NCBI GenBank assembly: GCA_030867685.1
Contig: JAQOWU010000007.1
Coordinates: forward strand, 1,054,001-1,118,000
Length of the DNA: 64,000 nt
Direction of reading: 5' to 3'
Origin: Wickerhamiella versatilis
Lineage: Eukaryota
Part shown: positions 1 through 64,000 of the stretch, in pieces
Layout: every line of letters starts with the position of its first letter
Position numbering within the stretch: position 1 is the first letter of the stretch
Program-made: the position numbers and the translations under genes
The notes under the pieces: generated by a model
Told to the model about the DNA's origin: nothing
The model's database searches: none
What the model saw: only the letters and a program-made list of their open reading frames with translations

Positions 1-58
1 TTATCTAAGTCTATATGGGCATACCAGTAGGTACATCACGTAATCTCTAGGAGGTGAG

Positions 59-1993
59 ATGTCTAGCAAGAGAAGAGCCTTGGGACAACTCACCAAGGAT
101 GGTATAGGAGGTGATGATAGTGACAGCGATCATAATACGCGTTCCACTGCCTCTGCTGCAATTCTTTCTCAACGAAAGCTAGCAGTACCACGTGGAAAGT
201 CTGGTGCGCAGGCCGGGGCGTTCGCTAATCCGTTCGCAGCTCTAAAGCCTCAGCCTGAGGGCGCCAACCCAGTTTCAAATCCATTCGCTAGTTTTTCTAA
301 ACAAACACCTCAGAACAATACAACCTTGAGGTTACGGGCTCTCAATGAGAAATTTGCAGACACAATAGCTAATTTGATCCGGGACTCTCCGAATACCAGT
401 TGGGTACAGACATGTGAGAGCTATATCCGCTATCATGGTAACATTATGAAGGAGCAAACGCCTGAACCAAATAAGATTCCAACGCAATCTTCTGAGCCGG
501 TAGCGAAAAAGGAGCCTGTGCCGGCGAAGTCAGAGGGTGATTCTAGTGTGGTAATGAAGGACGACAATAGTTCTAGCAGCTCTGATTCTGAAGAGGAAGA
601 AGATGAACGCCAGGGCCTGAAGGCAACTGCGGACAATCCTTTCAAGAATGGGTTCAAATTTGGTGGATCTAGTTCCAGCAGCGATAAGTTCGCTTTTGGT
701 GGAAAGGTCGTCGATGTTTCATCAAATCACAGTAAGAGTAAATCAAGCGGAGGATTTGTGTTCGAGGGTGGAAAGGGAAAGATTAATTTTGCCGACACAG
801 GGAATGATCCGGCCTTCTCAGCTAATAGTGGTTCCACAAAGTCAGATGACGATAAAAAAGAAAGCGGTGCCGGTAATAAGACGGTTGGCTCTAAACCACT
901 GGGTGATTCTGCAGCAGAAAGCCGCCCATTATTTACCTTTGGCAAAAAAGAGGACAATTCGCAAGATAAAGAAGAGGGAGAGAGTTCTGAGGGGAATAAT
1001 CAGAAACCCATGTTCAGCTTTGGCAGTGCATCCGGGAAAGAACCTCAGGATAAGCCCACATTCAGTTTTGAAAAACCTGAACAACCGTCTAAATCAGAGA
1101 ATGCGCCGGCATTTAGTTTCGGTAAACCTGATCCAAAAAAATCCTCTGAATCCCAGGTAAAGCCTGTATTTAGCTTTGGGTCAGGCGAAAATAAGCCATC
1201 ATTAGAGAAGCCAACATTCAGCTTTGGATCTAATACTGAAAAGGACAAGCCTGCATTCAGTTTCGGGGCTAGTACTGAAAAGGACAAGCCTGCGTTCAGT
1301 TTCGGGGCTAACACTGAAAAGGACAAGCCTGCGTTTAGTTTCGGGTCTAACACCGAAAAGGACAAGCCTGCGTTCAGTTTTGAATCTAGTACTGAGAAGG
1401 ACAAGCCGGCATTCAGTTTCTCTTCGAATTCTGGAACAGACAAGCCGGCATTTAGTTTTGGTTCTGGGTCATTCAAATTTGGCCAGCCTGGTGGAAATTC
1501 TTCATTCACTTTCGGTAAAACACCAAATCCTTTTGGTCAGTCAAGTGAGACAAGCTGGAAACCGGGTCAAAAAGTTGAGATCCAGCAGCCCGAGGAGGAA
1601 CAGCCTGCCGAACCCGAGGGAGGAGAGGAGGATCAATCAAATCTAGATGGTCCAGGCCCTGGCGAGGAAGATGAGGATGCTATCTTCGAGCACAGATCGA
1701 AGGCTTATGTGTCCGAGGACAAACAGTACAAATCATTGGGTGTAGGCCAGCTGCGGATTCTTAAAAACCGCAAAACTGGATTTGCACGCGCTTTATTGAG
1801 ATCCGAGGGCGGTGGCAGGCCACTTTTGAATATTCCCCTCAAAGAAGGACTCGAATATCCTGTGACTGGCAAGACGAATGTCCAAATTATGGATCCTGTT
1901 GCAGAGAATGGACCCAAGGCATACTTGGTTCGTGTTAAAACAGAAGATGATGCAAAACTCTTAAAAGAGAAAATCGATGAAGTGAAGAACTAA
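59..1993 (+). CDS. NUP2: Nucleoporin Nup2/Nup50 (FxFG repeats, C-terminal Ran-binding domain)
   Basis: N-terminal 'SKRRALGQLTKD...TASAAILSQRKLAVPR' NUP50-type motif, many FSFG repeats, C-terminal RanBD 'GPGEEDED..FEHRSK..LGVGQLRILK..ARALLRSEGGGR.LLN'. Confidence 0.9.
   Translation: MSSKRRALGQLTKDGIGGDDSDSDHNTRSTASAAILSQRKLAVPRGKSGAQAGAFANPFAALKPQPEGANPVSNPFASFSKQTPQNNTTLRLRALNEKFADTIANLIRDSPNTSWVQTCESYIRYHGNIMKEQTPEPNKIPTQSSEPVAKKEPVPAKSEGDSSVVMKDDNSSSSSDSEEEEDERQGLKATADNPFKNGFKFGGSSSSSDKFAFGGKVVDVSSNHSKSKSSGGFVFEGGKGKINFADTGNDPAFSANSGSTKSDDDKKESGAGNKTVGSKPLGDSAAESRPLFTFGKKEDNSQDKEEGESSEGNNQKPMFSFGSASGKEPQDKPTFSFEKPEQPSKSENAPAFSFGKPDPKKSSESQVKPVFSFGSGENKPSLEKPTFSFGSNTEKDKPAFSFGASTEKDKPAFSFGANTEKDKPAFSFGSNTEKDKPAFSFESSTEKDKPAFSFSSNSGTDKPAFSFGSGSFKFGQPGGNSSFTFGKTPNPFGQSSETSWKPGQKVEIQQPEEEQPAEPEGGEEDQSNLDGPGPGEEDEDAIFEHRSKAYVSEDKQYKSLGVGQLRILKNRKTGFARALLRSEGGGRPLLNIPLKEGLEYPVTGKTNVQIMDPVAENGPKAYLVRVKTEDDAKLLKEKIDEVKN
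1210..1465 (+). repeat. 39-nt tandem coding repeat (xTEKDKPAFSFG, about 6 copies) in NUP2
   Basis: Repeated 'actgaaaaggacaagcctgc.ttcagttt' at 39-nt spacing. Confidence 0.9.
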
Positions 1994-2188
1994 TTCACAA
2001 CTTATGTAGCTTAAGCAAGATACTATGATATTTTTTTTGGAATTCTTATGACTACTTTGGCATTATATTGTTCATCAGATATTCAATTTTCTCTCTGTGT
2101 TATAGAAGGGAATCAATCAATAAATCAATCACTATTCTTCATCATGCTGCGTTGCTATTTTTTGATATGCATACCGAGCTCTTTGAGA

Positions 2189-2210
2189 TGACTAAATGAG
2201 AGGTGACTCA
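2189..2210 (+). promoter_or_regulatory. Putative Gcn4 sites (TGACTAA 2189-2195, TGACTCA 2204-2210) upstream of ILV2
   Basis: Consensus TGACTCA about 90 nt upstream of an amino-acid biosynthetic gene that is a known Gcn4 target in yeasts. Confidence 0.6.
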
Positions 2211-2296
2211 ATTCTAGGCGGGGGAAAAAACGTACGCACGTCCGATTACACATCCGAATTTTTCAGTTTCTTACGGATCGAAGCAAGTTGTGGCAA

Positions 2297-4366
2297 ATGC
2301 TTAGAACAACTCTTCGTGCACATCTAGTGCGTAAAGCTTGTTGTAGCTCGACTATTGCTCGAGCATCGCTGGCCTGCACATGCATGGTGCGCCAATTTGG
2401 GTCTAATACACATAAGAGGCAGCAGACAACTGTCGAGCAACCAGCAATACACCAAAATAATGTGAAGCGCCCAAATCCTCCACCAAGTTTCAACCAGGAG
2501 GTTAGAGATGATTCTCCATACGAAGGGGAACCCATGGATGATAGCATGATAGGTATGACTGGTGGCCAAATTTTCCACGAAATGATGCTAAGGCACAACG
2601 TTGATACCATTTTCGGCTACTCAGGAGGTGCAATCCTCCCTGTCTTTGATGGTATATTCAATTCAAAAAACTTTAGGTTTGTGTTGCCCCGCCATGAGCA
2701 GGGAGCAGGCCATATGGCTGAGGGGTATGCACGATCAACCGGAAAGCCCGGTGTCGTCATTGTTACAAGTGGTCCAGGTGCTACAAATGTGGTCACACCG
2801 ATGCAAGATGCACTTAGTGATGGTGTTCCGATGATTGTATTCACAGGTCAAGTTGCCACGGGCGCAATCGGTACTGACGCATTCCAGGAGGCTGACGTGG
2901 TAGGTATCACACGCAGTTGCACTAAGTGGAATGTTATGGTACGCAGCATAGCTGAGCTTCCTCGCCGCTTGTCGGAGGCATTCGAGATTGCCACTTCCGG
3001 TCGCCCAGGCCCTGTACTAGTTGATCTACCGAAGGATGTTACTGCAGGTGTTTTGAGACGTGCAATTCCTACGGAAGCCACGATTCCTTCGCGCCTGCTG
3101 GAGAACTTGAGTCAAAGCGCCTTGGCAGGATCCTTTGTCAATGACACTATAGAGCGGGCCGCTGATCTACTTAACAAAGCTAAAAGACCCGTTCTTTGCG
3201 TTGGTCATGGTGCGAATAGCCCTGAATTGGCTAAGATGGTACGTGAGCTTGCTCAAAAGGCGAAAGTACCTGTGACCACGACTTTGCACGGTCTAGGTAC
3301 CTTTGACGAGCATGACCCATTGAGTTTACGCATGCTGGGTATGCATGGTTCTTACTATGCCAACCTCGCTATGCAGGAAGCAGATGTAATTGTCACCCTC
3401 GGTGCCCGCTTTGATGACCGTGTGACAGGCCGAATTTCGGACTTTGCCCCTGCCGCTCGTCTCGCCGCACTTGAAGGTACTGGTGGTATTATCCATTTCG
3501 AGGTGCAACCTAAGAATATTAACAAGGTTATCGAGGCCACGGAGGCAATTGAGGGCAATCTGAATGATACTCTTCCTAAATTCCTTGACTCTGTAAAGCC
3601 GGTCGCAGAGCGAACCGAATGGCTCTCGACCGTTGAAGGATGGAAGGAAAAATATCCTTTCAGATATGAATCCGATGACCCCAATGAACCAATCCGTCCA
3701 CAAACAGTTATCACAACCCTTTCTGAAGTTGTGGAACCTATCAAGGAGCGCGTGATCATTTCCACGGGTGTCGGGCAGCATCAGATGTGGGCAGCCCAGT
3801 TTTTCAAGTTCAAGGCGCCCAGGTCCATGATAACTAGTGGCGGTCTTGGTACCATGGGTTTTGGTCTTCCCGCAGCGATTGGTGCAAAGGTTGGCCGTCC
3901 AGAATGCGAAGTAATTGACATTGACGGTGATGCGTCGTTCAATATGACACTCACCGAATTGGGAACTGCCGCAATGTACAATATTCCAATTAAAGTAATT
4001 ATCTTCAATAATGAAGAACAGGGAATGGTGACTCAGTGGCAGTCGATGTTCTATGAAGACCGCTTTTCCCACACACATCAAAAGAACCCGGACTTCCTCA
4101 AGCTTGCAGAAGCAATGGGCATTGAGGGAATTCGTATTGAGTCTCTCGCCGAGCTGAAGCCGGGTCTGGAGAAAATGATGGCTTGTAAGGGCCCTGTGCT
4201 GGTCGATGTCAAGGTAGACAAGAAGGTTCCGGTCCTACCACTGGTCCCTGCTGGCAAGAGCCTGAACGAGTGCATTGTCTACGATGAGAACGTTGAGTTG
4301 GAGCGAAAGCAGCTAAGAGCTGAGCGTCTTGCTCGCCTGGCGGAAGAAGAACGAGATGAGTTCTAA
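2297..4366 (+). CDS. ILV2: Acetolactate synthase catalytic subunit, mitochondrial
   Basis: 'LPRHEQGAGHMAEGYAR', 'TSGPGATN', 'TGVGQHQMW', TPP motif 'IDGDASFNMT'; Arg-rich presequence; first in-frame ATG at 2297. Confidence 0.97.
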   Translation: MLRTTLRAHLVRKACCSSTIARASLACTCMVRQFGSNTHKRQQTTVEQPAIHQNNVKRPNPPPSFNQEVRDDSPYEGEPMDDSMIGMTGGQIFHEMMLRHNVDTIFGYSGGAILPVFDGIFNSKNFRFVLPRHEQGAGHMAEGYARSTGKPGVVIVTSGPGATNVVTPMQDALSDGVPMIVFTGQVATGAIGTDAFQEADVVGITRSCTKWNVMVRSIAELPRRLSEAFEIATSGRPGPVLVDLPKDVTAGVLRRAIPTEATIPSRLLENLSQSALAGSFVNDTIERAADLLNKAKRPVLCVGHGANSPELAKMVRELAQKAKVPVTTTLHGLGTFDEHDPLSLRMLGMHGSYYANLAMQEADVIVTLGARFDDRVTGRISDFAPAARLAALEGTGGIIHFEVQPKNINKVIEATEAIEGNLNDTLPKFLDSVKPVAERTEWLSTVEGWKEKYPFRYESDDPNEPIRPQTVITTLSEVVEPIKERVIISTGVGQHQMWAAQFFKFKAPRSMITSGGLGTMGFGLPAAIGAKVGRPECEVIDIDGDASFNMTLTELGTAAMYNIPIKVIIFNNEEQGMVTQWQSMFYEDRFSHTHQKNPDFLKLAEAMGIEGIRIESLAELKPGLEKMMACKGPVLVDVKVDKKVPVLPLVPAGKSLNECIVYDENVELERKQLRAERLARLAEEERDEF

Positions 4367-4594
4367 GGAGATTCATTCTGTAGCCTTATATATTGATAAA
4401 CTGTTCAAGTTAAAAAATATCTACTATCCTGTATGTTCTGGTATGCCTATCTTTAGGATCACCTTTTTTTTTCTTTTCTTTTCTAGCTGGCTGTACTCTC
4501 TGAGTTGGGCATACGCGTTTGCACCTAGTATTTAAGAGATACTTTTGCTACATATTTTTAACAGGGCTAATGTAGAAAGATTGAGATGGGGAAT

Positions 4595-4927
4595 TTAGTG
4601 AGCTTCCTCGGCTGGGTCCTCGATAGGGAACCAGTCATCGCCGACAGGGGCCTCGGGAGCAGAGGAAGCTGCAGGCTTCGCATCGACCTCAACAGGCTCA
4701 GCGGCATACGCATCGACCTCCGACACATCGCCCTCGACCGATGGTGGCTTGGCGGCACTTGGGGCGGACCATGAAATCACGCTGCCCTCAGCATCCTTTT
4801 CCGTCAAAGGCTTCGGCTTGAAAGCCTTGATCTCATTCAGATACAAGTTTTGCACAAGATTCATACGGCAAGCAGATGTCTGCAGGCCCCTTGAGGACAC
4901 CCGCCGGGCAAGAATGCGGGCAATCAT
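4595..4927 (-). CDS. ATP14: ATP synthase subunit h, mitochondrial
   Basis: Presequence followed by 'NLVQNLYLNEIKAFKPKP..DAEGSV..W..P..AKPP' and acidic 'DDWF' tail. Confidence 0.88.
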   Translation of the reverse strand: MIARILARRVSSRGLQTSACRMNLVQNLYLNEIKAFKPKPLTEKDAEGSVISWSAPSAAKPPSVEGDVSEVDAYAAEPVEVDAKPAASSAPEAPVGDDWFPIEDPAEEAH

Positions 4928-5332
4928 TGAGATGGTGAGTTATGCTGATGTGATTGGCGCTTACTTGTGGGGATGAGTAAGCCTATGCTCTTAGTCCTTT
5001 TCATTAGGAGATCCTAAATGAGTTTAGACAGAGTAACAGCAACCGATGGGCATTTTGTGATGAGCATATATAACATTTCTAAATGTAATCATGGTAGGTG
5101 CTAACGTATGGATTCATTGGGTGAAAAGTACAGCAACCACCGTAGAACAGTTACAGGTGGCACTTAGTTATATAGTTTTACAAAAGAATATCACTTGTTT
5201 CATTTGCACGTACTTAGGCCTAAAAGATATTATATAGAGTATGCCCAACGCCACCAGGACTTCTAGAAATCTCGTGATTATTAATCATTTTTGAAGTATT
5301 AACATCCGACTTCACCCGAGTTGATCTAATTT

Positions 5333-6679
5333 ATGGTGCTTGTCTTGAGACCATTATCGCGGCTTAGTGGTATCAGACCTGTGCGTCTATTCCATTCTTC
5401 TGCTGCAAGCCTGATACATGATCCATATAAAGCCCTGGGTGTCGATCATTCGGCCTCAGCTTCGGATATTAAGAAAAAGTACTATCAGTTAGCGAAGAAA
5501 TACCACCCAGATGTTAACAAGGAGCCAGATGCTCAAAAGAAATTCCAGGATGTTCAAGAAAGCTATGATATCCTGAGTGATGCTTCAAAAAGACGTCAGT
5601 ACGACCAATTTGGCGCTGCGGCTTTCGAGCAGGGGTCAGGTCCTAGCGGCGGTGGTGGATTCCAAGGCAATCCTTTCGCAGGTTTCGGTGGCTTTGGTGG
5701 CTTTGGTGGTTTCAGTGCTGGTGGGCCCGGTGGCTTTAACTTTGACGATCTCTTCGGGGCTTTCACTGGTGGTGCACAATCTCGGGCGTCCAGAGGACCA
5801 CAGGTCATGCGAGGTGATGATATCGAAACTGTGGTTAATGTAACTCTGGAAGAAGCTGGTCGTGGAGTTGAAAAGACCGTGAAATATTCAGCACTGGATC
5901 AGTGTGGTACGTGTGACGGAAGTGGCCTCAAGTCAGGTAAACACACGGAAACCTGTGGGGCGTGCCATGGTTCAGGTACCACTGTCCACTTAATGCAAGG
6001 CGGTTTCCAGATGGCCTCTACTTGTCCCGCATGCGGCGGTGCAGGTACAGTTATCCCTAGATCGTCAAGGTGTGGCAGCTGTCATGGTGAGGGTATTGTT
6101 CAAACGGCGAAAAACTACACTTTAGATATCCCTATTGGTGCTGCAGAAGGAATGCGTATGCGTGTCACCGGTGAAGGTGATGCCCCGGAAACTCGCAGGT
6201 CGGAAGGAGTTCACACCCAAAAGGGTAACCTCTACGTGAGAATAAATGTGTTGAGCCACCCCCTCTTCCAGAGAGTGAAGAACGATTTAATCTACACATC
6301 TAAGATCCCAATGACTACTGCGGCACTGGGCGGAAAAGTAGAAATTCCCACTTTGTCGGGAAATAAACTTCAAGTCTCTGTGCCCGCAGCTACACAGTCT
6401 GGTAGCATTATCACAATTCCTAACCAGGGTATGCCAAGCCTGGGTGGAAGTGTCACTGGAGATATGCGTGTGAAGCTCGAAGTAGAAACATTGAGGCCGT
6501 CGGATGCCACTCAAACAATTTTACTTGAAGCACTTGCAGATTCTCTAGGTGACAAACAAGCACGTAGGCAATACCCCCCTTTGCATGAAGTTAAAGATAT
6601 TGATGAAGTAAAGGAGGGTGAGAAGCATGAGGGCTTGTTGAAGCAGCTGTTTAACAAAATCATGAAACACAAAAAATAG
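5333..6679 (+). CDS. MDJ1: Mitochondrial type I DnaJ co-chaperone
   Basis: Presequence, J-domain with HPD, G/F-rich linker, four CxxCxGxG zinc-finger repeats, DnaJ C-terminal domain. Confidence 0.93.
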   Translation: MVLVLRPLSRLSGIRPVRLFHSSAASLIHDPYKALGVDHSASASDIKKKYYQLAKKYHPDVNKEPDAQKKFQDVQESYDILSDASKRRQYDQFGAAAFEQGSGPSGGGGFQGNPFAGFGGFGGFGGFSAGGPGGFNFDDLFGAFTGGAQSRASRGPQVMRGDDIETVVNVTLEEAGRGVEKTVKYSALDQCGTCDGSGLKSGKHTETCGACHGSGTTVHLMQGGFQMASTCPACGGAGTVIPRSSRCGSCHGEGIVQTAKNYTLDIPIGAAEGMRMRVTGEGDAPETRRSEGVHTQKGNLYVRINVLSHPLFQRVKNDLIYTSKIPMTTAALGGKVEIPTLSGNKLQVSVPAATQSGSIITIPNQGMPSLGGSVTGDMRVKLEVETLRPSDATQTILLEALADSLGDKQARRQYPPLHEVKDIDEVKEGEKHEGLLKQLFNKIMKHKK

Positions 6680-6704
6680 TGAAAATACTGTACATAGAGG
6701 GTTC

Positions 6705-7244
6705 TTACCTGGTAAATATATCATAGAGCAGGCATTCTATCTTGTTGATCCAGCCAGGGTGAATTCCTGGCCTAATCCAGGCACTCTGAGATCCTATGAG
6801 GTTGGCCAAGAGCACATCCGTAAGGAGTCTGTCGCCAACTATCAATACATTCTTTGGGTCTATTCCTTGGCGAATAAGTTTTTCACGAATTTCGAGGTGA
6901 CAAACTGGTTTTTTACTTCTGTGTCTTATGACTGGTACATGAAGCGAATTTTCAAGCTCTAAGGCCAATTTTCCCTGTGGATCGGCGGCGCTGTCACCAG
7001 ACGTGTTGCTCAACACGGCAGCATTATGGTTTGCTACTAGCAAATCCCAGTATTTTTTTAAGGATGGCCAGACCACCACCTCGTGTGGTTTTGCAAAAGT
7101 GTTATCCTTATCCAAAATCACAAGCTTTGCGGAAGGTGGTATCACCAGTTCGGAAAGACTAGGCACAATGTAAGTAGGTCGTAACGATGATGGATTCCAC
7201 AATGCCCATAGTGAACATGCCACCTGACCTAAAAGGCCTCGCAT
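6705..7244 (-). CDS. GEP4: Mitochondrial phosphatidylglycerophosphatase (HAD family)
   Basis: HAD motifs 'VILDKDNT', 'LSNTSG', 'KKP', 'IVGDRLLTDVLLAN'. Confidence 0.88.
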   Translation of the reverse strand: MRGLLGQVACSLWALWNPSSLRPTYIVPSLSELVIPPSAKLVILDKDNTFAKPHEVVVWPSLKKYWDLLVANHNAAVLSNTSGDSAADPQGKLALELENSLHVPVIRHRSKKPVCHLEIREKLIRQGIDPKNVLIVGDRLLTDVLLANLIGSQSAWIRPGIHPGWINKIECLLYDIFTR

Positions 7245-7265
7245 CTATTTGTAAGAGAAATCAGG

Positions 7266-7272
7266 AAAAAAA
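7266..7272 (-). terminator. RNA polymerase III oligo-T terminator of tRNA-Val
   Basis: T7 run on the minus strand 2 nt after the tRNA 3' end. Confidence 0.8.
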
Positions 7273-7274
7273 TA

Positions 7275-7348
7275 TGATTTAACCCAGGCTCGAACTGGGG
7301 ACCTCCCGCGTGTGAAGCGGACGTGATAACCAACTACACCATTAAACC
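7275..7348 (-). tRNA. tRNA-Val (anticodon CAC)
   Basis: Minus strand reads GGTTTAATGGTGTAGTTGGTTATCACGTCCGCTTCACACGCGGGAGGTCCCCAGTTCGAGCCTGGGTTAAATCA: acceptor stem, D arm, TT-CAC-AC anticodon loop, GTTCGA T loop. Confidence 0.95.
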
Positions 7349-7418
7349 GCTCGGTTAGGACATATTTGACATTAAGCATCCTTATACAGTCTAGTGTATT
7401 CAAGCTACCATCCAAGAT

Positions 7419-7764
7419 CTTATCAATTCGGAAACAAACATCTTGGTTTTGAAGCAAATAGACAGGTGGTGAGCGATATTAATGGCTCGAAAATGAGCTA
7501 CCACAGAGAGTATTTGTGTGCAATCTGCTGATCATGTGATCCTCAACAGTTTAAAATAGATAAGTTTGCATTGTCCATCAGGTGGCTCCAGCGGGTTGAT
7601 TTGGGGTTAATAGCAAATAAATATCTGTAGCAGTACACTCTCGGTAATTTCGTTCATAGCTAGTAGAGAAGACGACATTCGGTCCACTCCGGCGACCTAT
7701 CTATCCTCCTCTCCCTCACAGATCCTGATCCCTAAAGAAACGTACTTTCTAGTCTGTATATAAA
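7419..7764 (+). promoter_or_regulatory. DUR3 promoter: GATAAG elements (7419-7424 reverse, 7559-7564) and TATATAAA (7757-7764)
   Basis: GATA motifs typical of nitrogen-catabolite-repressed genes, plus a TATA box about 145 nt before the ATG. Confidence 0.45.
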
Positions 7765-7908
7765 CCACATAACAACTATATAGGAACCTTAATGGGATAG
7801 TTCGCTTTTACGGATCTTGATTTGTCTTTGTTTCTCATGGTCAGCCCAACAGTGATACGCATCAGACCCTAACCCAATATTTTTTCATCACCTAGATTAA
7901 CGCTGATA

Positions 7909-9879
7909 ATGGCAGCTCCACTAGCTCAAGGGGTTGGTTATGGTGTTGTTGTAGGCGTTGGCCTTTTATTTGCGTTCGGAATGGTTTTTATTACCATGTG
8001 TTTACGCCGTTATCAGCGAGAGCGTATTGATAGCGAGGAATTCGCTACGGCGGGTAGGACTGTAAAGACCGGCCTAATCGCCTCTGCTGTTGTGAGTTCC
8101 TGGACTTGGGCTGCAACTCTTCTCACATCTACGGCACGTACGTATCAGTATGGTTTGAGCGGAGGCCTTTTTTACGCTATCGGGGGCAGTGTGCAAATTG
8201 TTTTGTTTGCAACCCTTGCAATTGAGGTGAAACGCAAAGTTCCCGGAGCACACACTTATTTGGAAATTGTTAGAGCCCGCTATGGCCGTTGGACACATGG
8301 AGTATTCATGTTTTATGCTTTTGCTGCAAACATTTTGGTAACAGCCATGCTTATAACGGGAGGGTCGGCAACAGTTCAAACATTGACTGGAATGCATCCC
8401 ATAGCCTCCATTTTTCTTCTTCCTCTAGGAGTGGTGATATATACCCTTTTTGGCGGTCTGAAAGCAACTTTTCTAACCGACTATGTTCATACCATTATTC
8501 TCTACGTGATTATATTCCTTTTCACGTTTACAGTCTACGCTAATAACGATATTATTGGATCTCCTGGTCGAATGTATGATCTCTTAACGCAACTCGCAGA
8601 TCGCAATCCGGTCAGCGGTAATCAGAATGGCTCCTTTTTGACAATGTGCTCGCAGGGCGGTGCTAAATTCATGGTAATTGATCTAGTGGGAGGCTTTGGT
8701 ACTGTTTTTCTTGACAACGGCTATTGGAATAAAGCGATTGCTGCCAGTCCAAAGTCAACCTTACCTGGATATGTTTACGGAGGACTTTCGTGGTTTGCGG
8801 TACCATGGGTTGCTGCTACGACACTGGGTTTGGGCGCATTGGTGCTGGAGCAAACCCCACAATGGCCTGGATATCCTAAAAAAATGACTGCAGAAGAGGT
8901 TTCTGCTGGAATAGCGCTGCCCAACGCAGCAGTAGCTCTTCTAGGGAAAGGTGGGGGTGGTGCAGCCCTGCTCTTGGTATTTATGGCTATGACCTCCGCT
9001 TTTTCTGCCGAGCTGGTCTCTTCATCATCCATTTGGACGTATGATATTTACCGTTGTTATATAAATCCCAAAGCCTCCAGCCGGCAACTCATTTACATGA
9101 CACATGCAGCTGTAATTGTATTCACTTTGGCAATGTGCGGTTTTTCCATTGGACTGTATTACGCAGGTATATCGCTCGGCTGGCTATTCAATTTCATGGG
9201 CTTAATTTTGGGAGGTGCCGTTATTCCGTTGTGTTTGTGTGTCTTTTGGGATAAATTCGGTGTATGGAGTGCGACCATATCCCCTCCACTTGCGATGGCA
9301 TTGGGAATAATGGGTTGGATGGCAGTCACTTCTGCTGAAAATAATCACGTATTTACAGTTAGCACTACTGGTACAGATAATCCCATGCTTACAGGAAACG
9401 TGATATCTCTTCTAAGTCCGTTGATAATCATTCCAATTTGCCATCTCTTGGAGCGGCCACAAAAGAAATTTGACTTTACTAAAGAGCTCGAGCTTCAAGT
9501 GCACGAAGAGCAAAGTGATGCTTCCAGGCAGCTTCTCAATAGATACGCTGTACTCGCACGCTATGTGACTGTGGCTATTGTGCTAGGTTTCCTTATAATC
9601 TGGCCATGGCCAATGTATGGTTCAAAGTACGTTTTTTCCAAGCCATTCTTTACTGGATGGATCGTGGTTGGTATTATATGGCTCTTTTTCTCCCTATTTA
9701 CCGTGGTTCTAATGCCTTTATGGCAAGGTAGATCACCCATATGCCATACGGTACTTGGATTGTATTGGGATTTGTCTGGCCAGTCTTCACGTGTGCAAGC
9801 ATGGCAAAAGACTCACCCCTCCGAACTTCACCATGTTATCTCACCATTAAGTGAGGATCATCTTACTGTAGAAAAATGA
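7909..9879 (+). CDS. DUR3: Urea/polyamine transporter, sodium:solute symporter family
   Basis: 'PLAQGVGYGVVVGVG', 'SAVVSSWTWAATLL', 'GGLKATFLTDYVHT'; many TM segments. Confidence 0.92.
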   Translation: MAAPLAQGVGYGVVVGVGLLFAFGMVFITMCLRRYQRERIDSEEFATAGRTVKTGLIASAVVSSWTWAATLLTSTARTYQYGLSGGLFYAIGGSVQIVLFATLAIEVKRKVPGAHTYLEIVRARYGRWTHGVFMFYAFAANILVTAMLITGGSATVQTLTGMHPIASIFLLPLGVVIYTLFGGLKATFLTDYVHTIILYVIIFLFTFTVYANNDIIGSPGRMYDLLTQLADRNPVSGNQNGSFLTMCSQGGAKFMVIDLVGGFGTVFLDNGYWNKAIAASPKSTLPGYVYGGLSWFAVPWVAATTLGLGALVLEQTPQWPGYPKKMTAEEVSAGIALPNAAVALLGKGGGGAALLLVFMAMTSAFSAELVSSSSIWTYDIYRCYINPKASSRQLIYMTHAAVIVFTLAMCGFSIGLYYAGISLGWLFNFMGLILGGAVIPLCLCVFWDKFGVWSATISPPLAMALGIMGWMAVTSAENNHVFTVSTTGTDNPMLTGNVISLLSPLIIIPICHLLERPQKKFDFTKELELQVHEEQSDASRQLLNRYAVLARYVTVAIVLGFLIIWPWPMYGSKYVFSKPFFTGWIVVGIIWLFFSLFTVVLMPLWQGRSPICHTVLGLYWDLSGQSSRVQAWQKTHPSELHHVISPLSEDHLTVEK

Positions 9880-10148
9880 GTTGGATAAAGATTCTACTGT
9901 TTATTTTCAGTGAGATTGTGTAATAGTAATAAGTATCGATACGTATAATTTAATCTGCCAACAAGATTTCAAAAGGTTTTTTTTAGTATAATATTGATAA
10001 ATACTTTGTTTTTTTTGGCCAAAAACTCACAGAACAATTCTAAGCATGATAATGACGACGATATTAATAAAAGATAGACTTTTCCCGGTGAATCCCTGAC
10101 GTAAGCAACCCATCGGGAGGAAATATTCAAACAACTGGGCTGGAAGGA

Positions 10149-11732
10149 ATGAATGGTTCTTGCGTCTGTGGCGAGGAACTGGCAGAAAGGTGTATTTATA
10201 AATGTGAACATACGCTTTGTCCCAAATGTACCTTGAAGCTGCGTGTTTTAATGAAAGATAAAAACTGTCCCTATTGTCGTCTGGAGAGCTCTAGTGTGGC
10301 TCTTGTAGATTCTTCGCCGTCAAAGAGATTCGAAGATGCACATATAGATTTTCATCGGTTTGGCGTATTAGTTGAATCAGATGCTTTGAAGAAGCAGCTC
10401 CAGCATATTCTGAATTATCCCTGTCCTAAGTGCGCCAAAGAGCTCGGTGGCCGTAAACAACTTAAGGATCACGTTCAGAAAGCACACCATCTTCTCATAT
10501 GTGATGTGTGTGCCCGAAATATGACCCAGTTCAGCGAGGACTATTCACTTTATAATTCGAAGCAGTTGGCTGCCCATCAAAAAGAGGCTCATATACGGTG
10601 CAAGTACTGCGATTGGACTTTTTATTCACAGGAAGATTTTTCCCGCCATTGTCGTAAGGAGCATGAGTACTGTTTTATTTGCGAAAGACAGGATCCAATG
10701 CACCCAAAATACTTTCCTAGTTATGAAAAACTTCGTGATCATTACCAAGCTGAGCATTTCATGTGTGGCGTACAATCTTGTATTGAAGACAGACATATTG
10801 TATTTGGTTCGAAAGCTGAGCTTCGTAACCACATGATTGAAGCACATCGCGATGTAATAGGACCAAATGTTCGTCAATTCCAGCGACTGGCTGTGAACGA
10901 TCTGGGACCGCAACCTACTAGCATTCAGCAAGCCGATGACGATGCACCAATTCCTGAGGAGAATTATCTTCGGCGATATGAAGAGCGGCTCAAAATTCTG
11001 GTCCGGCAGGATCCGGCAAAAATCGAGGCTGTGGATAAAGCCACAACAACATTCCTAACTAAAGTGGTCCCTGTCGCTGTTTTTATTTCGACAATAGAAA
11101 CGATTCTTTCTGGCACTTCTTCGGATGAAGTTACGGCCTTGTTGGAAGACTTTGTAAGAAGTGTTCAACTCAACGATCAGAAAAAGCGAGAACTGTCCTA
11201 TGCGCTAGCTCAAAGGTCGCCAAAACAACTACCTAAGACTGGACCCCAGCCACGAACTGCACAACCTCGTAATATGCTTGGTGGATGGAACCAGCAAGCT
11301 GTGAGGCGACCAGCAAGTCAATCTATGTTTGACAACCTGCCTCGTCTTGAGACGCGAAGGCCGCCAGCTTATCTTACCCAGCCTTCCCCATCCACATCAA
11401 GGAATCGAAATTGGGCCTCCAATTCCTCGTCGTCCTCGTCGTTCTCATCCATGTTGCAATCCCCGACCACTCTAAGACAGACATCAGTTCCTATGCGACA
11501 AAGACGGAATGGTCGTGGAACTGTGTTTGAACCATTCGCACCACAGCAAGTTAGTCGAAGGGCTGAAAGCCCTCAAGTGGACGGATCTATGGCATCTTCT
11601 GCTCCAACTCACCAGAGACCATCGCATATTAACATCTCAAGCCTCCCATCCCTTCCAACCCGGCAGGAGCGGTCAGCGCCAAACTCGAATCAGCGTAAAA
11701 CGGGTTCTAAGCGCGTTCTTAGGCTGGTTTAA
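10149..11732 (+). CDS. HEL2: RING/C2H2 E3 ubiquitin ligase of ribosome quality control (ZNF598-like)
   Basis: N-terminal RING 'C..C..CEH.LC..C.LKLRVLMKDKNCPYCR', tandem C2H2 fingers, low-complexity C-terminus. Confidence 0.85.
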   Translation: MNGSCVCGEELAERCIYKCEHTLCPKCTLKLRVLMKDKNCPYCRLESSSVALVDSSPSKRFEDAHIDFHRFGVLVESDALKKQLQHILNYPCPKCAKELGGRKQLKDHVQKAHHLLICDVCARNMTQFSEDYSLYNSKQLAAHQKEAHIRCKYCDWTFYSQEDFSRHCRKEHEYCFICERQDPMHPKYFPSYEKLRDHYQAEHFMCGVQSCIEDRHIVFGSKAELRNHMIEAHRDVIGPNVRQFQRLAVNDLGPQPTSIQQADDDAPIPEENYLRRYEERLKILVRQDPAKIEAVDKATTTFLTKVVPVAVFISTIETILSGTSSDEVTALLEDFVRSVQLNDQKKRELSYALAQRSPKQLPKTGPQPRTAQPRNMLGGWNQQAVRRPASQSMFDNLPRLETRRPPAYLTQPSPSTSRNRNWASNSSSSSSFSSMLQSPTTLRQTSVPMRQRRNGRGTVFEPFAPQQVSRRAESPQVDGSMASSAPTHQRPSHINISSLPSLPTRQERSAPNSNQRKTGSKRVLRLV

Positions 11733-11762
11733 TAATTACGATAAAGCTTCTGTAAATAACTA

Positions 11763-12572
11763 TTAGCAGCGTAAAGGCAGCAATTGTTGCTCTAAACACT
11801 TTTGGCGGCATAAGGGGCATTCCGGACGTTCTCTACACCACTCCGTTGCACAGCTCCAGCAGAAAATGTGCCCACAGAGGGTTGTAACTGGGCTTTTTAT
11901 AGGCTCTAAACACAAGTTGCATGTTCTTGATTGTGCAGGAATCCAAGACATCACATCAGAATTTTCCAGTGAAACCTCCACGGTATTGTGAGACTCTGCA
12001 GTTTCTCCTTCGATATCAGAGTGTATCCATGTTGATACATTATTGACAAGAGAGACGACTATTCGCAGTGCCATCAAAACTCCAAGAAATTGATAACCGC
12101 CATGCTGATCATACATAGACCGGCGGTGACCAAGAGCATAACGGAGTCCGAAGAGACGCTTTGATAGCTGATAGTAGGAGCCAAAAAAATAAAAAATCAA
12201 TAAATTAAGTTTTTCTGCTCTTTCAAACCACCGGTTACGAAGCAATCGCAAACCGAAAATAGGTGCTAATGAAGAGAAAAGCACGTAGGCAGCTCTTCTG
12301 GAGAGAGAAGGTAGGGTGCGCCATGGCGTCAAATAAAACAAGTCTACATACTCCTCTCCCAGTGTTCTCGAGCCCATTAAAGTGGTAATTATCAAATAGG
12401 TCGATTTGGCGGCAGCATCAATTTTGTCTGCATGAGCATGAACAAAACGTACACCCCGAAGCCAATGCAGCAATTCCCGAAATTGAGATTTCAATTGTAG
12501 CTCTGTTAGTACATCTTTTTGGTTTGAACGTACAACTTCTGGTGCAGAGGCGAAGCTAAACACCTCCTCCAT
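11763..12572 (-). CDS. PEX10: Peroxin Pex10 RING E3 ligase
   Basis: 'FASAPEVVRSNQKD', 'RTLGEEYVD', C-terminal RING 'CNLCLE..CGHIFCWSC..W..CPLCRQ'. Confidence 0.93.
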   Translation of the reverse strand: MEEVFSFASAPEVVRSNQKDVLTELQLKSQFRELLHWLRGVRFVHAHADKIDAAAKSTYLIITTLMGSRTLGEEYVDLFYLTPWRTLPSLSRRAAYVLFSSLAPIFGLRLLRNRWFERAEKLNLLIFYFFGSYYQLSKRLFGLRYALGHRRSMYDQHGGYQFLGVLMALRIVVSLVNNVSTWIHSDIEGETAESHNTVEVSLENSDVMSWIPAQSRTCNLCLEPIKSPVTTLCGHIFCWSCATEWCRERPECPLCRQKCLEQQLLPLRC

Positions 12573-12916
12573 TAGGGTTCGATGAATACGTATATATAGT
12601 AAGCATTGGTTGTCTGCAGTAAAGTTATGTTAATGTTTCACCGATCGGCAAGCAACCTTTTGGAGGTGAACTGAGATAGCCGTGGTCTAAATATTGGAGA
12701 ATTATGTAGCTGAATTAATTTTTAGGCGCGTGCATTATGGCTCTAAGCAATTATTGAAGGTGCACATTCAACTAACACAAATTCAAATCACCTTTTGATT
12801 CTTGCATGCGCATGCATCTAAGCTATGTTTCTAGAAAAAGAGATCTTGATACGTGACATCCTGACTTTGTTATATTATTTTTATCTGACGTAAGGTGGAT
12901 CTGAAGGGGAACCCAC

Positions 12917-15900
12917 ATGCCAGATGCCAGTGTGCCGGGGCCCGGGGTAGCCACATGGCAAAGAATTGACAAAGATGTCAACGAACTGCGTGTTTATGAC
13001 ATACTTCTGCGATGTGCAGTGTTCGATGCTGCCCTCAATGCGTCAGAGAGTGCTGCTGTAAATGAGCTCACTGAGCGTCTTCCTAAAGACGCGTTCAAAC
13101 TCTTGCTGGCCAAATTTAATAAATTGGCTCTTTCACCAAACAGCAAGCTTGATCCTTTCCTGAGGCGTACCTACCTTGCTTTCTACGCAATACTCCTTAA
13201 AGAAGAAGAAAGTGAAGTGAAAAGGAGTGACCGACCGCAGATTCTGATAGCACAATATCTCGGATGCGTTGCGAAGGAATTGCAGAATTATCCACATCCA
13301 TCTCCTCAAACGGCTGTTAACGATGCCGGGTGTCATTTCGTGGATTTGATGAAAGAGGTCCTGGCCAAACAAGCACCTGTGCTCGACCTTCAGTTAACGT
13401 CATACAAAAAAACTTTCTCAAAGCCGCATTTGGCCATCGGCTCAAGTCTTGTCGTTGAAACTGCCAAACTTTTTGGGGTCCGAGAAAGCATTTTGAGGGA
13501 TGACATTGAGAGAGCGCAGCTAGTTGTTTCTGATAGCGGTATAAGGCGTGACCTTGAGACTCTTATGGCTGATATTCGACATGATCAGCATCCAGTATAC
13601 ACCAAAAATGACTTTGGCTCTAACTGGGCTAGTTGGAAGGAGAAAGAGCTCAGTGAGATAAAGAACTTCTTACCGCCTGTTGAACCTGCACAAAAAGGTA
13701 GTGGTATTGTCCCACCAGACTGTCGCTCTTATTTTGCATGTGTATTGCGTAAGTGTTTATCCCGAGATGCTGCAATGGATGTTCCTCTGGGAACGAAATC
13801 TCAAAAATTAATTAGGCTTGTTCAGCGCTGGTGGCGTATTACAGACACTGCGTACGCCAGTATTGCTCTGCAAGTAGGTTCATTGGATCTTTTTGAAAGC
13901 TTGAATATTCAAATCGGAGATGATTGGCCGTTTTGTGATAGATTTTTAGCAATCGAAAGCTTGATTTCTTTACGAGACCGTCTGATATCGGACGCGAGCC
14001 ATTCTCTAAAGTTACTTTTCGATCCGTCAATGCCTAAGTTGGGATATATGGTGAGGCAGGTAGAAGTAGTACAAGATCTTTTGCATGAAGGATCAACACC
14101 AGATTTATCACGGCCGATCAAAAAGTCTATTGTACATGCGGCAGATGCTGAATATGACAAACTGATAGGAAAAATACCCCGCGATCAGTCGCTAGATGCT
14201 ATGCATATTGTTGATCTTGCCAATGAGCTAGTTTCAAGGGTAAAACGTATACAAAAAAAATACCCGCGACCATTATTAAATTGCAATATTGCAAAAATTA
14301 CTTGTATGCGTTTGTTGAGACTTTTCGCTGCAGATTTTCAGCCTATGTTTAAGCATTGTTGTGCAGTTGCATCAAGTCCTCTCAGCTTCGAAGACGTAAA
14401 GCACCTCCATGCGCAGCTTTTACTTGTTGATGACCTCTTGAAGCAGGTAGGAATCAAGGAGGGCCTAAATTGCAACTTCGAGAAGCTCTTGTGGCCCCAT
14501 TTATGGGATTGGGCGATAAGCAGTGCACGCGTATCTCAGCAATTCGTTGGACCTGCCCTGAGCCAAGATAAGTTTTTGCCTCTTGACCCCCCCGAAGTAT
14601 TGTTTAGTTCAAGTGTCAAGGATTTGTTTACAGGATTCCATTCAAGCTTCTCAATTGTTGATACACTGGATTGGTGTGACCAATATCATGTTGCTAAGGT
14701 CCTCACCAAAATTGTGGATGGTATCAGTGCTGCATTATGTGACTGGGCTGGTCAATTGTACATGATGCTTTTGAAGGAAATTGTACCACGAACTCAAGCA
14801 AGCTCCAGATCATCATCTACAAGCTGGCTTAGCGTGCCTGTTTCATCGATGAATAGTATGTCCATCTCGACGGAACCAGAATATTTTTCTGCTGAGACAT
14901 GCATTCGTCTCAATGACGTGTCTGCTGCTTTCAAGCAGCTTGTGGAGATGGAGGAGAGTGTCCAAAGTGATGTCATAGCGAGACGAATTCACTCACAAGA
15001 GCGGAGACAAGGTGTAGCAAAGGCATATGTTTTCACAGTGACCGTGGTGCGTGTTTCGGATACGCCCGAGACACTGAGAAATCCTTACGTTTCTTTGATC
15101 GATCAAGATACCCGTTCTCAGATTGGAAGAACACAATCTAATGAGGTAGGCACATGGAATCAATCATTTGATGTGGAAGCTCAAGGGTCCAGTCCACGGT
15201 TTTTGAAAGTTTTACTTTGGAATTCAGGAGCTTCTCAATATGACCTTGTTGGGCGCAGCGCGTTGAAACTCGATCCCAAGAGCTTTGAGAATCGTGACTT
15301 TGGCCTAATGGCAAAATGGCTTGATCTTGACTCTGGAAAAGGGCGTATACTGGTTCACTTCTCTCTTGATGTTCAGCGTGATGATATCCGATTCTACTTC
15401 GGAAAAGCTCTACGACAGCTATCGCGCACACAAAAAGAGATGGTGAATGCAATAGTGGAGCAATTTTCAGGGTATATATTTGAACTTATCTCGTTTAACA
15501 CTTTGAAGAACTTCCTGCAACCTAGTATCCTTCACAAGGAATTTTGGCGACGCCCCTCGCGCCCATCACAAACCGTATCGCCTGGAGATTGCCTTGTTCC
15601 TTTATACGACTACTTAAATAAAAATTTTCAGACGCTCGCTACTAATCTGACGATTTCGTTGAGATTGGATGTGATGATGCGTACCTGGGAGAGGGTTCTC
15701 GAAGCAATCGAGCAGATAATAGTTCCACCGTCTGAGGTACGAGTTTTAAGCTCTAAAGAGCTCGAGATAATCTATACATGGCTCGCTGAGCTGCGCGCCT
15801 TCTTCCATAACGAGGGTGCAGGACCAAGTCTTGAGTCATTGCAGAGTATAGCTCGATATCAGCAGATTATGGCGATTCCAGTTTACTATGATATATCTAC

Positions 15901-16189
15901 ATCAGATCTCAAGTCTGAGTGTGAGAAAATCATGCGTCAAGGGCTAGCGGTCTCAACGCGAAGCGCAGACGTTCTTGCGAGGCAGCGTACTGTTATGGCA
16001 CATCGGTCACGTCGTGCTATCGAATCGCAAAAGGCTGAACTCCGTGAGGTTGCTGCGCCAAGGTCTGACGACGTAATCTTGTCCATTCTTAGGTCCAGGG
16101 GTGAGCGTCATTTCTATGATCAACAAGTTAGGCTACGTGAAAGAATGCTGCTTCAAGAGAGTGCGCAGCGTGCAGTGCGCGGCGAATAA
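12917..16189 (+). CDS. Fungal Munc13-homology (MUN/MHD) and C2 domain protein (YOR296W/Git1-like)
   Basis: 'ALSQDKF.P...FSSSVKDLF', 'CIRLNDV', C2 domain 'FTVTVVR..PYVSL..IGRT..WNQSF', 'DDIRFYFGKA.R.L.RT', 'PLYDYLN.NF.TL'. Confidence 0.75.
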   Translation: MPDASVPGPGVATWQRIDKDVNELRVYDILLRCAVFDAALNASESAAVNELTERLPKDAFKLLLAKFNKLALSPNSKLDPFLRRTYLAFYAILLKEEESEVKRSDRPQILIAQYLGCVAKELQNYPHPSPQTAVNDAGCHFVDLMKEVLAKQAPVLDLQLTSYKKTFSKPHLAIGSSLVVETAKLFGVRESILRDDIERAQLVVSDSGIRRDLETLMADIRHDQHPVYTKNDFGSNWASWKEKELSEIKNFLPPVEPAQKGSGIVPPDCRSYFACVLRKCLSRDAAMDVPLGTKSQKLIRLVQRWWRITDTAYASIALQVGSLDLFESLNIQIGDDWPFCDRFLAIESLISLRDRLISDASHSLKLLFDPSMPKLGYMVRQVEVVQDLLHEGSTPDLSRPIKKSIVHAADAEYDKLIGKIPRDQSLDAMHIVDLANELVSRVKRIQKKYPRPLLNCNIAKITCMRLLRLFAADFQPMFKHCCAVASSPLSFEDVKHLHAQLLLVDDLLKQVGIKEGLNCNFEKLLWPHLWDWAISSARVSQQFVGPALSQDKFLPLDPPEVLFSSSVKDLFTGFHSSFSIVDTLDWCDQYHVAKVLTKIVDGISAALCDWAGQLYMMLLKEIVPRTQASSRSSSTSWLSVPVSSMNSMSISTEPEYFSAETCIRLNDVSAAFKQLVEMEESVQSDVIARRIHSQERRQGVAKAYVFTVTVVRVSDTPETLRNPYVSLIDQDTRSQIGRTQSNEVGTWNQSFDVEAQGSSPRFLKVLLWNSGASQYDLVGRSALKLDPKSFENRDFGLMAKWLDLDSGKGRILVHFSLDVQRDDIRFYFGKALRQLSRTQKEMVNAIVEQFSGYIFELISFNTLKNFLQPSILHKEFWRRPSRPSQTVSPGDCLVPLYDYLNKNFQTLATNLTISLRLDVMMRTWERVLEAIEQIIVPPSEVRVLSSKELEIIYTWLAELRAFFHNEGAGPSLESLQSIARYQQIMAIPVYYDISTSDLKSECEKIMRQGLAVSTRSADVLARQRTVMAHRSRRAIESQKAELREVAAPRSDDVILSILRSRGERHFYDQQVRLRERMLLQESAQRAVRGE

Positions 16190-16364
16190 ATTGCACTTAT
16201 TTATTTATAAATAATCCCCAAGGATGCCTATTTTATTGCATAATTTTATTAATGTATTGTGCTATGCCCTTAAAAGTAATGACATTAATAGTATAATAAT
16301 ACAAAGAAAATCCAATTGGTATTAATAGTGGTTTGCATCAAAATACGAGGAAGATATGCATCAT

Positions 16365-17960
16365 TCAATTTTTTCTCCAGAAATCCGTGAGACTTTTCTG
16401 ATTTGGCCTCTTTTTGGGAGTGCTCTTTTGGACCTTGGAACGTGGTTCTTTAATATTAGTTCTGGTGGAAATATCTGTTTCCAAAGCGAGCCGCTTAGCC
16501 AGATGCCAATCCTTATGTTCCTGTTCAGACTCTTCTACAGTTTTGTGGCAATCGAGACAAAAGTACCGGACATCTTCATCATCAACCCAGAGCTTTTCTT
16601 GTTTCTCAAAGGCGAGCTTCTCTTTTGGCTGATCCACGAGCGATGTTAGCTCTATAGCTAAAAACCAACAAGGCAACGGAACATGTTCCTCAACCAACGC
16701 CTTTGCATGTGCGAACAATCCTTCAGAGAGTTTTGAATGGCCCATAGCTGAGAGGTCAAGCGTGCGCCGTTGACGGCTAACAATTTGTCGATCTTTGTCG
16801 AAAAATCTTGTAACCATGGTCCGTGGACGCCAACATCCACCTGTATCTTCATCTTGGTCAACAATTCTTCCTAAGAGGTCTGCACAGAAAACTCTGAGCC
16901 AATCATGCACATCTTTGCGTGACTTAATCGACTCTGAGTTGGTAAAGTTCTTGACACTAGCAAGACTTTTAACAGTGGTACGCTGGTGAATTTCCGATGG
17001 AGAGCCTCCGTGTGCAAGTTCGTGTATTTGCATCGAAAGCCCAGGATCGAATTTCATCTGTAACTCTTCAAGAGTAAATTGTCTCAAGAACGCAAATTGT
17101 TTTTCCTCAGGTACTTGAAGAGAATCGACTACCATTTTTCCGAGCTTTCCTCCCCATCCCCAACAATCAGTGATCTTGCAATTATCCAGAAATTTCGTGA
17201 TCTGCGTCTCAGATATTGTTGTCTGATTGAATGGCTTCTTGTAAGCGGAGGCGAGCTTTGCTACGAGCTTATTCGAAGCAATGCCGGCAGAGCAAGTATA
17301 ATGAAGTTCATGTTGTATCCTGATTCGAATATCCCAAACTAGACAGCTCCCTAGCGCAGTTAGAACATCATGCCATGTCTGAAACTCTTCCGTACTCTGG
17401 TCAAAACGACCTTTCATATCAATACTGACTCGACAATTTGGCATTTCAGCTCCTTTTCGTGGCATTCGGAGCTCCGGATAAATTTCACATGCCCGATCGT
17501 AGACCTCTGGTCCTAGATCTACAAAGCCCTCGTCAATACCTGCCTTTTCAACTTTGGAAAATCCATCTTTCAATACCCTGAAAATTTTTCGGGACTCACG
17601 GCGAAAGAAATCGAGAGATACCTTATTATTTGCCATGGTCGGCAGCGTTCTCGGGAACTCCCACTGTGTCGAGCCCTTGTGGAATACTGGCACATGCGGG
17701 AGATGAATCTGCGGACACTTTTCGAGTGCATCTTTTACCAGCATACCACGTTTGACACCGAACGGCCTTGCTGGATAATTTACAGCTATCAAAGAGTTCC
17801 ACTGACGGCATCCCAATGGCTCTTTTGGATCAAGCCCTTCCTTGACGGTAAGACATTGAGCATAAAATGCATCAAGATCTATATGAGCAATTACTGCCAT
17901 TGGAGACTGCCAGCTTTGTTGGGTATTCAACATATCGAAGTGCCTCCATAGTTCACCCAT
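16365..17960 (-). CDS. RAD30: DNA polymerase eta (Y family)
   Basis: 'IAHIDLDAFYAQ', 'IAVNYPAR.FGVKRGM', 'EKAGIDEGFVD', UBZ finger 'CLDC..EHKDWH.A', PIP-like 'QKSLTDFW'; start moved to ATG 17960 by resemblance to yeast Rad30 N-terminus. Confidence 0.92.
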   Translation of the reverse strand: MGELWRHFDMLNTQQSWQSPMAVIAHIDLDAFYAQCLTVKEGLDPKEPLGCRQWNSLIAVNYPARPFGVKRGMLVKDALEKCPQIHLPHVPVFHKGSTQWEFPRTLPTMANNKVSLDFFRRESRKIFRVLKDGFSKVEKAGIDEGFVDLGPEVYDRACEIYPELRMPRKGAEMPNCRVSIDMKGRFDQSTEEFQTWHDVLTALGSCLVWDIRIRIQHELHYTCSAGIASNKLVAKLASAYKKPFNQTTISETQITKFLDNCKITDCWGWGGKLGKMVVDSLQVPEEKQFAFLRQFTLEELQMKFDPGLSMQIHELAHGGSPSEIHQRTTVKSLASVKNFTNSESIKSRKDVHDWLRVFCADLLGRIVDQDEDTGGCWRPRTMVTRFFDKDRQIVSRQRRTLDLSAMGHSKLSEGLFAHAKALVEEHVPLPCWFLAIELTSLVDQPKEKLAFEKQEKLWVDDEDVRYFCLDCHKTVEESEQEHKDWHLAKRLALETDISTRTNIKEPRSKVQKSTPKKRPNQKSLTDFWRKN

Positions 17961-18008
17961 CCCCCCCAGGATCGGGGTCGAAAACTCCCGCTTACATAAC
18001 ACGTACGA

Positions 18009-18014
18009 ACGCGT
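18009..18014. promoter_or_regulatory. MCB element (ACGCGT) upstream of RAD30
   Basis: Exact MCB hexamer about 50 nt upstream of the DNA polymerase eta ATG. Confidence 0.45.
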
Positions 18015-18159
18015 ACTAAAAAAAAAGATACAACGAAAAGGTAAGTAGTCAGTGACGAGTAGTTGTCGCCCCAAACGTAGTCTTCTATGACGACCGACAA
18101 CTTTGCCAAACATTCACACTGAAAATCTGAGACTAACATGTAGATTCGCTTGAGGTCGG

Positions 18160-19047
18160 ATGTTGCCTCTTGAATTCCGCGTCGCGGGTCTCTTCGTTAT
18201 GGCGGCCTACGGCGCGGTCGGGGACATATTATTAGTATCTATGTACAAAATGGATCTGTTATCCTTATATAGTGGCCCCCCAGCGCGCGTACACGATGTA
18301 TCTATCGTGGCGCATCGGCTAGCGCTTTTGTGGGTTTTAGGGGTCGCAGCATGGTTTGTCGGTGCCACATCGTGGTCTCCGTTGTTAACTTTAGGCGCGG
18401 TTCTTGGTGCATTGCTATGGGAAAGTCGTTTTCGCCATCTTCTACAACGGATACTGTTGGGTGGCTTGAGTCACGAACATCGTCTTGGTGACATTCTAGT
18501 CTCGGATACTTTGGTTTCGTTTGCCCCGATCCTTGTGGACTTGGCTGTATGTATTGTACGACCACAGGGAGGTCGTCAATCTTATGCCATTTTGGCCGCT
18601 TCGTTCCCACAAGCTATGCGTATGAAGCAATGCATTCTCGACTACCGCCGAAGCCATCAGCGTCAGCATCTTTTTAATTTTGGGAAGTATTTCGTAGGCA
18701 ATATTTCCCCAGCATTACGAATTCAGGCTCTTGCCAACCCTCAGGTCGCCGCCCATATACCCAAAGCACTGGCTGCTAATGCAATTTACAGCCTTATATG
18801 GGATGTTCACATGGACTGGAAGCTCACGAGTAAACGCCATTTTAGATTTGCCAGTGTATGGTATGTCTTGGCTGTACTAGCCGATACCTTCCTGCGGTTC
18901 GCTTGGATGCTTGCAGTTCCGACAGAGCTATGTGTCTTAGTACTCCAAGCAGCTGAGCTGTTCAGGCGTTGGATTTGGGTTATATTTCGGCTAGATTCTG
19001 AGGATGATTCATCTCTAGATGGTGAAATTGAACTCACGAATATTTAG
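18160..19047 (+). CDS. ERD1: EXS-domain membrane protein (Erd1-like)
   Basis: 'DILVSDTLVSF', 'RMKQC', 'HLFNFGKY', 'YSLIWDVHMDW', 'LRFAW', 'ELFRRWIWVIFR'; no SPX domain. Confidence 0.8.
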   Translation: MLPLEFRVAGLFVMAAYGAVGDILLVSMYKMDLLSLYSGPPARVHDVSIVAHRLALLWVLGVAAWFVGATSWSPLLTLGAVLGALLWESRFRHLLQRILLGGLSHEHRLGDILVSDTLVSFAPILVDLAVCIVRPQGGRQSYAILAASFPQAMRMKQCILDYRRSHQRQHLFNFGKYFVGNISPALRIQALANPQVAAHIPKALAANAIYSLIWDVHMDWKLTSKRHFRFASVWYVLAVLADTFLRFAWMLAVPTELCVLVLQAAELFRRWIWVIFRLDSEDDSSLDGEIELTNI

Positions 19048-19155
19048 GTCAAGCACAATTATACGTTGATTGCATATGACAAAATAATATTATTCTAAAA
19101 TTTTTTCTCAAAGCACTCAGTCTCAATAGTTTAAAATACTCTGAAAGCCATTGAT

Positions 19156-19782
19156 TCATCTCACCTTGTTCTTCTTGGCTAGCATCTTGCGCTCAAGTTT
19201 TGGCAAGTATCTAAATTTTTTGTGCTTCTTCTGAGCTTTTTGAGTAGTTTGACGAGGTGGTGTGCTAGAGCGCTCTACACTGTCGACATAAGAAGCATAG
19301 TTCTGCGCTTTCTCTGTTGACTCCTTGAGGACCTGCTCTGCACGAGTCATATCTACATAGGGATCTACATTGAGTTCCTCGACAGTGACGTCCGACCCAT
19401 CAGCAAAGCGTTTCTTCAAAATTCCCGAACTATCTTTAAAGCCCTCAAACTCAGAATCAGAATTATCAAGCTTTTCCTGGGGGCTACTATCACCTTTAAT
19501 GAACTTCTCTGCACGTTCATATTCCTTCACCTGTGCATCCAAATTCTCATGCTCGGCTTCCCTTGCTAGCTTTCTCTGCTCAATTCTCTCTTGCCGTGCA
19601 ATTTCCTCCGCACGTTTTTTCGCTGCCTCTCGTCTTGCGACCTTGCGTTTATGAAATCCCTCAAGATATTCTTTTCTCTTGCTGGGATCATAAGACACTG
19701 ACTCGGTACTATTATCCTTATGGGCCTTTTTTGCCGCATACTTGCGGTCTCCGCGGGTGAGCACATCACGAGTACTCACCAT
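19156..19782 (-). CDS. RRP17: Pre-rRNA processing factor Rrp17/Nop25
   Basis: 'VSYDPSKRKEYLEGFHKRK..RR', C-terminal 'KKFRYL.K.ER'; start placed at MVSTRDVLT. Confidence 0.88.
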   Translation of the reverse strand: MVSTRDVLTRGDRKYAAKKAHKDNSTESVSYDPSKRKEYLEGFHKRKVARREAAKKRAEEIARQERIEQRKLAREAEHENLDAQVKEYERAEKFIKGDSSPQEKLDNSDSEFEGFKDSSGILKKRFADGSDVTVEELNVDPYVDMTRAEQVLKESTEKAQNYASYVDSVERSSTPPRQTTQKAQKKHKKFRYLPKLERKMLAKKNKVR

Positions 19783-19843
19783 CCAATATTTTATTATTAT
19801 GTCAGCAAGCGTTAATTCATTTAGAAAATAAATAAAATCTAGT

Positions 19844-22375
19844 TCAGAAGAAATCGACAAAAGCTATTTCGTCAGAGAAATTTGCTTTAGCAAAGTGATA
19901 AACAGACATCAATAAGAGAGGGAATCTTGATGTATAGAAATGTAAGTATCCTGAAGGTAAATCACCCACGACACTTTGTAGCTTTGGGTCAAAGTCATTG
20001 TAATGATGTAACTTGTTACGGAGAGCACGCAAAAGATCTAGGATCCTATCGCCGTGATACTTTCGAAACTTTCCGAGATTTTCGACAAATACCTGAGGGA
20101 ATTTATCGTGCCAGTTCGTGCCCACTGTTACGTATGAGGATGATTCGAGCTGATCTATTAGCTCGCTCTTTTCCTTCTTTGTTTCAATTTCAAGTCTATC
20201 ACTCACTCTTACAAGGAAATCTAGCCGTTTCTGGTCAGACCAGAAGAACGGATGTTTCAATATTTCCTCTGTTGCAGGTCTTTTGGTGGAATCTGCAGCA
20301 AGCATCGCCGTCACAAGATCCCTTGACTCCTCGTCTGGTAGCGAAATTTCCGGCTTATTTGCCAAAATATTTGCTTGGCGCAAATGTAATTCTTTGCCAA
20401 AAGGGTGGACACCCCAATTAAGAACATAATGAAAGACACACCCCAGAGAAAAAATATCTACTGCACGTGTCAGGCGTTCCGCAGGTATAGCTCGTGATAT
20501 TTCTGGTGCCGACCAGCCAGCGGTACCAGCACCAAGAGAGGTTGTAGCTTGAAAACTAGATTGCTCCCCCTCTAGTCGTTTGCAGAGCCCAAAGTCACTA
20601 ATAAGCATACGTGGAGGAACATTTTTGGCTTGTGGAGCAACTAAGATGTTCTGTGGCTTGATATCGCGATGTACTATTTTCAATGAATGCAAATGATGAA
20701 GACCAAGGGTGACTTGGCGCAAGCATTCATGGGTATCGACGCAAGCGAACTCACGTGCACCTTGTACCATATCTTCCAATGTTCCAGGACATAATTCTAA
20801 AGCAATGAATAGGAATTGATCTGTCTGGTACTTACAGTAATATCGTACGACATTAGGGTGATCATCGCTTTCACTCAGCACTGCAACTTCTTGAGCAGCA
20901 ACATCATAAAAATTCAGTAACATGCGCTTCACCGCGACAGCACGGTGTTCGAACGATCCCTTTAATACAATGGTGCCATGAGATCCATAACCCAAGACCT
21001 CATCACCAACAACCAGCCCATTTGGGAGTGTCTTCGCAGACAGACGTTCTCGTTGCTCCCTTGCCTTTTTTCCTCCACGAGCACCACGCTTGCGTTTCTT
21101 GGGTTCATCCTTGGCTGCATTTCTTGGACGTAGCAGCTTTTGAATACCAAAAAACCAGGCTAATAAGCTGAGAAATAATATTGTAGCAACATTTTCTCCA
21201 ACACGCAGAAAGAAAATCCCCCATGATAGAGGTGGCTTCGCTGGTCCTAATAACTGCGGATGTTGGGTAGCTGGTGGAAGTCCAAGCAGGGGCCGAGAAC
21301 TTTCATGAGTTTGGGTTCCACGAGACCACCCATATTGACACCACTCTGGATGAACGCCTATCAAATCGCCTACGTCTTCCAGCGGCCCGTCCATACTGCA
21401 AATTCTAGCATTAGGCGAGCTTGCAACAAGGGGTCCATATTCTGCCCCGCTTAGGCCCACAAGAGACCCATCTGGAAGGCGATCGACGTAAACGGCATTT
21501 TCTGCAGACGAAACTGCCTCAAACCGAAGTGGTGGTTGTTCTACAACTGCAAGTGCGCCTCTTTCATGGTTCAGAACTGGTCTCAGAGCATCAAAAACAC
21601 GAACTACCACAGAGGGGACTCGCTTAATCCATCTCTGTGGCCTCATGTCATCTGCAGACATTGCGATCACTGTATTGTTGTTGATTGGCGTTACGAACAT
21701 ACCGTCCTGCGGACGCTCGTATTGCTTCTGTAGATCGAAATCACGAGTATTTACGCTCCAGGAGGATATCCTTAGTACCCAAGAGTCATTGGTGCCACTG
21801 CCCATGCGCTCCTGGATGTCTAATATATATTCTGTTCGGCCCAGAATTAGAATATCTTTATCCTCTTTTAAAGCTGTTGAATTCCCTTTGCCAACCCCTC
21901 CTGCCGAACCGCTACCAAGTTGCGAAAGAATTTGGCCGGTTACAGCATCAACCACATATAACTTGGTCTGCTTACAACCAGTATACGCCACACCATCAAT
22001 AAGTCCGAAAGGTGCAGCTTCTATGAGTGACTGAATAGTCGTTGGAATACGAACAAGCTGTTCCTGTTCTAGATAAAAAAGATGGCCATTGTCACTCGGC
22101 TCCACAATCCACAGGGTACTCGCATTTTGAGGCCTTTCAATTTTGACAAGAGGCTCACCTGGAAGTGTCCAGAGTACAGCTCCTGAAAGTCGATCACGAG
22201 CCTGTAATGAGCCATCCACAAATGACAACAATAAAAAATCCGCAAGCCTCCAATCGCTAAGTGCACGAGGGGCTAGAGCAAAGGACCTGGATTCTTCCGG
22301 CAAGTCATTTGCCATTGAGCTAGAGGCAAAAACAATGCTACTGAACTGTAGCAATAGCTGCCACACCCACCACAT
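19844..22375 (-). CDS. IRE1: UPR sensor kinase/endoribonuclease Ire1
   Basis: Signal peptide from ATG 22375, lumenal domain, TM helix, 'KKRKRGARGGKK', kinase 'LGYGSHGT..HRDIKPQNIL..DFGL', KEN RNase 'DLLRALRNK.HHY'. Confidence 0.96.
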   Translation of the reverse strand: MWWVWQLLLQFSSIVFASSSMANDLPEESRSFALAPRALSDWRLADFLLLSFVDGSLQARDRLSGAVLWTLPGEPLVKIERPQNASTLWIVEPSDNGHLFYLEQEQLVRIPTTIQSLIEAAPFGLIDGVAYTGCKQTKLYVVDAVTGQILSQLGSGSAGGVGKGNSTALKEDKDILILGRTEYILDIQERMGSGTNDSWVLRISSWSVNTRDFDLQKQYERPQDGMFVTPINNNTVIAMSADDMRPQRWIKRVPSVVVRVFDALRPVLNHERGALAVVEQPPLRFEAVSSAENAVYVDRLPDGSLVGLSGAEYGPLVASSPNARICSMDGPLEDVGDLIGVHPEWCQYGWSRGTQTHESSRPLLGLPPATQHPQLLGPAKPPLSWGIFFLRVGENVATILFLSLLAWFFGIQKLLRPRNAAKDEPKKRKRGARGGKKAREQRERLSAKTLPNGLVVGDEVLGYGSHGTIVLKGSFEHRAVAVKRMLLNFYDVAAQEVAVLSESDDHPNVVRYYCKYQTDQFLFIALELCPGTLEDMVQGAREFACVDTHECLRQVTLGLHHLHSLKIVHRDIKPQNILVAPQAKNVPPRMLISDFGLCKRLEGEQSSFQATTSLGAGTAGWSAPEISRAIPAERLTRAVDIFSLGCVFHYVLNWGVHPFGKELHLRQANILANKPEISLPDEESRDLVTAMLAADSTKRPATEEILKHPFFWSDQKRLDFLVRVSDRLEIETKKEKSELIDQLESSSYVTVGTNWHDKFPQVFVENLGKFRKYHGDRILDLLRALRNKLHHYNDFDPKLQSVVGDLPSGYLHFYTSRFPLLLMSVYHFAKANFSDEIAFVDFF

Positions 22376-22449
22376 CCCTCTCTGCTTCACGCCTGCAATT
22401 TTAACTTTTACGTAATATACGGACTTAATCGTCTCATTTGTGGAGAGGA

Positions 22450-25400
22450 ATGTCCTCCCCATCAGCAAGGCCCTACAATACAAAAATTCGCCATGGTTTT
22501 GGCCAGATTTCGCTTGAATGGAGCGCATATTTAGCTGAGGCATTTTGCTCCTACTACTGTGACAAGCGACACGAGAGCGACCGACAACCTGAGCTTAAGT
22601 TGGACACGAGGGCAGACTGGCGTATAACTGACCGAAGACGAACAGTAGGGGCGGTAATTATGCTATGTCTTAATATTGGGGTGGATCCTCCAGATGTAGT
22701 AAAGACTCAACCCTGTGCACGACTTGAAGCGTGGGTTGATCCTGTAAATGTCATGGATCAGAAAAAAGCAATTGAACAGATTGGAAGAAACCTACAGCAG
22801 CAGTATGAAACACTGAGTACGCGTACAAGATATAAACAGTCACTCGACCCCTGTGTTGATGACGCTAAACGTGTATGTGTAGGTCTTCGAAGGTCTGCCC
22901 GAGACGACCGGGTTCTCTTACACTATAATGGTCATGGTGTCCCAAAGCCAACTCCTAGTGGTGAAATTTGGGTTTTTAATCGAGGATACACTCAATATAT
23001 CCCTGTATCTGCTGGCGAGCTTCTCCAATGGCTTGGTACGCCGTCCCTCTTAGTATGGGACTGCTCAGCAGCAGGGCGTGTTGTACGAGCTATAGCTCGC
23101 TCTGCGGGCGATCAATGTATTCAGATTGGAGCATGTCGTGCCGATGAAGTCTTACCAATGCATCCATCCCTTCCTGCGGATTTACTATCTTGTTGCTTAA
23201 CTACACCTGTTGACATGGCAGTAAAGTGGTTTGCTTTACAAAATCCAGATCTTGTGGAATCGCATTCTATCCCAGGAAAAGTTACTGACCGTCGCACACC
23301 TCTCGGTGAACTAAACTGGATATTTACTGCGATCACCGATACTATCGCCTGGTCAGCGCTACCACCTTCTTTATTCCGAAAACTTTTTCGACAAGATCTG
23401 GTTGTCGCTGCACTTTTTCGTAACTTTTTACTTGCTAATCGTATACTGAGGGCACACAATTGCCACCCCATTAGTAGCCCGGCTCTTCCAGATACGTCGT
23501 CGCATCCAATATGGGCTTCTTGGGACTTGGCACTCAACCATTGTCTGCTTCAGGTGAAGGTTCTAAAACAGGCTGAAAAAAGCGGTGATCACTATGATTA
23601 TGAGTATTCTGACTTTTTTGAGCAACAATTGACCGCTTTCGAGCTCTGGCTTAGATTGCGGCGCAGCGATGTCCCTAAACCGCCAGAACAGCTTCCTGTT
23701 CTTCTCCAGGTGCTCTTGAGTCAAATACATCGACTTAGAGCATTAGTTTTGCTTTCTCGTTATTTAGATCTCGGGCCGGATGCTGTCCGTATTGCTCTGG
23801 GCATCGGATTTTTCATTTACGTCCTTAAACTGCTGCAAAGTCCTGCGCCAGAACTTCGTCCTGTATTGGTTTTTATATGGGCACGTATAATGGCTGTTGA
23901 ACCTCGTGATGTGCAGCATGAGCTTGTCAAAGAGTCGGGATATGCTTATTTTTTGCAAATTGTCATTCAGTCATCCCCTGCTGATTCGTCTGAGGAAGTC
24001 GACGGTCGCCCAGAACACGTGGCTATGTGCTGTTTTATCCTTGCGCAGTTTGTTCGCGATTATGTGCAGGGACAACGTCTATTGGTTGACCATATGGGCT
24101 TCCTGCCAGCGCTTGTTCGCCATATGGCAGATGAACGTGGTCCTTTACTTCGTCAATGGGCCCTTTTATGCCTTGCCGAGGTTATAAGGGGTAATGAGGA
24201 GGTTTGGGCAGTTGTCAGATCAGTTGAACCTCATATATTCGATGTACACGTTGCAGCCAGACTGGATGATCCGATACCTGAAGTCCGGGCTGCTGCCGTA
24301 TATGCACTTGGTGCTGGTCTTGGATTAGCTGGTGTAGATGACGACCTAGCCCACAGGGTTGCTCGTGTATGTCTTGACGCAAGCCCTTTTGTACGCACAG
24401 AATGTTCTGTTTTCTTTGCTAATTATGTGGAGCTTCATGGTGCCCAATTTGTCGTGTGTGCCTTTACCACTCTTGAGGAAGAGTTCCACGCTCTATCTGG
24501 TGATGATTTGAGAAGTGAAAGCCCTGCTCATGGCTCTATCTCGCTGGCTGTTTGGAGGTTGATTCTCTGTTTAGCGACTGATGCCAGTTCTCCTGTGAGA
24601 GAGAATGCGGAAGCAATAGCAGATCATGTTCATCGTGCACTCGCTCGAACTCCACTTGGTGATGATATGCGGCGAATGGTTGCTGTGCTAGAGCCCAAGA
24701 GCAAACAGGGCAAGATCTCTACAGAACCACCGCAATTAGCGGAGTCACGAGGTTTCTGGGGTTGGCTAAAAGATGAAACAACTATGCGTTCTATTCCAAA
24801 TCCCTCTACAGAGATCAGCTCTCCAGCTTTGCACTCCCCCGACACGCCAACGTTACAACATGGTCTTCCATTGACCTCTAATTTATATGATTGGGCAGTG
24901 GTGTACTTTACCGAGCCGCAATTACATTCCACAGAAGCAGATGAGCCTGGTAGTGAGCGCTATTTGCAACGTTTGTATCGCAAAGATCGCAACGAACGTA
25001 TCTTATCTGTTACACAGGGACAAAAAGACTTGGCTGTTCAGGGAACATGGAACAATCAGCTGGCAGCACTAAGCTGTAAGGAGTCCCCATCTAAGCTGCT
25101 CTTCGCTCAGTTTGAACCTCAATTGTTGACACTGGCAAGAGATACGGTCACGGTTTATGATTGGTCTGCCAGCAGACGTATCTCTAGTTTCAAGGCAGCC
25201 CTCCCAAAGACTGCCTACCTTGCTGATGCTCGTCTTATCAATGAAGATGATATCCCCACTCTTCTTACTGCTGCAACAGATGGCCAGGCCCGGATATGGC
25301 GTAATTATGAGACTGACAATCCCCAGTTGGTTTCTTCTTGGTGGCTATTGCCTGAACTTGGTCGTGCTAATATTATTGTGGATTGGCAGCAGAGCCGAGG

Positions 25401-25992
25401 CTGTTTATTGGCAGGGGGTGATGCGCGAGTGATCCGTGTTTGGGATGCAGCATCTGAGCAGGCGCTCGAAGACTTACCTGTTCGGACGCCGGCAGCGCTT
25501 ACTGCCTTGACTTCTGATCAGGTGATGGGTAATTTATGCATTGCTGGTTTCGGTGATGGTTCAATTCATCTATATGACCGTCGCCTTGAACGTAATAAAG
25601 CTTTGGTCCGACGCTGGAAAATGCCTTCTGGCATAGTGAATGTTCGTATGCAGCGGGGTGGAACCCGTGAGTTGGTTTCTGGTGATTCATCAGGTATGGT
25701 ATCCCTGTGGGATGCTCGATACTCCGGATCGGTAGGTTCTTTCAGAGCGCATACAAGGCATATGCAGACCCTTGAGGTACATGAGCATGCACCAGTGATT
25801 GCCACGGCATCACGTGTTGTTGGTATTTGGTCCACAGCAGGGAGACGTATTTCCACACTCAAGTCGCCATCCTCTGGCTATTCTGTGCCAAAATCTGATA
25901 TCAGATCGGTTTGCTTTCATCCGCATGCAATGGTGCTCGCGATGTCATCCCTTATGGACGATCAGATTAGTATATTCCAGTGTACTGTTTAA
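22450..25992 (+). CDS. KOG1: TORC1 subunit Kog1/Raptor
   Basis: RNC domain 'CLNIGVDPPDVVKTQPCARLEAWVDP', 'HYNGHGVPKPT', 'PPEQLPVLLQVLLSQ.HRLRAL', HEAT and WD40 repeats. Confidence 0.97.
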   Translation: MSSPSARPYNTKIRHGFGQISLEWSAYLAEAFCSYYCDKRHESDRQPELKLDTRADWRITDRRRTVGAVIMLCLNIGVDPPDVVKTQPCARLEAWVDPVNVMDQKKAIEQIGRNLQQQYETLSTRTRYKQSLDPCVDDAKRVCVGLRRSARDDRVLLHYNGHGVPKPTPSGEIWVFNRGYTQYIPVSAGELLQWLGTPSLLVWDCSAAGRVVRAIARSAGDQCIQIGACRADEVLPMHPSLPADLLSCCLTTPVDMAVKWFALQNPDLVESHSIPGKVTDRRTPLGELNWIFTAITDTIAWSALPPSLFRKLFRQDLVVAALFRNFLLANRILRAHNCHPISSPALPDTSSHPIWASWDLALNHCLLQVKVLKQAEKSGDHYDYEYSDFFEQQLTAFELWLRLRRSDVPKPPEQLPVLLQVLLSQIHRLRALVLLSRYLDLGPDAVRIALGIGFFIYVLKLLQSPAPELRPVLVFIWARIMAVEPRDVQHELVKESGYAYFLQIVIQSSPADSSEEVDGRPEHVAMCCFILAQFVRDYVQGQRLLVDHMGFLPALVRHMADERGPLLRQWALLCLAEVIRGNEEVWAVVRSVEPHIFDVHVAARLDDPIPEVRAAAVYALGAGLGLAGVDDDLAHRVARVCLDASPFVRTECSVFFANYVELHGAQFVVCAFTTLEEEFHALSGDDLRSESPAHGSISLAVWRLILCLATDASSPVRENAEAIADHVHRALARTPLGDDMRRMVAVLEPKSKQGKISTEPPQLAESRGFWGWLKDETTMRSIPNPSTEISSPALHSPDTPTLQHGLPLTSNLYDWAVVYFTEPQLHSTEADEPGSERYLQRLYRKDRNERILSVTQGQKDLAVQGTWNNQLAALSCKESPSKLLFAQFEPQLLTLARDTVTVYDWSASRRISSFKAALPKTAYLADARLINEDDIPTLLTAATDGQARIWRNYETDNPQLVSSWWLLPELGRANIIVDWQQSRGCLLAGGDARVIRVWDAASEQALEDLPVRTPAALTALTSDQVMGNLCIAGFGDGSIHLYDRRLERNKALVRRWKMPSGIVNVRMQRGGTRELVSGDSSGMVSLWDARYSGSVGSFRAHTRHMQTLEVHEHAPVIATASRVVGIWSTAGRRISTLKSPSSGYSVPKSDIRSVCFHPHAMVLAMSSLMDDQISIFQCTV

Positions 25993-26037
25993 TTCATGGT
26001 CTTATATTGAAGCTAGATTTATAATGATTTATTTCGT

Positions 26038-26886
26038 ATGGCACTCTGGCCTCTGATCTTATATATCTGTTTCTGTTCTATAGAAACTAGAGGCGTTGAC
26101 AGATATCACATAGCAGGTGGCCCAACCAAGGTGCTTATGGCATCAGGCCATTCTGAGGGCCTACCATCGCAGACTGTTTTAGGGACCCCTCAGAGTCATG
26201 TTTTATTGGCAGATCTTTTGTACATATGGCCGTATGAACAAGGATCGCCTCAGGTAGCTCTGCTTCTAAGTGATGGGCATACCCTTCTTGTCGCTGTCAC
26301 CAGTGCAGCTGTTTATCGTGAGTTGGCATTACATCTTGATGAGAATGTCCAGCAGCCGAGATTAGTTCGTTATCGCCATCAGGGTACCTTTACGGTTGAT
26401 ACTTCCCGTCTGAACTCAGATTTCGCTGTCTTTACTTGCGATGTGAACGGTGGCCCTTTTTTTTGGTCTGTTGCTTGGATTGATCTTCTCGGTCCCGGAT
26501 CATTGGGCTCTCCTAAACGTCCCACTCGATCACTGCCTCATTGTTATCCTTTTGTGCATTCTAATGGTATTTCGTGTTCTACTCCCTTCCCATCTTCGCA
26601 TCTTGGTTGTGGATCCGGCAATCGAGAGTGTTCAATGCGCTGTCAATGGCTGTCAGTTTTCCAGTCTGTTAATTTAGGGGGTCCTCTCACCCTACCTGCT
26701 TCTGGAAAACGCCGAAATCACTGGTTCTCCGATGATGTCTTTGGCGATATTGCCGCACAGCCTGCGGTGAAAAAAACCTGTCCCCAACCATTCAATGACC
26801 CCGATTACTCCGTCGTCATGGATACGCCTGAAGCTATTGCTAGTTCTTCGTCTTCTCGAGGCGATGATATGTGTGTCCATCAGTGA
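26038..26886 (+). CDS. Hypothetical protein (start uncertain; ATG 26137 is an alternative)
   Basis: 282-codon ORF filling an otherwise empty slot, followed by an AT-rich 3' region; no family recognised. Confidence 0.55.
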   Translation: MALWPLILYICFCSIETRGVDRYHIAGGPTKVLMASGHSEGLPSQTVLGTPQSHVLLADLLYIWPYEQGSPQVALLLSDGHTLLVAVTSAAVYRELALHLDENVQQPRLVRYRHQGTFTVDTSRLNSDFAVFTCDVNGGPFFWSVAWIDLLGPGSLGSPKRPTRSLPHCYPFVHSNGISCSTPFPSSHLGCGSGNRECSMRCQWLSVFQSVNLGGPLTLPASGKRRNHWFSDDVFGDIAAQPAVKKTCPQPFNDPDYSVVMDTPEAIASSSSSRGDDMCVHQ

Positions 26887-27270
26887 ACTCGCTACAATTC
26901 TACGTTCCATTTGTATCTCTATATATTTATTTTCTTTTGTGGTAGTGATGTATTGTCTGTTTTAGGTTCTCATCTTGCTAATTGTGATTATTCTGTTTTT
27001 CTATTGTTCTTCAAAATTATATATATGTATGCATTGTAGGGGTCGTAATTGTAATGGAATTATTGGTAGCCATTCGTTAAGCGGAAATCATTAACATCAT
27101 ACGATTTTCAGATGATTTATCAAAATTTATTATGTCAATTTAGCCAACACAAAGTTAGCAATATACGCACCGCATTTTCGTAGCATAATTACGAATTATC
27201 ACATAATATACTAACATGCAACATGTATACAACGACAAATTACGAGTACCAGCTCGTATATAATCATTAA

Positions 27271-29286
27271 TTAAGTCTTATTATGAGCCGCCTTTCGCAC
27301 AACGTTTTTCATAATCTTATACGATCCTTTGCCCGCCTTTTTAGTGTTACGCACAAACCGAAGTCGTGGAAAAACTCGCTTACCATGATCAAACCGAATC
27401 TTAACATCTGATAGACCATCAATACTTTGCCAAACTTCGTCAGGTAGTTTAGACGGCAACTTCCGCCCATATAGACACTGATCCACGAGCCACATACCGG
27501 CAATAAAAGATGATCTATCAAGAGTTCCGTCCATGTTTGTATCAACAAGATCCCAAATGGCGGCCAGAGTATCATATGGCAAGCACGACCGTTGCCATAT
27601 TTGACGAACGACAATACCGTGAACGTCTTTGGACCGAGATTTCATGACTGCAAGAACACTGCCAGAAAGGGAAACATTATCATGGGCTACTTCATGTGGA
27701 GCTTCATTAGAACTCCCTTGGGCAGTATCACGTGTATCTGTAGAAGGCTGTGGTGAGCCACTTTTTATAAAAGGTGACACGGCTTCATACCACAAACCGC
27801 TCTCTTCTTCCGATACAGGGATATACGGCAAATAAGTGCCACAATTTGCAGCCCAGAGACGGTCATAGCGCTTGCGTTCTTTTTCCGTCAATCCCGTAAT
27901 ATGACGCTGGTGATGCTTCCAAGGTTTATCCTCGTTAAACTTACCCTTGTGTTTCTTACGCAACGTCTGTAGCATAGGCTGTTGCTTCACTGGTGTAGCT
28001 TCACGGGTCTGCTGCTGGGGTGGCTGATTATAGAGCTGTGAAACAGGAGGCAGAAAAGGCTGGTTGGCCGACAAAGACTTGTCGGAACCTGGGGACTGCT
28101 TGGATAGCCAAGAAATAATACCTTTTGCCGGTGCGGCTGGAATGTTTAATGCCGCCATATAAGCCTTCGCAAAGTCGGACTGTGACTCCTGACTTCCAAG
28201 AGACCGAACGCTCATATTATCCGGGGTAGGCCGATACCGACTCTGTGGTCGTTGTGAACTCCACTGAACTAATGGCTTATAAGATTTTTTCCTTTTGTTG
28301 CTGGACCTGATCTCATTTTGTATATTGGCAACATGCGATTCAGCACGGGCTCGGGCACCCATTGCAGCTTGGAGAGCGGCCCGCGGATTCTCATTGGACT
28401 TCGAAGACTGAGACGGGGACATCGGTGAAGGTATAGACATCTTATCTTCAGCCAAACGATCCATCATACGCTCATAAAACAGGCCTTGATCTATTCCTTG
28501 GAGTGCAGAGGGCGCAGGTTGTACAGGCTTATGGTTCTGGTCCTCCTCTCGCTTGAGGGCGGCAGAGAGGGACGAGACAAACTTAGCAGACATTGGTACA
28601 CGAGGAGCGATATATTGTTTTTCTTTTGCCGACGTGGCCTTTGCAGCAGCTCTGGCAGAGTCTACCACCGCCCGCGGTGGCTGTTGAGTAGGTTGGGCTG
28701 CGTGATCCAACTGCCTCTGTTTGCTTGGGCTGGGCACATTTGCAGCCTTTGGCAACAGATCCGGAAACACTGGGGGTTTCGGAAGCTCCGGAAGACTTTC
28801 TTGGATAGGCTGATGAAGGGCATGTGTTGCCGCGGTCAATGCGCTCACTGAAAGACCACTGTGGGTAGAGGATCGCCGCGAGGAGGCCAAAGATTGACGA
28901 TCTGAGAATGATGGCGAAGAGGAATTAGAAAATGAGCGCGGCGATGATTGCAATGTTGAAGAGCGAGACCTTCTTTGCGGGCTTGTCACGGCAGTCGCCG
29001 CAGCACAAGGGCTTGGCAAGGCCACAGATGCTGATGGAGTATCTGCTTTCTCTCCGGACTTCTTTGGTGTATTCCTCGCCGGTGTATTTGCAGCTTTGGT
29101 CGCGGACCTAGCTGCAGCTTGTATGAAAGAAGTATTGGTCGGTCGTGGAGGTTTCGCAGCCTCCGCGGAGTATCCTCTTCGTAAGTTGCGCATGTACCGC
29201 CCCTCTGAAGACGCAGATGTCGTCGATAAATGCGAATTTGATTGACCCACGGCATTGGCCTGGCCTTGGGTACCGGCTAATGGCAT
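27271..29286 (-). CDS. IRS4: EH-domain protein Irs4/Tax4-like
   Basis: 'TLRK..KFNEDKPWKHH', 'TEKERKRYDRLWAAN', EH domain 'VVRQIWQRSCLP..TLAAIWDLVD..DG.L.R.SF..GMWLVDQCLYGRKLP'. Confidence 0.85.
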   Translation of the reverse strand: MPLAGTQGQANAVGQSNSHLSTTSASSEGRYMRNLRRGYSAEAAKPPRPTNTSFIQAAARSATKAANTPARNTPKKSGEKADTPSASVALPSPCAAATAVTSPQRRSRSSTLQSSPRSFSNSSSPSFSDRQSLASSRRSSTHSGLSVSALTAATHALHQPIQESLPELPKPPVFPDLLPKAANVPSPSKQRQLDHAAQPTQQPPRAVVDSARAAAKATSAKEKQYIAPRVPMSAKFVSSLSAALKREEDQNHKPVQPAPSALQGIDQGLFYERMMDRLAEDKMSIPSPMSPSQSSKSNENPRAALQAAMGARARAESHVANIQNEIRSSNKRKKSYKPLVQWSSQRPQSRYRPTPDNMSVRSLGSQESQSDFAKAYMAALNIPAAPAKGIISWLSKQSPGSDKSLSANQPFLPPVSQLYNQPPQQQTREATPVKQQPMLQTLRKKHKGKFNEDKPWKHHQRHITGLTEKERKRYDRLWAANCGTYLPYIPVSEEESGLWYEAVSPFIKSGSPQPSTDTRDTAQGSSNEAPHEVAHDNVSLSGSVLAVMKSRSKDVHGIVVRQIWQRSCLPYDTLAAIWDLVDTNMDGTLDRSSFIAGMWLVDQCLYGRKLPSKLPDEVWQSIDGLSDVKIRFDHGKRVFPRLRFVRNTKKAGKGSYKIMKNVVRKAAHNKT

Positions 29287-29822
29287 TGCAATGAGTCTGC
29301 GGGGGCGAGTACCAACCGTAAACGGTCGTTAGTCAGCCAAGATTTTGGGTAACTAGGGTAGTAGTATTTTTTTTTGTATTGAAAAAAAGTCTCCACTGAA
29401 AAGATTGACAAAAATAGGCGATGATTCAATGAGATATTTAGGAAAGCTAAAAATAACGCACTTATTAGTGAATCAGTTTGTAATCTCCGACACCTCTGCG
29501 CTAGCCATAGGTAGGAATGCTTGGAAAATGCTGTACACAATATGACATGCCGATCCATTCGGAGGGACTCAAGATAACCCGAAGAAACACTCAATGGTGG
29601 TTGCTCAACAACCACTAATGAAATGGTTCCTAGAAACCTGTCAACGCCGCCTAAATTGTTGCATAGTTTATATATTTCCGTGTATATCAAAGGCAAAAAC
29701 ATCGACATGGGGGAATAGTTTCTCAAGACAATAAAGCTATATCTTTATGTAAAATCGAAGGGACTCTATCAATGGATGCAGCGACCAAGGTACGCCAATA
29801 CTTGGATGATGTCTACACTCAA

Positions 29823-30362
29823 TCACAGGAAAGCCAACCACAGGGATGTGATCACAGACAGAAACTGTGTGGCATAGCCGGTACGATATACGCCCTTGAT
29901 GGTTACTTCCTTAGCATCATCCCAGATCAAATGCCTTATACCGTTCCAGGAGTGATAAGTCAGAGGAAGCGAGAGCAAAAACTTAGCAGGATACTTGGCT
30001 GCAACTGGAATATTTTCAACCGCAGCTGCGACGTCAGCGAACGAGAATTCATAGCCTACGAAGGGCAAACCCACATAAGCCCATAAAGCGACATAAAATG
30101 TACCAGTTAGGGCAATGCCGGTAAGGCGATGCAAGGCCGACATGACCGCAGTCAGTTGGGGCTGGTAGATTTCCAGATCTGGAGAGAGCGGTCGGTTCTT
30201 GCGCTGCTCCACAAGGATCTGCTGTGCTTGGGGTTCGGAGTTTTGCACAATGGGAATACGGCTCGATTGGAAACGAGCAAATATCATACTGCTAGCACGA
30301 GGACTGCCACGTGCCAACAGGCGTGATGAGCACCGAATAAGAGCTGGATTTAGACGTAGCAT
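29823..30362 (-). CDS. SDH3: Succinate dehydrogenase cytochrome b subunit
   Basis: 'QRKNRPLSPDLEIYQPQLT..MSALHRLTG', 'YHSWNGIRHLIWD'. Confidence 0.95.
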   Translation of the reverse strand: MLRLNPALIRCSSRLLARGSPRASSMIFARFQSSRIPIVQNSEPQAQQILVEQRKNRPLSPDLEIYQPQLTAVMSALHRLTGIALTGTFYVALWAYVGLPFVGYEFSFADVAAAVENIPVAAKYPAKFLLSLPLTYHSWNGIRHLIWDDAKEVTIKGVYRTGYATQFLSVITSLWLAFL

Positions 30363-30398
30363 ACCCGGAACGAAGAGGATCCAAACTGAATGTGTCAG

Positions 30399-30412
30399 CC
30401 AATGGGACCAAT
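30399..30412. promoter_or_regulatory. Tandem CCAAT boxes (Hap complex) upstream of SDH3
   Basis: CCAAT at 30399-30403 and 30408-30412 next to a respiratory gene. Confidence 0.4.
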
Positions 30413-30421
30413 TCCATTGTT

Positions 30422-30689
30422 ACTTTTGTTCTCATTGTTGGTCATTCGGCGAAACAGTCAGCAGCTGTCTAGCTAGACGACTCCACCGCCTATGCTGTTG
30501 TATGCGGTTGTGGTACCGTGTTTTACGGTCTACAAGCTGCTGCCACTCATACAGTGCGTACCTTGGTCGCTTGTGTGAGCTAGGAGGGGAGTCAGCGAGT
30601 AATGAGTCCAATCTTTTCTTCACCGAGATGCTTTACTGGTAGCTTCTAGGTTTCAATGCGGACTACAAGTCATAGGCAGTGTCAAAAGT
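30422..30689 (+). ncRNA. Candidate structured RNA element (family not identified) between SDH3 and SPE2
   Basis: Nested complementary segments form a terminal stem, a multi-branch junction and a possible pseudoknot; G-U pairs favour the + strand (see findings). Confidence 0.5.
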
Positions 30690-30802
30690 TTATTTATCTA
30701 GATATCTTAATATCCCCAATTGTCAGTAGAGCCGTTATTGTCTTACCGCCTGAGCTTGGCACGGACCTACCCTTACCCACTGGGAGTTTTTAACTCGGGG
30801 TG

Positions 30803-30886
30803 ATGTTCGCCAGAGGCTTTTTTTCACGTTGGATGAGCTTCGAAGTTCTACGAAAATTCACAACCCGTCCAACAAAACCCAGGTAA
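30803..30886 (+). promoter_or_regulatory. Candidate uORF (MFARGFFSRWMSFEVLRKFTTRPTKPR*) in the SPE2 leader
   Basis: ATG 30803, second ATG 30833, TAA 30884-30886; same frame as SPE2, ending 33 nt before its ATG. Confidence 0.4.
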
Positions 30887-30919
30887 CATCGACTCCAACG
30901 CAAAAAAACACTAAAAAAG

Positions 30920-31951
30920 ATGTCGGAGAAGTGGGTTAACCACGAAGTTGAAATTGACTGCGCATTCGAGGGTCCGGAGAAGTTACTGCGTGTGTGCTTC
31001 AATGGGCGAGGTTCGATGCTGCGGATTGAGCGTAGCAGATGGGAAAGCATGCTGAAACTCGTAAGGTGCAAAATATTAAGCATTGTTTCCACCCCTGAGA
31101 TGGAGGCCTATGTGTTGTCTGAGAGCAGCATGTTTGTATATCCCCACCAAGTTGTGCTCAAGACATGTGGGACAACAACATTACTTGAAGGCCTTACCGA
31201 GTTGCTTGAAATTGCCACATCAAGGGGGCTCTCGCCGCATGCAGCGTCTTATTCCCGCCGGGCCTGGATCTTCCCCGATCGCCAGCCGCAGACACACCAG
31301 ACGTGGGGGAACGAAGTGTCGAGGCTACGTGAATTCTGGCCAGAAGGGCGCTGGTCCCAGTTTGGAACCAAGCTTGAGGACAGGTGGTACTACTTCTATT
31401 ACGGTGACTACTTCCCAGCGGGGCTTGAGCTCATGATGACGGGCTTGGAACCTGAAAATGCGAAACAGTTCTATTTATCAAGTGATTGGCCGCTTGAAAG
31501 CTCAGTGCGGAGTTTGGATAGCTGCGATGATATCCTAGCTGACCCAGATGATGAGGACCCAGGTCACCATTTGGGAAACTTGATGACACGCAGAGTAGGA
31601 ATAGATGCATTATATCCATCAACTCAGCAGATAGTGGATTCTTTTGCGTTTGATCCATGTGGCTATTCTGCCAACGGTGTATTAAATGCGAAACATTACT
31701 TTACGATCCATGTAACTCCTGAGCAGAATTTTTCCTATGCATCCTTCGAAACGTCCGTACCCGAAGACCAACTGTCCACTGTAAAACGGGTTCTTAATAC
31801 CTTCAACCCGACAGAATTTACACTTGTGGGATGTGGCACCATGATGGAGGAATTTACTCGTATAGAAAAATGGTCCTGCGTGGCAGAAGCAAAATTTGAG
31901 GTGGGCCGCTCTATAATGGTCTACATGAAATTTAACTTATCTAGCACATAG
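30920..31951 (+). CDS. SPE2: S-adenosylmethionine decarboxylase proenzyme
   Basis: 'AFEGPEKLL', autocleavage site 'YVLSE/SSMFVY', 'LKTCGTT', 'FDPCGYSAN', 'TIHVTPE..FSYASFET'. Confidence 0.96.
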   Translation: MSEKWVNHEVEIDCAFEGPEKLLRVCFNGRGSMLRIERSRWESMLKLVRCKILSIVSTPEMEAYVLSESSMFVYPHQVVLKTCGTTTLLEGLTELLEIATSRGLSPHAASYSRRAWIFPDRQPQTHQTWGNEVSRLREFWPEGRWSQFGTKLEDRWYYFYYGDYFPAGLELMMTGLEPENAKQFYLSSDWPLESSVRSLDSCDDILADPDDEDPGHHLGNLMTRRVGIDALYPSTQQIVDSFAFDPCGYSANGVLNAKHYFTIHVTPEQNFSYASFETSVPEDQLSTVKRVLNTFNPTEFTLVGCGTMMEEFTRIEKWSCVAEAKFEVGRSIMVYMKFNLSST

Positions 31952-32058
31952 AATAAATAACAAAACTTATTTTCTCCACCGAGCATAGGAAGAATATAAG
32001 GTGATAATGTACGTGCAAATGCCTCGCCACCCATTTCAATAAATAGTCAGTTTATCCA

Positions 32059-34005
32059 CTAGGTCAGATTCAGAATAGTCCCCATAACGCGTGCTAATGG
32101 CCGCCAATCGGTCAGTCCCGTTTGCTTTTTTCTACGGAAGTCTTTGACGAAATCTATGAGCCACTGGCGCCGATAGATACTGAAATTGTCTATCTTCTTC
32201 ATCCACATTTCGTAGCGCGTGCATAGCGAAACATCTTTATCTGATGCAATACAGGCGCCAACGAAGCCGGTAAAATAGATAGGTACGACAATTGGTTTAC
32301 CAACTTCAGTGTTGAGTACACTAATTGCTTCCAAGTGCTTGATTATGCTGTGTGCAAGATCCTGCAAAACCATACTATTCACCCTTTTCGCCACAAAATA
32401 ATAATAGGAGACAGTTGCATCATAAAAAACTGAAGTATGATGATCTATAATTGCCCATATGCGAGCACGATGACCTTCAGACGTCAAATCCCCGACGGGG
32501 GCAGTTATGGATGGGGGCGTATACCAATTCTTCCAATTGGAAAGGGTAGCCTCTAGCGTGGTGCACCGTCTTGCAAAGCCTTCTTGGTACATTAAATCGT
32601 CACAAGGAGAATCGCTTGGTATCTTTGACGTTATCATTACTGCTTCTTTAAACAGGGAAGCCAAAGACACGGGAACACCGAAAGAAAATTCAAATATGTC
32701 AGTTTCTTCTCTTCCTGAATTCTCGCTGGTATTGTCATGTTCCAAGAGATATTCATCCATATACTCTTGCAACTCGTCGCTGCTGGCCATATAGCTTAAG
32801 GAAGTCCGTCGTGCCTTTTGCTGTAGGAGCCTCGAGATATGGGTCTGCAAGGTATTACCCAAGGGCGGAGACACATCTAAAAAAACCTTGTCTATCCAAT
32901 CAAGACCATATTCTTTTGCTGGAGAAGATGGCCAAGTTCCACTCGCAATTACGAAGAGTGTATCAAGTGCGGAGATACGATGGAGGTGCGCAATCTTTTT
33001 ACCAACGGGTGATTTCTGTGTGAGTCGCTTCGTGATAATTTGCTGGGATACTCCAAGGAGCTCTTCACACCTAGATCGTTCACTTCCTCGCATCATCTCT
33101 AATACCAACATGGACTGGACTGCAACGAGCATATCTCTATATCTGCCGACAGATTCATTCTCAAAGCACCTATCAAGCCATGATCTCGCAAGCATTTGCA
33201 ATGCAAGGCCGGTGCGGTCACATTCAGTATATCCTTGAGTTCCCGGCCGAAAGTCACGACGCAAATAGTAAGCTGTCATAGATAGTGATGAGTATAACAG
33301 AATATAACGCGCATAAGTCGTTGAGCCTGAAGTTAAAATGTCACTGACACTTGCCAAAAGACATGGACAACATATGTCACTCCACGCATTGAGAGAACTC
33401 CACATCACAGATATGTGGGGAATAAGCAGATCTCGATAAGCGCTAAGAAGGCAATGTCCAACAGCATTTAGTCTGGTAAAGGCAAATGGCATACGGGATG
33501 CATGCATAATTACTAGCTTTTGAGACTGGCCTTTCTCGAATATCAGGTCAGACGGTTCTTCATAAGAGTTACAAACCGACCGATTTAGAGTTGGTTGAAA
33601 CGACCAATCCGGAATAGAGCGCCAAGATGGAGTTGATGAGGGGCTCATATCTTGCTTTTGTGATTCGGTCTCAGGTGACAGACACAGAAAAACGCCAAAA
33701 GGTCCCACAACAGCAGTTTCTGAATTTGGCGTGACACTATCAAGACGGGTAAGTTCCTTATCGACTTGTCGCACGGAATCATAGATCATACTTGGGGGAT
33801 ATTTAACAAAACCAATCTCCCTACGGAAAGTACTATCATCCTGGCGATCGTTCATCCAGCGAAGCTGAAGGCCGTAATCGCAGTTTAAGCGTGAACGTTG
33901 ACATTGACGGCAGATAGGCCGAGTTAGATCACACTTAATCTTTCTCTGGCGACATAACAAGCACCCCGTGTACGTCTTTGTGCGACGACGGGGCCCTTCT
34001 ACCAT
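32059..34005 (-). CDS. Zn(II)2Cys6 transcription factor, Arg81-like
   Basis: 'KTYTGCLLCRQRKIKCDLTRPICRQCQRSRLNC.YGLQLRW' resembles the Arg81 DNA-binding domain, plus a fungal TF middle region; orthology uncertain. Confidence 0.75.
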   Translation of the reverse strand: MVEGPRRRTKTYTGCLLCRQRKIKCDLTRPICRQCQRSRLNCDYGLQLRWMNDRQDDSTFRREIGFVKYPPSMIYDSVRQVDKELTRLDSVTPNSETAVVGPFGVFLCLSPETESQKQDMSPSSTPSWRSIPDWSFQPTLNRSVCNSYEEPSDLIFEKGQSQKLVIMHASRMPFAFTRLNAVGHCLLSAYRDLLIPHISVMWSSLNAWSDICCPCLLASVSDILTSGSTTYARYILLYSSLSMTAYYLRRDFRPGTQGYTECDRTGLALQMLARSWLDRCFENESVGRYRDMLVAVQSMLVLEMMRGSERSRCEELLGVSQQIITKRLTQKSPVGKKIAHLHRISALDTLFVIASGTWPSSPAKEYGLDWIDKVFLDVSPPLGNTLQTHISRLLQQKARRTSLSYMASSDELQEYMDEYLLEHDNTSENSGREETDIFEFSFGVPVSLASLFKEAVMITSKIPSDSPCDDLMYQEGFARRCTTLEATLSNWKNWYTPPSITAPVGDLTSEGHRARIWAIIDHHTSVFYDATVSYYYFVAKRVNSMVLQDLAHSIIKHLEAISVLNTEVGKPIVVPIYFTGFVGACIASDKDVSLCTRYEMWMKKIDNFSIYRRQWLIDFVKDFRRKKQTGLTDWRPLARVMGTILNLT

Positions 34006-34336
34006 GCACCTTCAATCGCTTTCTAATGCACGTGATGAAATATATGAACTACTCTCGTGCTTGTTGAGATGAAATATCATTAAATACTGGACTTCAGGGG
34101 ATGATGAGAAAAAGAGTTATCTCCAAAAAAAAGTAATGCAACACAAATTTGCCTAGCTAAAGCTAGATCTGTAACAAACGATAAACTCTTGAAAAGTACA
34201 TAAACTTGAATAGTAGCTCTGTGTGGACGCAACAGACAATTTTCTCTAGATTCTAGTTTTAAAGGTCAACAACCATAATTTTGATGGGGACCATCTGCAT
34301 CGGGTCCCACTTGGTTACATAAGAAAGCTAATTTGC

Positions 34337-37300
34337 ATGGCTAACCCTTTTGCAAGACTTGGTGATTATCGTGACAGCGCAACACCTCCTCCCCAAGAAG
34401 ATCTTTCACTCGGTTATTTAACGGGGAATCCAGATGTTCGGGAGATCCAGGACGCTGGTGTGTCACTGATATTCAAGAGTATTCTGAAAAGGGATCCCCG
34501 AACAAGACAGAGGGCGCTTCTGGATTTTTACAGATATGTTGATCAAGAAACAAATATTCCGCAGAGTATACATTTTGCCTATGTTCAGGCGTATATGAAG
34601 TTATTTACTGATTTGGATGCAACATTGCGTAAACAAGCACATGAGTGTCTTGGCAGACTTTATTTGCGTCTTGGGCGTCATTCTGCGAAGTATTTAAAAT
34701 TCACAGCTGGACCGTGGTTAGCAGGGACTTGTGACCCCAACCATGATGTCGCGATAGCGGCGGAAAATTCTCTCAATGAAATATTCCCGGAAGACAAGAG
34801 AACAAAATTCATAGAGACCTTCCGTGCATCCATTGCGGAGTTTATTCAAACAGCCTGCAATATGAAGGCTAATGTTTTGAGCGATGAACGCTACGTTTCT
34901 CCTTCTGACTCTCAGCATCGCTGTGCTCGTTTGATAAAAATGGCTGTTGACCTTATAGGCAAAGTGGGTATGGGACTCAGTGATCCCCGTATAACAGAAC
35001 TTAATGAATCGGGTAAGCTCTGGTCTTTCATTTCATCGCCTGATGGCCCACTGGCAAAGTCGGTGCTCTCTCTTGCTTCGATAAATGGAGAGCCAAATGA
35101 TGCATTGTGGAAGGAACTGGTTAAGGCTTTGCGCAAATCATCGCCACATGTGGCTGTAGACATTCTACGAACACTTATTTTATTGACAAGGGACCATCCA
35201 AGTCTTTGGGATTCTAATTCAGCAGGACTGTTAGCCCAGTTCCCAAGTACTAGTTCCAGTGCTGCGCAAAATGCTCATTTTTGGCCATTGTGGTACAATG
35301 CCGTATTATCAATTCCTGATGAACTCAGACAAATACCCCCTTTGGTGAAAGTGCTGGACAAGACTGTTCCAAAAACTATAGGTGCGGCTGAACCAGCTGG
35401 TTGGGGTTGCTATGGGGCTATGGCAACTCGAATGAATTTTATGCCGCGGTTTTTAGATGCTGTGATTGCTCGCTGCAGACGGCCGATATCACCACGTTTG
35501 AAAGAAGCACTGAGCAAGCGACTTAAAGAATCTAGTGGCGAGGTCCCATTAGATGGACCACCTGAATATCTCAAAATATTGGCGGAAGCACACAGATTTA
35601 GAGAGATACCTCCGCCAAACAACGCACAGCTTGCTGAATTAGTTCGTCTGGATCCTGACATGAAGCTACCTGATTTGGACGAGCCCTCACAAAAGTGGGC
35701 AGAGATTGCAGCATATTCTACTCAAATTGACCCTCAAGCGATATGTGAAGTGCTAGTTTCGCTCAATATGGCTTCGGCGGTACTCAAGCAACATTCCAAA
35801 CTTGCTGCAAGAGGTGTCCGATTAAGTCTGGGCTCGTATTGCAGCGATTTGGCACTTGGAATTGAGGCTTCACCACAACTAGTGTCAGAGGAAGATGCTA
35901 AGAGATTCATAACTATCCTTTCGGACGAAGCCTACACTGATATGAGTGCCATGAAGCAGCTTATACAAGCGGCAGCGAGAAATCCTGGTGCATTTGAAGA
36001 TATAGATGAGATAACAAAGCAGAAAATCATGTCTCTTGAACCTGAAGATCCATCTGGTGCACTCGCACGACTTGTGTTGTCTGATCTAACATGGGAAGAT
36101 CTTCGCGAAGCTTTAGTAGTACCAGTGGAATCCGAGTCGCAGTATCAGGTGCGTCTTTGGCAATTTGGAACTTATAACCCTCTTAAGGCGCAGCGAGTCC
36201 TAGCTGCAGCGGAAGCATTATCTGGCCATGAGGACACTGAGACGGCTACGAAGGTTGCATTAGTTCAAAGTGCGATTCGTGGTTGGAATTATGCACTTGG
36301 AACAAACTTTGATGACATGGCACTACAGCCGCTAAAATCATATGAAATCGCCTGGAATTTAACTGTAGAAGATTCGCCTCTTGCTTTTCATGCTGCCCAA
36401 CTTTTATGGCCAGACCATATACCTCAGCAAGCTGATAGGCATGAATTTGAAAAATCAAGCGTGCGAGGTTCTTTATGGGCACAGTCTGGTCAATTCAAAG
36501 GACAACCTTGGTACGACAGGTTTGTACCAAGTCGTGAACGGGAGTGGTCCTTGTTATGCAGTCTACCCTCTACACTACAGCCAGACACGGACTTGGAGAG
36601 TGTTTGGGCCTATAGACTTGGTAGGAGGCCTGCGAAGGTTGAGGGACCCCCATTTGTGCAACTGGAGGCTCTGAAAGCAGGCGCTAAGCCAACAGTGGAC
36701 GACGTTTTGAAACTCAACCCTGAGTCAAGCCCATTTGAGTTGGAACTTAATCTAGCTTATCTTGACGCTTTCGATAGCTCTGCCGATCCTCGGCTCTATG
36801 AACTTTTGAAGTCAGAGAGCAATGTGTTACCGTGGATAGCGTATAAAGGACTACGACTGCATCCAGATCCCCACATCGTTCGGGCACTTGCCGAAAGTCA
36901 TGGTAATCCTGCCGTATGGTGTCTATTTGCGGACTTAGCGTTGCCTAGTGAGCAGGTCTATGGCCACATTTTAGAATGGGTTGGTGAGAATCTCGAGCTT
37001 GCTGAACTTCCGCGTACTACGGAAGTTGATCCCAAAGTCTCAGGCTCGATTGTTGCTCATCTCCTATTGGAAGTTGCATTGCACTCTTCCGGAGACCTCC
37101 GTACATGGTATAGAGACATAAGAGATCGGTCTTTGCTCAAGAAAGTCGATATGGCTCTAGCCACAGTCGTTACTCCAGCGGTCATGCATTCTCTTGCAGA
37201 AGTGACCAAAAATCGCGAGGAAGTTACTGTTTCAGAGAAAGCTCATGAGATTAGAGGTATCAAGGAAGCCGAAGATCTGCGAGTTGAGATTGTTATAGTC

Positions 37301-37636
37301 TTGCCGGAGCAATATCCTGCCAAGCCTGCAGCAGTGGAAATCAGGAATTTGGCTGGTGTACCCGAAGGAAAGAAACGCTTGTGGTTACTTGAGGCACGTC
37401 AGAATGCTCAACGCTACGGAGTACTTCAAGCTATGGACCAACTTCTTGCTAAAGTTGGTCAATTCTTGGATGGTATCGAACCCTGTGCCATCTGCTATTC
37501 GACAACTCTTGATAACAAGACCCTGCCTTCCAAATCTTGTGGCACATGCCACAATATTTATCATACGGACTGTCTTTATCGCTGGTTCAATTCCAACCGC
37601 GACAAGCTGTGTCCTATGTGTCGACAGCCTATGTGA
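34337..37636 (+). CDS. RKR1: RQC E3 ubiquitin ligase Ltn1/Rkr1 (listerin)
   Basis: N-terminal 'FKSILKRDPRTRQRAL', 'GPWLAG..D', RWD 'LPEQYP', C-terminal RING 'GIEPCAICYS..LPSKSCGTC.N.YH..CLYRWF..CPMCR'. Confidence 0.92.
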   Translation: MANPFARLGDYRDSATPPPQEDLSLGYLTGNPDVREIQDAGVSLIFKSILKRDPRTRQRALLDFYRYVDQETNIPQSIHFAYVQAYMKLFTDLDATLRKQAHECLGRLYLRLGRHSAKYLKFTAGPWLAGTCDPNHDVAIAAENSLNEIFPEDKRTKFIETFRASIAEFIQTACNMKANVLSDERYVSPSDSQHRCARLIKMAVDLIGKVGMGLSDPRITELNESGKLWSFISSPDGPLAKSVLSLASINGEPNDALWKELVKALRKSSPHVAVDILRTLILLTRDHPSLWDSNSAGLLAQFPSTSSSAAQNAHFWPLWYNAVLSIPDELRQIPPLVKVLDKTVPKTIGAAEPAGWGCYGAMATRMNFMPRFLDAVIARCRRPISPRLKEALSKRLKESSGEVPLDGPPEYLKILAEAHRFREIPPPNNAQLAELVRLDPDMKLPDLDEPSQKWAEIAAYSTQIDPQAICEVLVSLNMASAVLKQHSKLAARGVRLSLGSYCSDLALGIEASPQLVSEEDAKRFITILSDEAYTDMSAMKQLIQAAARNPGAFEDIDEITKQKIMSLEPEDPSGALARLVLSDLTWEDLREALVVPVESESQYQVRLWQFGTYNPLKAQRVLAAAEALSGHEDTETATKVALVQSAIRGWNYALGTNFDDMALQPLKSYEIAWNLTVEDSPLAFHAAQLLWPDHIPQQADRHEFEKSSVRGSLWAQSGQFKGQPWYDRFVPSREREWSLLCSLPSTLQPDTDLESVWAYRLGRRPAKVEGPPFVQLEALKAGAKPTVDDVLKLNPESSPFELELNLAYLDAFDSSADPRLYELLKSESNVLPWIAYKGLRLHPDPHIVRALAESHGNPAVWCLFADLALPSEQVYGHILEWVGENLELAELPRTTEVDPKVSGSIVAHLLLEVALHSSGDLRTWYRDIRDRSLLKKVDMALATVVTPAVMHSLAEVTKNREEVTVSEKAHEIRGIKEAEDLRVEIVIVLPEQYPAKPAAVEIRNLAGVPEGKKRLWLLEARQNAQRYGVLQAMDQLLAKVGQFLDGIEPCAICYSTTLDNKTLPSKSCGTCHNIYHTDCLYRWFNSNRDKLCPMCRQPM

Positions 37637-37939
37637 ATCAGCCATAAAAGGGTAAAATCCTTCTCAATGTGACTGACGGCTAACCCATATATTTTTAAAT
37701 ATGCCCGATTTATTGATTTTGTGCTATTTTTGTCTGGCAACATTGACCATGTTTAGTTAATGCTAGGCTTTGTACTCTTGATGCATTAGTAGATATATTA
37801 CTGCCGAGCAAATAGTTAGAAAAATAACTCTGAATCATTCTTATATCCAATAAACGAATACTTTCTGCCCGAATGTCACGAATCCTCAAATTTGCTATCT
37901 CTCACCCGCCACCTGCGTGAGTCAGCAACCGTCTTGACC

Positions 37940-38557
37940 ATGGTAGCGCGGAAGTCAATGCTCAAGGTCATCATATTGGGCGACAGTGGTGTCGGTAAGA
38001 CCAGTTTGATGCAACAATATGTCAATAAGAAATTCAGTACGCAGTATAAGGCCACCATTGGTGCAGATTTTTTGACGAAGGAACTTGTGCTTGATGAGCG
38101 GAGGGTGGTTATGCAGATTTGGGACACAGCAGGGCAAGAGCGTTTTCAGAGCCTTGGTGTTGCTTTTTACCGTGGTGCTGATTGCTGTGTACTTATGTTT
38201 GACGTCAATAATGCGAAGAGCTTTGAGGCCCTTGACAATTGGAGGGACGAATTTCTACTCCAAGCCAACCCTGCTGACCCTGAGAACTTCCCTTTTGTGG
38301 TTATCGGAAATAAAGTCGATTTGGATGAGACAAAGAGGGCTGTATCAACTCAAAAGGCACAGCGGTGGTGTGCTGCAAAAGGTAATCTGCCCTACTTTGA
38401 AACCTCAGCTAAGGAGGCTACAGGTGTAGACCAGGCGTTTGAAGTGATTGGACACAATGCTTTGCAGCAGGATGATGCTGAGGGATTTGATCAAGAATAC
38501 CCGGATGGCGTTGACTTTTCGCAATATGAACAGGAGCAATCCGCATGTTCATGTTAA
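37940..38557 (+). CDS. YPT7: Rab7 GTPase
   Basis: '[17 protein letters not shown]', '[13 protein letters not shown]', '[23 protein letters not shown]', CxC prenylation tail. Confidence 0.97.
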
Positions 38558-38672
38558 ATTTGAGGGTTTTCGTTATGTCAGTAGTGATAAGGCATGTAAT
38601 GAGCGAGATTTAAACATTAATTGTATCAGAGTAGGTCCTCATTGTGAGTGATATATTCTCGCTGAATAAGTG

Positions 38673-38678
38673 ACGCGT
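38673..38678. promoter_or_regulatory. MCB element (ACGCGT) 11 nt before the DSN1-like ATG
   Basis: Exact hexamer next to a probable kinetochore gene. Confidence 0.4.
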
Positions 38679-38689
38679 TAGAGAGAGCC

Positions 38690-39847
38690 ATGGCGCGGAC
38701 ATCCCGCCGGCGTGGAGCTTTCGCCTTTTCACTAGGAGATGATGAAGATGAGGAAAGATCTACTAGCACTGATGAGCTGGCTTCGATGCCAAGCCCAATT
38801 CCTCGAAGTCGACCTTTAGATGCTTCGCCTCATCCTCCTAAACGGGTCAGGGCGGATGGGCCTCCTTCAGCTCCTATGTCTCAATCAAGCAATGTACCTT
38901 CAAGGGATGTTCCAGCACCAGCACCAGTAATTGGATATGTTAGTGAGTCTTCTCCTAAATCTGTTCACGCGGCAGATGCATCACCTGCGCTAGAGGAGGT
39001 TGATGCCGAAACACCATCAGTACGCCCTCAGGCACCACCACAAGATTTTGAAGCAGAAATAGCCGACATGAGTCCAAAGAAGGGTAGTGCTGACCGTCTT
39101 CTAACAGAGATCACTACTGCTCCTCTCCCTAGTAGTAGCCCAGCCCCTACTCCTCTTAAGTGGTCACAATCGGTGACGAGGGAGACAGAGTACCAGCATG
39201 CACCACCAGTAGGCGTATCTCATCGCCAATGGGCACAATGTATAATTGGAGGGGATGAAGTTCACACCTGGATTCAGGCGGTGATATGGTCACTCCAACA
39301 GGAACTTGCAGCTCTGAGCAAAGATATAAAGACAGGGCCGCCATCTGCATCAAAGCTTGTCATATTGAGGGCGATGCAGATGCTCAAGGAAGCTCTTACA
39401 GATCGATCTTTGCGTCTTGATTGGACCGCATATGCGCCACTGAGGCTTAAACCAGCAGGAGAAAATGTGCAAGATGCACTAAATCGCAAGATTCTTGGCG
39501 AAACATCCTTGCTGAGACAAAAGCTCGAAGCTGAGAATTCTTTTTGGCTTCATAAACTTCGCAGTTACGAGCGGGAATTTGGCGGTCGAACTTTAGCCCC
39601 TACAAATGATCATGAAAAACAGATAACTCTAGGACTTGATGAAGTACGTGATGTGTGCAGCAGGAGAGTATCGGAGCGTAGAAAAGCCGTAGAGCACCTT
39701 TTCGGCCTGGAAGATCTTGCGACAAAGGTCACATTTACTGTAGAATTAATACGAGATATGGCTCAAGCCCCCGATGCAGGTATTGAAAGGACTATTTCGC
39801 AGTTGGTAAGTGGCATTAATATTTCTGGAGACATGAACATGGCCTAG
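38690..39847 (+). CDS. Possible kinetochore Mis12-complex subunit Dsn1/Mis13 (divergent)
   Basis: Disordered S/P-rich N-terminal half, then helical region 'VIWSLQQEL...LDW...KP..ENVQD...KLEAENSFW' reminiscent of Mis13/Dsn1. Confidence 0.45.
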   Translation: MARTSRRRGAFAFSLGDDEDEERSTSTDELASMPSPIPRSRPLDASPHPPKRVRADGPPSAPMSQSSNVPSRDVPAPAPVIGYVSESSPKSVHAADASPALEEVDAETPSVRPQAPPQDFEAEIADMSPKKGSADRLLTEITTAPLPSSSPAPTPLKWSQSVTRETEYQHAPPVGVSHRQWAQCIIGGDEVHTWIQAVIWSLQQELAALSKDIKTGPPSASKLVILRAMQMLKEALTDRSLRLDWTAYAPLRLKPAGENVQDALNRKILGETSLLRQKLEAENSFWLHKLRSYEREFGGRTLAPTNDHEKQITLGLDEVRDVCSRRVSERRKAVEHLFGLEDLATKVTFTVELIRDMAQAPDAGIERTISQLVSGINISGDMNMA

Positions 39848-40290
39848 GGATGATATTTATAACCTGCTGAAAAGTCGAATCTTATCAGCTTGTACAGAAA
39901 AAAAAAGATTTTTTAAACATATAGTTGTCTAACCTAACAATGTCAATGCAGTTTTGATTACAACAAGTTGTTATTCGTATTGTCTCCGCGTTATGACCAA
40001 GAGATGTCAGCAGTGACTTTTAATGAGAAAGATGTCAATTAAACTGTCAGATACTACAGGATCAATTTACACCCGTAACTAAATAACACTCTAGCTAGCA
40101 CTATATTATCGTACATATTCACAGATTTTTTCGGCTATCAATTCACTGTCTTGGATGATCTTGGCGAAAAAGTGGAGTCATCTCGTAGGATACCGGATAG
40201 GGGTAGGGGTTAAAACCTAGCAGCATTTGCTGTTATGTTAACGTTGAACTGGGACCAAGCATTGCTAGAAATACTTTTTTGATCAGAAGA

Positions 40291-41301
40291 ATGAATAAAC
40301 AGAAAATGATGTTTGCTATGAGACTTCCTAGGATACACAGTCTACTTGAACCCGTACATGTGCCAGAGCCAGAACCGGGTCCTAATGAGGTTCGAATTAA
40401 GGTCAATGCCTGTGGAATATGTCGTACAGATCTTCATGTTGTCGATGGTGAGCTCGCACCGTCTACCAGGCAATTATCCCCTGTGATTCCGGGCCATCAA
40501 ATCGTTGGCAGGGTGGATAAATTAGGAACCGGTGTTACCGAATTATCTCTAGGTCAAAGAGTGGGGGTACCCTGGCTTGGAAGCACCTGTGGACATTGCT
40601 TTTTCTGCGAGCATCAGCAGGAAAATCTGTGCGATAAACCTGTTTTCACAGGATGTACTCGTGATGGTGGATACGCAGAGAAAGCAGTTGCAGACGTACA
40701 TTACACCTTTCCTCTCGGGGATGGTGGAGATGATGTTAAAATAGCTCCTTTACTTTGTGCTGGATTGATTGGCTGGAGGTCACTGAAGAAAGCAGGTGAT
40801 GCCCAGAAAATCGGGTTTTACGGGTTTGGTTCCGCGGCTCATATTCTTGCTCAAGTTCTGCGACATCAAGGCCGTGAGGTTTTTGCTTTTACTAGGGCGG
40901 GCGACCTTGAAACGCAAAAATTTGCCAGGTCTTTAGGAGCAAAATGGGCCGGTGGCTCTGATGAATTGCCCCCGGAGCTTCTTGATGCAGCTATTATTTT
41001 TGCTCCAGTAGGGCCTCTACTACCTGCTTCCTTAAAGGCTGTGCGTAAAGGTGGGCGGGTCGTTTGTGCTGGTATTCATATGAGCCAGATCCCAGCTTTC
41101 TCCTATGATGATCTTTGGGAAGAGAGGGAGATTCTCAGTGTTGCAAATCTAACTCGGGAGGATGGCATTGAGTTTCTGTCATTGGCACCTAAGATTGGCA
41201 TTGAGACAGAAACTTCGGTTTACAAACTACGTGACGCAAATCAAGCTCTTGACGATTTGCGCAATGGCCGCTTCACAGGTTCTGCCGTGGTTGTTCCATA
41301 A
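40291..41301 (+). CDS. Zinc-binding alcohol dehydrogenase, bacterial type (MDR family)
   Basis: 'ACGICRTDLHVVDGEL', 'IPGHQIVG', structural Zn 'CGHCFFC..ENLC', 'APLLCAGLIGWRSL', 'GFYGFGSAAH', 'DAAIIFAPVG', 'VCAGIHMS.IP.FSY..LWEER...SVANLTR.DG.EFL'; start could also be 40306 or 40309. Confidence 0.93.
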   Translation: MNKQKMMFAMRLPRIHSLLEPVHVPEPEPGPNEVRIKVNACGICRTDLHVVDGELAPSTRQLSPVIPGHQIVGRVDKLGTGVTELSLGQRVGVPWLGSTCGHCFFCEHQQENLCDKPVFTGCTRDGGYAEKAVADVHYTFPLGDGGDDVKIAPLLCAGLIGWRSLKKAGDAQKIGFYGFGSAAHILAQVLRHQGREVFAFTRAGDLETQKFARSLGAKWAGGSDELPPELLDAAIIFAPVGPLLPASLKAVRKGGRVVCAGIHMSQIPAFSYDDLWEEREILSVANLTREDGIEFLSLAPKIGIETETSVYKLRDANQALDDLRNGRFTGSAVVVP

Positions 41302-41453
41302 ATAACTCTCTCTTGATGTTTTTAGCGAGCAGCCAAGTGATCAGCTGTGTATCATCTTGAAGGTATATATACTTGACTAGTGACTTGACAGAATACCCTG
41401 TACAAGAAGGTATGTATATGTACATGTTTTAACAAAAATATAATTGTGAAAAG

Positions 41454-41690
41454 CTAGAGTTCTCCCTCTTTGATTTTTTTCCAGCGCTCCTCTTGACGTC
41501 GCTGTTTTGCCAGTGAAGCCTCCGCATGTTTTCTGCGATCAGCCATACGGGCTTCGTGGCGACATAGACGAACCTGCTTTTCGAGGTCAAAGCATTCACC
41601 GTTAATTCGGGCAAAAAACCCACTTTGTTGACAGTCGTCGAGTGCACGAATAAGCTCCGCACACTCGGTGACGGCCACTCGATTTGACAT
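41454..41690 (-). CDS. CMC2: Twin-Cx9C mitochondrial COX assembly factor
   Basis: C-x9-C...C-x9-C spacing 'ECAELIRALDDC..GECFDLEKQVRLC' and 'EERWKKIKE' tail as in Cmc2. Confidence 0.8.
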   Translation of the reverse strand: MSNRVAVTECAELIRALDDCQQSGFFARINGECFDLEKQVRLCRHEARMADRRKHAEASLAKQRRQEERWKKIKEGEL

Positions 41691-41748
41691 ATCCGCCACT
41701 TATTAATCCTCAATAGTGGGTGCTGGTCATAGTGAATACTGGAGCCTG

Positions 41749-42123
41749 ATGGTTGAACAGCGTCAAGTTATACAGGCCAGTGCTGTATGGGTTAGTGGGT
41801 TGATGGCTATTGGTGCAGCTCTAGTAGCTCGGAAGAGTGTAGCCGCCCGCAGGTATGTCCCAAATTTATTCAATCCAAACCATATTCCGCCAAAAATCAA
41901 TTTTGTTCGCGATGGAGTACGAGCGGTTGCTGATGCATCATTGCTGTCTACCTCTGCATTTGGATTTATGGTAGCGAGCTATGCTTGGATCCACGATCTG
42001 TCATCTTTGAAAGAATTTGGAGATTACATGCGCCAAAAATATCCACAGTCGGCAGTCGACGAGACAAATACAGAAACAAGTGAAATCGAAAAAAGCCTGC
42101 TTAGTTGGATCGGTAAAAATTAG
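41749..42123 (+). CDS. AIM11: Mitochondrial membrane protein Aim11-like
   Basis: Two TM segments flanking 'RRYVPNLFNPNHIPP', then 'W..DLSSLKEF...M'. Confidence 0.75.
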   Translation: MVEQRQVIQASAVWVSGLMAIGAALVARKSVAARRYVPNLFNPNHIPPKINFVRDGVRAVADASLLSTSAFGFMVASYAWIHDLSSLKEFGDYMRQKYPQSAVDETNTETSEIEKSLLSWIGKN

Positions 42124-42668
42124 CATCTTCAAGTGAGATCTCATGCCGTGGGAAACCTTAGACTGGGATAACGTGAGCTGTTCAGATAGGAACAATAATA
42201 AAAAAATACACATACATCTAATTATTTTGCTCCATTGCTGTAGTAGCTTACATACAGCTTTCCGTGTGTGTATTGGGAAGCATTATCCCGATGCCGACTG
42301 AAGCTGGTTGTCAAACCATTTTAAGGTTCGGTCTAGGGTTTCGATGTGCGGGACCAAAAATAAGGGACGTCCGCTTTCCTAGAATTTACGGACAATTATC
42401 ATACAGAGCGGTCTCTAATATCTAATAACTCAAAAAAAATATATATCGAAGAATGCTCCTGGCAATTCTGTGATAACAGCGCTAAAGTGCTGGTAAGAGC
42501 TTGGGTATCTGTGACCCTGTAATACATTTGTGCATAGTAAAAAATAACGATACGCATACGTACTGTCTGCGCTTAATGTCATGGAGATGACCAGGAGGGT
42601 ATATTAAGTCTGAGCTGCCCATTATTGTGCATCACATGATGCAATTTCATTTGTCGGGATCATCCTCG

Positions 42669-45600
42669 ATGTTCCGACTCGTCACTCTTTGGTTATTTGC
42701 AGCACAGTTACCTGGTGCTCACGCCTGGTTTTGGTGTTGGGCTAATGGTAACTGGGGAGGACACTGTCAAGATGCCAGTTGCAATCAAGAATGTAATGGC
42801 TGCTGCATCACAGTAGACCACTCCTTCGAATATCGCCTCAAGAAAATATTCAAGAAACAGTACCACGCTAGTTGGGTTGTTTCTATGACGCAATGCCCAG
42901 AGACGGCATTGCTCACGGCAGTTCTGCCAAACTTTCAAACTTCGGTTATCACTACATCCCTTGATGCTACCTGTTGCGAAAATTCAACCCCACAAACGCA
43001 GACTCAAGGAAATCAAGTAGTCGAGAATACCATAGTACAGCAAGTTCCAGTTACCGTCACGCAGCAGGGTGTTACTGTCACTCAACCAGCCCAGACTATC
43101 ACCCAACAAGGAAGTACTATCACCCAGCCTGCACAAACAGTTACAGTTACAGGTCCTGGATCTACAATAGTGAATTCTCAGGTGGTTACTGAGCAAGGCC
43201 CAGGAACTACAGTAACACAACCTGGTAGTACGATCACACAGCCAGCATCTCAGACAACAGTATACGTTTCTCAGACTGTTACACAACCTGCAGCTCAACC
43301 AGATACAATTACTGTAACTCAACCAGGGCAAAATAGCCCTGCTGATACTGTTACGGTTACTCAACCGGGCTCAGCGGCAAGCCCATCTACTGTGACAATC
43401 ACAGCCCCGGGGTCGAATAGCCCCGCTGAAACGGTCACAGTAACTCAACCGGGCTCAGGAGCAAACCCATCTACTGTAACAGTCACAGCTCCGGGTTCGA
43501 ATGGCCCAGCTGAAACGGTCACAGTAACTCAACCAGGTTCAGGAGCAAATCCATCTACTGTGACAGTCACAGCTCCGGGTTCGAATAGCCCTGCTGAAAC
43601 GGTCACAGTAACTCAACCAGGCTCTGGAGCAAATCCATCTACTGTGACAGTCACAGCTCCAGGTTCGAATAGCCCAGCTGGAACGGTAACTGTTACTCAA
43701 CCAGGTTCAGGAGCAAACCCATCTACTGTGACAGTCACAGCTCCGGGTTCGAATGGCCCCACTGAAACTGTTACGGTTACTCAACCGGGCTCAGCGGCAA
43801 ATCCATCTACTGTGACAGTCACAGCTCCAGGTTCGAATAGTCCAGCTGAAACGGTCACGGTTACTCAACCAGGTTCAGGAGCAAATCCATCTACTGTCAC
43901 AGTCACAGCTCCGGGTTCGAATGGTCCCACCGAAACTGTTACGGTTACTCAACCAGGTTCAGGAGCAAACCCATCTACTGTCACAGTCACAGCTCCGGGT
44001 TCGAATGGCCCCACCGAAACTGTTACGGTTACTCAACCAGGTTCAGGAGCAAACCCATCTACTGTGACAGTCACAGCTCCAGGCTCGAATGGCCCAGCTG
44101 GAACGGTCACGGTTACTCAACCAGGTTCAGGAGCAAGCCCATCTACTGTGACAGTCACAGCTCCCGGTTCGAGTGGCCCCACTGAAACGGTCACGGTTAC
44201 TCAACCGGGCTCAGCGGCAAATCCATCTACTGTGACAGTCACAGCTCCGGGTTCGAATGGCCCCACTGCTACAGTTACAGTAACGCAACCTGGAGATACA
44301 GGAGGTGGCGGCACTTCTACGTTAACTGTCACGCAGCCTCAAAGTAGTTGCGGCGCACCGAGTACAGTAACGGTAACGTCTAATAGTGCTTTTTTATCGT
44401 CAACTGAGCTGGCTACTACACCTAGTGGCACCACCCCTACTGGTCTCACGAGTAGTAGCACCGGCTCTCCTTCTGTGTCTGTGCCGAGCGTGTGCATTTC
44501 GAATCTGCCTCAGGGTACCTCGATGTTTGGTTCGCCTGCTCAATGTGCATCATTCTGTAGTGAAGCTCAGCAGGCTTTTGAATCCTGCTCTAGTACTTCA
44601 AGTGTGAGTGGAAGCAGCTCACGGTCATGTATCTGCGATCTTACTACAAATTCCCAAGTTCAGCAGTGCTTTATATGCCGAGACTTTTATATTGATTCAC
44701 AAGTGGCTGGAGCTCCTTCGGGTACACCAGTGAGTGCTCTTCCTAGCGCTATCACTCAGGTCGCAACATTGTACTCGCAGCTCGTGTCTTCTTGTACCTC
44801 GTACTCATCATCCACGATATCGCTTTGCTTAAGCTCACCAGCCTCTTTGCCTTCTTCATTGACGACACAGCCATCTAGTTTGCAATCTCCTGGACCGTCT
44901 AGTGCTACCTCCCCATCCGCAGCTGAAACTTCTTCAGCCGTGCCTAGTTTGAGTGTTGTAACATCGAGACAAACATCGCTGCCAAATTCTGGCACTTCAA
45001 GCCAGCGAATTCCAAGTTCTTTGGTTTCACGCGCTTCAGAGACAAGCTCTCCTACACAGGAGAGCTTATCCACATCACCTGAAGGGTCTTTGACGACTAG
45101 CGCGCCAGAATCAACATTCTCTCAAACTGCTACGAACTCACTTTCGAGTCATCTTACTTACTCTAGTATTTCAAGTGTTGGAAGTGTTGAAACGAACAGT
45201 CAGGGCTTTACTTCATCAGCTGCTAATGGGTATACGAGCATTTTTAACTCGGCTAGTGTCTCTGTGAGTTCGTCAGGTCCATCAATAAATACTTCCGGAA
45301 TGTCTCCAGGGACTTATACCACTGAACTCACTGTTACAGTGACGTCCGTATCTGCGGGGACCACGTTATACTCGACAGTCCAGGGTACAACTCGTCCGGG
45401 TACCACGTTGTATTCGACATTGCCAATGTCCGTACTACCACCAGTAACATCTACTCGAGTTACAACGATAACTACAACATTCACAGTATCTGCTGGCTCG
45501 AGTGTACCAAGCTCAGGTATCCCTGTGTCTACTGTACCAGCCTCGAGCACCCAAGTGTCGAGCGGACCATATTCGAGCGGACCATATTCGAGCGGACCAT

Positions 45601-48600
45601 ATTCGAGCGGACCATATTCGAGCGGACCAGCTTCTAGCACCCCAGAGTCTACTGGACCGGCTTCTAGCGCCCCGGAGTCAAGCGGGTCGTATTCGAGCGG
45701 ACCAGCTTCAGGCACCCCGGAGTCGAGCGGACCAACTTCTAGCGCCCCGGAGTCGAGCGGACCAGCTTCAGGCACCCCGGAGTCGAGCGGACCAACTTCT
45801 AGCGCCCCGGAGTCAAGCGGAACATATTCGAGTGGACCAGTTTCAGGCACCGAAATATCTACTAGTCCTGCTACAGGGTGTATTACAGATATTCCTCAAG
45901 GCAGCAGTACTTTTGGAAGCGTCTCACAGTGTGGAACAGTATGCGGGTTTATCTTTTCAGAGTATTCTAATTGTAGAGGAAATGCGAACTGTATATGTGG
46001 TCTTACTTCGAGAATCAATCAATGTGCGGCTTGTCAAGCATTTTACTCGTATTCTGAAGTGAGCTCAAGTCTAGGTGGTGTGGCAGTACCTGCCATCACT
46101 GAAGTTGCAACGGTAATATCTGCCTTACAAGCTACATGCTCCTACACTCCAACACCGATTTCATTGTGTCTAGGTGGAAGTAACACAGGAGGTGTCTCCA
46201 CATACACGCCCACTGTAACAGTTATGCCAACAACGACACTCCCAGGTTCTACAAACACGGTACAAAACCCTGATAGCACTATTCAAGCATCAGCATCAAC
46301 AGAAAGTGTTCCTGGAGCAGATTCTACAATTGTAGGCACTACAGGTACTTTTACACTTCCAGAATCAACTATGACTGTAAATGGGTCTGTGGTCACGCTC
46401 ACAGGTCCCCTTTCTTCAGTGGTATCAACGATACCAATCTCAGTCACCGCGTCCAATATGGCAACTGTAAGTACACCGGTGCAGAGTAGTAGTCCTATCG
46501 GTCAGTCAACAGGTAGTTCAAAGACTTCACAGACACAGGCTATATCTTCTGTTGGTTCTAGTAATGTTTCAAGTGTCCCTACTACAGTTCCCTCTTCGGG
46601 TACAGTTTCAAGTTCGTCTTCAGTAAACCAGTCAGCTACGAATGGACAAACATCTGAAGAATCCTCACCAGAGTCAGTTTCTTCCTCTCTGACGAGTATC
46701 AGCAACCCGTCTCTCAATTACTATACTTCTACAATCGTATCTACGCTGATTTCTACGATTCCTGGTTCTGTGATTCAAGGATCTACAATCCCTGGGTCTA
46801 CCAGTGGTGGATACACTATTCCAGCATCGACTATTCCAGCATCCACTGTGGCAGGCTCTACTACTACAGTGCTATCTACTGTTACTACTAGGCTGCAGAG
46901 CTCACCATCACCGTCATCTCAGGGAGTTTCTAGCTCAAATTCCTCGCCAAATGCTGTTACGACTACAGACACGGCAGTTACTTCGTTGGTTACTTCTTTC
47001 CCACAGCAGATATCTTCAGAAGCGAGTGCACCAGAAAGCACGTCGGAGTCTCCAGCTAATAGCCCACCCATCAGTTACTTCACTTCTACAATTCTTTCTA
47101 CTCTATTTTCTACACTGCCTGGGTCTGTAGTTCAAGGATCAACTATTCCTGAGTCTACCAGTGGAGGATATACTATTCCAGCGTCGGTAATACCGGCCCA
47201 GACGGTGGCAGGAGGTACGACTACGATCCTATTGACTGTAACAACGTCACTTCAGAACTCGCCATCACAGGTAACAGAAGAAAACCCCAGCCAAACTACC
47301 ACATCTGGTACGAGTAGCGTGAATAGCGATGTGGAAAGCTCTATACCACTGAATACTATTACATCTACTGTTCCAGGTACCACAGTGGAACAATCAACGT
47401 TGGAAACCGGGGGGTCTACGGAAGTAATCTCTGGTACTACACGTGACCCCACTGTTGAGACAATTCTGTCAACAGTTTATCGCACGATATCCAGACAAGA
47501 TATATCTACGGACGTGTCTGTATCCTCTCAAGTTGATGGTGACACAACTAGGTACATTACTATGGTTCGAACCATAACACAAGGTAATGATCCTAATGAG
47601 CAAAATACTGCCACAGCAGTGGTACCGACCAGCACAGGCACCAGTACTAGACCTAATTCCGGTGACGGTGCTGCTGGAGGATCGGGATCCGGAGGTGGAT
47701 CAGGAGAAGCGACCGCCGGTGGTAACAATGCCTCTGCAGGAGGATCTGGCTCTGGAAATGGATCAGGAGAAGCGACCGCCGGTGGTAACAATGCCTCTGC
47801 AGGAGGATCTGGCTCTGGAAATGGATCAGGAGAAGCGACCGCCGGTGGTAACAATGCCTCTACAGGAGGATCTGGCTCTGGAAATGGAGCTAATGATCCT
47901 AATGGGCAAAATACTGCCACAGTAGTGGTACCGACCAGCACAGGCACCAGTACTAGACCTAATTCCGGTGACGGTGCTGCTGGAGGATCGGGATCCGGAG
48001 GTGGATCAGGAGAAGCGACAGCTGGTGGTAACAATGCCTCTGCCGGAGGATCTGGCTCTGGAAATGGATCAGGAGAAGCGACAGCTGGTGGTAACAATGC
48101 CTCTGCCGGAGGATCTGGCTCTGGAAATGGATCAGGAGAAGCGACAGCTGGTGGTAACAATGCCTCTGCAGGAGGATCTGGTTCTGGAAGTGGATCAGGA
48201 GAAGCGACGGCTGGTGGTAACAATGCCTCTGCAGGAGGATCTGGTTCTGGAAGTGGATCAGGACAAGCGACGGCTGGTGGTAACAATGCCTCTGCAGGAG
48301 GATCCGGCTCCGGAAATGGATCAGGAGAAGCGACCGCCGGTGGTAACAATGCCTCTGCCGGAGGATCTGGCTCTGGAAATGGATCAGGACAAGCGACCGC
48401 CGGTGGCAACAATGCCTCTGCCGGAGGATCTGGCTCTGGAAATGGATCAGGAGAAGCGACCGCCGGTGGCAACAATGCCTCTGCCGGAGGATCTGGCTCT
48501 GGAAATGGATCAGGAGAAGCGACCGCCGGTGGTAACAATGCCTCTGCAGGAGGATCTGGTTCTGGAAGTGGATCAGGAGAAGCGACGGCTGGTGGTAACA

Positions 48601-51600
48601 ATGCCTCTGCAGGAGGATCCGGATCTGGAAATGGATCAGGAGAAGCGAACGCCGGTGGCAACAGTGTATCTGCGGGAGCTTCAAGCCCTGAAAGTAGGCC
48701 AGCAGTCACTCCCGGAGTTTATACTTCTACTTACTATTCTACGAGGCTCTCAACCATTCCAGGATCGACGATTTCAGCTTCTGTTATCCCAGGAACGACT
48801 ATTGCAGGGTACAATGTACCAGGAACAACTATTCCAGGTTCCACACAAAGTGGGACCACATCATTAATGGTGGTCACAGTTACGGAGGTACTATCTACAA
48901 CACCCTCTGGATATGTGACTCTTAATTCGGGACAGGGAACTGAGAGCGCATCGTCAGTGCCAACTAGCGAAACGCTAGAGACCAATAGACCCACTACAGG
49001 TGAATCCTTCGCTCCTTCTGTTACCATGCCGGTAACGGCGTCTCTTCCAGTTAATACATCAGGTGAGGCCCCAGGAACATACACGACTACGATATTGACA
49101 ACAGTAACAGAGACACAGAGCCCAAGTACTATATTTACCACACTATCTGGTAGTCCTGTAGCTACTGGTTCACCGATATCAACGATTCAGGCGTCAACAG
49201 TGACAAATGTGCGTACGGTGACGATTGTTTATACAGTTGGATCTGAGACTGAAGCATCACCTACCGGAGCAGGAGCTTCTGCCTTTGCATCTGCATCTGC
49301 ATCTGCCTCTGCCTCTGCGGGCGCCTCAGCGCAGGCGTCTGTGTCTGTCCCCAGTCAAAATTCTCAACCTAATGGATCAGGGTCGGAAGGACCTGGTAAT
49401 TCCCGAGGCAATAGTCCTATTACTAGCACAATAACGACAACATTGCTTTCAACGCTTCCAGGATCTACAATTCCAGGATCTACAATTCCTGAGAGTACGA
49501 TTAATGGTAGAACAGTTCCAGGAAGTACTATCCCTGCGTCGACAGTTCCAGGGCAGACTAGTACATTAATCACTACTCTTACGACAGTGATAAGTGGTCC
49601 TGAATCGCCTTCTTCAAATGCGCCAGAATCGGCAGGGCCTAGTGGACCTAATGGACTTAGCGGCAGCATAACTGGTAACAGTCCTGTAACCAGTTTCATT
49701 GTCTCCACAATGACTAGTACAGGACCAGGGTCTACGATACCAGGGTCTACGATCCCGGAGAGTACGGTTAATGGCCAGACGATTCCAGGGAGTACGATTC
49801 CAGCCTCTACAGTTCCAGGAGGAGCTAGTACGTTTGTTAGTACTCTTACGACCGTCATCACTAGTCCTGAATCACATTCTTCTAATGTACCAAGTACGAT
49901 GGGGCCTCAAGTTTCAGAGTCTACTGGACCCAATGCACCGAGCTCGATAGGGCCTAATGGACCTAGCGGACCTAGTGGGTCAGAATTGACGGGACCCAAC
50001 AGCTCACAGACTAACGTTCCTGTTACTAGCACCATTGCCACTACACTGACTACATCAGGACCGGGCTCTACGATCCCAGGTTCCACGATCCCGGAGAGTA
50101 CGGTTAATGGTCAGACGATTCCAGGGAGTACCATTCCTGCCTCTACAGTTCCAGGAGGACTCAGAACATTCGTGAGTACTCTTACGACAGTAATCACAAG
50201 TCCTGAATCACCTGCTTCGAATGTACCAGGGTCGACAGGACCTAATGGACCTAGTGGGTCAGAATCAACAGGACCAAATAGCCCACAGAGTGGCAGTCCT
50301 ATCACTAGTACGATAGTTACAACACTCACTACATCAGGACCAGGTTCTACGATCCCAGGTTCTACGATACCGGAGAGCACGGTTAATGGTCAGACTGTTC
50401 CAGGGAGTACCATTCCTGCCTCTACGATTCCAGGAGGTGTTACTACATTTGTTAGTACTCTCACGACAGTCATCACAAGTCCTGAATCACCTTCTTCCAA
50501 TGCGCTAGGGTCAACAGGACCTAATGGACCCAGTAGGTCAGAATCAACAGGACCAAATAGTCCACAGAGCGGCAGGCCCATCACTAGCACTATTGCTACG
50601 ACACTCACCACATCGGGACCAGGTTCTACGATCCCAGGTTCTACGATCCCGGAGAGTACGGTCAATGGTCAGACTGTTCCAGGGAGTACCATTCCTGCCT
50701 CTACAGTTCCAGGAGGACTCAGAACATTCGTAAGTACATTCACAACAGTAATTACAAGCCCTGAATCGCCTGCTTCGAATGTACCAGGGTCAACAGGACC
50801 TAATGGACCTAGTGGGTCAGAATCAACGGGGCCTAACTCACCAAGCTCTGCAAGACCTAGTGGTTTAGAATCAACAGGACCAAATAGCCCACAGAGCGGC
50901 AGTCCTATCACTAGTACGATTGTTACAACACTCACTACATCAGGACCAGGTTCTACGATCCCAGGTTCTACGATCCCGGAGAGCACGATTAATGGTCAGA
51001 CTGTTCCAGGGAGTACCATTCCTGCTTCTACAGTTCCAGGAGGACTCAGAACATTCGTGAGTACTCTTACGACAGTAATCACAAGCCCTGAATCGCCTGC
51101 TTCGAATGTACCAGGGTCAACAGGACCTAATGGACCTAGGGGGTCAGAATCAACAGGACCAAATAGCCCACAGAGCGGCAGTCCTATCACTAGTACGATT
51201 GTTACAACACTCACTACATCAGGACCAGGTTCTACGATCCCAGGTTCTACGATCCCGGAGAGCACGATTAATGGTCAGACTGTTCCAGGGAGTACCATTC
51301 CTGCTTCTACAGTTCCAGGAGGACTCAGAACATTCGTGAGTACTCTTACGACAGTAATCACAAGCCCTGAATCGCCTGCTTCGAATGTACCAGGGTCAAC
51401 AGGACCTAATGGACCTAGGGGGTCAGAATCAACAGGACCAAATAGCCCACAGAGCGGCAGTCCTATCACTAGTACGATTGTTACAACACTCACTACATCA
51501 GGACCAGGTTCTACGATCCCAGGTTCTACGATCCCGGAGAGCACGATTAATGGTCAGACTGTTCCAGGGAGTACCATTCCTGCTTCTACAGTTCCAGGAG

Positions 51601-54600
51601 GACTCAGAACATTCGTGAGTACTCTTACGACAGTAATCACAAGCCCTGAATCGCCTGCTTCGAATGTACCAGGGTCAACAGGACCTAATGGACCTAGGGG
51701 GTCAGAATCAACAGGACCAAATAGCCCACAGAGCGGCAGTCCTATCACTAGTACGATTGTTACAACACTCACTACATCAGGACCAGGTTCTACGATCCCA
51801 GGTTCTACGATCCCGGAGAGCACGATTAATGGTCAGACTGTTCCAGGGAGTACCATTCCTGCTTCTACAGTTCCAGGAGGACTCAGAACATTCGTGAGTA
51901 CTCTTACGACAGTAATCACAAGCCCTGAATCGCCTGCTTCGAATGTACCAGGGTCAACAGGACCTAATGGACCTAGGGGGTCAGAATCAACAGGACCAAA
52001 TAGCCCACAGAGCGGCAGTCCTATCACTAGTACGATTGTTACAACACTCACTACATCAGGACCAGGTTCTACGATCCCAGGTTCTACGATCCCGGAGAGC
52101 ACGATTAATGGTCAGACTGTTCCAGGGAGTACCATTCCCGCATCAACAGTCCCAGGAGGACTTAGAACATTCGTGAGTACTCTTACGACGGTATTCACCG
52201 GACCAGCGCCTTCCACCAATAGAGGAACTACTACTTCTGGACCAACACCCCCTAATACTTCCCAGACCAGGCCAGTAACTTCCAGACTGCCAAGTGGTCA
52301 GACAGCGTCACCGAGTGTACCTTCTGGCTGTCTATCTAGCATTCCTGAAGGAACTGCTGCTATTGGTACCGTTGAAGAATGTATTACTGAATGTCAGTAC
52401 GTGATGCAAAGCTTCAGCTCATGTGGAAATGACAATTCATGTATTTCTGGACTTGTATCTCTAGAGGCTGTTGCGTCATGTGAAGTTTGCGTTTCCTTTT
52501 ATACCCAGGCAGTTGTGTCCAGTGAAATTTTTGTACCCACGGCTACCTATGTACCATCTTCGGTAGTCGTTCAGGCTACCTCAATATTCAGTGCAGTTGA
52601 AACTATTTACCAAACTCTTTTGAGCCAAGTTAATTATCCAACAGCATCAATATCTATGTGTGTTCCTTCGAATAGTCCTACAGGATCTCAACAGACAGGA
52701 TCTACAACGCCACTTACTGGTACATCAGGAACTACAGGACCCAACTCACCGGGCAATTCGAGACCCAACTCACCAGGGACTACAGGACCTAACTCACCGG
52801 GCAGTACGGGACCTAATTCACCAGGAACTACAGGACCTAACTCACCGGGCAGTACGGGACCTAATTCACCAGGAACTACAGGACCCAACTCACCAGGGTC
52901 TAGTGGACCTAACGCGCCAGGATCTTCGAGACCAGGTACGACAGGACCAAACAGGCCAGGGACTACAGGACCCAACTCACCAGGCAGTACGGGACCTAAT
53001 TCACCAGGGACTACAGGACCCAACTCACCAGGCAGTACGGGACCTAATTCACCAGGGACTACAGGACCCAACTCACCAGGCAGTACGGGACCTAATTCAC
53101 CAGGGACTACAGGACCCAACTCACCAGGCAATTCGGGACCCAACTCACCAGGGACTACAGGACCCAACTCACCGGGCAGTACGGGACCTAATTCACCAGG
53201 AACTACAGGACCCAACTCACCGGGCAGTACGGGACCCAACTCACCAGGATCTAGTGGACCTAATTCACCAGGCACTACAGGACCCAACTCACCAGGGTCT
53301 AGTGGACCTAATGCACCAGGATCCTCGAGACCAGGCACTACAGGACAAAACAGTCCAGGATCTACAGGACCCAACTCACCAGGGTCTAGTGGACCTAACG
53401 CGCCAGGATCTTCGAGACCAGGTACGACAGGACCAAACAGGCCAGGCACTACAGGACCCAATTCACCAGGCACCACAGGACCTAATTCACCAGGGTCTAG
53501 TGGACCTAATAATATCCCAGGATCTTCAGGACCTAACTCACCAAGCTTTACGGGACCTAGTACTCCTTTGAGCTCACGTGTGCCAAGTGGACAAACGGCG
53601 ACACCATCTATTCCATCTAACTGCATTTCTAGTATTCCGGAAGGGACCGCAGTTGTTGGAACTGTCGAGGAATGTGTTACAGAATGTCAGTATGTGGTAC
53701 AAAGCTTTCAGTCATGTAACGGTGATACTTCATGTATATCTGAGCTCGTATCCCTGACAGCTGTTGCATCCTGCGAAGTCTGTATTTCATTCTATAATGA
53801 AGCATTCATATCTAGTGAGGTTCTTGTGCCCACGGCTACTTATGCGCCATCAACGGTGGTTGTTCAGGCTACTTCAGTCTTTAGTGCAGTTGCGACTGTT
53901 TATCAGACTCTTGAGAGACAAGCAAGTTATCCTACGGGATCAATTTCACTGTGCTTCCCTTCTTCAACAGCTTCTCCTTCATCTCTAATGACGAGCCCTA
54001 CCTCAGGAAGTCTAGTACCAACTACAATCACAACCACTGTGACAACGGTACTTCCAGGTACGACAATATCACCGTCGTCCATACCTGTTTCTACTATTGG
54101 AGGAACTACTGTTCCAGCTAGTGAGGTTCCGATTTCCACCATTCCCCCAGGTACAGTCTCTTTTGTTACTACTATTACGACTTTGTTGCCTCCAGGACAA
54201 ACATATGTCTCCGTGAGTTTGAGTCAAGGCCAGACTGTGATATCTAACGGTAATACAGTTGTTATGTCCAATGCTCAATCGCAACCCCGGACAGGCTCGC
54301 TCTCCGAGGAAACGTCGCCAAGCCAGACATACTCAATGCCGAGGAGCTCTATAGAGAGTACTTCACCTCTTTCACCTTCCGGCCAAACCTCATCTCCTGC
54401 CAACACGGTACCTGGCTCATCTTCAGCGACAACACCCAATAGGCCGGCGTCAAGCTCTGTGCCCCCTTCGACGGGAATATCAACTCCTGGATATCAGCCA
54501 TCCACTCCCTGTATATCTAGCATCCCCCAAGGTACTAGCAATTTCGGTAGCCCTCAGGAATGTGTTTCAGTTTGTCAAAGCGCTTACCAGGATTTCAGAA

Positions 54601-57248
54601 GTAGTACCGGCGACATTTGTAATGTCGCAGGCTCAAGCCGAGTTACAACTTGTGAAATCTGCATTTCTTTCTATCAAAATTCCGAAATCAGCAGTCAATT
54701 ATATGCTTCCACGGCTACATACGGTATTGCAAGAACAGTAGAAACACAAATCAGTAGTGTTTCAAACCAATTGAGCTCCTACTTCTCATCGATTGCAAGT
54801 TCATGTTCCGTCTCTTCCGCGTCTGTATCAGTATGCTTACCTTCAACATCGGCCAACAGCCCTACTTCAAGCATACCTCAGTCCTCTTCACTTCCTAGGT
54901 CTTCACCATCACAACCGGTAAGCTCATCTCAAGTGAATTCTCAACCTGTCCCATCAAGCAGTCTGAGAGGTCCGAGTAGTCCAAGTGGCCCAAGTGGACC
55001 ATCGTCTGCTACTATAACAAGCTCACCTGCTAATAGTATCTCCACACAGTCACAGTCCCTACCCTCAAGCGTGGTTACGCCCACAGCTCCCACGCCTTGT
55101 ATTTCAAACATTCCTTCGGCAACTGCGTCAATTGGGTCACCACAAGAGTGTGTATCTATTTGCCAATCAGCATATCAGAACTATCAGAGTAACTCGAATA
55201 ATATTTGTGTCCTCACTTCTGAGAGCATCGTTTCACAATGTGATATATGCGTAAGTTTCTACCAAAATACTATTGTGAGTAGCTCCCTACTGCTGCCCCA
55301 GCCGACTGCTTTCGTTTCGCAGGTGTCCTCGGTCTTTAATCAGTTGTCACCACTATACTCGAGTTTGGTCCAGGTGTGTAACTATCCATCTGCGTCAGTG
55401 TCAGTGTGTGTTCCCTCATCCTCTTTACCTGGTTCGACAAACACAGGTACATCGTCACCGTCAACGCCTACCACACCAGGCACAGCGACGCCGTCGACAC
55501 CTACCACACCAGGGACACCTTCACCATCGACACCCAGCACCCCAGGTACACCAACACCTAGTACACCGGCCGCACCCAGTACACCGTCGACACCGGCTAC
55601 ACCGGCTACACCGACACCATCGACGCCAAGTACACCAGGCGTCGCATCACCGTCAACGCCAAGTACACCAGGGACACCGACACCATCGACGCCGACGACG
55701 CCAGCTACACCGACACCGTCGACACCGTCTACGCCAGCTACACCAACACCATCAACGCCAAGTACACCAGCTACACCGACACCGTCGACACCGTCTACGC
55801 CAGCTACACCAACACCATCAACGCCAAGTACACCAGCGACACCGACACCGTCGACACCGTCTACGCCAGCTACACCGACGCCATCGACACCGACGACGCC
55901 AGCTACACCAACACCATCAACGCCAAGTACACCAGCTACACCGACACCGTCGACACCGTCTACGCCAGCTACACCGACGCCATCTACACCGTCTACACCA
56001 TCTACGCCGGCTACACCGACGCCATCTACACCGTCTACACCATCGACACCGTCTACGCCGGCTACACCGACGCCATCTACAACACCGTCGACACCGTCTA
56101 CGCCAGCTACACCGACGCCATCTACACCGTCTACACCATCTACGCCGGCTACACCGACGCCATCTACACCGTCTACACCGTCGACACCGTCTACGCCGGC
56201 TACACCGACGCCATCTACACCGTCGACGCCGGCTACACCGGCTACACCGACACCATCAACGCCAACTACGCCAGCTACACCGACACCTTCGACACCGTCT
56301 ACGCCAGCTACACCGACGCCATCTATACCGACGACACCGGCTACGCCATCTACACCGACGACGCCGACAACTCCAACAACTCCTACGAGCTCAACACCAC
56401 AAAGTACAGCAACCACACCTGTCATACCTACTCCTTGTGTGTCAAGCCTTCCCCAAGGTACATCTGCGATTGGTAGCCCTCAACAATGTGTTCAACACTG
56501 CCGCGTGGTACAAGAGCGCTACGATGCCTGCCAAGGCTCTCAATCGGATAGCAACTGTGTGTGCATGGTTGCTTCGTTACAAGATACTGTAAATTGCGAT
56601 ATTTGTCGGTCCTACTATCTTCAGTCCGACGTGATAACACAAAGTGGAGAATCGTCCAGTGATATTAGTATCTTTCAAAATGTGGCATCTGCCTATTCGG
56701 CTTTTGACTCGCAGTGTCAGTACGGCGTGAACAGTGTCAGTGTGTGCTTCCCATCTACCACAAGCTCAGCTACTCCATCTTCAACTGCTTCCCTACCATC
56801 AACTACGCCTACAACTCCCACAACAACTTCTCGTATGACTTCTCCTTCACGGCCGCGTCTAACAACCATCACAGGTGGCCCTAGCGTCATTCAATCTGAA
56901 GCTACTATCACTTCATCGTATATCACCTCAACAGATATTTTTACAAATGAGGAATTTATGTCTGTACTTACTGTCCCAGGGTCAGTGGTCCCAGTAACAG
57001 TTGTTTCCGGTGCTGTTGTGTATTCAACAGCTACTGTGATGAACACGCAAGCTGCTGAATGCGTTGTAACTTATCAAAACTGTATGTATGGTGGTGAAAA
57101 ATGGGGTAAATGGGGCAAGTGGAAGTGGTTCTGGCTCAAGCATAAGCATTATGGTGGTCAAGCGCATTGTGTAACACAACTTCAATCTTGCAGATGTGGT
57201 GCCGGTCAAACTGGATATTGTGGAAATATACCAGCCCCAACCGCATAG
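42669..57248 (+). CDS. Giant secreted Ser/Thr/Pro-rich mucin/adhesin-like protein (~4,860 aa) with seven Cys-rich modules
   Basis: Uninterrupted 14.6 kb ORF; signal peptide [19 protein letters not shown] from ATG 42669 (upstream ATGs at 42636/42639 also in frame); multiple tandem repeat blocks; no hydrophobic C-terminal GPI signal. Confidence 0.9.
43340..44290 (+). repeat. 84-nt coding tandem repeat ([28 protein letters not shown], about 11 copies)
   Basis: Directly visible; built of two related 14-aa halves. Confidence 0.93.
45557..45840 (+). repeat. 15-nt SSGPY repeat and derived 30/60-nt SSGPxSxxPE repeats
   Basis: 'tcgagcggaccatat' x4 followed by related units. Confidence 0.88.
47587..48665 (+). 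repeat. 63-nt Gly/Ser/Ala/Asn coding repeat ([21 protein letters not shown], about 14 copies in two blocks)
   Basis: Directly visible; the NDPN..PNSGDG spacer is itself duplicated. Confidence 0.93.
49410..52200 (+). repeat. 279-nt (93-aa) megasatellite, about 10 copies, the last four or five near-identical
   Basis: Identical shadow ORFs recur at 279-nt spacing (50996, 51275, 51554, 51833). Confidence 0.95.
52730..53550 (+). repeat. 24-nt coding repeat (GPNSPG[ST][ST])
   Basis: Directly visible. Confidence 0.92.
55455..56400 (+). repeat. Thr-Pro-Ser/Ala low-complexity repeat (TPSTPATP)
   Basis: Directly visible; very C/A-rich. Confidence 0.92.
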
Positions 57249-57651
57249 ATATCTCTAATCTTCCCTTTGGATCTTCCGTAGAAATTCTCATTCTAAGTTG
57301 CTAATTCAAATCATTTTTATTATCAGTTGAATATATATGTTTTTTTTTATCTTTTACTTTTGCCAGTACCCAATTACACCCAATTACGATAAAGCATTCA
57401 TGGCTTGAGATTCACTATCCAGAATTCTAGGGCTCGCAATATAATTTGGTAATTTAAGGGGGGTTTTCATTAATTCCATTTTATACCATTTATAGATTCT
57501 AACAACTGTGAGTTATTTGTCACACATCAACTTCATTGTCCAGGAAAACTATGAGCTCATTGAAAGACATTTGTGCGAATTTTTTTAAAGCTCAAATGCG
57601 TAATGTAATTGTTATTGCGTTTCATGGAAATCTCAATGCTTATCTTTTTTC

Positions 57652-58707
57652 ATGTGGGCTAGGGCTGAGACAATGATGGACGTTTTTGTCACTGCCATAG
57701 CACATAAGTGCCTCGAGTTGGTGGCATTACTTGCGGCTCCTCAGTTCGACACTTCCAATACACTGTTAATAGACGATGATCAGAGTATTAAGGCGACACT
57801 GGCTCGTAGATTGATGGTGTGGGATTCTGTCCATTACTGTGCCCTAGCTCAACGTGGGGTCCAATACGAACATGAATATGCCTTCTGGAATTTGTGGCCA
57901 AAAATAATAAGGTTTGTGTGCCCAACAACGTCATTGATTGATCTCTCATTAACTAGTGCTGGTCTTAGCTTTCTTGCCCATCTTTGTGCAGTTGTTATAT
58001 TTTACCATTTGACAAAGAGCACACACCAAGACAGTGCACGCAATGCAGCGACTGCATATCTATTAAGCCCTGCAGGCTTGTTCTTAGTTGGTGGATATCC
58101 TGAAAGTGCCTTTGCATTAGCATGCTTTCTTGGCATTTTCCTGTTTCGACGGAAATATCGGGTTTTTGCGGGAGCAGTATTTGGATTTGCAACACTTTTG
58201 AGGTCGAATGGTTTGCTCTGGGGTTCATTGTTTGCCGTTGATTTTCTTCGAAAGCCAACTATGGGCACTTTCGTTGGTGGTAGCTTCATAGCCGTAGCAT
58301 TCATTTGGCCTCAATTCAAGGCATACCTACAGTGGTGTCCTGGGAGACCGTGGTGTGAATCTACAATACCCTTTATTTATAGCTATGTGCAGTCTCATTA
58401 CTGGAATGTTGGTTTTCTTCGATATTGGACATTCAATAATATTCCAAACTTTCTTTTCGGTCTGCCTACTATTTTAATACTCCTATTATCTCTTCCAGGC
58501 CAACCTCTTGATCTACAACTGGTCCAAGGTGCCATTCTTGTTGGTGCAATATTTTTCTGGCATGTGCAAATATTGACCCGTATCGCATCGTGCCTTCCCG
58601 GGCCTTATTGGTACATTGCCCGTGGAAACCGTCGTTGGCTGCTTTACTTTTCAGCTTGGACTCTGTCACAAGCTGTGCTTTACGGTTCGTTCTTACCTCC
58701 GGCTTAA
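57652..58707 (+). CDS. GPI18: GPI mannosyltransferase II (PIG-V); start may be ATG 57673
   Basis: 'FDTS', 'VWDSVHY', 'YEHEYAF', 'SPAGLFL..YPES.FA', 'RSNGLLWG', 'YSYVQSHYWNVGFLRYWT.NNIPNFLF', C-terminal 'FLPPA'. Confidence 0.93.
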   Translation: MWARAETMMDVFVTAIAHKCLELVALLAAPQFDTSNTLLIDDDQSIKATLARRLMVWDSVHYCALAQRGVQYEHEYAFWNLWPKIIRFVCPTTSLIDLSLTSAGLSFLAHLCAVVIFYHLTKSTHQDSARNAATAYLLSPAGLFLVGGYPESAFALACFLGIFLFRRKYRVFAGAVFGFATLLRSNGLLWGSLFAVDFLRKPTMGTFVGGSFIAVAFIWPQFKAYLQWCPGRPWCESTIPFIYSYVQSHYWNVGFLRYWTFNNIPNFLFGLPTILILLLSLPGQPLDLQLVQGAILVGAIFFWHVQILTRIASCLPGPYWYIARGNRRWLLYFSAWTLSQAVLYGSFLPPA

Positions 58708-58988
58708 TTATGGGTCATCGCCTCCCTACGTGTAGCCTCCTCGAGGAGTGTAGTGTCAACAGCGGTGGTGGGTAGATGTATGTATCTCACTACTGAGCCA
58801 CGAATAAAAAGATTCCGACAGGCCTTTAAAAAAGGGAATTTTGCTTCATCTGATACTGTAATGTCATCAAGGCGTATATTATGATATTGGTCCACAGATT
58901 TCAAGCTCCCTGTTACCTTCAGATTATTCTTCAGTTCGACGGTCAGTTCTTGACCGACGAGTGTCTTCATGAAGGAGAATAATAGCAT
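58704..58988 (-). CDS. LSM2: Sm-like protein Lsm2
   Basis: 'MLLFSFMKTLV..ELTVELKN..G.LKSVDQY.NI.L..FIRGSVVRYI..VDT.LLEEATRRE'. Confidence 0.95.
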   Translation of the reverse strand: MLLFSFMKTLVGQELTVELKNNLKVTGSLKSVDQYHNIRLDDITVSDEAKFPFLKACRNLFIRGSVVRYIHLPTTAVDTTLLEEATRREAMTHN

Positions 58989-59166
58989 ATTGCAATACTG
59001 ATGTGCCGATGACTAAACTAGATAATAAGCTTGTGATACTAGTCTATGGTTGTTTATCTTCAAATTCAGGAAAGCATATTGTATTTTCTATTATACTACA
59101 TATCAGCTGTAGCTGTGAGATAAATAATAAGATGAAGGGTGGAGAAACAGAAGCATTGTAAGACGA

Positions 59167-59754
59167 CTAATTAATAATTTCCATGAGACCCTGTTGTGCA
59201 AATCGTTGTACCTGTGAACGGCGAGCGTAGAAATATTGGTCTTTTCGTAACGTGATGACACCGTTCTCAGTGACAACATCGCCACCATCTACGAGAATAC
59301 GAACTTCGCAGTAGGCATCCTGGGGAGGCTCTAATGGAAACGTCAGGTCTGACTCCAAATATTCGCCTTTCAGTTCAGTAACTAAATTAGAATAGGCTCG
59401 AAGATAAGCAAGTTCCGGGGTATTGAGATGTGCACGGTTTAAAACCTTCTCGTCCCATACTTGTGCTTCGATCTTAGACGCACGAACACGATGGTACGCA
59501 CTAAGACACCTTTTATTTCGCGAAATACATGTTAAGAACAACACATAGGGGAGTTCTAACAACCTATTTTCGCCACCTAGCGAGTCGTTTCCGGATTCAC
59601 TAGCAGCGAGTCTGGCAGAGTTGGCTCGGTCTCGCTGGACTGCAATCTCACTAACAATTGCACGACGTAGATTCCACTGATACTCGGGTAGCTCCTCCAG
59701 CTCCTGCGTACGTTCAGCCTCATCCATCAACTTACTGGCAAATTCACAGAGCAT
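59167..59754 (-). CDS. PSF1: GINS complex subunit Psf1
   Basis: 'RNKRCLSAYH.VR', 'DLT.PLEPP.D.Y.EVRIL.DGG.V.TE.G...L.KD..FY.R'. Confidence 0.9.
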   Translation of the reverse strand: MLCEFASKLMDEAERTQELEELPEYQWNLRRAIVSEIAVQRDRANSARLAASESGNDSLGGENRLLELPYVLFLTCISRNKRCLSAYHRVRASKIEAQVWDEKVLNRAHLNTPELAYLRAYSNLVTELKGEYLESDLTFPLEPPQDAYCEVRILVDGGDVVTENGVITLRKDQYFYARRSQVQRFAQQGLMEIIN

Positions 59755-59756
59755 CA

Positions 59757-59762
59757 ACGCGT
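59757..59762. promoter_or_regulatory. MCB element (ACGCGT) directly before PSF1
   Basis: Exact hexamer 2 nt upstream of the ATG of a DNA replication gene. Confidence 0.45.
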
Positions 59763-59882
59763 CAAATACAAACCTTACCCTGTATTTGACTCTCGTCGAA
59801 CCTCCACATTCTATATGTGTGTGTGTGGAGTCTATGGAAGAAATTCAGTTCATACTTAAATATTTAGAGCTTCTTTTACCAT

Positions 59883-61232
59883 CTAAGCGAACAATGCAAA
59901 GTCTTTATCTACTACTGGCTCCGCCTTTTGCTCATCTTCGACGAATTCAGCATCATCCATTGTTATACCCCTGCCAAACAGGTTACTGAAGAGATCTTCA
60001 GCCTGTTCATCTGTCCAATTGAAGACATTTCGTGGTGCATCAAAGCCCTGAATCTTCTCCTGCACATGATACCGTAGCTTCCTACCTTTGGAGGCCTTCG
60101 TATCCACTTTCCTCTTGGAATGGGACTTGTCAACCTTGAAATTTATTCCTTGCGCAACATTGGGATCAGCCATCCGTCTTTCCACGAGATCCCTCAGGAG
60201 AAGTCGGTAAAAATCTGTATCGTCGAAAATATCGGTGGACTCGGCCGGAACTTCGCCATTGATATGGAAAGACGATCGATTGATATATGTTCTTCCGACA
60301 AGGCGTTCCATATCGGTAAGGACTGTATGAACCTGTTGGGTTGCAGACTGATTGAGACTTTTGAATTGATGCTGGAGTACACGTTGCCCACTGGAAAGCT
60401 GGACCTTTCGAGACCATTTAGTCAAAATAGAATCTCTGTTCGACCTGAGATCGCTGTCTAGTGTTTTAGTTAAGTCATCAAGTTCGTCAAGTCGATGCTT
60501 TCTTGGAAGTGCCTCTTTATTTCCAGTGAGTCTCTCGCGAAGAGATTGCATTTCGTAAATGAGATTTTTTAGCGCTTCTATGGCCTCATTTGAAGACTCG
60601 ACATCAGTATTTGTTACTGAAAGAATTTTTTGAACTGTGATACGGATGTCAAGTAGTTCCTCCCATATGGCCATCTGTGCCTGCACAGCGCAGCCCTTAG
60701 AGACATCAGCAGCTTGGTTCTCCTTTAACCGAGAAGCCATGTTTGCGTTTTCAGACTCCAATATTCTTTTCACTTCAGATATTTGTGTCCCTTGATTACC
60801 TTCTTTTGACGATTGCTCACCATCAGAGCTGTCAGAGTCATCTTCAATCCCTTGCTGGTCACTCATTGAAGTCAGTGAATCACTTTCATCATCATTTGAG
60901 CTTTCTTGAATCTCACTTTCGAAGTTATTCGGCCTCGCTCCCAGATCCAAACCAGAGGGGTCCGAAGAACTCGAGTCGCTATCAGAATTAGATGCTTCAT
61001 GGTCATTCATATTTTCACGGGATACTCGCTGGCCTTTGTATTTCTCGTTTTCTAGGTCAAGGTCATCATGACGGAGCCGACTGCGTCCTACGTCGATGTA
61101 ATGTGCTCGAGCCTGCTCAGCTTCATCGCCCGAAGATTCTGAACCTTCATCATTGTTGATGTTTTCAGGATCATTGTCCTCAGGCTCAGGATTCGCAAGA
61201 TCCGCCAACTTTTCCGATAGTGATTTCGCCAT
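59883..61232 (-). CDS. BFR2: SSU processome factor Bfr2/AATF
   Basis: 'HYIDVGRSRLR', 'KG.AV..Q...W..LLDIRI..QK', 'IFDDTDFYR.LLRDLVE', 'VDTKASKGRKLRY.V.EKI'. Confidence 0.93.
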   Translation of the reverse strand: MAKSLSEKLADLANPEPEDNDPENINNDEGSESSGDEAEQARAHYIDVGRSRLRHDDLDLENEKYKGQRVSRENMNDHEASNSDSDSSSSDPSGLDLGARPNNFESEIQESSNDDESDSLTSMSDQQGIEDDSDSSDGEQSSKEGNQGTQISEVKRILESENANMASRLKENQAADVSKGCAVQAQMAIWEELLDIRITVQKILSVTNTDVESSNEAIEALKNLIYEMQSLRERLTGNKEALPRKHRLDELDDLTKTLDSDLRSNRDSILTKWSRKVQLSSGQRVLQHQFKSLNQSATQQVHTVLTDMERLVGRTYINRSSFHINGEVPAESTDIFDDTDFYRLLLRDLVERRMADPNVAQGINFKVDKSHSKRKVDTKASKGRKLRYHVQEKIQGFDAPRNVFNWTDEQAEDLFSNLFGRGITMDDAEFVEDEQKAEPVVDKDFALFA

Positions 61233-61280
61233 CAAGAAATATTCCTATAAAAATTATATAATCAAATGTTTTTTTGAAGC

Positions 61281-62363
61281 CTATCTCCGTTTATATAATT
61301 TGCCTTGATCGACTTGATAATTATCAAGAAAATCATCCATAATACTTTCAAAATCTCCCCTTTCTTTAGTTATATCAAATTCTTCCTCCTCACCGCTTTC
61401 TGATTCCTTCTCATATTCCTCCTCAATTTTATCGAACCGATCATCCAGAAGACTTAACCCTTTGTTTCGAAAATTTGCTGAGGAGCTCATTGAAAAACCT
61501 GTGAGATCAGTTTTGGCGCCAATCTTTCGTTTTCTTTTCTGCTGCGGTAGATCACCAACAGTGTCGACAGCTTCAGCAGCCGCTGTCGTAGAGCCTGCAT
61601 CGTCAGAGTCAGGTCCAAAATCTGAAGACATTTCAGACCCGTTTTCGAGGTCATCTGCAGATTCAGCAGAATCAAGCTTAAATTTACGGAAGGCAAATTC
61701 CCAGTCGGCTTCACCAGGCTTCTGAACTAGCTCCTCTTTTGGCATGCTTTTCTTGAATTGGGTCTCGGTGGCCTCACCATCGCGAACAAGCTCACCGAAA
61801 AAGTCATCATCTTCTTCAACATATTCTTCGTCTTCAAGCGCTTCTAATACTTCACGCAAGCGCGGGTCCATATCTGGCTGTAGGCCCTGAAGTTCGTCAG
61901 GCACTGCCTGTTGTGCCTTGAACCTCTCACGAAAGGACCGAGAGCGCTCATCAGGGAGCAATTCACCTATCTCATCCTTAAAAGCAAATTCTTTTGTTGG
62001 CCTTTGTGAACCAGTTAAAGAATCTTTTGCTACAAACACACCATCGCCAGCATCCGCACCATCAAGACCTAGATCAATGGGCTTGAGGTGCTGCATATAG
62101 TCATATTGGCTATCGTCAAACGTAATTCCATACAATGCAGCCTCTCCTTCATTATTTCGTCCATCAAACTCATTTTCAAGCTCCTGCCTCCCAATCCACC
62201 TCTGTTTCCGAGCCTCTTTTTCACTTTTAGTATTCAAATCTTTTCTCGGTACAAGCACCCCTGAAGATGCAGATTCATCGTAGAAGCGGCTATCATCATG
62301 AGACCTATTCACGACTTGAAATGTCTCTGCCTTCTTTTTGTCAATCCACTTTTTTGGACCCAT
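61281..62363 (-). CDS. LTV1: Pre-40S assembly factor Ltv1
   Basis: 'KKAETFQVVNRSHDD', 'EGEAALYGITFDDSQYDYMQHLKPI', 'PDMDPRLREVLEALEDEEY', 'SMSSSANFR..GL.LLDDRF'. Confidence 0.93.
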   Translation of the reverse strand: MGPKKWIDKKKAETFQVVNRSHDDSRFYDESASSGVLVPRKDLNTKSEKEARKQRWIGRQELENEFDGRNNEGEAALYGITFDDSQYDYMQHLKPIDLGLDGADAGDGVFVAKDSLTGSQRPTKEFAFKDEIGELLPDERSRSFRERFKAQQAVPDELQGLQPDMDPRLREVLEALEDEEYVEEDDDFFGELVRDGEATETQFKKSMPKEELVQKPGEADWEFAFRKFKLDSAESADDLENGSEMSSDFGPDSDDAGSTTAAAEAVDTVGDLPQQKRKRKIGAKTDLTGFSMSSSANFRNKGLSLLDDRFDKIEEEYEKESESGEEEEFDITKERGDFESIMDDFLDNYQVDQGKLYKRR

Positions 62364-62483
62364 GCAGAGAACAAAGAAATATATAGATTATGTAATTTTT
62401 CTGGTATGTCCTATTATATATTATAACTGTCTAACGAGTTATATTGTGGTCGAATTACCTTAGATAGGGGTTAATTGCAAGGA

Positions 62484-64000
62484 TCATGCTATAATTGCGA
62501 GAGCTGCCAGCAGCCCTGAGAGTGTGGCAATAGAACCACTATTACTAGATGAATGACTAGAATCACTCGATGATGCTGCACTAGAGTGAGCCGAAGCACT
62601 TGCAGTCGCTGTTGTAGTGGCGACCTCAGAGGCAGCCTTGTTGTCACTTGTCACAGGCCCCAGGTATCTGTTCTGAATAAGGGGGGTCGCAACACCACTC
62701 TCTGCCGAAGTTGATGTAGAATCGACCTGTGAAGTAGTCGATTCTATATCACCATTTACTGCCGGTATATCATTCACGTCCACAATTTTCGAGCTGTTTG
62801 TATGGCGGCGGGGGCTGATATAAACTGAAGAACTACTCGAGTCAAACACTGTATACACGTGACGAAAGAACGAGTCACCCAACAAGAAATTAGGAGATGG
62901 GACAAGGCTCAGGGCACTAACATTTTGAGGTCCATTGTTGAGCCATATATATGAGGCAGGAACAAATAATTTCGAGATAGGAATATCCACCGCGAGATGA
63001 CCCAAGTTAAACGTAACAGTTCCATTCAGTTTTGACGGATCAGAATCAGTATAATAGGCTTCATATTTCTCATTCTTAGAAAGGTTGAACTTTTCTGCAA
63101 CTCTACGCACAAAACCCTGCGGTAAGAGTGTTATGGGCGAACCTGTGTCAAGAGTGACAGGGCTTCTCCACGTGTAGTTGTCACCATGGTCCAATTGCAG
63201 TGTGTTGGAATGTACTATCCAGGTTCCTGCGTAGTTGGTATTGTTGACCTCTCCTTGAAAACGGTGGAACGGCAGCTGTGCCTGAGCAAGGTCGACGCCG
63301 CCGAATATGAATTTACCGGCAGAACCATCAAGAAGCACACTGAAAGCGGAAGAATTGGTCACGTTCTGCGCAAATAGCGCCTCGGGAAAAGTCTTGTAAC
63401 TTGAGGGGCCTGATCCCTCAATATGTGGGCTCAATCCTAGAAGGCCTGGTGCGCCTGCAGCAGCAGCAAAGCTAGATACAACTCCTAGTTCAAAATCGAC
63501 ACGTGGGGAGCTTCCATTGTAGATGCCTGCTGTACCGTTCAAAGTGCTTGAAGTTCCATTTGACGTGGTAGTACCGTTCACCCCCTTGGGCAGGACGCTG
63601 ATATCAGTATATACATAGTCATGCGCCCAATGGCCGAGGTACTGACCAGAGCCATACCTAGCACTGAAGCTTTCATTTTCCCAGCTGAATGTAGAAGATT
63701 CATTGTAATAAAACATTGGAGCATCATTGGAACTTCCATTGGGACCGAATACCCAAGACACTGGGGAACCTGTGTCTAACAATACTTCAGCCCGTTGAGA
63801 AGGAGTACCAATGTAAATATCGCCATAGTAAAAGTTGTAACTTGGAGTCAATGTTACATCTTGGCCGACTGCCACTTTCATCGAGGGCTTTTCACCCATA
63901 AACTTTGCTCCAGATGATAGAGACCCTTTAGAGGAAGCCAAATCCTCAGCATTATTTTTTACCCGAAAATCAAATGAAACACTGGCTAAGGCACCCGAGA
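62484..64000 (-). CDS. GPI-anchored aspartic protease (yapsin/Sap-like), 5' end outside the window
   Basis: Two catalytic motifs 'LLDTGS' and 'TLDTGS', 'LLGDSFFRHVY', S/T-rich stalk and hydrophobic C-terminus; frame stays open to the window edge (..SGALASVSFDFRVKNNAED). Confidence 0.9.
   Translation of the reverse strand, partial: SGALASVSFDFRVKNNAEDLASSKGSLSSGAKFMGEKPSMKVAVGQDVTLTPSYNFYYGDIYIGTPSQRAEVLLDTGSPVSWVFGPNGSSNDAPMFYYNESSTFSWENESFSARYGSGQYLGHWAHDYVYTDISVLPKGVNGTTTSNGTSSTLNGTAGIYNGSSPRVDFELGVVSSFAAAAGAPGLLGLSPHIEGSGPSSYKTFPEALFAQNVTNSSAFSVLLDGSAGKFIFGGVDLAQAQLPFHRFQGEVNNTNYAGTWIVHSNTLQLDHGDNYTWRSPVTLDTGSPITLLPQGFVRRVAEKFNLSKNEKYEAYYTDSDPSKLNGTVTFNLGHLAVDIPISKLFVPASYIWLNNGPQNVSALSLVPSPNFLLGDSFFRHVYTVFDSSSSSVYISPRRHTNSSKIVDVNDIPAVNGDIESTTSQVDSTSTSAESGVATPLIQNRYLGPVTSDNKAASEVATTTATASASAHSSAASSSDSSHSSSNSGSIATLSGLLAALAIIA

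Follow-up and report, generated by a model that had tools for sequence, protein, structure and literature searches.

Genomic context

The window, that is, the whole stretch of 64,000 nt of Wickerhamiella versatilis DNA that was analysed, contains two divergent genes, SDH3 and SPE2, with 557 nt between them. The features framing this interval are as follows.

29823..30362, minus strand: SDH3 (succinate dehydrogenase cytochrome b subunit), 179 aa; Sdh_cyt, E 2e-28 (Pfam)
30399-30403 and 30408-30412, no strand: two CCAAT boxes in the putative shared promoter region; direct sequence reading
30920..31951, plus strand: SPE2 (S-adenosylmethionine decarboxylase, AdoMetDC), 343 aa; SAM_decarbox, E 2.5e-88 (Pfam)

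The Pfam matches bear out the identities that the first-pass annotation gave to the two flanking genes. That annotation also called the gap between them large for the window, and the gap ranks third of 31 in a census of gaps between ORFs of at least 100 aa. The gap ranked first (1223 nt) is an artefact covered by an 899-aa ORF, and the second (664 nt) contains a tRNA-Val. The largest gap that is otherwise empty is therefore the SDH3-SPE2 interval; in this compact genome, most gaps measure 100-450 nt. The two CCAAT boxes (30399..30412) are presumably candidate HAP-complex sites for the respiratory gene SDH3, as judged from S. cerevisiae. A bacterial-type promoter and terminator scan found no promoter-like site here; its one terminator-like match, at 30400-30419, overlaps the CCAAT boxes and is not transcribed.

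A short transcript between SDH3 and SPE2

A highly structured RNA of 268 nt had been proposed at 30422-30689 on the plus strand, either as a riboswitch-like leader of SPE2 or as an independent non-coding RNA (ncRNA). Three raw-read RNA runs (X21, X22, and X24) and the contigs of a near-identical organism (organism B) were mapped on 30150-31050. The three runs carry the same species label as the DNA runs that contain this sequence. The X24 library is labelled PolyA; X21 and X22 are random-primed and are two runs of one sample. In X24, transcript 5' ends carry a single kind of 22-nt non-genomic tag (GTATCAACGCAGAGTACATGGG), which we take to be the 3' portion of the SMART template-switch oligo. 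The reads and an ORF scan gave the following features.

30371..30396, minus strand: SDH3 mRNA 5' ends; reverse-complement tag behind 30371 (26 reads), 30382 (22), 30393 (11), and 30396 (20) in X24
30422..30474, plus strand: 5' quarter of the proposed structure, promoter DNA and not RNA; depth at background
30475..30678, plus strand: independent short transcript, main body about 204 nt before the tail; forward tag before 30475 in 18 X24 reads
30492..30578, plus strand: short ORF 1, 28 codons (MLLYAVVV...); first AUG of the transcript
30502..30642, plus strand: short ORF 2, 46 codons, overlapping ORF 1; ORF scan
30677..30770, plus strand: heterogeneous 3' ends in an AT-rich tract (TTTATTTATCTAGATATCTTAATAT); X24 minus-oriented depth falls in steps of 39, 26.7, 14.3, 4.6, and 2
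30826..30919, plus strand: SPE2 5' leader, 94 nt; tag before 30826 in 18 X24 reads

The tag placed the known genes as expected. For SDH3, whose start codon is 30362-30360 on the minus strand, the tagged 5' end reads total 79, and the random-primed reads (X21 and X22) accumulate some 15 nt inside the tagged ends, at 30354, 30360, and 30375. Since the tag is correct for SDH3 and SPE2 on opposite strands, the tagged position 30475 is a genuine plus-strand 5' end. The bases just upstream of it are GCT and not GGG, so mis-priming by the tag is unlikely. Position 30475 is an A preceded by a T, a pyrimidine-purine initiator.

All three raw-read runs show a hump of read depth that begins at 30475 and ends at about 30700. 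Between 30490 and 30680 the depth was 25-33 in X21, 10-19 in X22, and 40-53 in X24, compared with 1-3, 1-2, and 0.6-4.9, respectively, over 30398-30459. No read variants are listed inside the hump; thus, the reads derive from this locus. No splice joints were found in the reads mapped on 30150-31050. On the 3' side, 8 of the 37 minus-oriented X24 reads start exactly at 30677, and the ends then spread over about 90 nt, in a zone that precedes the SPE2 start site by about 60-150 nt. Over 30739-30800 the depth had fallen to 1.4-4.7 in X21 and 2-4.6 in X24. The organism B contigs (run X20), whose RNA label is a guess, end at 30679 and restart at 30840, beside the read-defined ends, but contigs cannot show transcript ends. 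In X24 the depth of the hump was at or above that of SPE2 (17-30); in the random-primed runs it was about one sixth of that of the SPE2 mRNA.

These data show that a separate polyadenylated plus-strand transcript lies between SDH3 and SPE2, the tail being read from the PolyA label of the library, as no run of A was seen at the 3' ends. The proposal of an independent plus-strand ncRNA thus stood in that the RNA is a separate transcript with its own start. Its extent was corrected from 30422-30689 to 30475 up to about 30677-30770, and its fold proved unremarkable and matched no RNA family, as described below. A single mapping of 5'-tagged RNA reads can tell a leader from a separate RNA.

The SPE2 mRNA and its leader

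The SPE2 mRNA starts at 30826; therefore, the candidate is not an SPE2 leader or riboswitch, and the riboswitch-like leader must be given up in favour of a separate 5' end at 30475. The random-primed reads of SPE2 begin at 30841 (54 molecules in X21 and 43 in X22). About 150 nt separate the end of the candidate from the SPE2 start, and 230-240 nt separate it from the ATG, both of which lie downstream. The depth over 30708-30831 was far below that of both the hump and SPE2 in X21 and X24; in X22 it was comparable to the upstream hump, yet far below SPE2. The read-through in X22 was above that in X21 and the hump was lower, with SPE2 unchanged; the counts are small.

In many eukaryotes, AdoMetDC genes are under control of their leaders, according to the parts of the literature consulted (PMC2811004, PMC5640933). 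The SDC RNA motif is described as a small hairpin, its stem about 11 bp long, that lies directly upstream of the SAM decarboxylase ORF, within the mRNA (Li and Breaker 2017, PMC5640933), and that acts with uORFs as a translational repressor. Among the species listed in the portion of that paper at hand, its hosts are Pezizomycotina throughout (Ajellomyces, Aspergillus, Chaetomium, and Neurospora crassa). In the same way, the available part of PMC2811004 places the AdoMetDC uORFs of fungi in Pezizomycotina only, and not in budding yeasts. The candidate resembles the SDC motif in lying upstream of a SAM decarboxylase gene with short upstream ORFs near it. It differs in lying outside the SPE2 mRNA, and the host here is a budding-yeast relative, whereas the listed hosts of the motif are Pezizomycotina. 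The actual 94-nt leader was folded as 30826-30919 and as 30841-30919, and neither fold had a stem of more than 7 pairs, so the SDC hairpin of about 11 bp is absent from it.

Folding of the proposed RNA

The five long-range pairings and four hairpins of the hand-drawn structure are all present where they had been drawn. The terminal stem pairs at 7 of 7 positions in ACUUUUG/CAAAAGU and at 7 of 7 in CAUUGUU/GGCAGUG, where 3 pairs are G-U. The junction stem (CAGCAGCU/AGCUGCUG) pairs at 8 of 8 positions, and the linker complementarity (GACUCC/GGAGUC) at 6 of 6. The inner stem is also present, but has only 8 pairs with mismatches. The predicted folding energies of the four hairpins range from -1.4 to -14.2 kcal/mol.

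The pairings are real in the sequence and are no more than chance. Against shuffled sequences, the plus strand of 30422-30689 had a folding z-score of -1.83, with 5 of 200 shuffles as good, so that the region does not stand out as highly structured. The fold had also been taken as specific to the plus strand; the minus strand folds too (z -2.29), which argues that the structure is not plus-strand-specific. The transcript taken as 30475-30670 (196 nt) gave z -2.14, and its opposite strand folded comparably. With the read-defined 3' end, the score was -1.61, 12 of 200 shuffles were as good, and the topology changed. The genomic control was a set of 146 non-overlapping 196-nt pieces on the plus strand of window positions 1-28616 (mean z -0.19, sd 1.06), of which 8 had z <= -2.14. 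The global fold depends on the chosen ends: three end choices gave three topologies, and each minimum-energy structure made up at most 0.002 of the ensemble. The only local hairpins that recurred across the folds were those near 30509-34, 30546-79, and 30622-51.

The reads also bear directly on the drawn structure. Its stems need 30422-30474, which is untranscribed, and the main 3' end is at about 30677; therefore, the terminal, inner, and 8-bp junction stems cannot form in the actual RNA, and the 268-nt folded molecule does not exist as drawn. The start site at 30475 falls inside the first junction hairpin (30467-78), and the 3' strands of the terminal stem (30675-81 and 30683-89) lie at or past the main 3' end. 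A hand-drawn fold of many helices in a promoter region can thus look convincing and yet be pure chance.

RNA family tests

Rfam gave no match at the gathering score anywhere in the window. When 30300-30950 was searched at E <= 10, neither RNaseP_nuc (RF00009) nor RNase_MRP (RF00030) was found, and the family check suggested earlier (RNase P/MRP, snoRNAs, and others) returned no family even at this level. The matches obtained were at chance level: CRISPR-DR41, suhB, and TB10Cs1H3 (E 3-7), all outside the transcript, and GHRLOS (9.4 bits, E 5.6).

A faint resemblance to RNase P had been noted, but it does not hold up. For this comparison we used GNAANNUCNGNG, AGNNNNAU, AUNCNGANUA, and ACNNNANNCNGNNUA, which we take to be consensus patterns of CR-I, CR-IV, and CR-V. 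The CR-IV pattern AGNNNNAU is fitted by AGUCCAAU at 30605 (also written AGTCCAAT), and the core pattern of CR-V, AUNCNGANUA, by AUGCGGACUA at 30656. The CR-IV pattern has four fixed bases, and by arithmetic about one chance match is expected per 268 nt. The patterns of CR-I and full CR-V (GNAANNUCNGNG and ACNNNANNCNGNNUA, helix P4) had no match in 30422-30689. A CR-I-like stretch near 30451-62, which would supply the 5' strand of P4, precedes the RNA 5' end, and a P3 helix would not fit between this stretch and the proposed P2. The likeness to nuclear RNase P/MRP RNA is thus limited to two short motifs resembling CR-IV and the CR-V core, whereas CR-I, full CR-V, P3, an Rfam match, and a transcribed 5' part of P4 are all lacking here. 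RNase P/MRP RNA, which had been considered for the CR-IV/CR-V-like motifs and an AGUC/GACU pairing, was dropped, as CR-I is missing and the 5' part is not transcribed.

Box H/ACA snoRNA was also considered and dropped, as there is no H box in the hinge. Within 30475-30700, the sole ANANNA begins with the first base of the RNA (30475). ACA occurs at 30665-67 and AUA at 30672-74, the latter 3 nt before the read pile at 30677 (8/37 reads, the ends being spread). In one predicted fold, a 5' domain closed by GACUCC/GGAGUC is followed by a 9-nt hinge, a 3' hairpin with a large internal loop, and then ACA; this hairpin-hinge-hairpin form vanishes with the read-defined 3' end. The size of about 200 nt, this one fold, and the ACA/AUA near the 3' end resemble the H/ACA class. 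The differences are a 5' domain that is a three-way junction and not a pocket hairpin, the missing hinge box, a fold that is unstable to the choice of ends, and the lack of an Rfam match. No C box (RUGAUGA), D box (CUGA), or Sm site (AU4-6G) was found in 30475-30700; the closest approach to a C box is UAAUGA at 30600, which has one mismatch and is not accompanied by a D box. The longest T runs in the transcript are four bases and internal.

Short ORFs, composition, and variation

The transcript contains no ORF of more than 46 codons. Neither the 28-codon nor the 46-codon ORF matched Pfam. The 46-residue product had no true relative among 1.84 billion representatives; the search gave 4 matches, all to tandem-repeat proteins of 172-800 aa, in which the repeats inflate the score. 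The contig of organism B carries a 5-nt insertion behind 30587, which would frameshift the 46-codon ORF.

The same contig has 0 itemised substitutions in 30363-30679, compared with 6 in the 424 nt flanking this interval. Its three "other letters" include one that is missing from the itemised list; hence these 317 nt carry at most 1 substitution. The scarcity of substitutions hints at possible constraint, as far as one sequence comparison can suggest it. The G+C content of the transcript was 0.50, compared with 0.413 +/- 0.072 in 108 tiles of the other gaps; 13% of the tiles were as G+C-rich as the transcript, and the highest, or several, of these lie over real, overlooked genes. Nrd1/Nab3-type termination motifs were not enriched: the transcript has 11, as does the opposite strand, compared with 7.3 +/- 2.9 in shuffles, the relevance of these motifs to this yeast being an assumption.

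Origin of the transcript

CUTs and SUTs that arise from bidirectional promoters in S. cerevisiae are a documented class, as far as the parts of PMC4845318 and PMC5864082 consulted describe them. In the present locus, the plus-strand start at 30475 and the minus-strand SDH3 starts at 30371-30396 are divergent and 79-104 nt apart. This spacing, the poly(A) signature, the spread AT-rich ends, and the lack of family features make a SUT/CUT-like reading the best supported. We put at about an even chance that the transcript is a non-coding, SUT/CUT-like divergent by-product of a two-way SDH3 promoter, ending at the SPE2 promoter. The polymerase type, the sharing of the promoter, the non-coding nature of the RNA, and any effect on SPE2 are what we infer in this reading. 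The SDH3-SPE2 gap would then harbour a third, unannotated RNA polymerase II unit. A nucleosome-free promoter of about 100 nt (30363-30474, with the two CCAAT boxes) would fire both ways, leftward into SDH3 and rightward from 30475. The rightward RNA of about 204 nt would be cleaved or terminated and polyadenylated mainly at about 30677, with minor ends up to about 30770, and these 3' ends would fall in the AT-rich tract just 5' of the SPE2 core promoter. The sequence-specific structure of the transcript would have no role. If there is any effect, it would probably come from transcription itself as it proceeds up to the SPE2 promoter, by insulation or interference.

The likeness to SUTs and CUTs lies in a start about 80-105 nt from those of the neighbour gene on the opposite strand, and in a short RNA from a PolyA-labelled library with spread 3' ends, no long ORF, and no family match. 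The differences are a distant yeast, a shorter RNA with one preferred end, a high G+C for a gap, and no Nrd1/Nab3 enrichment. Typical SUTs and CUTs of S. cerevisiae are longer, and their main 3' end is less sharp. The shortness of the RNA with its sharper main end therefore counts against the by-product reading, as do the high G+C, the few organism B substitutions, and the lack of Nrd1/Nab3 enrichment. In a genome this compact, an extra unit might also be a real gene. Another known arrangement is of the SRG1-SER3 type, in which transcription upstream of a promoter causes transcriptional interference. The transcript described here is likewise short, non-coding in our reading, and co-oriented with the downstream gene, whose promoter it reaches; unlike SRG1, most molecules stop 60-150 nt before the SPE2 start and do not cross it.

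The interval may instead hold a small structured ncRNA gene of a new or highly divergent family (for example, non-canonical and snoRNA-like), covering about 30475-30678, with the polyadenylated molecules as its precursors. We consider this unlikely. Discrete ends and a snoRNA-like size of about 204 nt speak for it, as do the one two-domain fold (the GACUCC/GGAGUC domain, the hinge, the 3' hairpin, and the ACA), the AUA placed exactly 3 nt ahead of the 30677 read pile, a G+C like that of coding sequence, at most one substitution in 317 nt, z -2.14 for 30475-30670, and the position in the largest otherwise empty gap. However, Rfam matched nothing, either at the gathering score or at E <= 10, and a hinge ANANNA, a C/D box, and an Sm site are all missing. 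The z-score weakens and the topology changes once the read-defined 3' end is used, the opposite strand folds comparably, and 8 of the 146 background tiles score at least as low. The helix closing the 5' domain of the two-domain fold contains the site of the 5-nt insertion in organism B. The random-primed depth, about one sixth of that of SPE2, is low for a stable RNA unless the libraries were poly(A)- or size-selected. A structured RNA with the original boundaries (30422-30689), whether as a riboswitch-like SPE2 leader or as an RNase P/MRP-like RNA, receives almost no credence from us. Its pairings do exist and its two short motifs do fit the CR-IV and CR-V core patterns, but 30422-30474 is not transcribed above background, the SPE2 mRNA starts elsewhere, CR-I, full CR-V, any Rfam match at E <= 10, and room for P3 are wanting, and its z-score is ordinary and not strand-specific.

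Two further explanations were weighed. The start at 30475 may be an upstream start of SPE2 itself, with most transcription attenuated at about 30677-30770 and the read-through forming a 445-nt, uAUG-rich, poorly translated leader that tunes SPE2, perhaps by polyamines; we judge this improbable. The transcript shares its strand with SPE2 and lies directly 5' of it, and the read-through RNA would bear 7 upstream AUGs. Over 30739-30831, the depth was 4-4.7 and 1.4-2 in X21 (hump 25-33) and 11-12 and 4.4-5.6 in X22 (hump 10-19), so the two runs differ in read-through while the SPE2 depth is unchanged. Leader regulation of AdoMetDC in many eukaryotes, as reported in what was available of PMC2811004 and PMC5640933, would give it a precedent. 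However, the read-through is only about 5-17 reads deep and may represent few fragments, no read pair or contig was seen that joins 30475 with the SPE2 ORF, the X20 contigs are interrupted from 30679 to 30840, and the uORFs of fungal AdoMetDC are limited to Pezizomycotina in the part of PMC2811004 at hand. Alternatively, the transcript would be a miniature mRNA for the hydrophobic peptide of 28 residues (30492-30578) or for the peptide of 46 residues (30502-30642), and this we think quite improbable. The PolyA-labelled library, the pol II-type start, and a 17-nt leader as short as that of SDH3 agree with a miniature mRNA; the first AUG opens the 28-codon ORF, which is followed by about 100 nt of 3' UTR and an AT-rich end signal, and the insertion of organism B lies downstream of this ORF. 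By arithmetic, though, an ORF of 28 codons follows a random AUG by chance in about one case in four. Both AUGs have a pyrimidine at -3, and neither ORF matched Pfam. The 28-residue peptide carries prolines and a lysine in its hydrophobic stretch. The 46-residue ORF matches only the 4 tandem-repeat proteins and is frameshifted by the insertion.

Wider meaning

As it stands, the finding is of little import: if the by-product reading is right, the RNA is one more unannotated short polyadenylated intergenic transcript. It is rather unlikely, in our judgement, that the RNA of about 204 nt is a conserved functional element in the lineage of this yeast, that is, the founding member of a small-ncRNA family or a polyamine-responsive terminator or attenuator whose read-through sets SPE2 output. 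The coding-like G+C, the near absence of substitutions over 317 nt in comparison with organism B, a related strain or species, and the location in the largest empty gap keep this reading alive. If the attenuator reading were true, budding yeasts would have their first case of leader-type AdoMetDC control. If the RNA is conserved, or the read-through responds to polyamines, the locus would offer a tractable upstream control element for SPE2 in a budding-yeast relative, a group for which the consulted part of PMC2811004 lists no such control.

Among named organisms, the nearest SPE2 relatives are those of Wickerhamiella sorbophila, Trichomonascus, and Blastobotrys, at about 40-42% identity. Scanning metagenomes with SPE2 returned 6 loci, of 31-38% identity, a divergence too great for the alignment of an intergenic RNA. 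The closest SPE2 protein match has 77% identity and, like the SPE2 of this yeast itself, is a Logan record; it lies on a 52-kb contig (P0002).

Region between SDH3 and SPE2

Reading of the sequence between the SDH3 start sites and the start site at 30475 of the short transcript, the separate plus-strand RNA upstream of SPE2, located one pair of motifs.

30399-30412: two CCAAT boxes, 9 nt apart

SDH3 is a respiratory gene, for which these boxes are plausible candidate HAP-complex sites. The sole "terminator-like" hairpin from a simple bacterial-type promoter and terminator scan is made by the same boxes.

The RNA depth was compared in X21 and X22, two random-primed runs of one sample. In X22, the depth at 30708-30831, between the short transcript and SPE2, was higher than in X21 by a factor of approximately 2.5. 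The depth over the short transcript was approximately twofold lower in X22 than in X21, and that of SPE2 was the same in both. The difference at 30708-30831 could reflect variable read-through, or it could stem from a handful of fragments. The contigs of a near-identical organism, assembled from a run that is possibly RNA, break at 30679 and 30840. At 30587, within a purine-rich tract, the contig carries a 5-nt insertion (GGAGA), which looks like slippage.

Leader of SPE2

The SPE2 leader begins at 30826, the tagged 5' end of the mRNA, and contains an upstream ORF.

30833-30886, plus strand: upstream ORF of 17 codons, MSFEVLRKFTTRPTKPR

This ORF is in the same frame as SPE2, but it is closed by a TAA stop. 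Just 7 nt separate its AUG from the tagged 5' end, and therefore the ORF is probably mostly skipped.

In the A-run of the leader, one additional A was observed at 30901 in some RNA reads (18 of 275 in X21, 28 of 269 in X22, and 3 of 34 in the 5'-end-tagged PolyA run X24). The contig of the near-identical organism also has this additional A. Slippage in the homopolymer could account for it, or it could be allelic.

Other ORFs and a tRNA gene of the window

4595-4927, minus strand: 110-aa ORF in G+C-rich sequence (up to 0.62)
7275-7348, minus strand: tRNA-Val (CAC), inside a 664-nt divergent gap
19844-22543, minus strand: 899-aa ORF with kinase-like sequence
22450-25992, plus strand: 1180-aa ORF
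42636-57248, plus strand: single uninterrupted ORF of 4870 codons

The 110-aa ORF falls within an apparent 966-nt gap and is probably a small real gene. The 5' ends of the 899-aa and 1180-aa ORFs overlap by 94 nt, and the true start codon of one or the other probably lies further downstream.

What the first reader, a model, noticed from the sequence alone, without database searches (positions are those of the whole stretch)
42669..57248. A ~4,860-aa secreted yeast protein organised like a gel-forming mucin
Seen: one unbroken 14.6 kb ORF with a signal peptide, a Cys/Trp-rich N-terminal cap, long Pro/Thr/Ser blocks of at least six repeat types interrupted by seven homologous Cys-rich modules, and a Cys-rich C-terminal cap. 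The C-terminus (..[10 protein letters not shown]) has no hydrophobic GPI signal or TM helix. Known: typical yeast giant S/T proteins (Flo11, Als, Epa, Awp/Hyr, Msb2) are GPI- or TM-anchored with one N-terminal effector domain. Animal gel-forming mucins (MUC2/MUC5) are unanchored PTS tracts interspersed with CysD modules and polymerise through terminal Cys-rich domains. Inference: this may be a convergently evolved secreted matrix or slime protein that forms disulfide-linked polymers (biofilm, osmoprotection, host adhesion). It occupies about 23% of the window in an otherwise extremely compact genome.
Basis: partly seen in the sequence, partly recalled or inferred. Interest (0 to 1): 0.8.

Follow-up and report, generated by a model that had tools for sequence, protein, structure and literature searches.

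The report
Giant unanchored yeast adhesin-like glycoprotein
A budding yeast has one real, weakly expressed gene for a huge secreted protein with no membrane anchor, built from sugar-coated linkers and two kinds of folded repeat, and it looks more like an unusual fungal sticking protein than like animal mucus.

Summary
The 4,859-aa ORF is real. Repeat copies show purifying selection, RNA reads from two studies cover the 3' end without joints, and there is no GPI tail, whereas 8 of 8 control wall proteins of this genome have one. The mucin comparison holds for layout only. No VWD, CysD or cystine-knot domain is found. The seven modules are predicted helical and lose cysteines in pairs, so they bond internally. 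Their one credible homologue is a three-module, GPI-tailed Blastobotrys protein. About 1,050 'PTS' residues form 16 repeats modelled as long beta-hairpins (pLDDT 88). A Flo11 adhesin in the same genome also strings Cys modules between Ser/Thr linkers, and GPI-less fungal adhesins are known. The C-cap has six Cys, which can pair internally; only the N-terminal region has an odd count. Best reading (0.55): a secreted, two-ended, adhesin-like wall or matrix tether that binds back through Trp/Lys-rich ends. A covalent mucin-like gel gets about 0.15. Expression was low, and one contig of a relative carries a frameshift before the C-cap. This scan had no look-alike on other DNA. New variant of a known kind, with two undescribed repeat modules.

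The parts
42669..57248 (+). Whole ORF, 4,859 aa plus stop (possible upstream in-frame start at 42636)
   Evidence: 3' end transcribed
42669..42725 (+). Signal peptide, residues 1-19 (inferred from hydropathy and the Ala-x-Ala rule)
42726..42989 (+). N-cap, residues 20-107: 9 Cys (odd; two CC pairs), 5 Trp, a Lys-rich segment; no family, single copy in the genome
42990..43346 (+). Thr/Gln/Val pentapeptide-patterned segment, residues 108-226 (beta-prone, inferred)
   Evidence: sequence
43347..44354 (+). 12 copies of a 28-aa Thr/Val/Pro/Gly repeat (pN/pS 0.32), ending in the lone Cys561 (44349-44351)
44493..44828 (+). Cys module M1 (10 Cys)
45306..45497 (+). Divergent beta-hairpin unit 1
   Evidence: 40 bits; best shuffled score 4.2
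45546..45848 (+). Ser/Gly/Pro short repeats (5/10/15/20-aa periods)
45879..46169 (+). Cys module M2 (10 Cys)
46713..47267 (+). Beta-hairpin units 2 and 3 with a Ser-rich linker
47646..48662 (+). Gly/Ala/Asn/Ser block: 13 copies of a 21-aa unit (pN/pS 0.25), 22 of the 32 N-x-S/T sequons
48711..49247 (+). Beta-hairpin units 4 and 5
49410..52211 (+). Ten tandem beta-hairpin units at 89-112-aa spacing (pN/pS 0.19); the unit models as a long bulged hairpin, mean pLDDT 88
52329..52661 (+). Cys module M3 (8 Cys; lacks Cys6 and Cys9)
52716..53558 (+). 8-aa Gly/Pro/Asn/Ser/Thr repeat, 23 copies counted (pN/pS 0.19)
53622..53954 (+). Cys module M4 (8 Cys; 72% identical to M3, pN 0.17, pS 0.65)
54006..54203 (+). 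Beta-hairpin unit 16
54510..54836 (+). Cys module M5 (8 Cys; lacks Cys4 and Cys5)
55098..55409 (+). Cys module M6 (8 Cys; lacks Cys4 and Cys5)
55440..56423 (+). True mucin-type Pro/Thr/Ser/Ala tract, about 330 aa
56436..56747 (+). Cys module M7 (10 Cys); modelled as a helical bundle, mean pLDDT 66
56886..57053 (+). Val/Thr-rich beta-prone segment before the C-cap (most hydrophobic 19-mer, KD 1.92; not helix-like)
57054..57245 (+). C-cap: 6 Cys (two Cx6C, then Cx7C) around a Trp/Lys/His-rich loop; no GPI signal

Best explanation
A secreted, GPI-less, adhesin-like wall or matrix glycoprotein that works as a long two-ended tether. Shown: one transcribed gene, no anchor tail, repeats under purifying selection. 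Predicted: seven self-contained disulfide-locked helical modules and 16 long beta-hairpins spaced along the chain. Inferred: after secretion the Ser/Thr linkers are O-mannosylated and the Gly/Asn block is densely N-glycosylated, giving an extended hydrated chain of probably over 1 MDa. The two Trp/Lys/His-bearing caps bind wall polysaccharide or an outside surface, and the odd Cys of the N-terminal region may tie that end to a wall protein or to a second copy. The hairpins add Thr/Val/Ile-rich beta edges for weak side-to-side sticking. The result is cell-cell or cell-surface bridging and an outer coat held by rebinding and entanglement, not by end-to-end covalent polymerisation.
For: All 11 Trp and 10 of 11 Lys lie at the two ends, signal peptide included. 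The module's only credible homologue among 1.84e9 representatives is Blastobotrys adeninivorans ARAD1D46508p: 519 aa, three 10-Cys modules, GPI-like tail KD11 3.2 (hhalign probability 84.8, E 6.6e-6). Paired Cys loss: Cys4+5 in M5 and M6, Cys6+9 in M3 and M4. Hairpin model pLDDT 88; beta-sheet repeats are modelled for Als and Flo1 adhesins (PMC6023273, passages). The same genome's Flo11 adhesin uses the same module-in-linker layout. Precedents without GPI: Bad-1 (secreted, rebinds through a C-terminal Cys domain, binds ligand with Trp and basic residues) and fission-yeast Map4/Mam3 (PMC6023273 sections 10 and 12).
Against: No localisation, binding or phenotype data. The caps match no known carbohydrate-binding family. 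The N-cap/C-cap likeness is marginal (212 of 5,000 shuffles reach the score; BLAST E 4.7). The homology rests on one protein at E 1.4e-4. 3'-end RNA depth is only 14x and 12x against 112x and 126x for the neighbouring PIG-V/GPI18 gene. One contig of a relative has a one-base loss in M7 that would remove the C-cap. The genome already holds at least six canonical adhesin-domain matches.
Confidence: 0.55

Rival explanations
1. Convergent gel-forming mucin analogue: monomers join by intermolecular disulfides through the terminal Cys regions into long polymers that swell into a slime.
For: No anchor; 67% of residues fall in PTS-like windows (threshold S+T over 40% and P over 5% per 100 aa, set by me from recall). 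Roughly 110-aa, 10-Cys modules are interspersed as CysD is in MUC2/MUC5 (layout in PMC4948705, passages). The N-cap has 9 Cys, plus a lone Cys561: two possibly free thiols, enough in principle for a chain. A dense N-glycan block could hold water.
Against: The C-cap has an even six Cys in a pattern that can close on itself. The modules pair internally, have no Trp and are helical. No VWD, C8, TIL, Mucin2_WxxW or cystine-knot match. Transcript level is low for a bulk gel in the two RNA runs. A relative may lack the C-cap.
Confidence: 0.15
2. Non-covalent self-assembling film or fibre protein: the 16 beta-hairpins and Thr/Val strands zip edge to edge (amyloid-like or sheet-like) to build a pellicle or biofilm scaffold; the caps are secondary.
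For: Confident hairpin model with free edges; 23 runs of seven or more beta-prone residues; ten near-identical tandem units; beta-aggregation is common in fungal adhesins (PMC6023273); holders of the DNA are mostly food-fermentation metagenomes.
Against: Regular prolines and probable O-mannose on Thr/Ser would hinder edge pairing (inference). AlphaFold confidence for an isolated hairpin (pTM 0.43) does not show stability or assembly. No aggregation predictor or dye assay was run.
Confidence: 0.13
3. Multivalent scavenger: the helical Cys modules are distant CFEM/CAP22-type ligand binders (haem, sterol, lipid or metal) displayed on a flexible string.
For: The core Cys order C-x3-C-x9-C...CxC...CxxC...C resembles the CFEM consensus in its first five cysteines (consensus from PMC13586796). 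An Asp lies three residues before the fifth module Cys in M3, M4 and M7 (alignment). The Atlas features point to CAP22 clusters (0.81 and 0.76; lead only).
Against: Strict and Cys-only CFEM patterns match 0 of 7 modules and 0 of 3 Blastobotrys modules. hhalign to this genome's own CFEM protein gives probability 0.2. The Asp is absent in the Blastobotrys modules. The modules are 17% of the chain (832 of 4,859 residues).
Confidence: 0.09
4. A former GPI adhesin that lost its anchor and is now dispensable or decaying.
For: The homologous module occurs in a GPI-tailed protein. One contig of a relative shows a frameshift in M7, and 7 of the 12 listed substitutions in this part of the gene change the amino acid. 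Expression is low.
Against: 14.6 kb without a stop; pN/pS 0.19-0.32 between repeat copies; the C-cap is an ordered Cys/Trp domain, not a frameshift tail, and no GPI-like tail lies in the other + frames after 56700; 19 of 24 listed runs hold half or more of the words of 53600-57400.
Confidence: 0.08

Closest known systems
GPI-less fungal adhesins: Blastomyces Bad-1; fission-yeast Map4/Mam3 (DIPSY/lectin family)
   Same: Signal peptide, no GPI signal, tandem repeats, Cys-bearing C-terminal domain; Bad-1 uses Trp and basic residues for binding (PMC6023273, sections 10 and 12 read)
   Different: No DIPSY, lectin or EGF-like chitin-binding match; about twice the upper size quoted for typical adhesins (600-2,500 aa); two unrelated folded repeat modules; Trp/Lys patches at both ends
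Blastobotrys adeninivorans ARAD1D46508p (UniRef100_A0A060TDS9)
   Same: Homologous 10-Cys helical module, three tandem copies, followed by a Ser/Thr/Pro stalk
   Different: 519 aa with a GPI-like tail; modules about 80 aa; no hairpin arrays or caps; not mentioned in any paper of the library
GPI-anchored yeast adhesins (Flo11, Flo1, Als, Epa), including this genome's 2,586-aa Flo11 protein
   Same: Ser/Thr-rich repeat stalk and beta-prone repeats; the local Flo11 also carries eight Cys modules between linkers
   Different: No Flo11, PA14/GLEYA or Als head and no GPI tail; the local Flo11 module is unrelated (hhalign probability 0.2)
Gel-forming mucins MUC2/MUC5AC/MUC5B
   Same: Unanchored; PTS tracts interrupted by roughly 110-aa Cys modules; Cys-rich ends; similar length
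   Different: No VWD-C8-TIL, no WxxW CysD, no cystine knot (definition in PMC4948705); modules helical; part of the tract folded; yeast glycans are mannose-type (established knowledge)
CFEM domain (PF05730) and CAP22 (PF28223)
   Same: Small helical, disulfide-locked fungal extracellular domains with C-x3-C and CxC motifs; CAP22 is secreted to the appressorial wall (PMC6064131, passages)
   Different: CFEM consensus not matched; two extra outer Cys; the CAP22 link is a feature-space lead under 0.9 and could not be tested by HMM

Membership tests
Gel-forming mucins | Three N-terminal VWD-C8-TIL units | tested here: not met
   No Pfam family on the whole protein or the N-cap; the N-cap is about 90 aa; definition from PMC4948705
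Gel-forming mucins | CysD (Mucin2_WxxW) domains inside PTS | tested here: not met
   Modules have no Trp, no Pfam hit, helical model
Gel-forming mucins | C-terminal cystine knot | tested here: not met
   C-cap has 6 Cys and no Pfam hit
Gel-forming mucins | Long PTS tracts, secreted, no anchor | tested here: met
   67% PTS-like by my window rule; tail KD11 0.13
Gel-forming mucins | Intermolecular disulfide polymerisation and gel formation | not testable with these tools
   Needs biochemistry; only the N-terminal region has an odd Cys count
GPI-anchored yeast adhesins (Flo11/Flo1/Als/Epa) | C-terminal GPI signal | tested here: not met
   KD11 0.13 against 2.35-3.08 in 8 of 8 controls; no alternative exon or frame seen; no dedicated GPI predictor run
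GPI-anchored yeast adhesins (Flo11/Flo1/Als/Epa) | Known N-terminal binding domain | tested here: not met
   0 Pfam hits; the Flo11 and GLEYA models ring elsewhere in the genome but not here
GPI-anchored yeast adhesins (Flo11/Flo1/Als/Epa) | [quoted passage not shown] | tested here: met
   feature list from PMC6023273
GPI-less fungal adhesins (Bad-1, Map4/Mam3 type) | Signal peptide, repeats, no GPI, Cys-bearing C-terminal domain | tested here: met
GPI-less fungal adhesins (Bad-1, Map4/Mam3 type) | DIPSY, lectin-like or EGF-like chitin-binding C-terminal domain | tested here: not met
   C-cap has no Pfam or NCBIfam hit
GPI-less fungal adhesins (Bad-1, Map4/Mam3 type) | Rebinding to the wall and adhesion phenotype | not testable with these tools
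   Needs localisation and knockout
CFEM (PF05730) | Eight-Cys consensus PxC[A/G]x2Cx8-12Cx1-3[x/T]Dx2-5CxCx9-14Cx3-4Cx15-16C | tested here: not met
   0 of 7 modules (consensus from PMC13586796); hhalign probability 0.2
CFEM (PF05730) | Helical-basket fold | tested here: inconclusive
   Model pLDDT 66; best Z 8.0, to generic helical bundles
CAP22 (PF28223) | Match to the family profile | not testable with these tools
   Model not in the library; Atlas score 0.81 with 151 of 256 features shared is a lead only; the Blastobotrys module gave no feature hit
Hydrophobins | C-CC-C-C-CC-C eight-Cys pattern | tested here: not met
   Pattern (recalled) not matched although the N-cap has two CC pairs; no Pfam hit
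Pir wall proteins | PIR internal repeat and Kex2 site | tested here: not met
   No PIR motif (recalled pattern) and no KR or RR in the whole protein

The most novel reading that the evidence does not exclude
The protein is a yeast-invented hydrogel former, functionally convergent with gel-forming mucins but built from unrelated parts. It would link covalently through the two spare thiols of its N-terminal region and non-covalently through Trp/Lys-rich ends and beta-hairpin edges, into a mannosylated network that protects cells in high-salt or high-sugar fermentations.
Probability: 0.18. Interest if true: 0.8.

Novelty: new variant of a known kind. Interest (0 to 1): 0.5.

Why it matters
It adds a GPI-less, two-ended design to budding-yeast surface proteins, which are mostly read through Flo/Als/Epa-type heads and GPI tails; screens that require a GPI signal would miss it. 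It defines two undescribed repeat modules: a 10-Cys helical domain shared with a Blastobotrys GPI protein, and a roughly 57-aa bulged beta-hairpin hidden in sequence that composition filters call disordered PTS. That second point is a caution for calling any Ser/Thr/Pro tract mucin-like. If it did form a gel, it would be a fungal route to a mucus-like material, testable in a food-associated yeast.

Tried and rejected
Mis-assembly or chance frame: rejected. Hidden GPI exon or frameshift near the C-terminus: no joints or indels in the two RNA runs or the same-species contig over 56372-57248, and no hydrophobic tail in other + frames. Alternative CUG code: CTG aligns with Leu in paralogous positions. 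Two of the three profile hits were dropped: P0002 (perfect tandem repeat, no matched stretch) and P0003 (fibronectin-III-like array with a phosphatase-like tail, by my reading). Word-indexed searches found nothing further: C-terminal region among 2,672-8,504-aa proteins, module alignment among 218-2,000-aa proteins (which also missed P0004, so weak), P0004 only itself. Metagenome scans with M7+C-cap and with the N-cap found no relative. PDB sequence search: no hit. Fold searches of the module gave only generic helical bundles, and no CFEM chain was among the listed rows. Fold searches of the hairpin gave only weak generic long hairpins, best Z 4.3, rmsd 8.7. The Atlas structure search of the Blastobotrys module gave no named family; the C-cap could not be run in the Atlas. 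The N-cap homodimer prediction returned 'no answer'. No indexed holder run is on record as RNA. N-cap and C-cap as homologues: not significant. The C-cap Trp segment recalls fungal alpha-pheromone peptides (recalled resemblance), but the protein has no KR or RR site. The N-cap Cx4C and CP motifs recall Aga1/flocculin type-3 repeats, but PF13928 does not ring here. The Als head model rang nowhere, controls included. Literature: no paper on this protein or on a fungal gel-forming-mucin analogue came up in searches; the library lacks most subscription journals, and no supplements were read. PMC3828140 and PMC13376923 (passages) added nothing on this protein.

Full report
Setting. The window is part of a 9.88-Mb, 8-contig yeast assembly, about 88% coding here, with a median gap of 269 bases by my gene list. 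A bacterial-type alcohol dehydrogenase lies two genes upstream (TIGR02822, 310 bits against a cut-off of 283.5). Bacterial Adh genes mark the Wickerhamiella/Starmerella lineage (PMC13376923, passages; PMC5897096, search listing only), and earlier notes of this scan said the same. I take the lineage as likely and name no species. The neighbours are housekeeping genes (PIG-V/GPI18, PSF1, BFR2, LTV1 and a Rab by Pfam; gene names are my reading) and say nothing about function.

The gene is real. Frame +1 of 42669-57248 has no internal stop, against 119-517 stops in each of the other five frames. Differences between repeat copies are mostly synonymous: pN/pS is 0.32, 0.25, 0.19 and 0.19 for the 28-aa, 21-aa, hairpin-core and 8-aa repeats, and M3 against M4 gives pN 0.17, pS 0.65. 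Of 24 listed runs, 20 hold the stretch 53600-57400 and 19 hold half or more of its words; the holders come from 11 studies, mostly food and fermentation samples. I laid 4 of the 24 runs on 56372-61300. Both RNA runs, from two studies, cover the last 880 coding bases, and depth falls to 1-2x before the next gene. No joint and no indel is listed in the gene for these runs or for the same-species contig, which may be this DNA's source. Mean depth is 14x and 12x, against 112x and 126x for PIG-V, 48x and 102x for PSF1, and 127x and 20x for BFR2. The gene is thus expressed weakly in those conditions.

No anchor. The last 25 residues reach a KD11 of 0.13. As a control I fetched the loci of the two Flo11 matches, the four GLEYA matches and one weak flocculin match, and added the CFEM locus. 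All 8 Ser/Thr-rich ORFs printed have tails of 2.35-3.08 (ORFs under 25% Ser+Thr, including those of L012, were dropped by the script). The other + frames after 56700 offer no tail either.

The Cys modules. Seven modules of 97-112 residues between the outer cysteines share ten Cys columns. M1, M2 and M7 have all ten. M3 and M4 lack the sixth and ninth together; M5 and M6 lack the fourth and fifth together. Paired loss points to intramolecular bonds and leaves no spare thiol. AlphaFold2 on the seven-row alignment gives a helical bundle with short terminal strands, mean pLDDT 66, with no significant PDB match. A profile search of 1.84 billion representatives gave 3 hits at E up to 0.001. Two are repeat artefacts. 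The third is Blastobotrys adeninivorans ARAD1D46508p, with three tandem 10-Cys modules of matching spacing, a Ser/Thr/Pro stalk and a GPI-like tail (hhalign probability 84.8). So the module is a yeast surface-protein domain. The Atlas offered CAP22 clusters at 0.81 and 0.76, a lead only; the Blastobotrys module gave no such hit. The CFEM consensus (PMC13586796, passages) is not met.

Hidden hairpins. Much of the 'PTS' sequence has a symmetric grammar: a 12-residue Thr/Val/Ile strand, three Pro-containing pentapeptides, a turn, three more pentapeptides and a second strand. A profile of 13 units finds 16 at 40-93 bits, while the best score on 200 shuffles is 4.2 (the 13 training units match by construction). 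AlphaFold2 models the unit as a long bulged beta-hairpin, mean pLDDT 88, with 44 of 66 residues at 90 or more, pTM 0.43. No solved structure matches beyond Z 4.3. Two weaker copies sit in an unlinked 249-aa secreted-type ORF of the same genome. About 1,050 residues are thus probably folded. Beta-sheet repeats are an adhesin trait (Als, Flo1; PMC6023273, passages), not a trait of mucin PTS domains (established knowledge).

Other parts. A 340-residue Gly/Ala/Asn/Ser block holds 22 of 32 sequons and would carry dense N-mannan (inference). All 11 Trp and 10 of 11 Lys lie at the two ends. The N-cap has nine Cys and there is one lone Cys at 561; the C-cap has six. Neither cap has a family or a paralogue in this genome with these queries, and their mutual likeness is marginal.

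Comparison. Gel-forming mucins are defined by VWD-C8-TIL units, PTS, often CysD with WxxW, and typically a cystine knot (PMC4948705, passages). Only PTS and the lack of an anchor are met. The module-in-linker layout also occurs in this genome's 2,586-aa Flo11 adhesin, with eight copies of an unrelated six-Cys module and a GPI-like tail. GPI-less adhesins exist: Bad-1 is secreted and binds back through a C-terminal Cys domain, with Trp and basic residues as binding sites, and fission-yeast Map4 and Mam3 have Ser/Thr repeats, no GPI signal and a C-terminal domain (PMC6023273, sections 10 and 12 read). The protein works most plausibly like these but is not a member of any of their families.

Against my reading. 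Nothing shows wall binding or adhesion. The homology is to one protein. In one contig of a related organism (X20, depth 11) a one-base loss at 56610 would end the chain seven residues later, inside M7, and 7 of the 12 listed substitutions in this part of the gene change the amino acid (18 further differences over the whole stretch were not shown). If real, the C-cap is dispensable there, which weakens both the two-ended tether and the polymer model. Two spare N-terminal thiols keep the covalent polymer possible.

Verdict. Observation confirmed, interpretation partly supported. Tether or coat adhesin-like protein 0.55; covalent mucin-like gel 0.15; non-covalent beta-hairpin film 0.13; ligand scavenger 0.09; decaying remnant 0.08. 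New variant of a known kind; interest 0.5. No look-alike was noted on other DNA in this scan. Supplements of the cited papers were not read and might list this gene among secreted or expressed proteins.

Noticed in passing
L013 63-7823 (G000:C7 near 137,900-145,600, +): 2,586-aa Flo11-domain adhesin with a GPI-like tail and eight copies of a roughly 185-aa six-Cys, Leu-rich (probably helical) module between Ser/Thr linkers; no Pfam family over cut-off fits the module convincingly.
   Followed up: partly
L012 2316-3065 (-) (G000:C7 near 2,399,000): 249-aa secreted-type ORF without a GPI tail that carries two copies of the same pentapeptide hairpin grammar; also seen in Logan and ENA contigs.
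   Followed up: partly
window 40291-41301 (+): Bacterial-type zinc alcohol dehydrogenase (TIGR02822 over cut-off), probably horizontally acquired.
   Followed up: partly
window 56610, run X20: One-base loss inside module M7 in a single contig of a related organism; it would truncate the protein before the C-cap.
   Followed up: partly
window 57060-57221: Trp/Lys/His-rich loop held between two Cx6C segments; recalls pheromone or membrane-active peptides (recalled resemblance), but there is no Kex2 site.
   Followed up: partly
L015-L018 (G000 C8, C4, C3, C7, each within about 60 kb of a contig start): Four GLEYA-domain adhesin genes with GPI-like tails near contig starts.
   Followed up: no
L019 (G000:C1 near 680,000, -): 1,203-aa GPI-tailed Ser/Thr protein with repeated two-Cys hairpin-like motifs, weakly like flocculin type-3 repeats.
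   Followed up: no
window 62484-63899 (-): Aspartyl protease with a GPI-like tail (yapsin-like, my reading).
   Followed up: no
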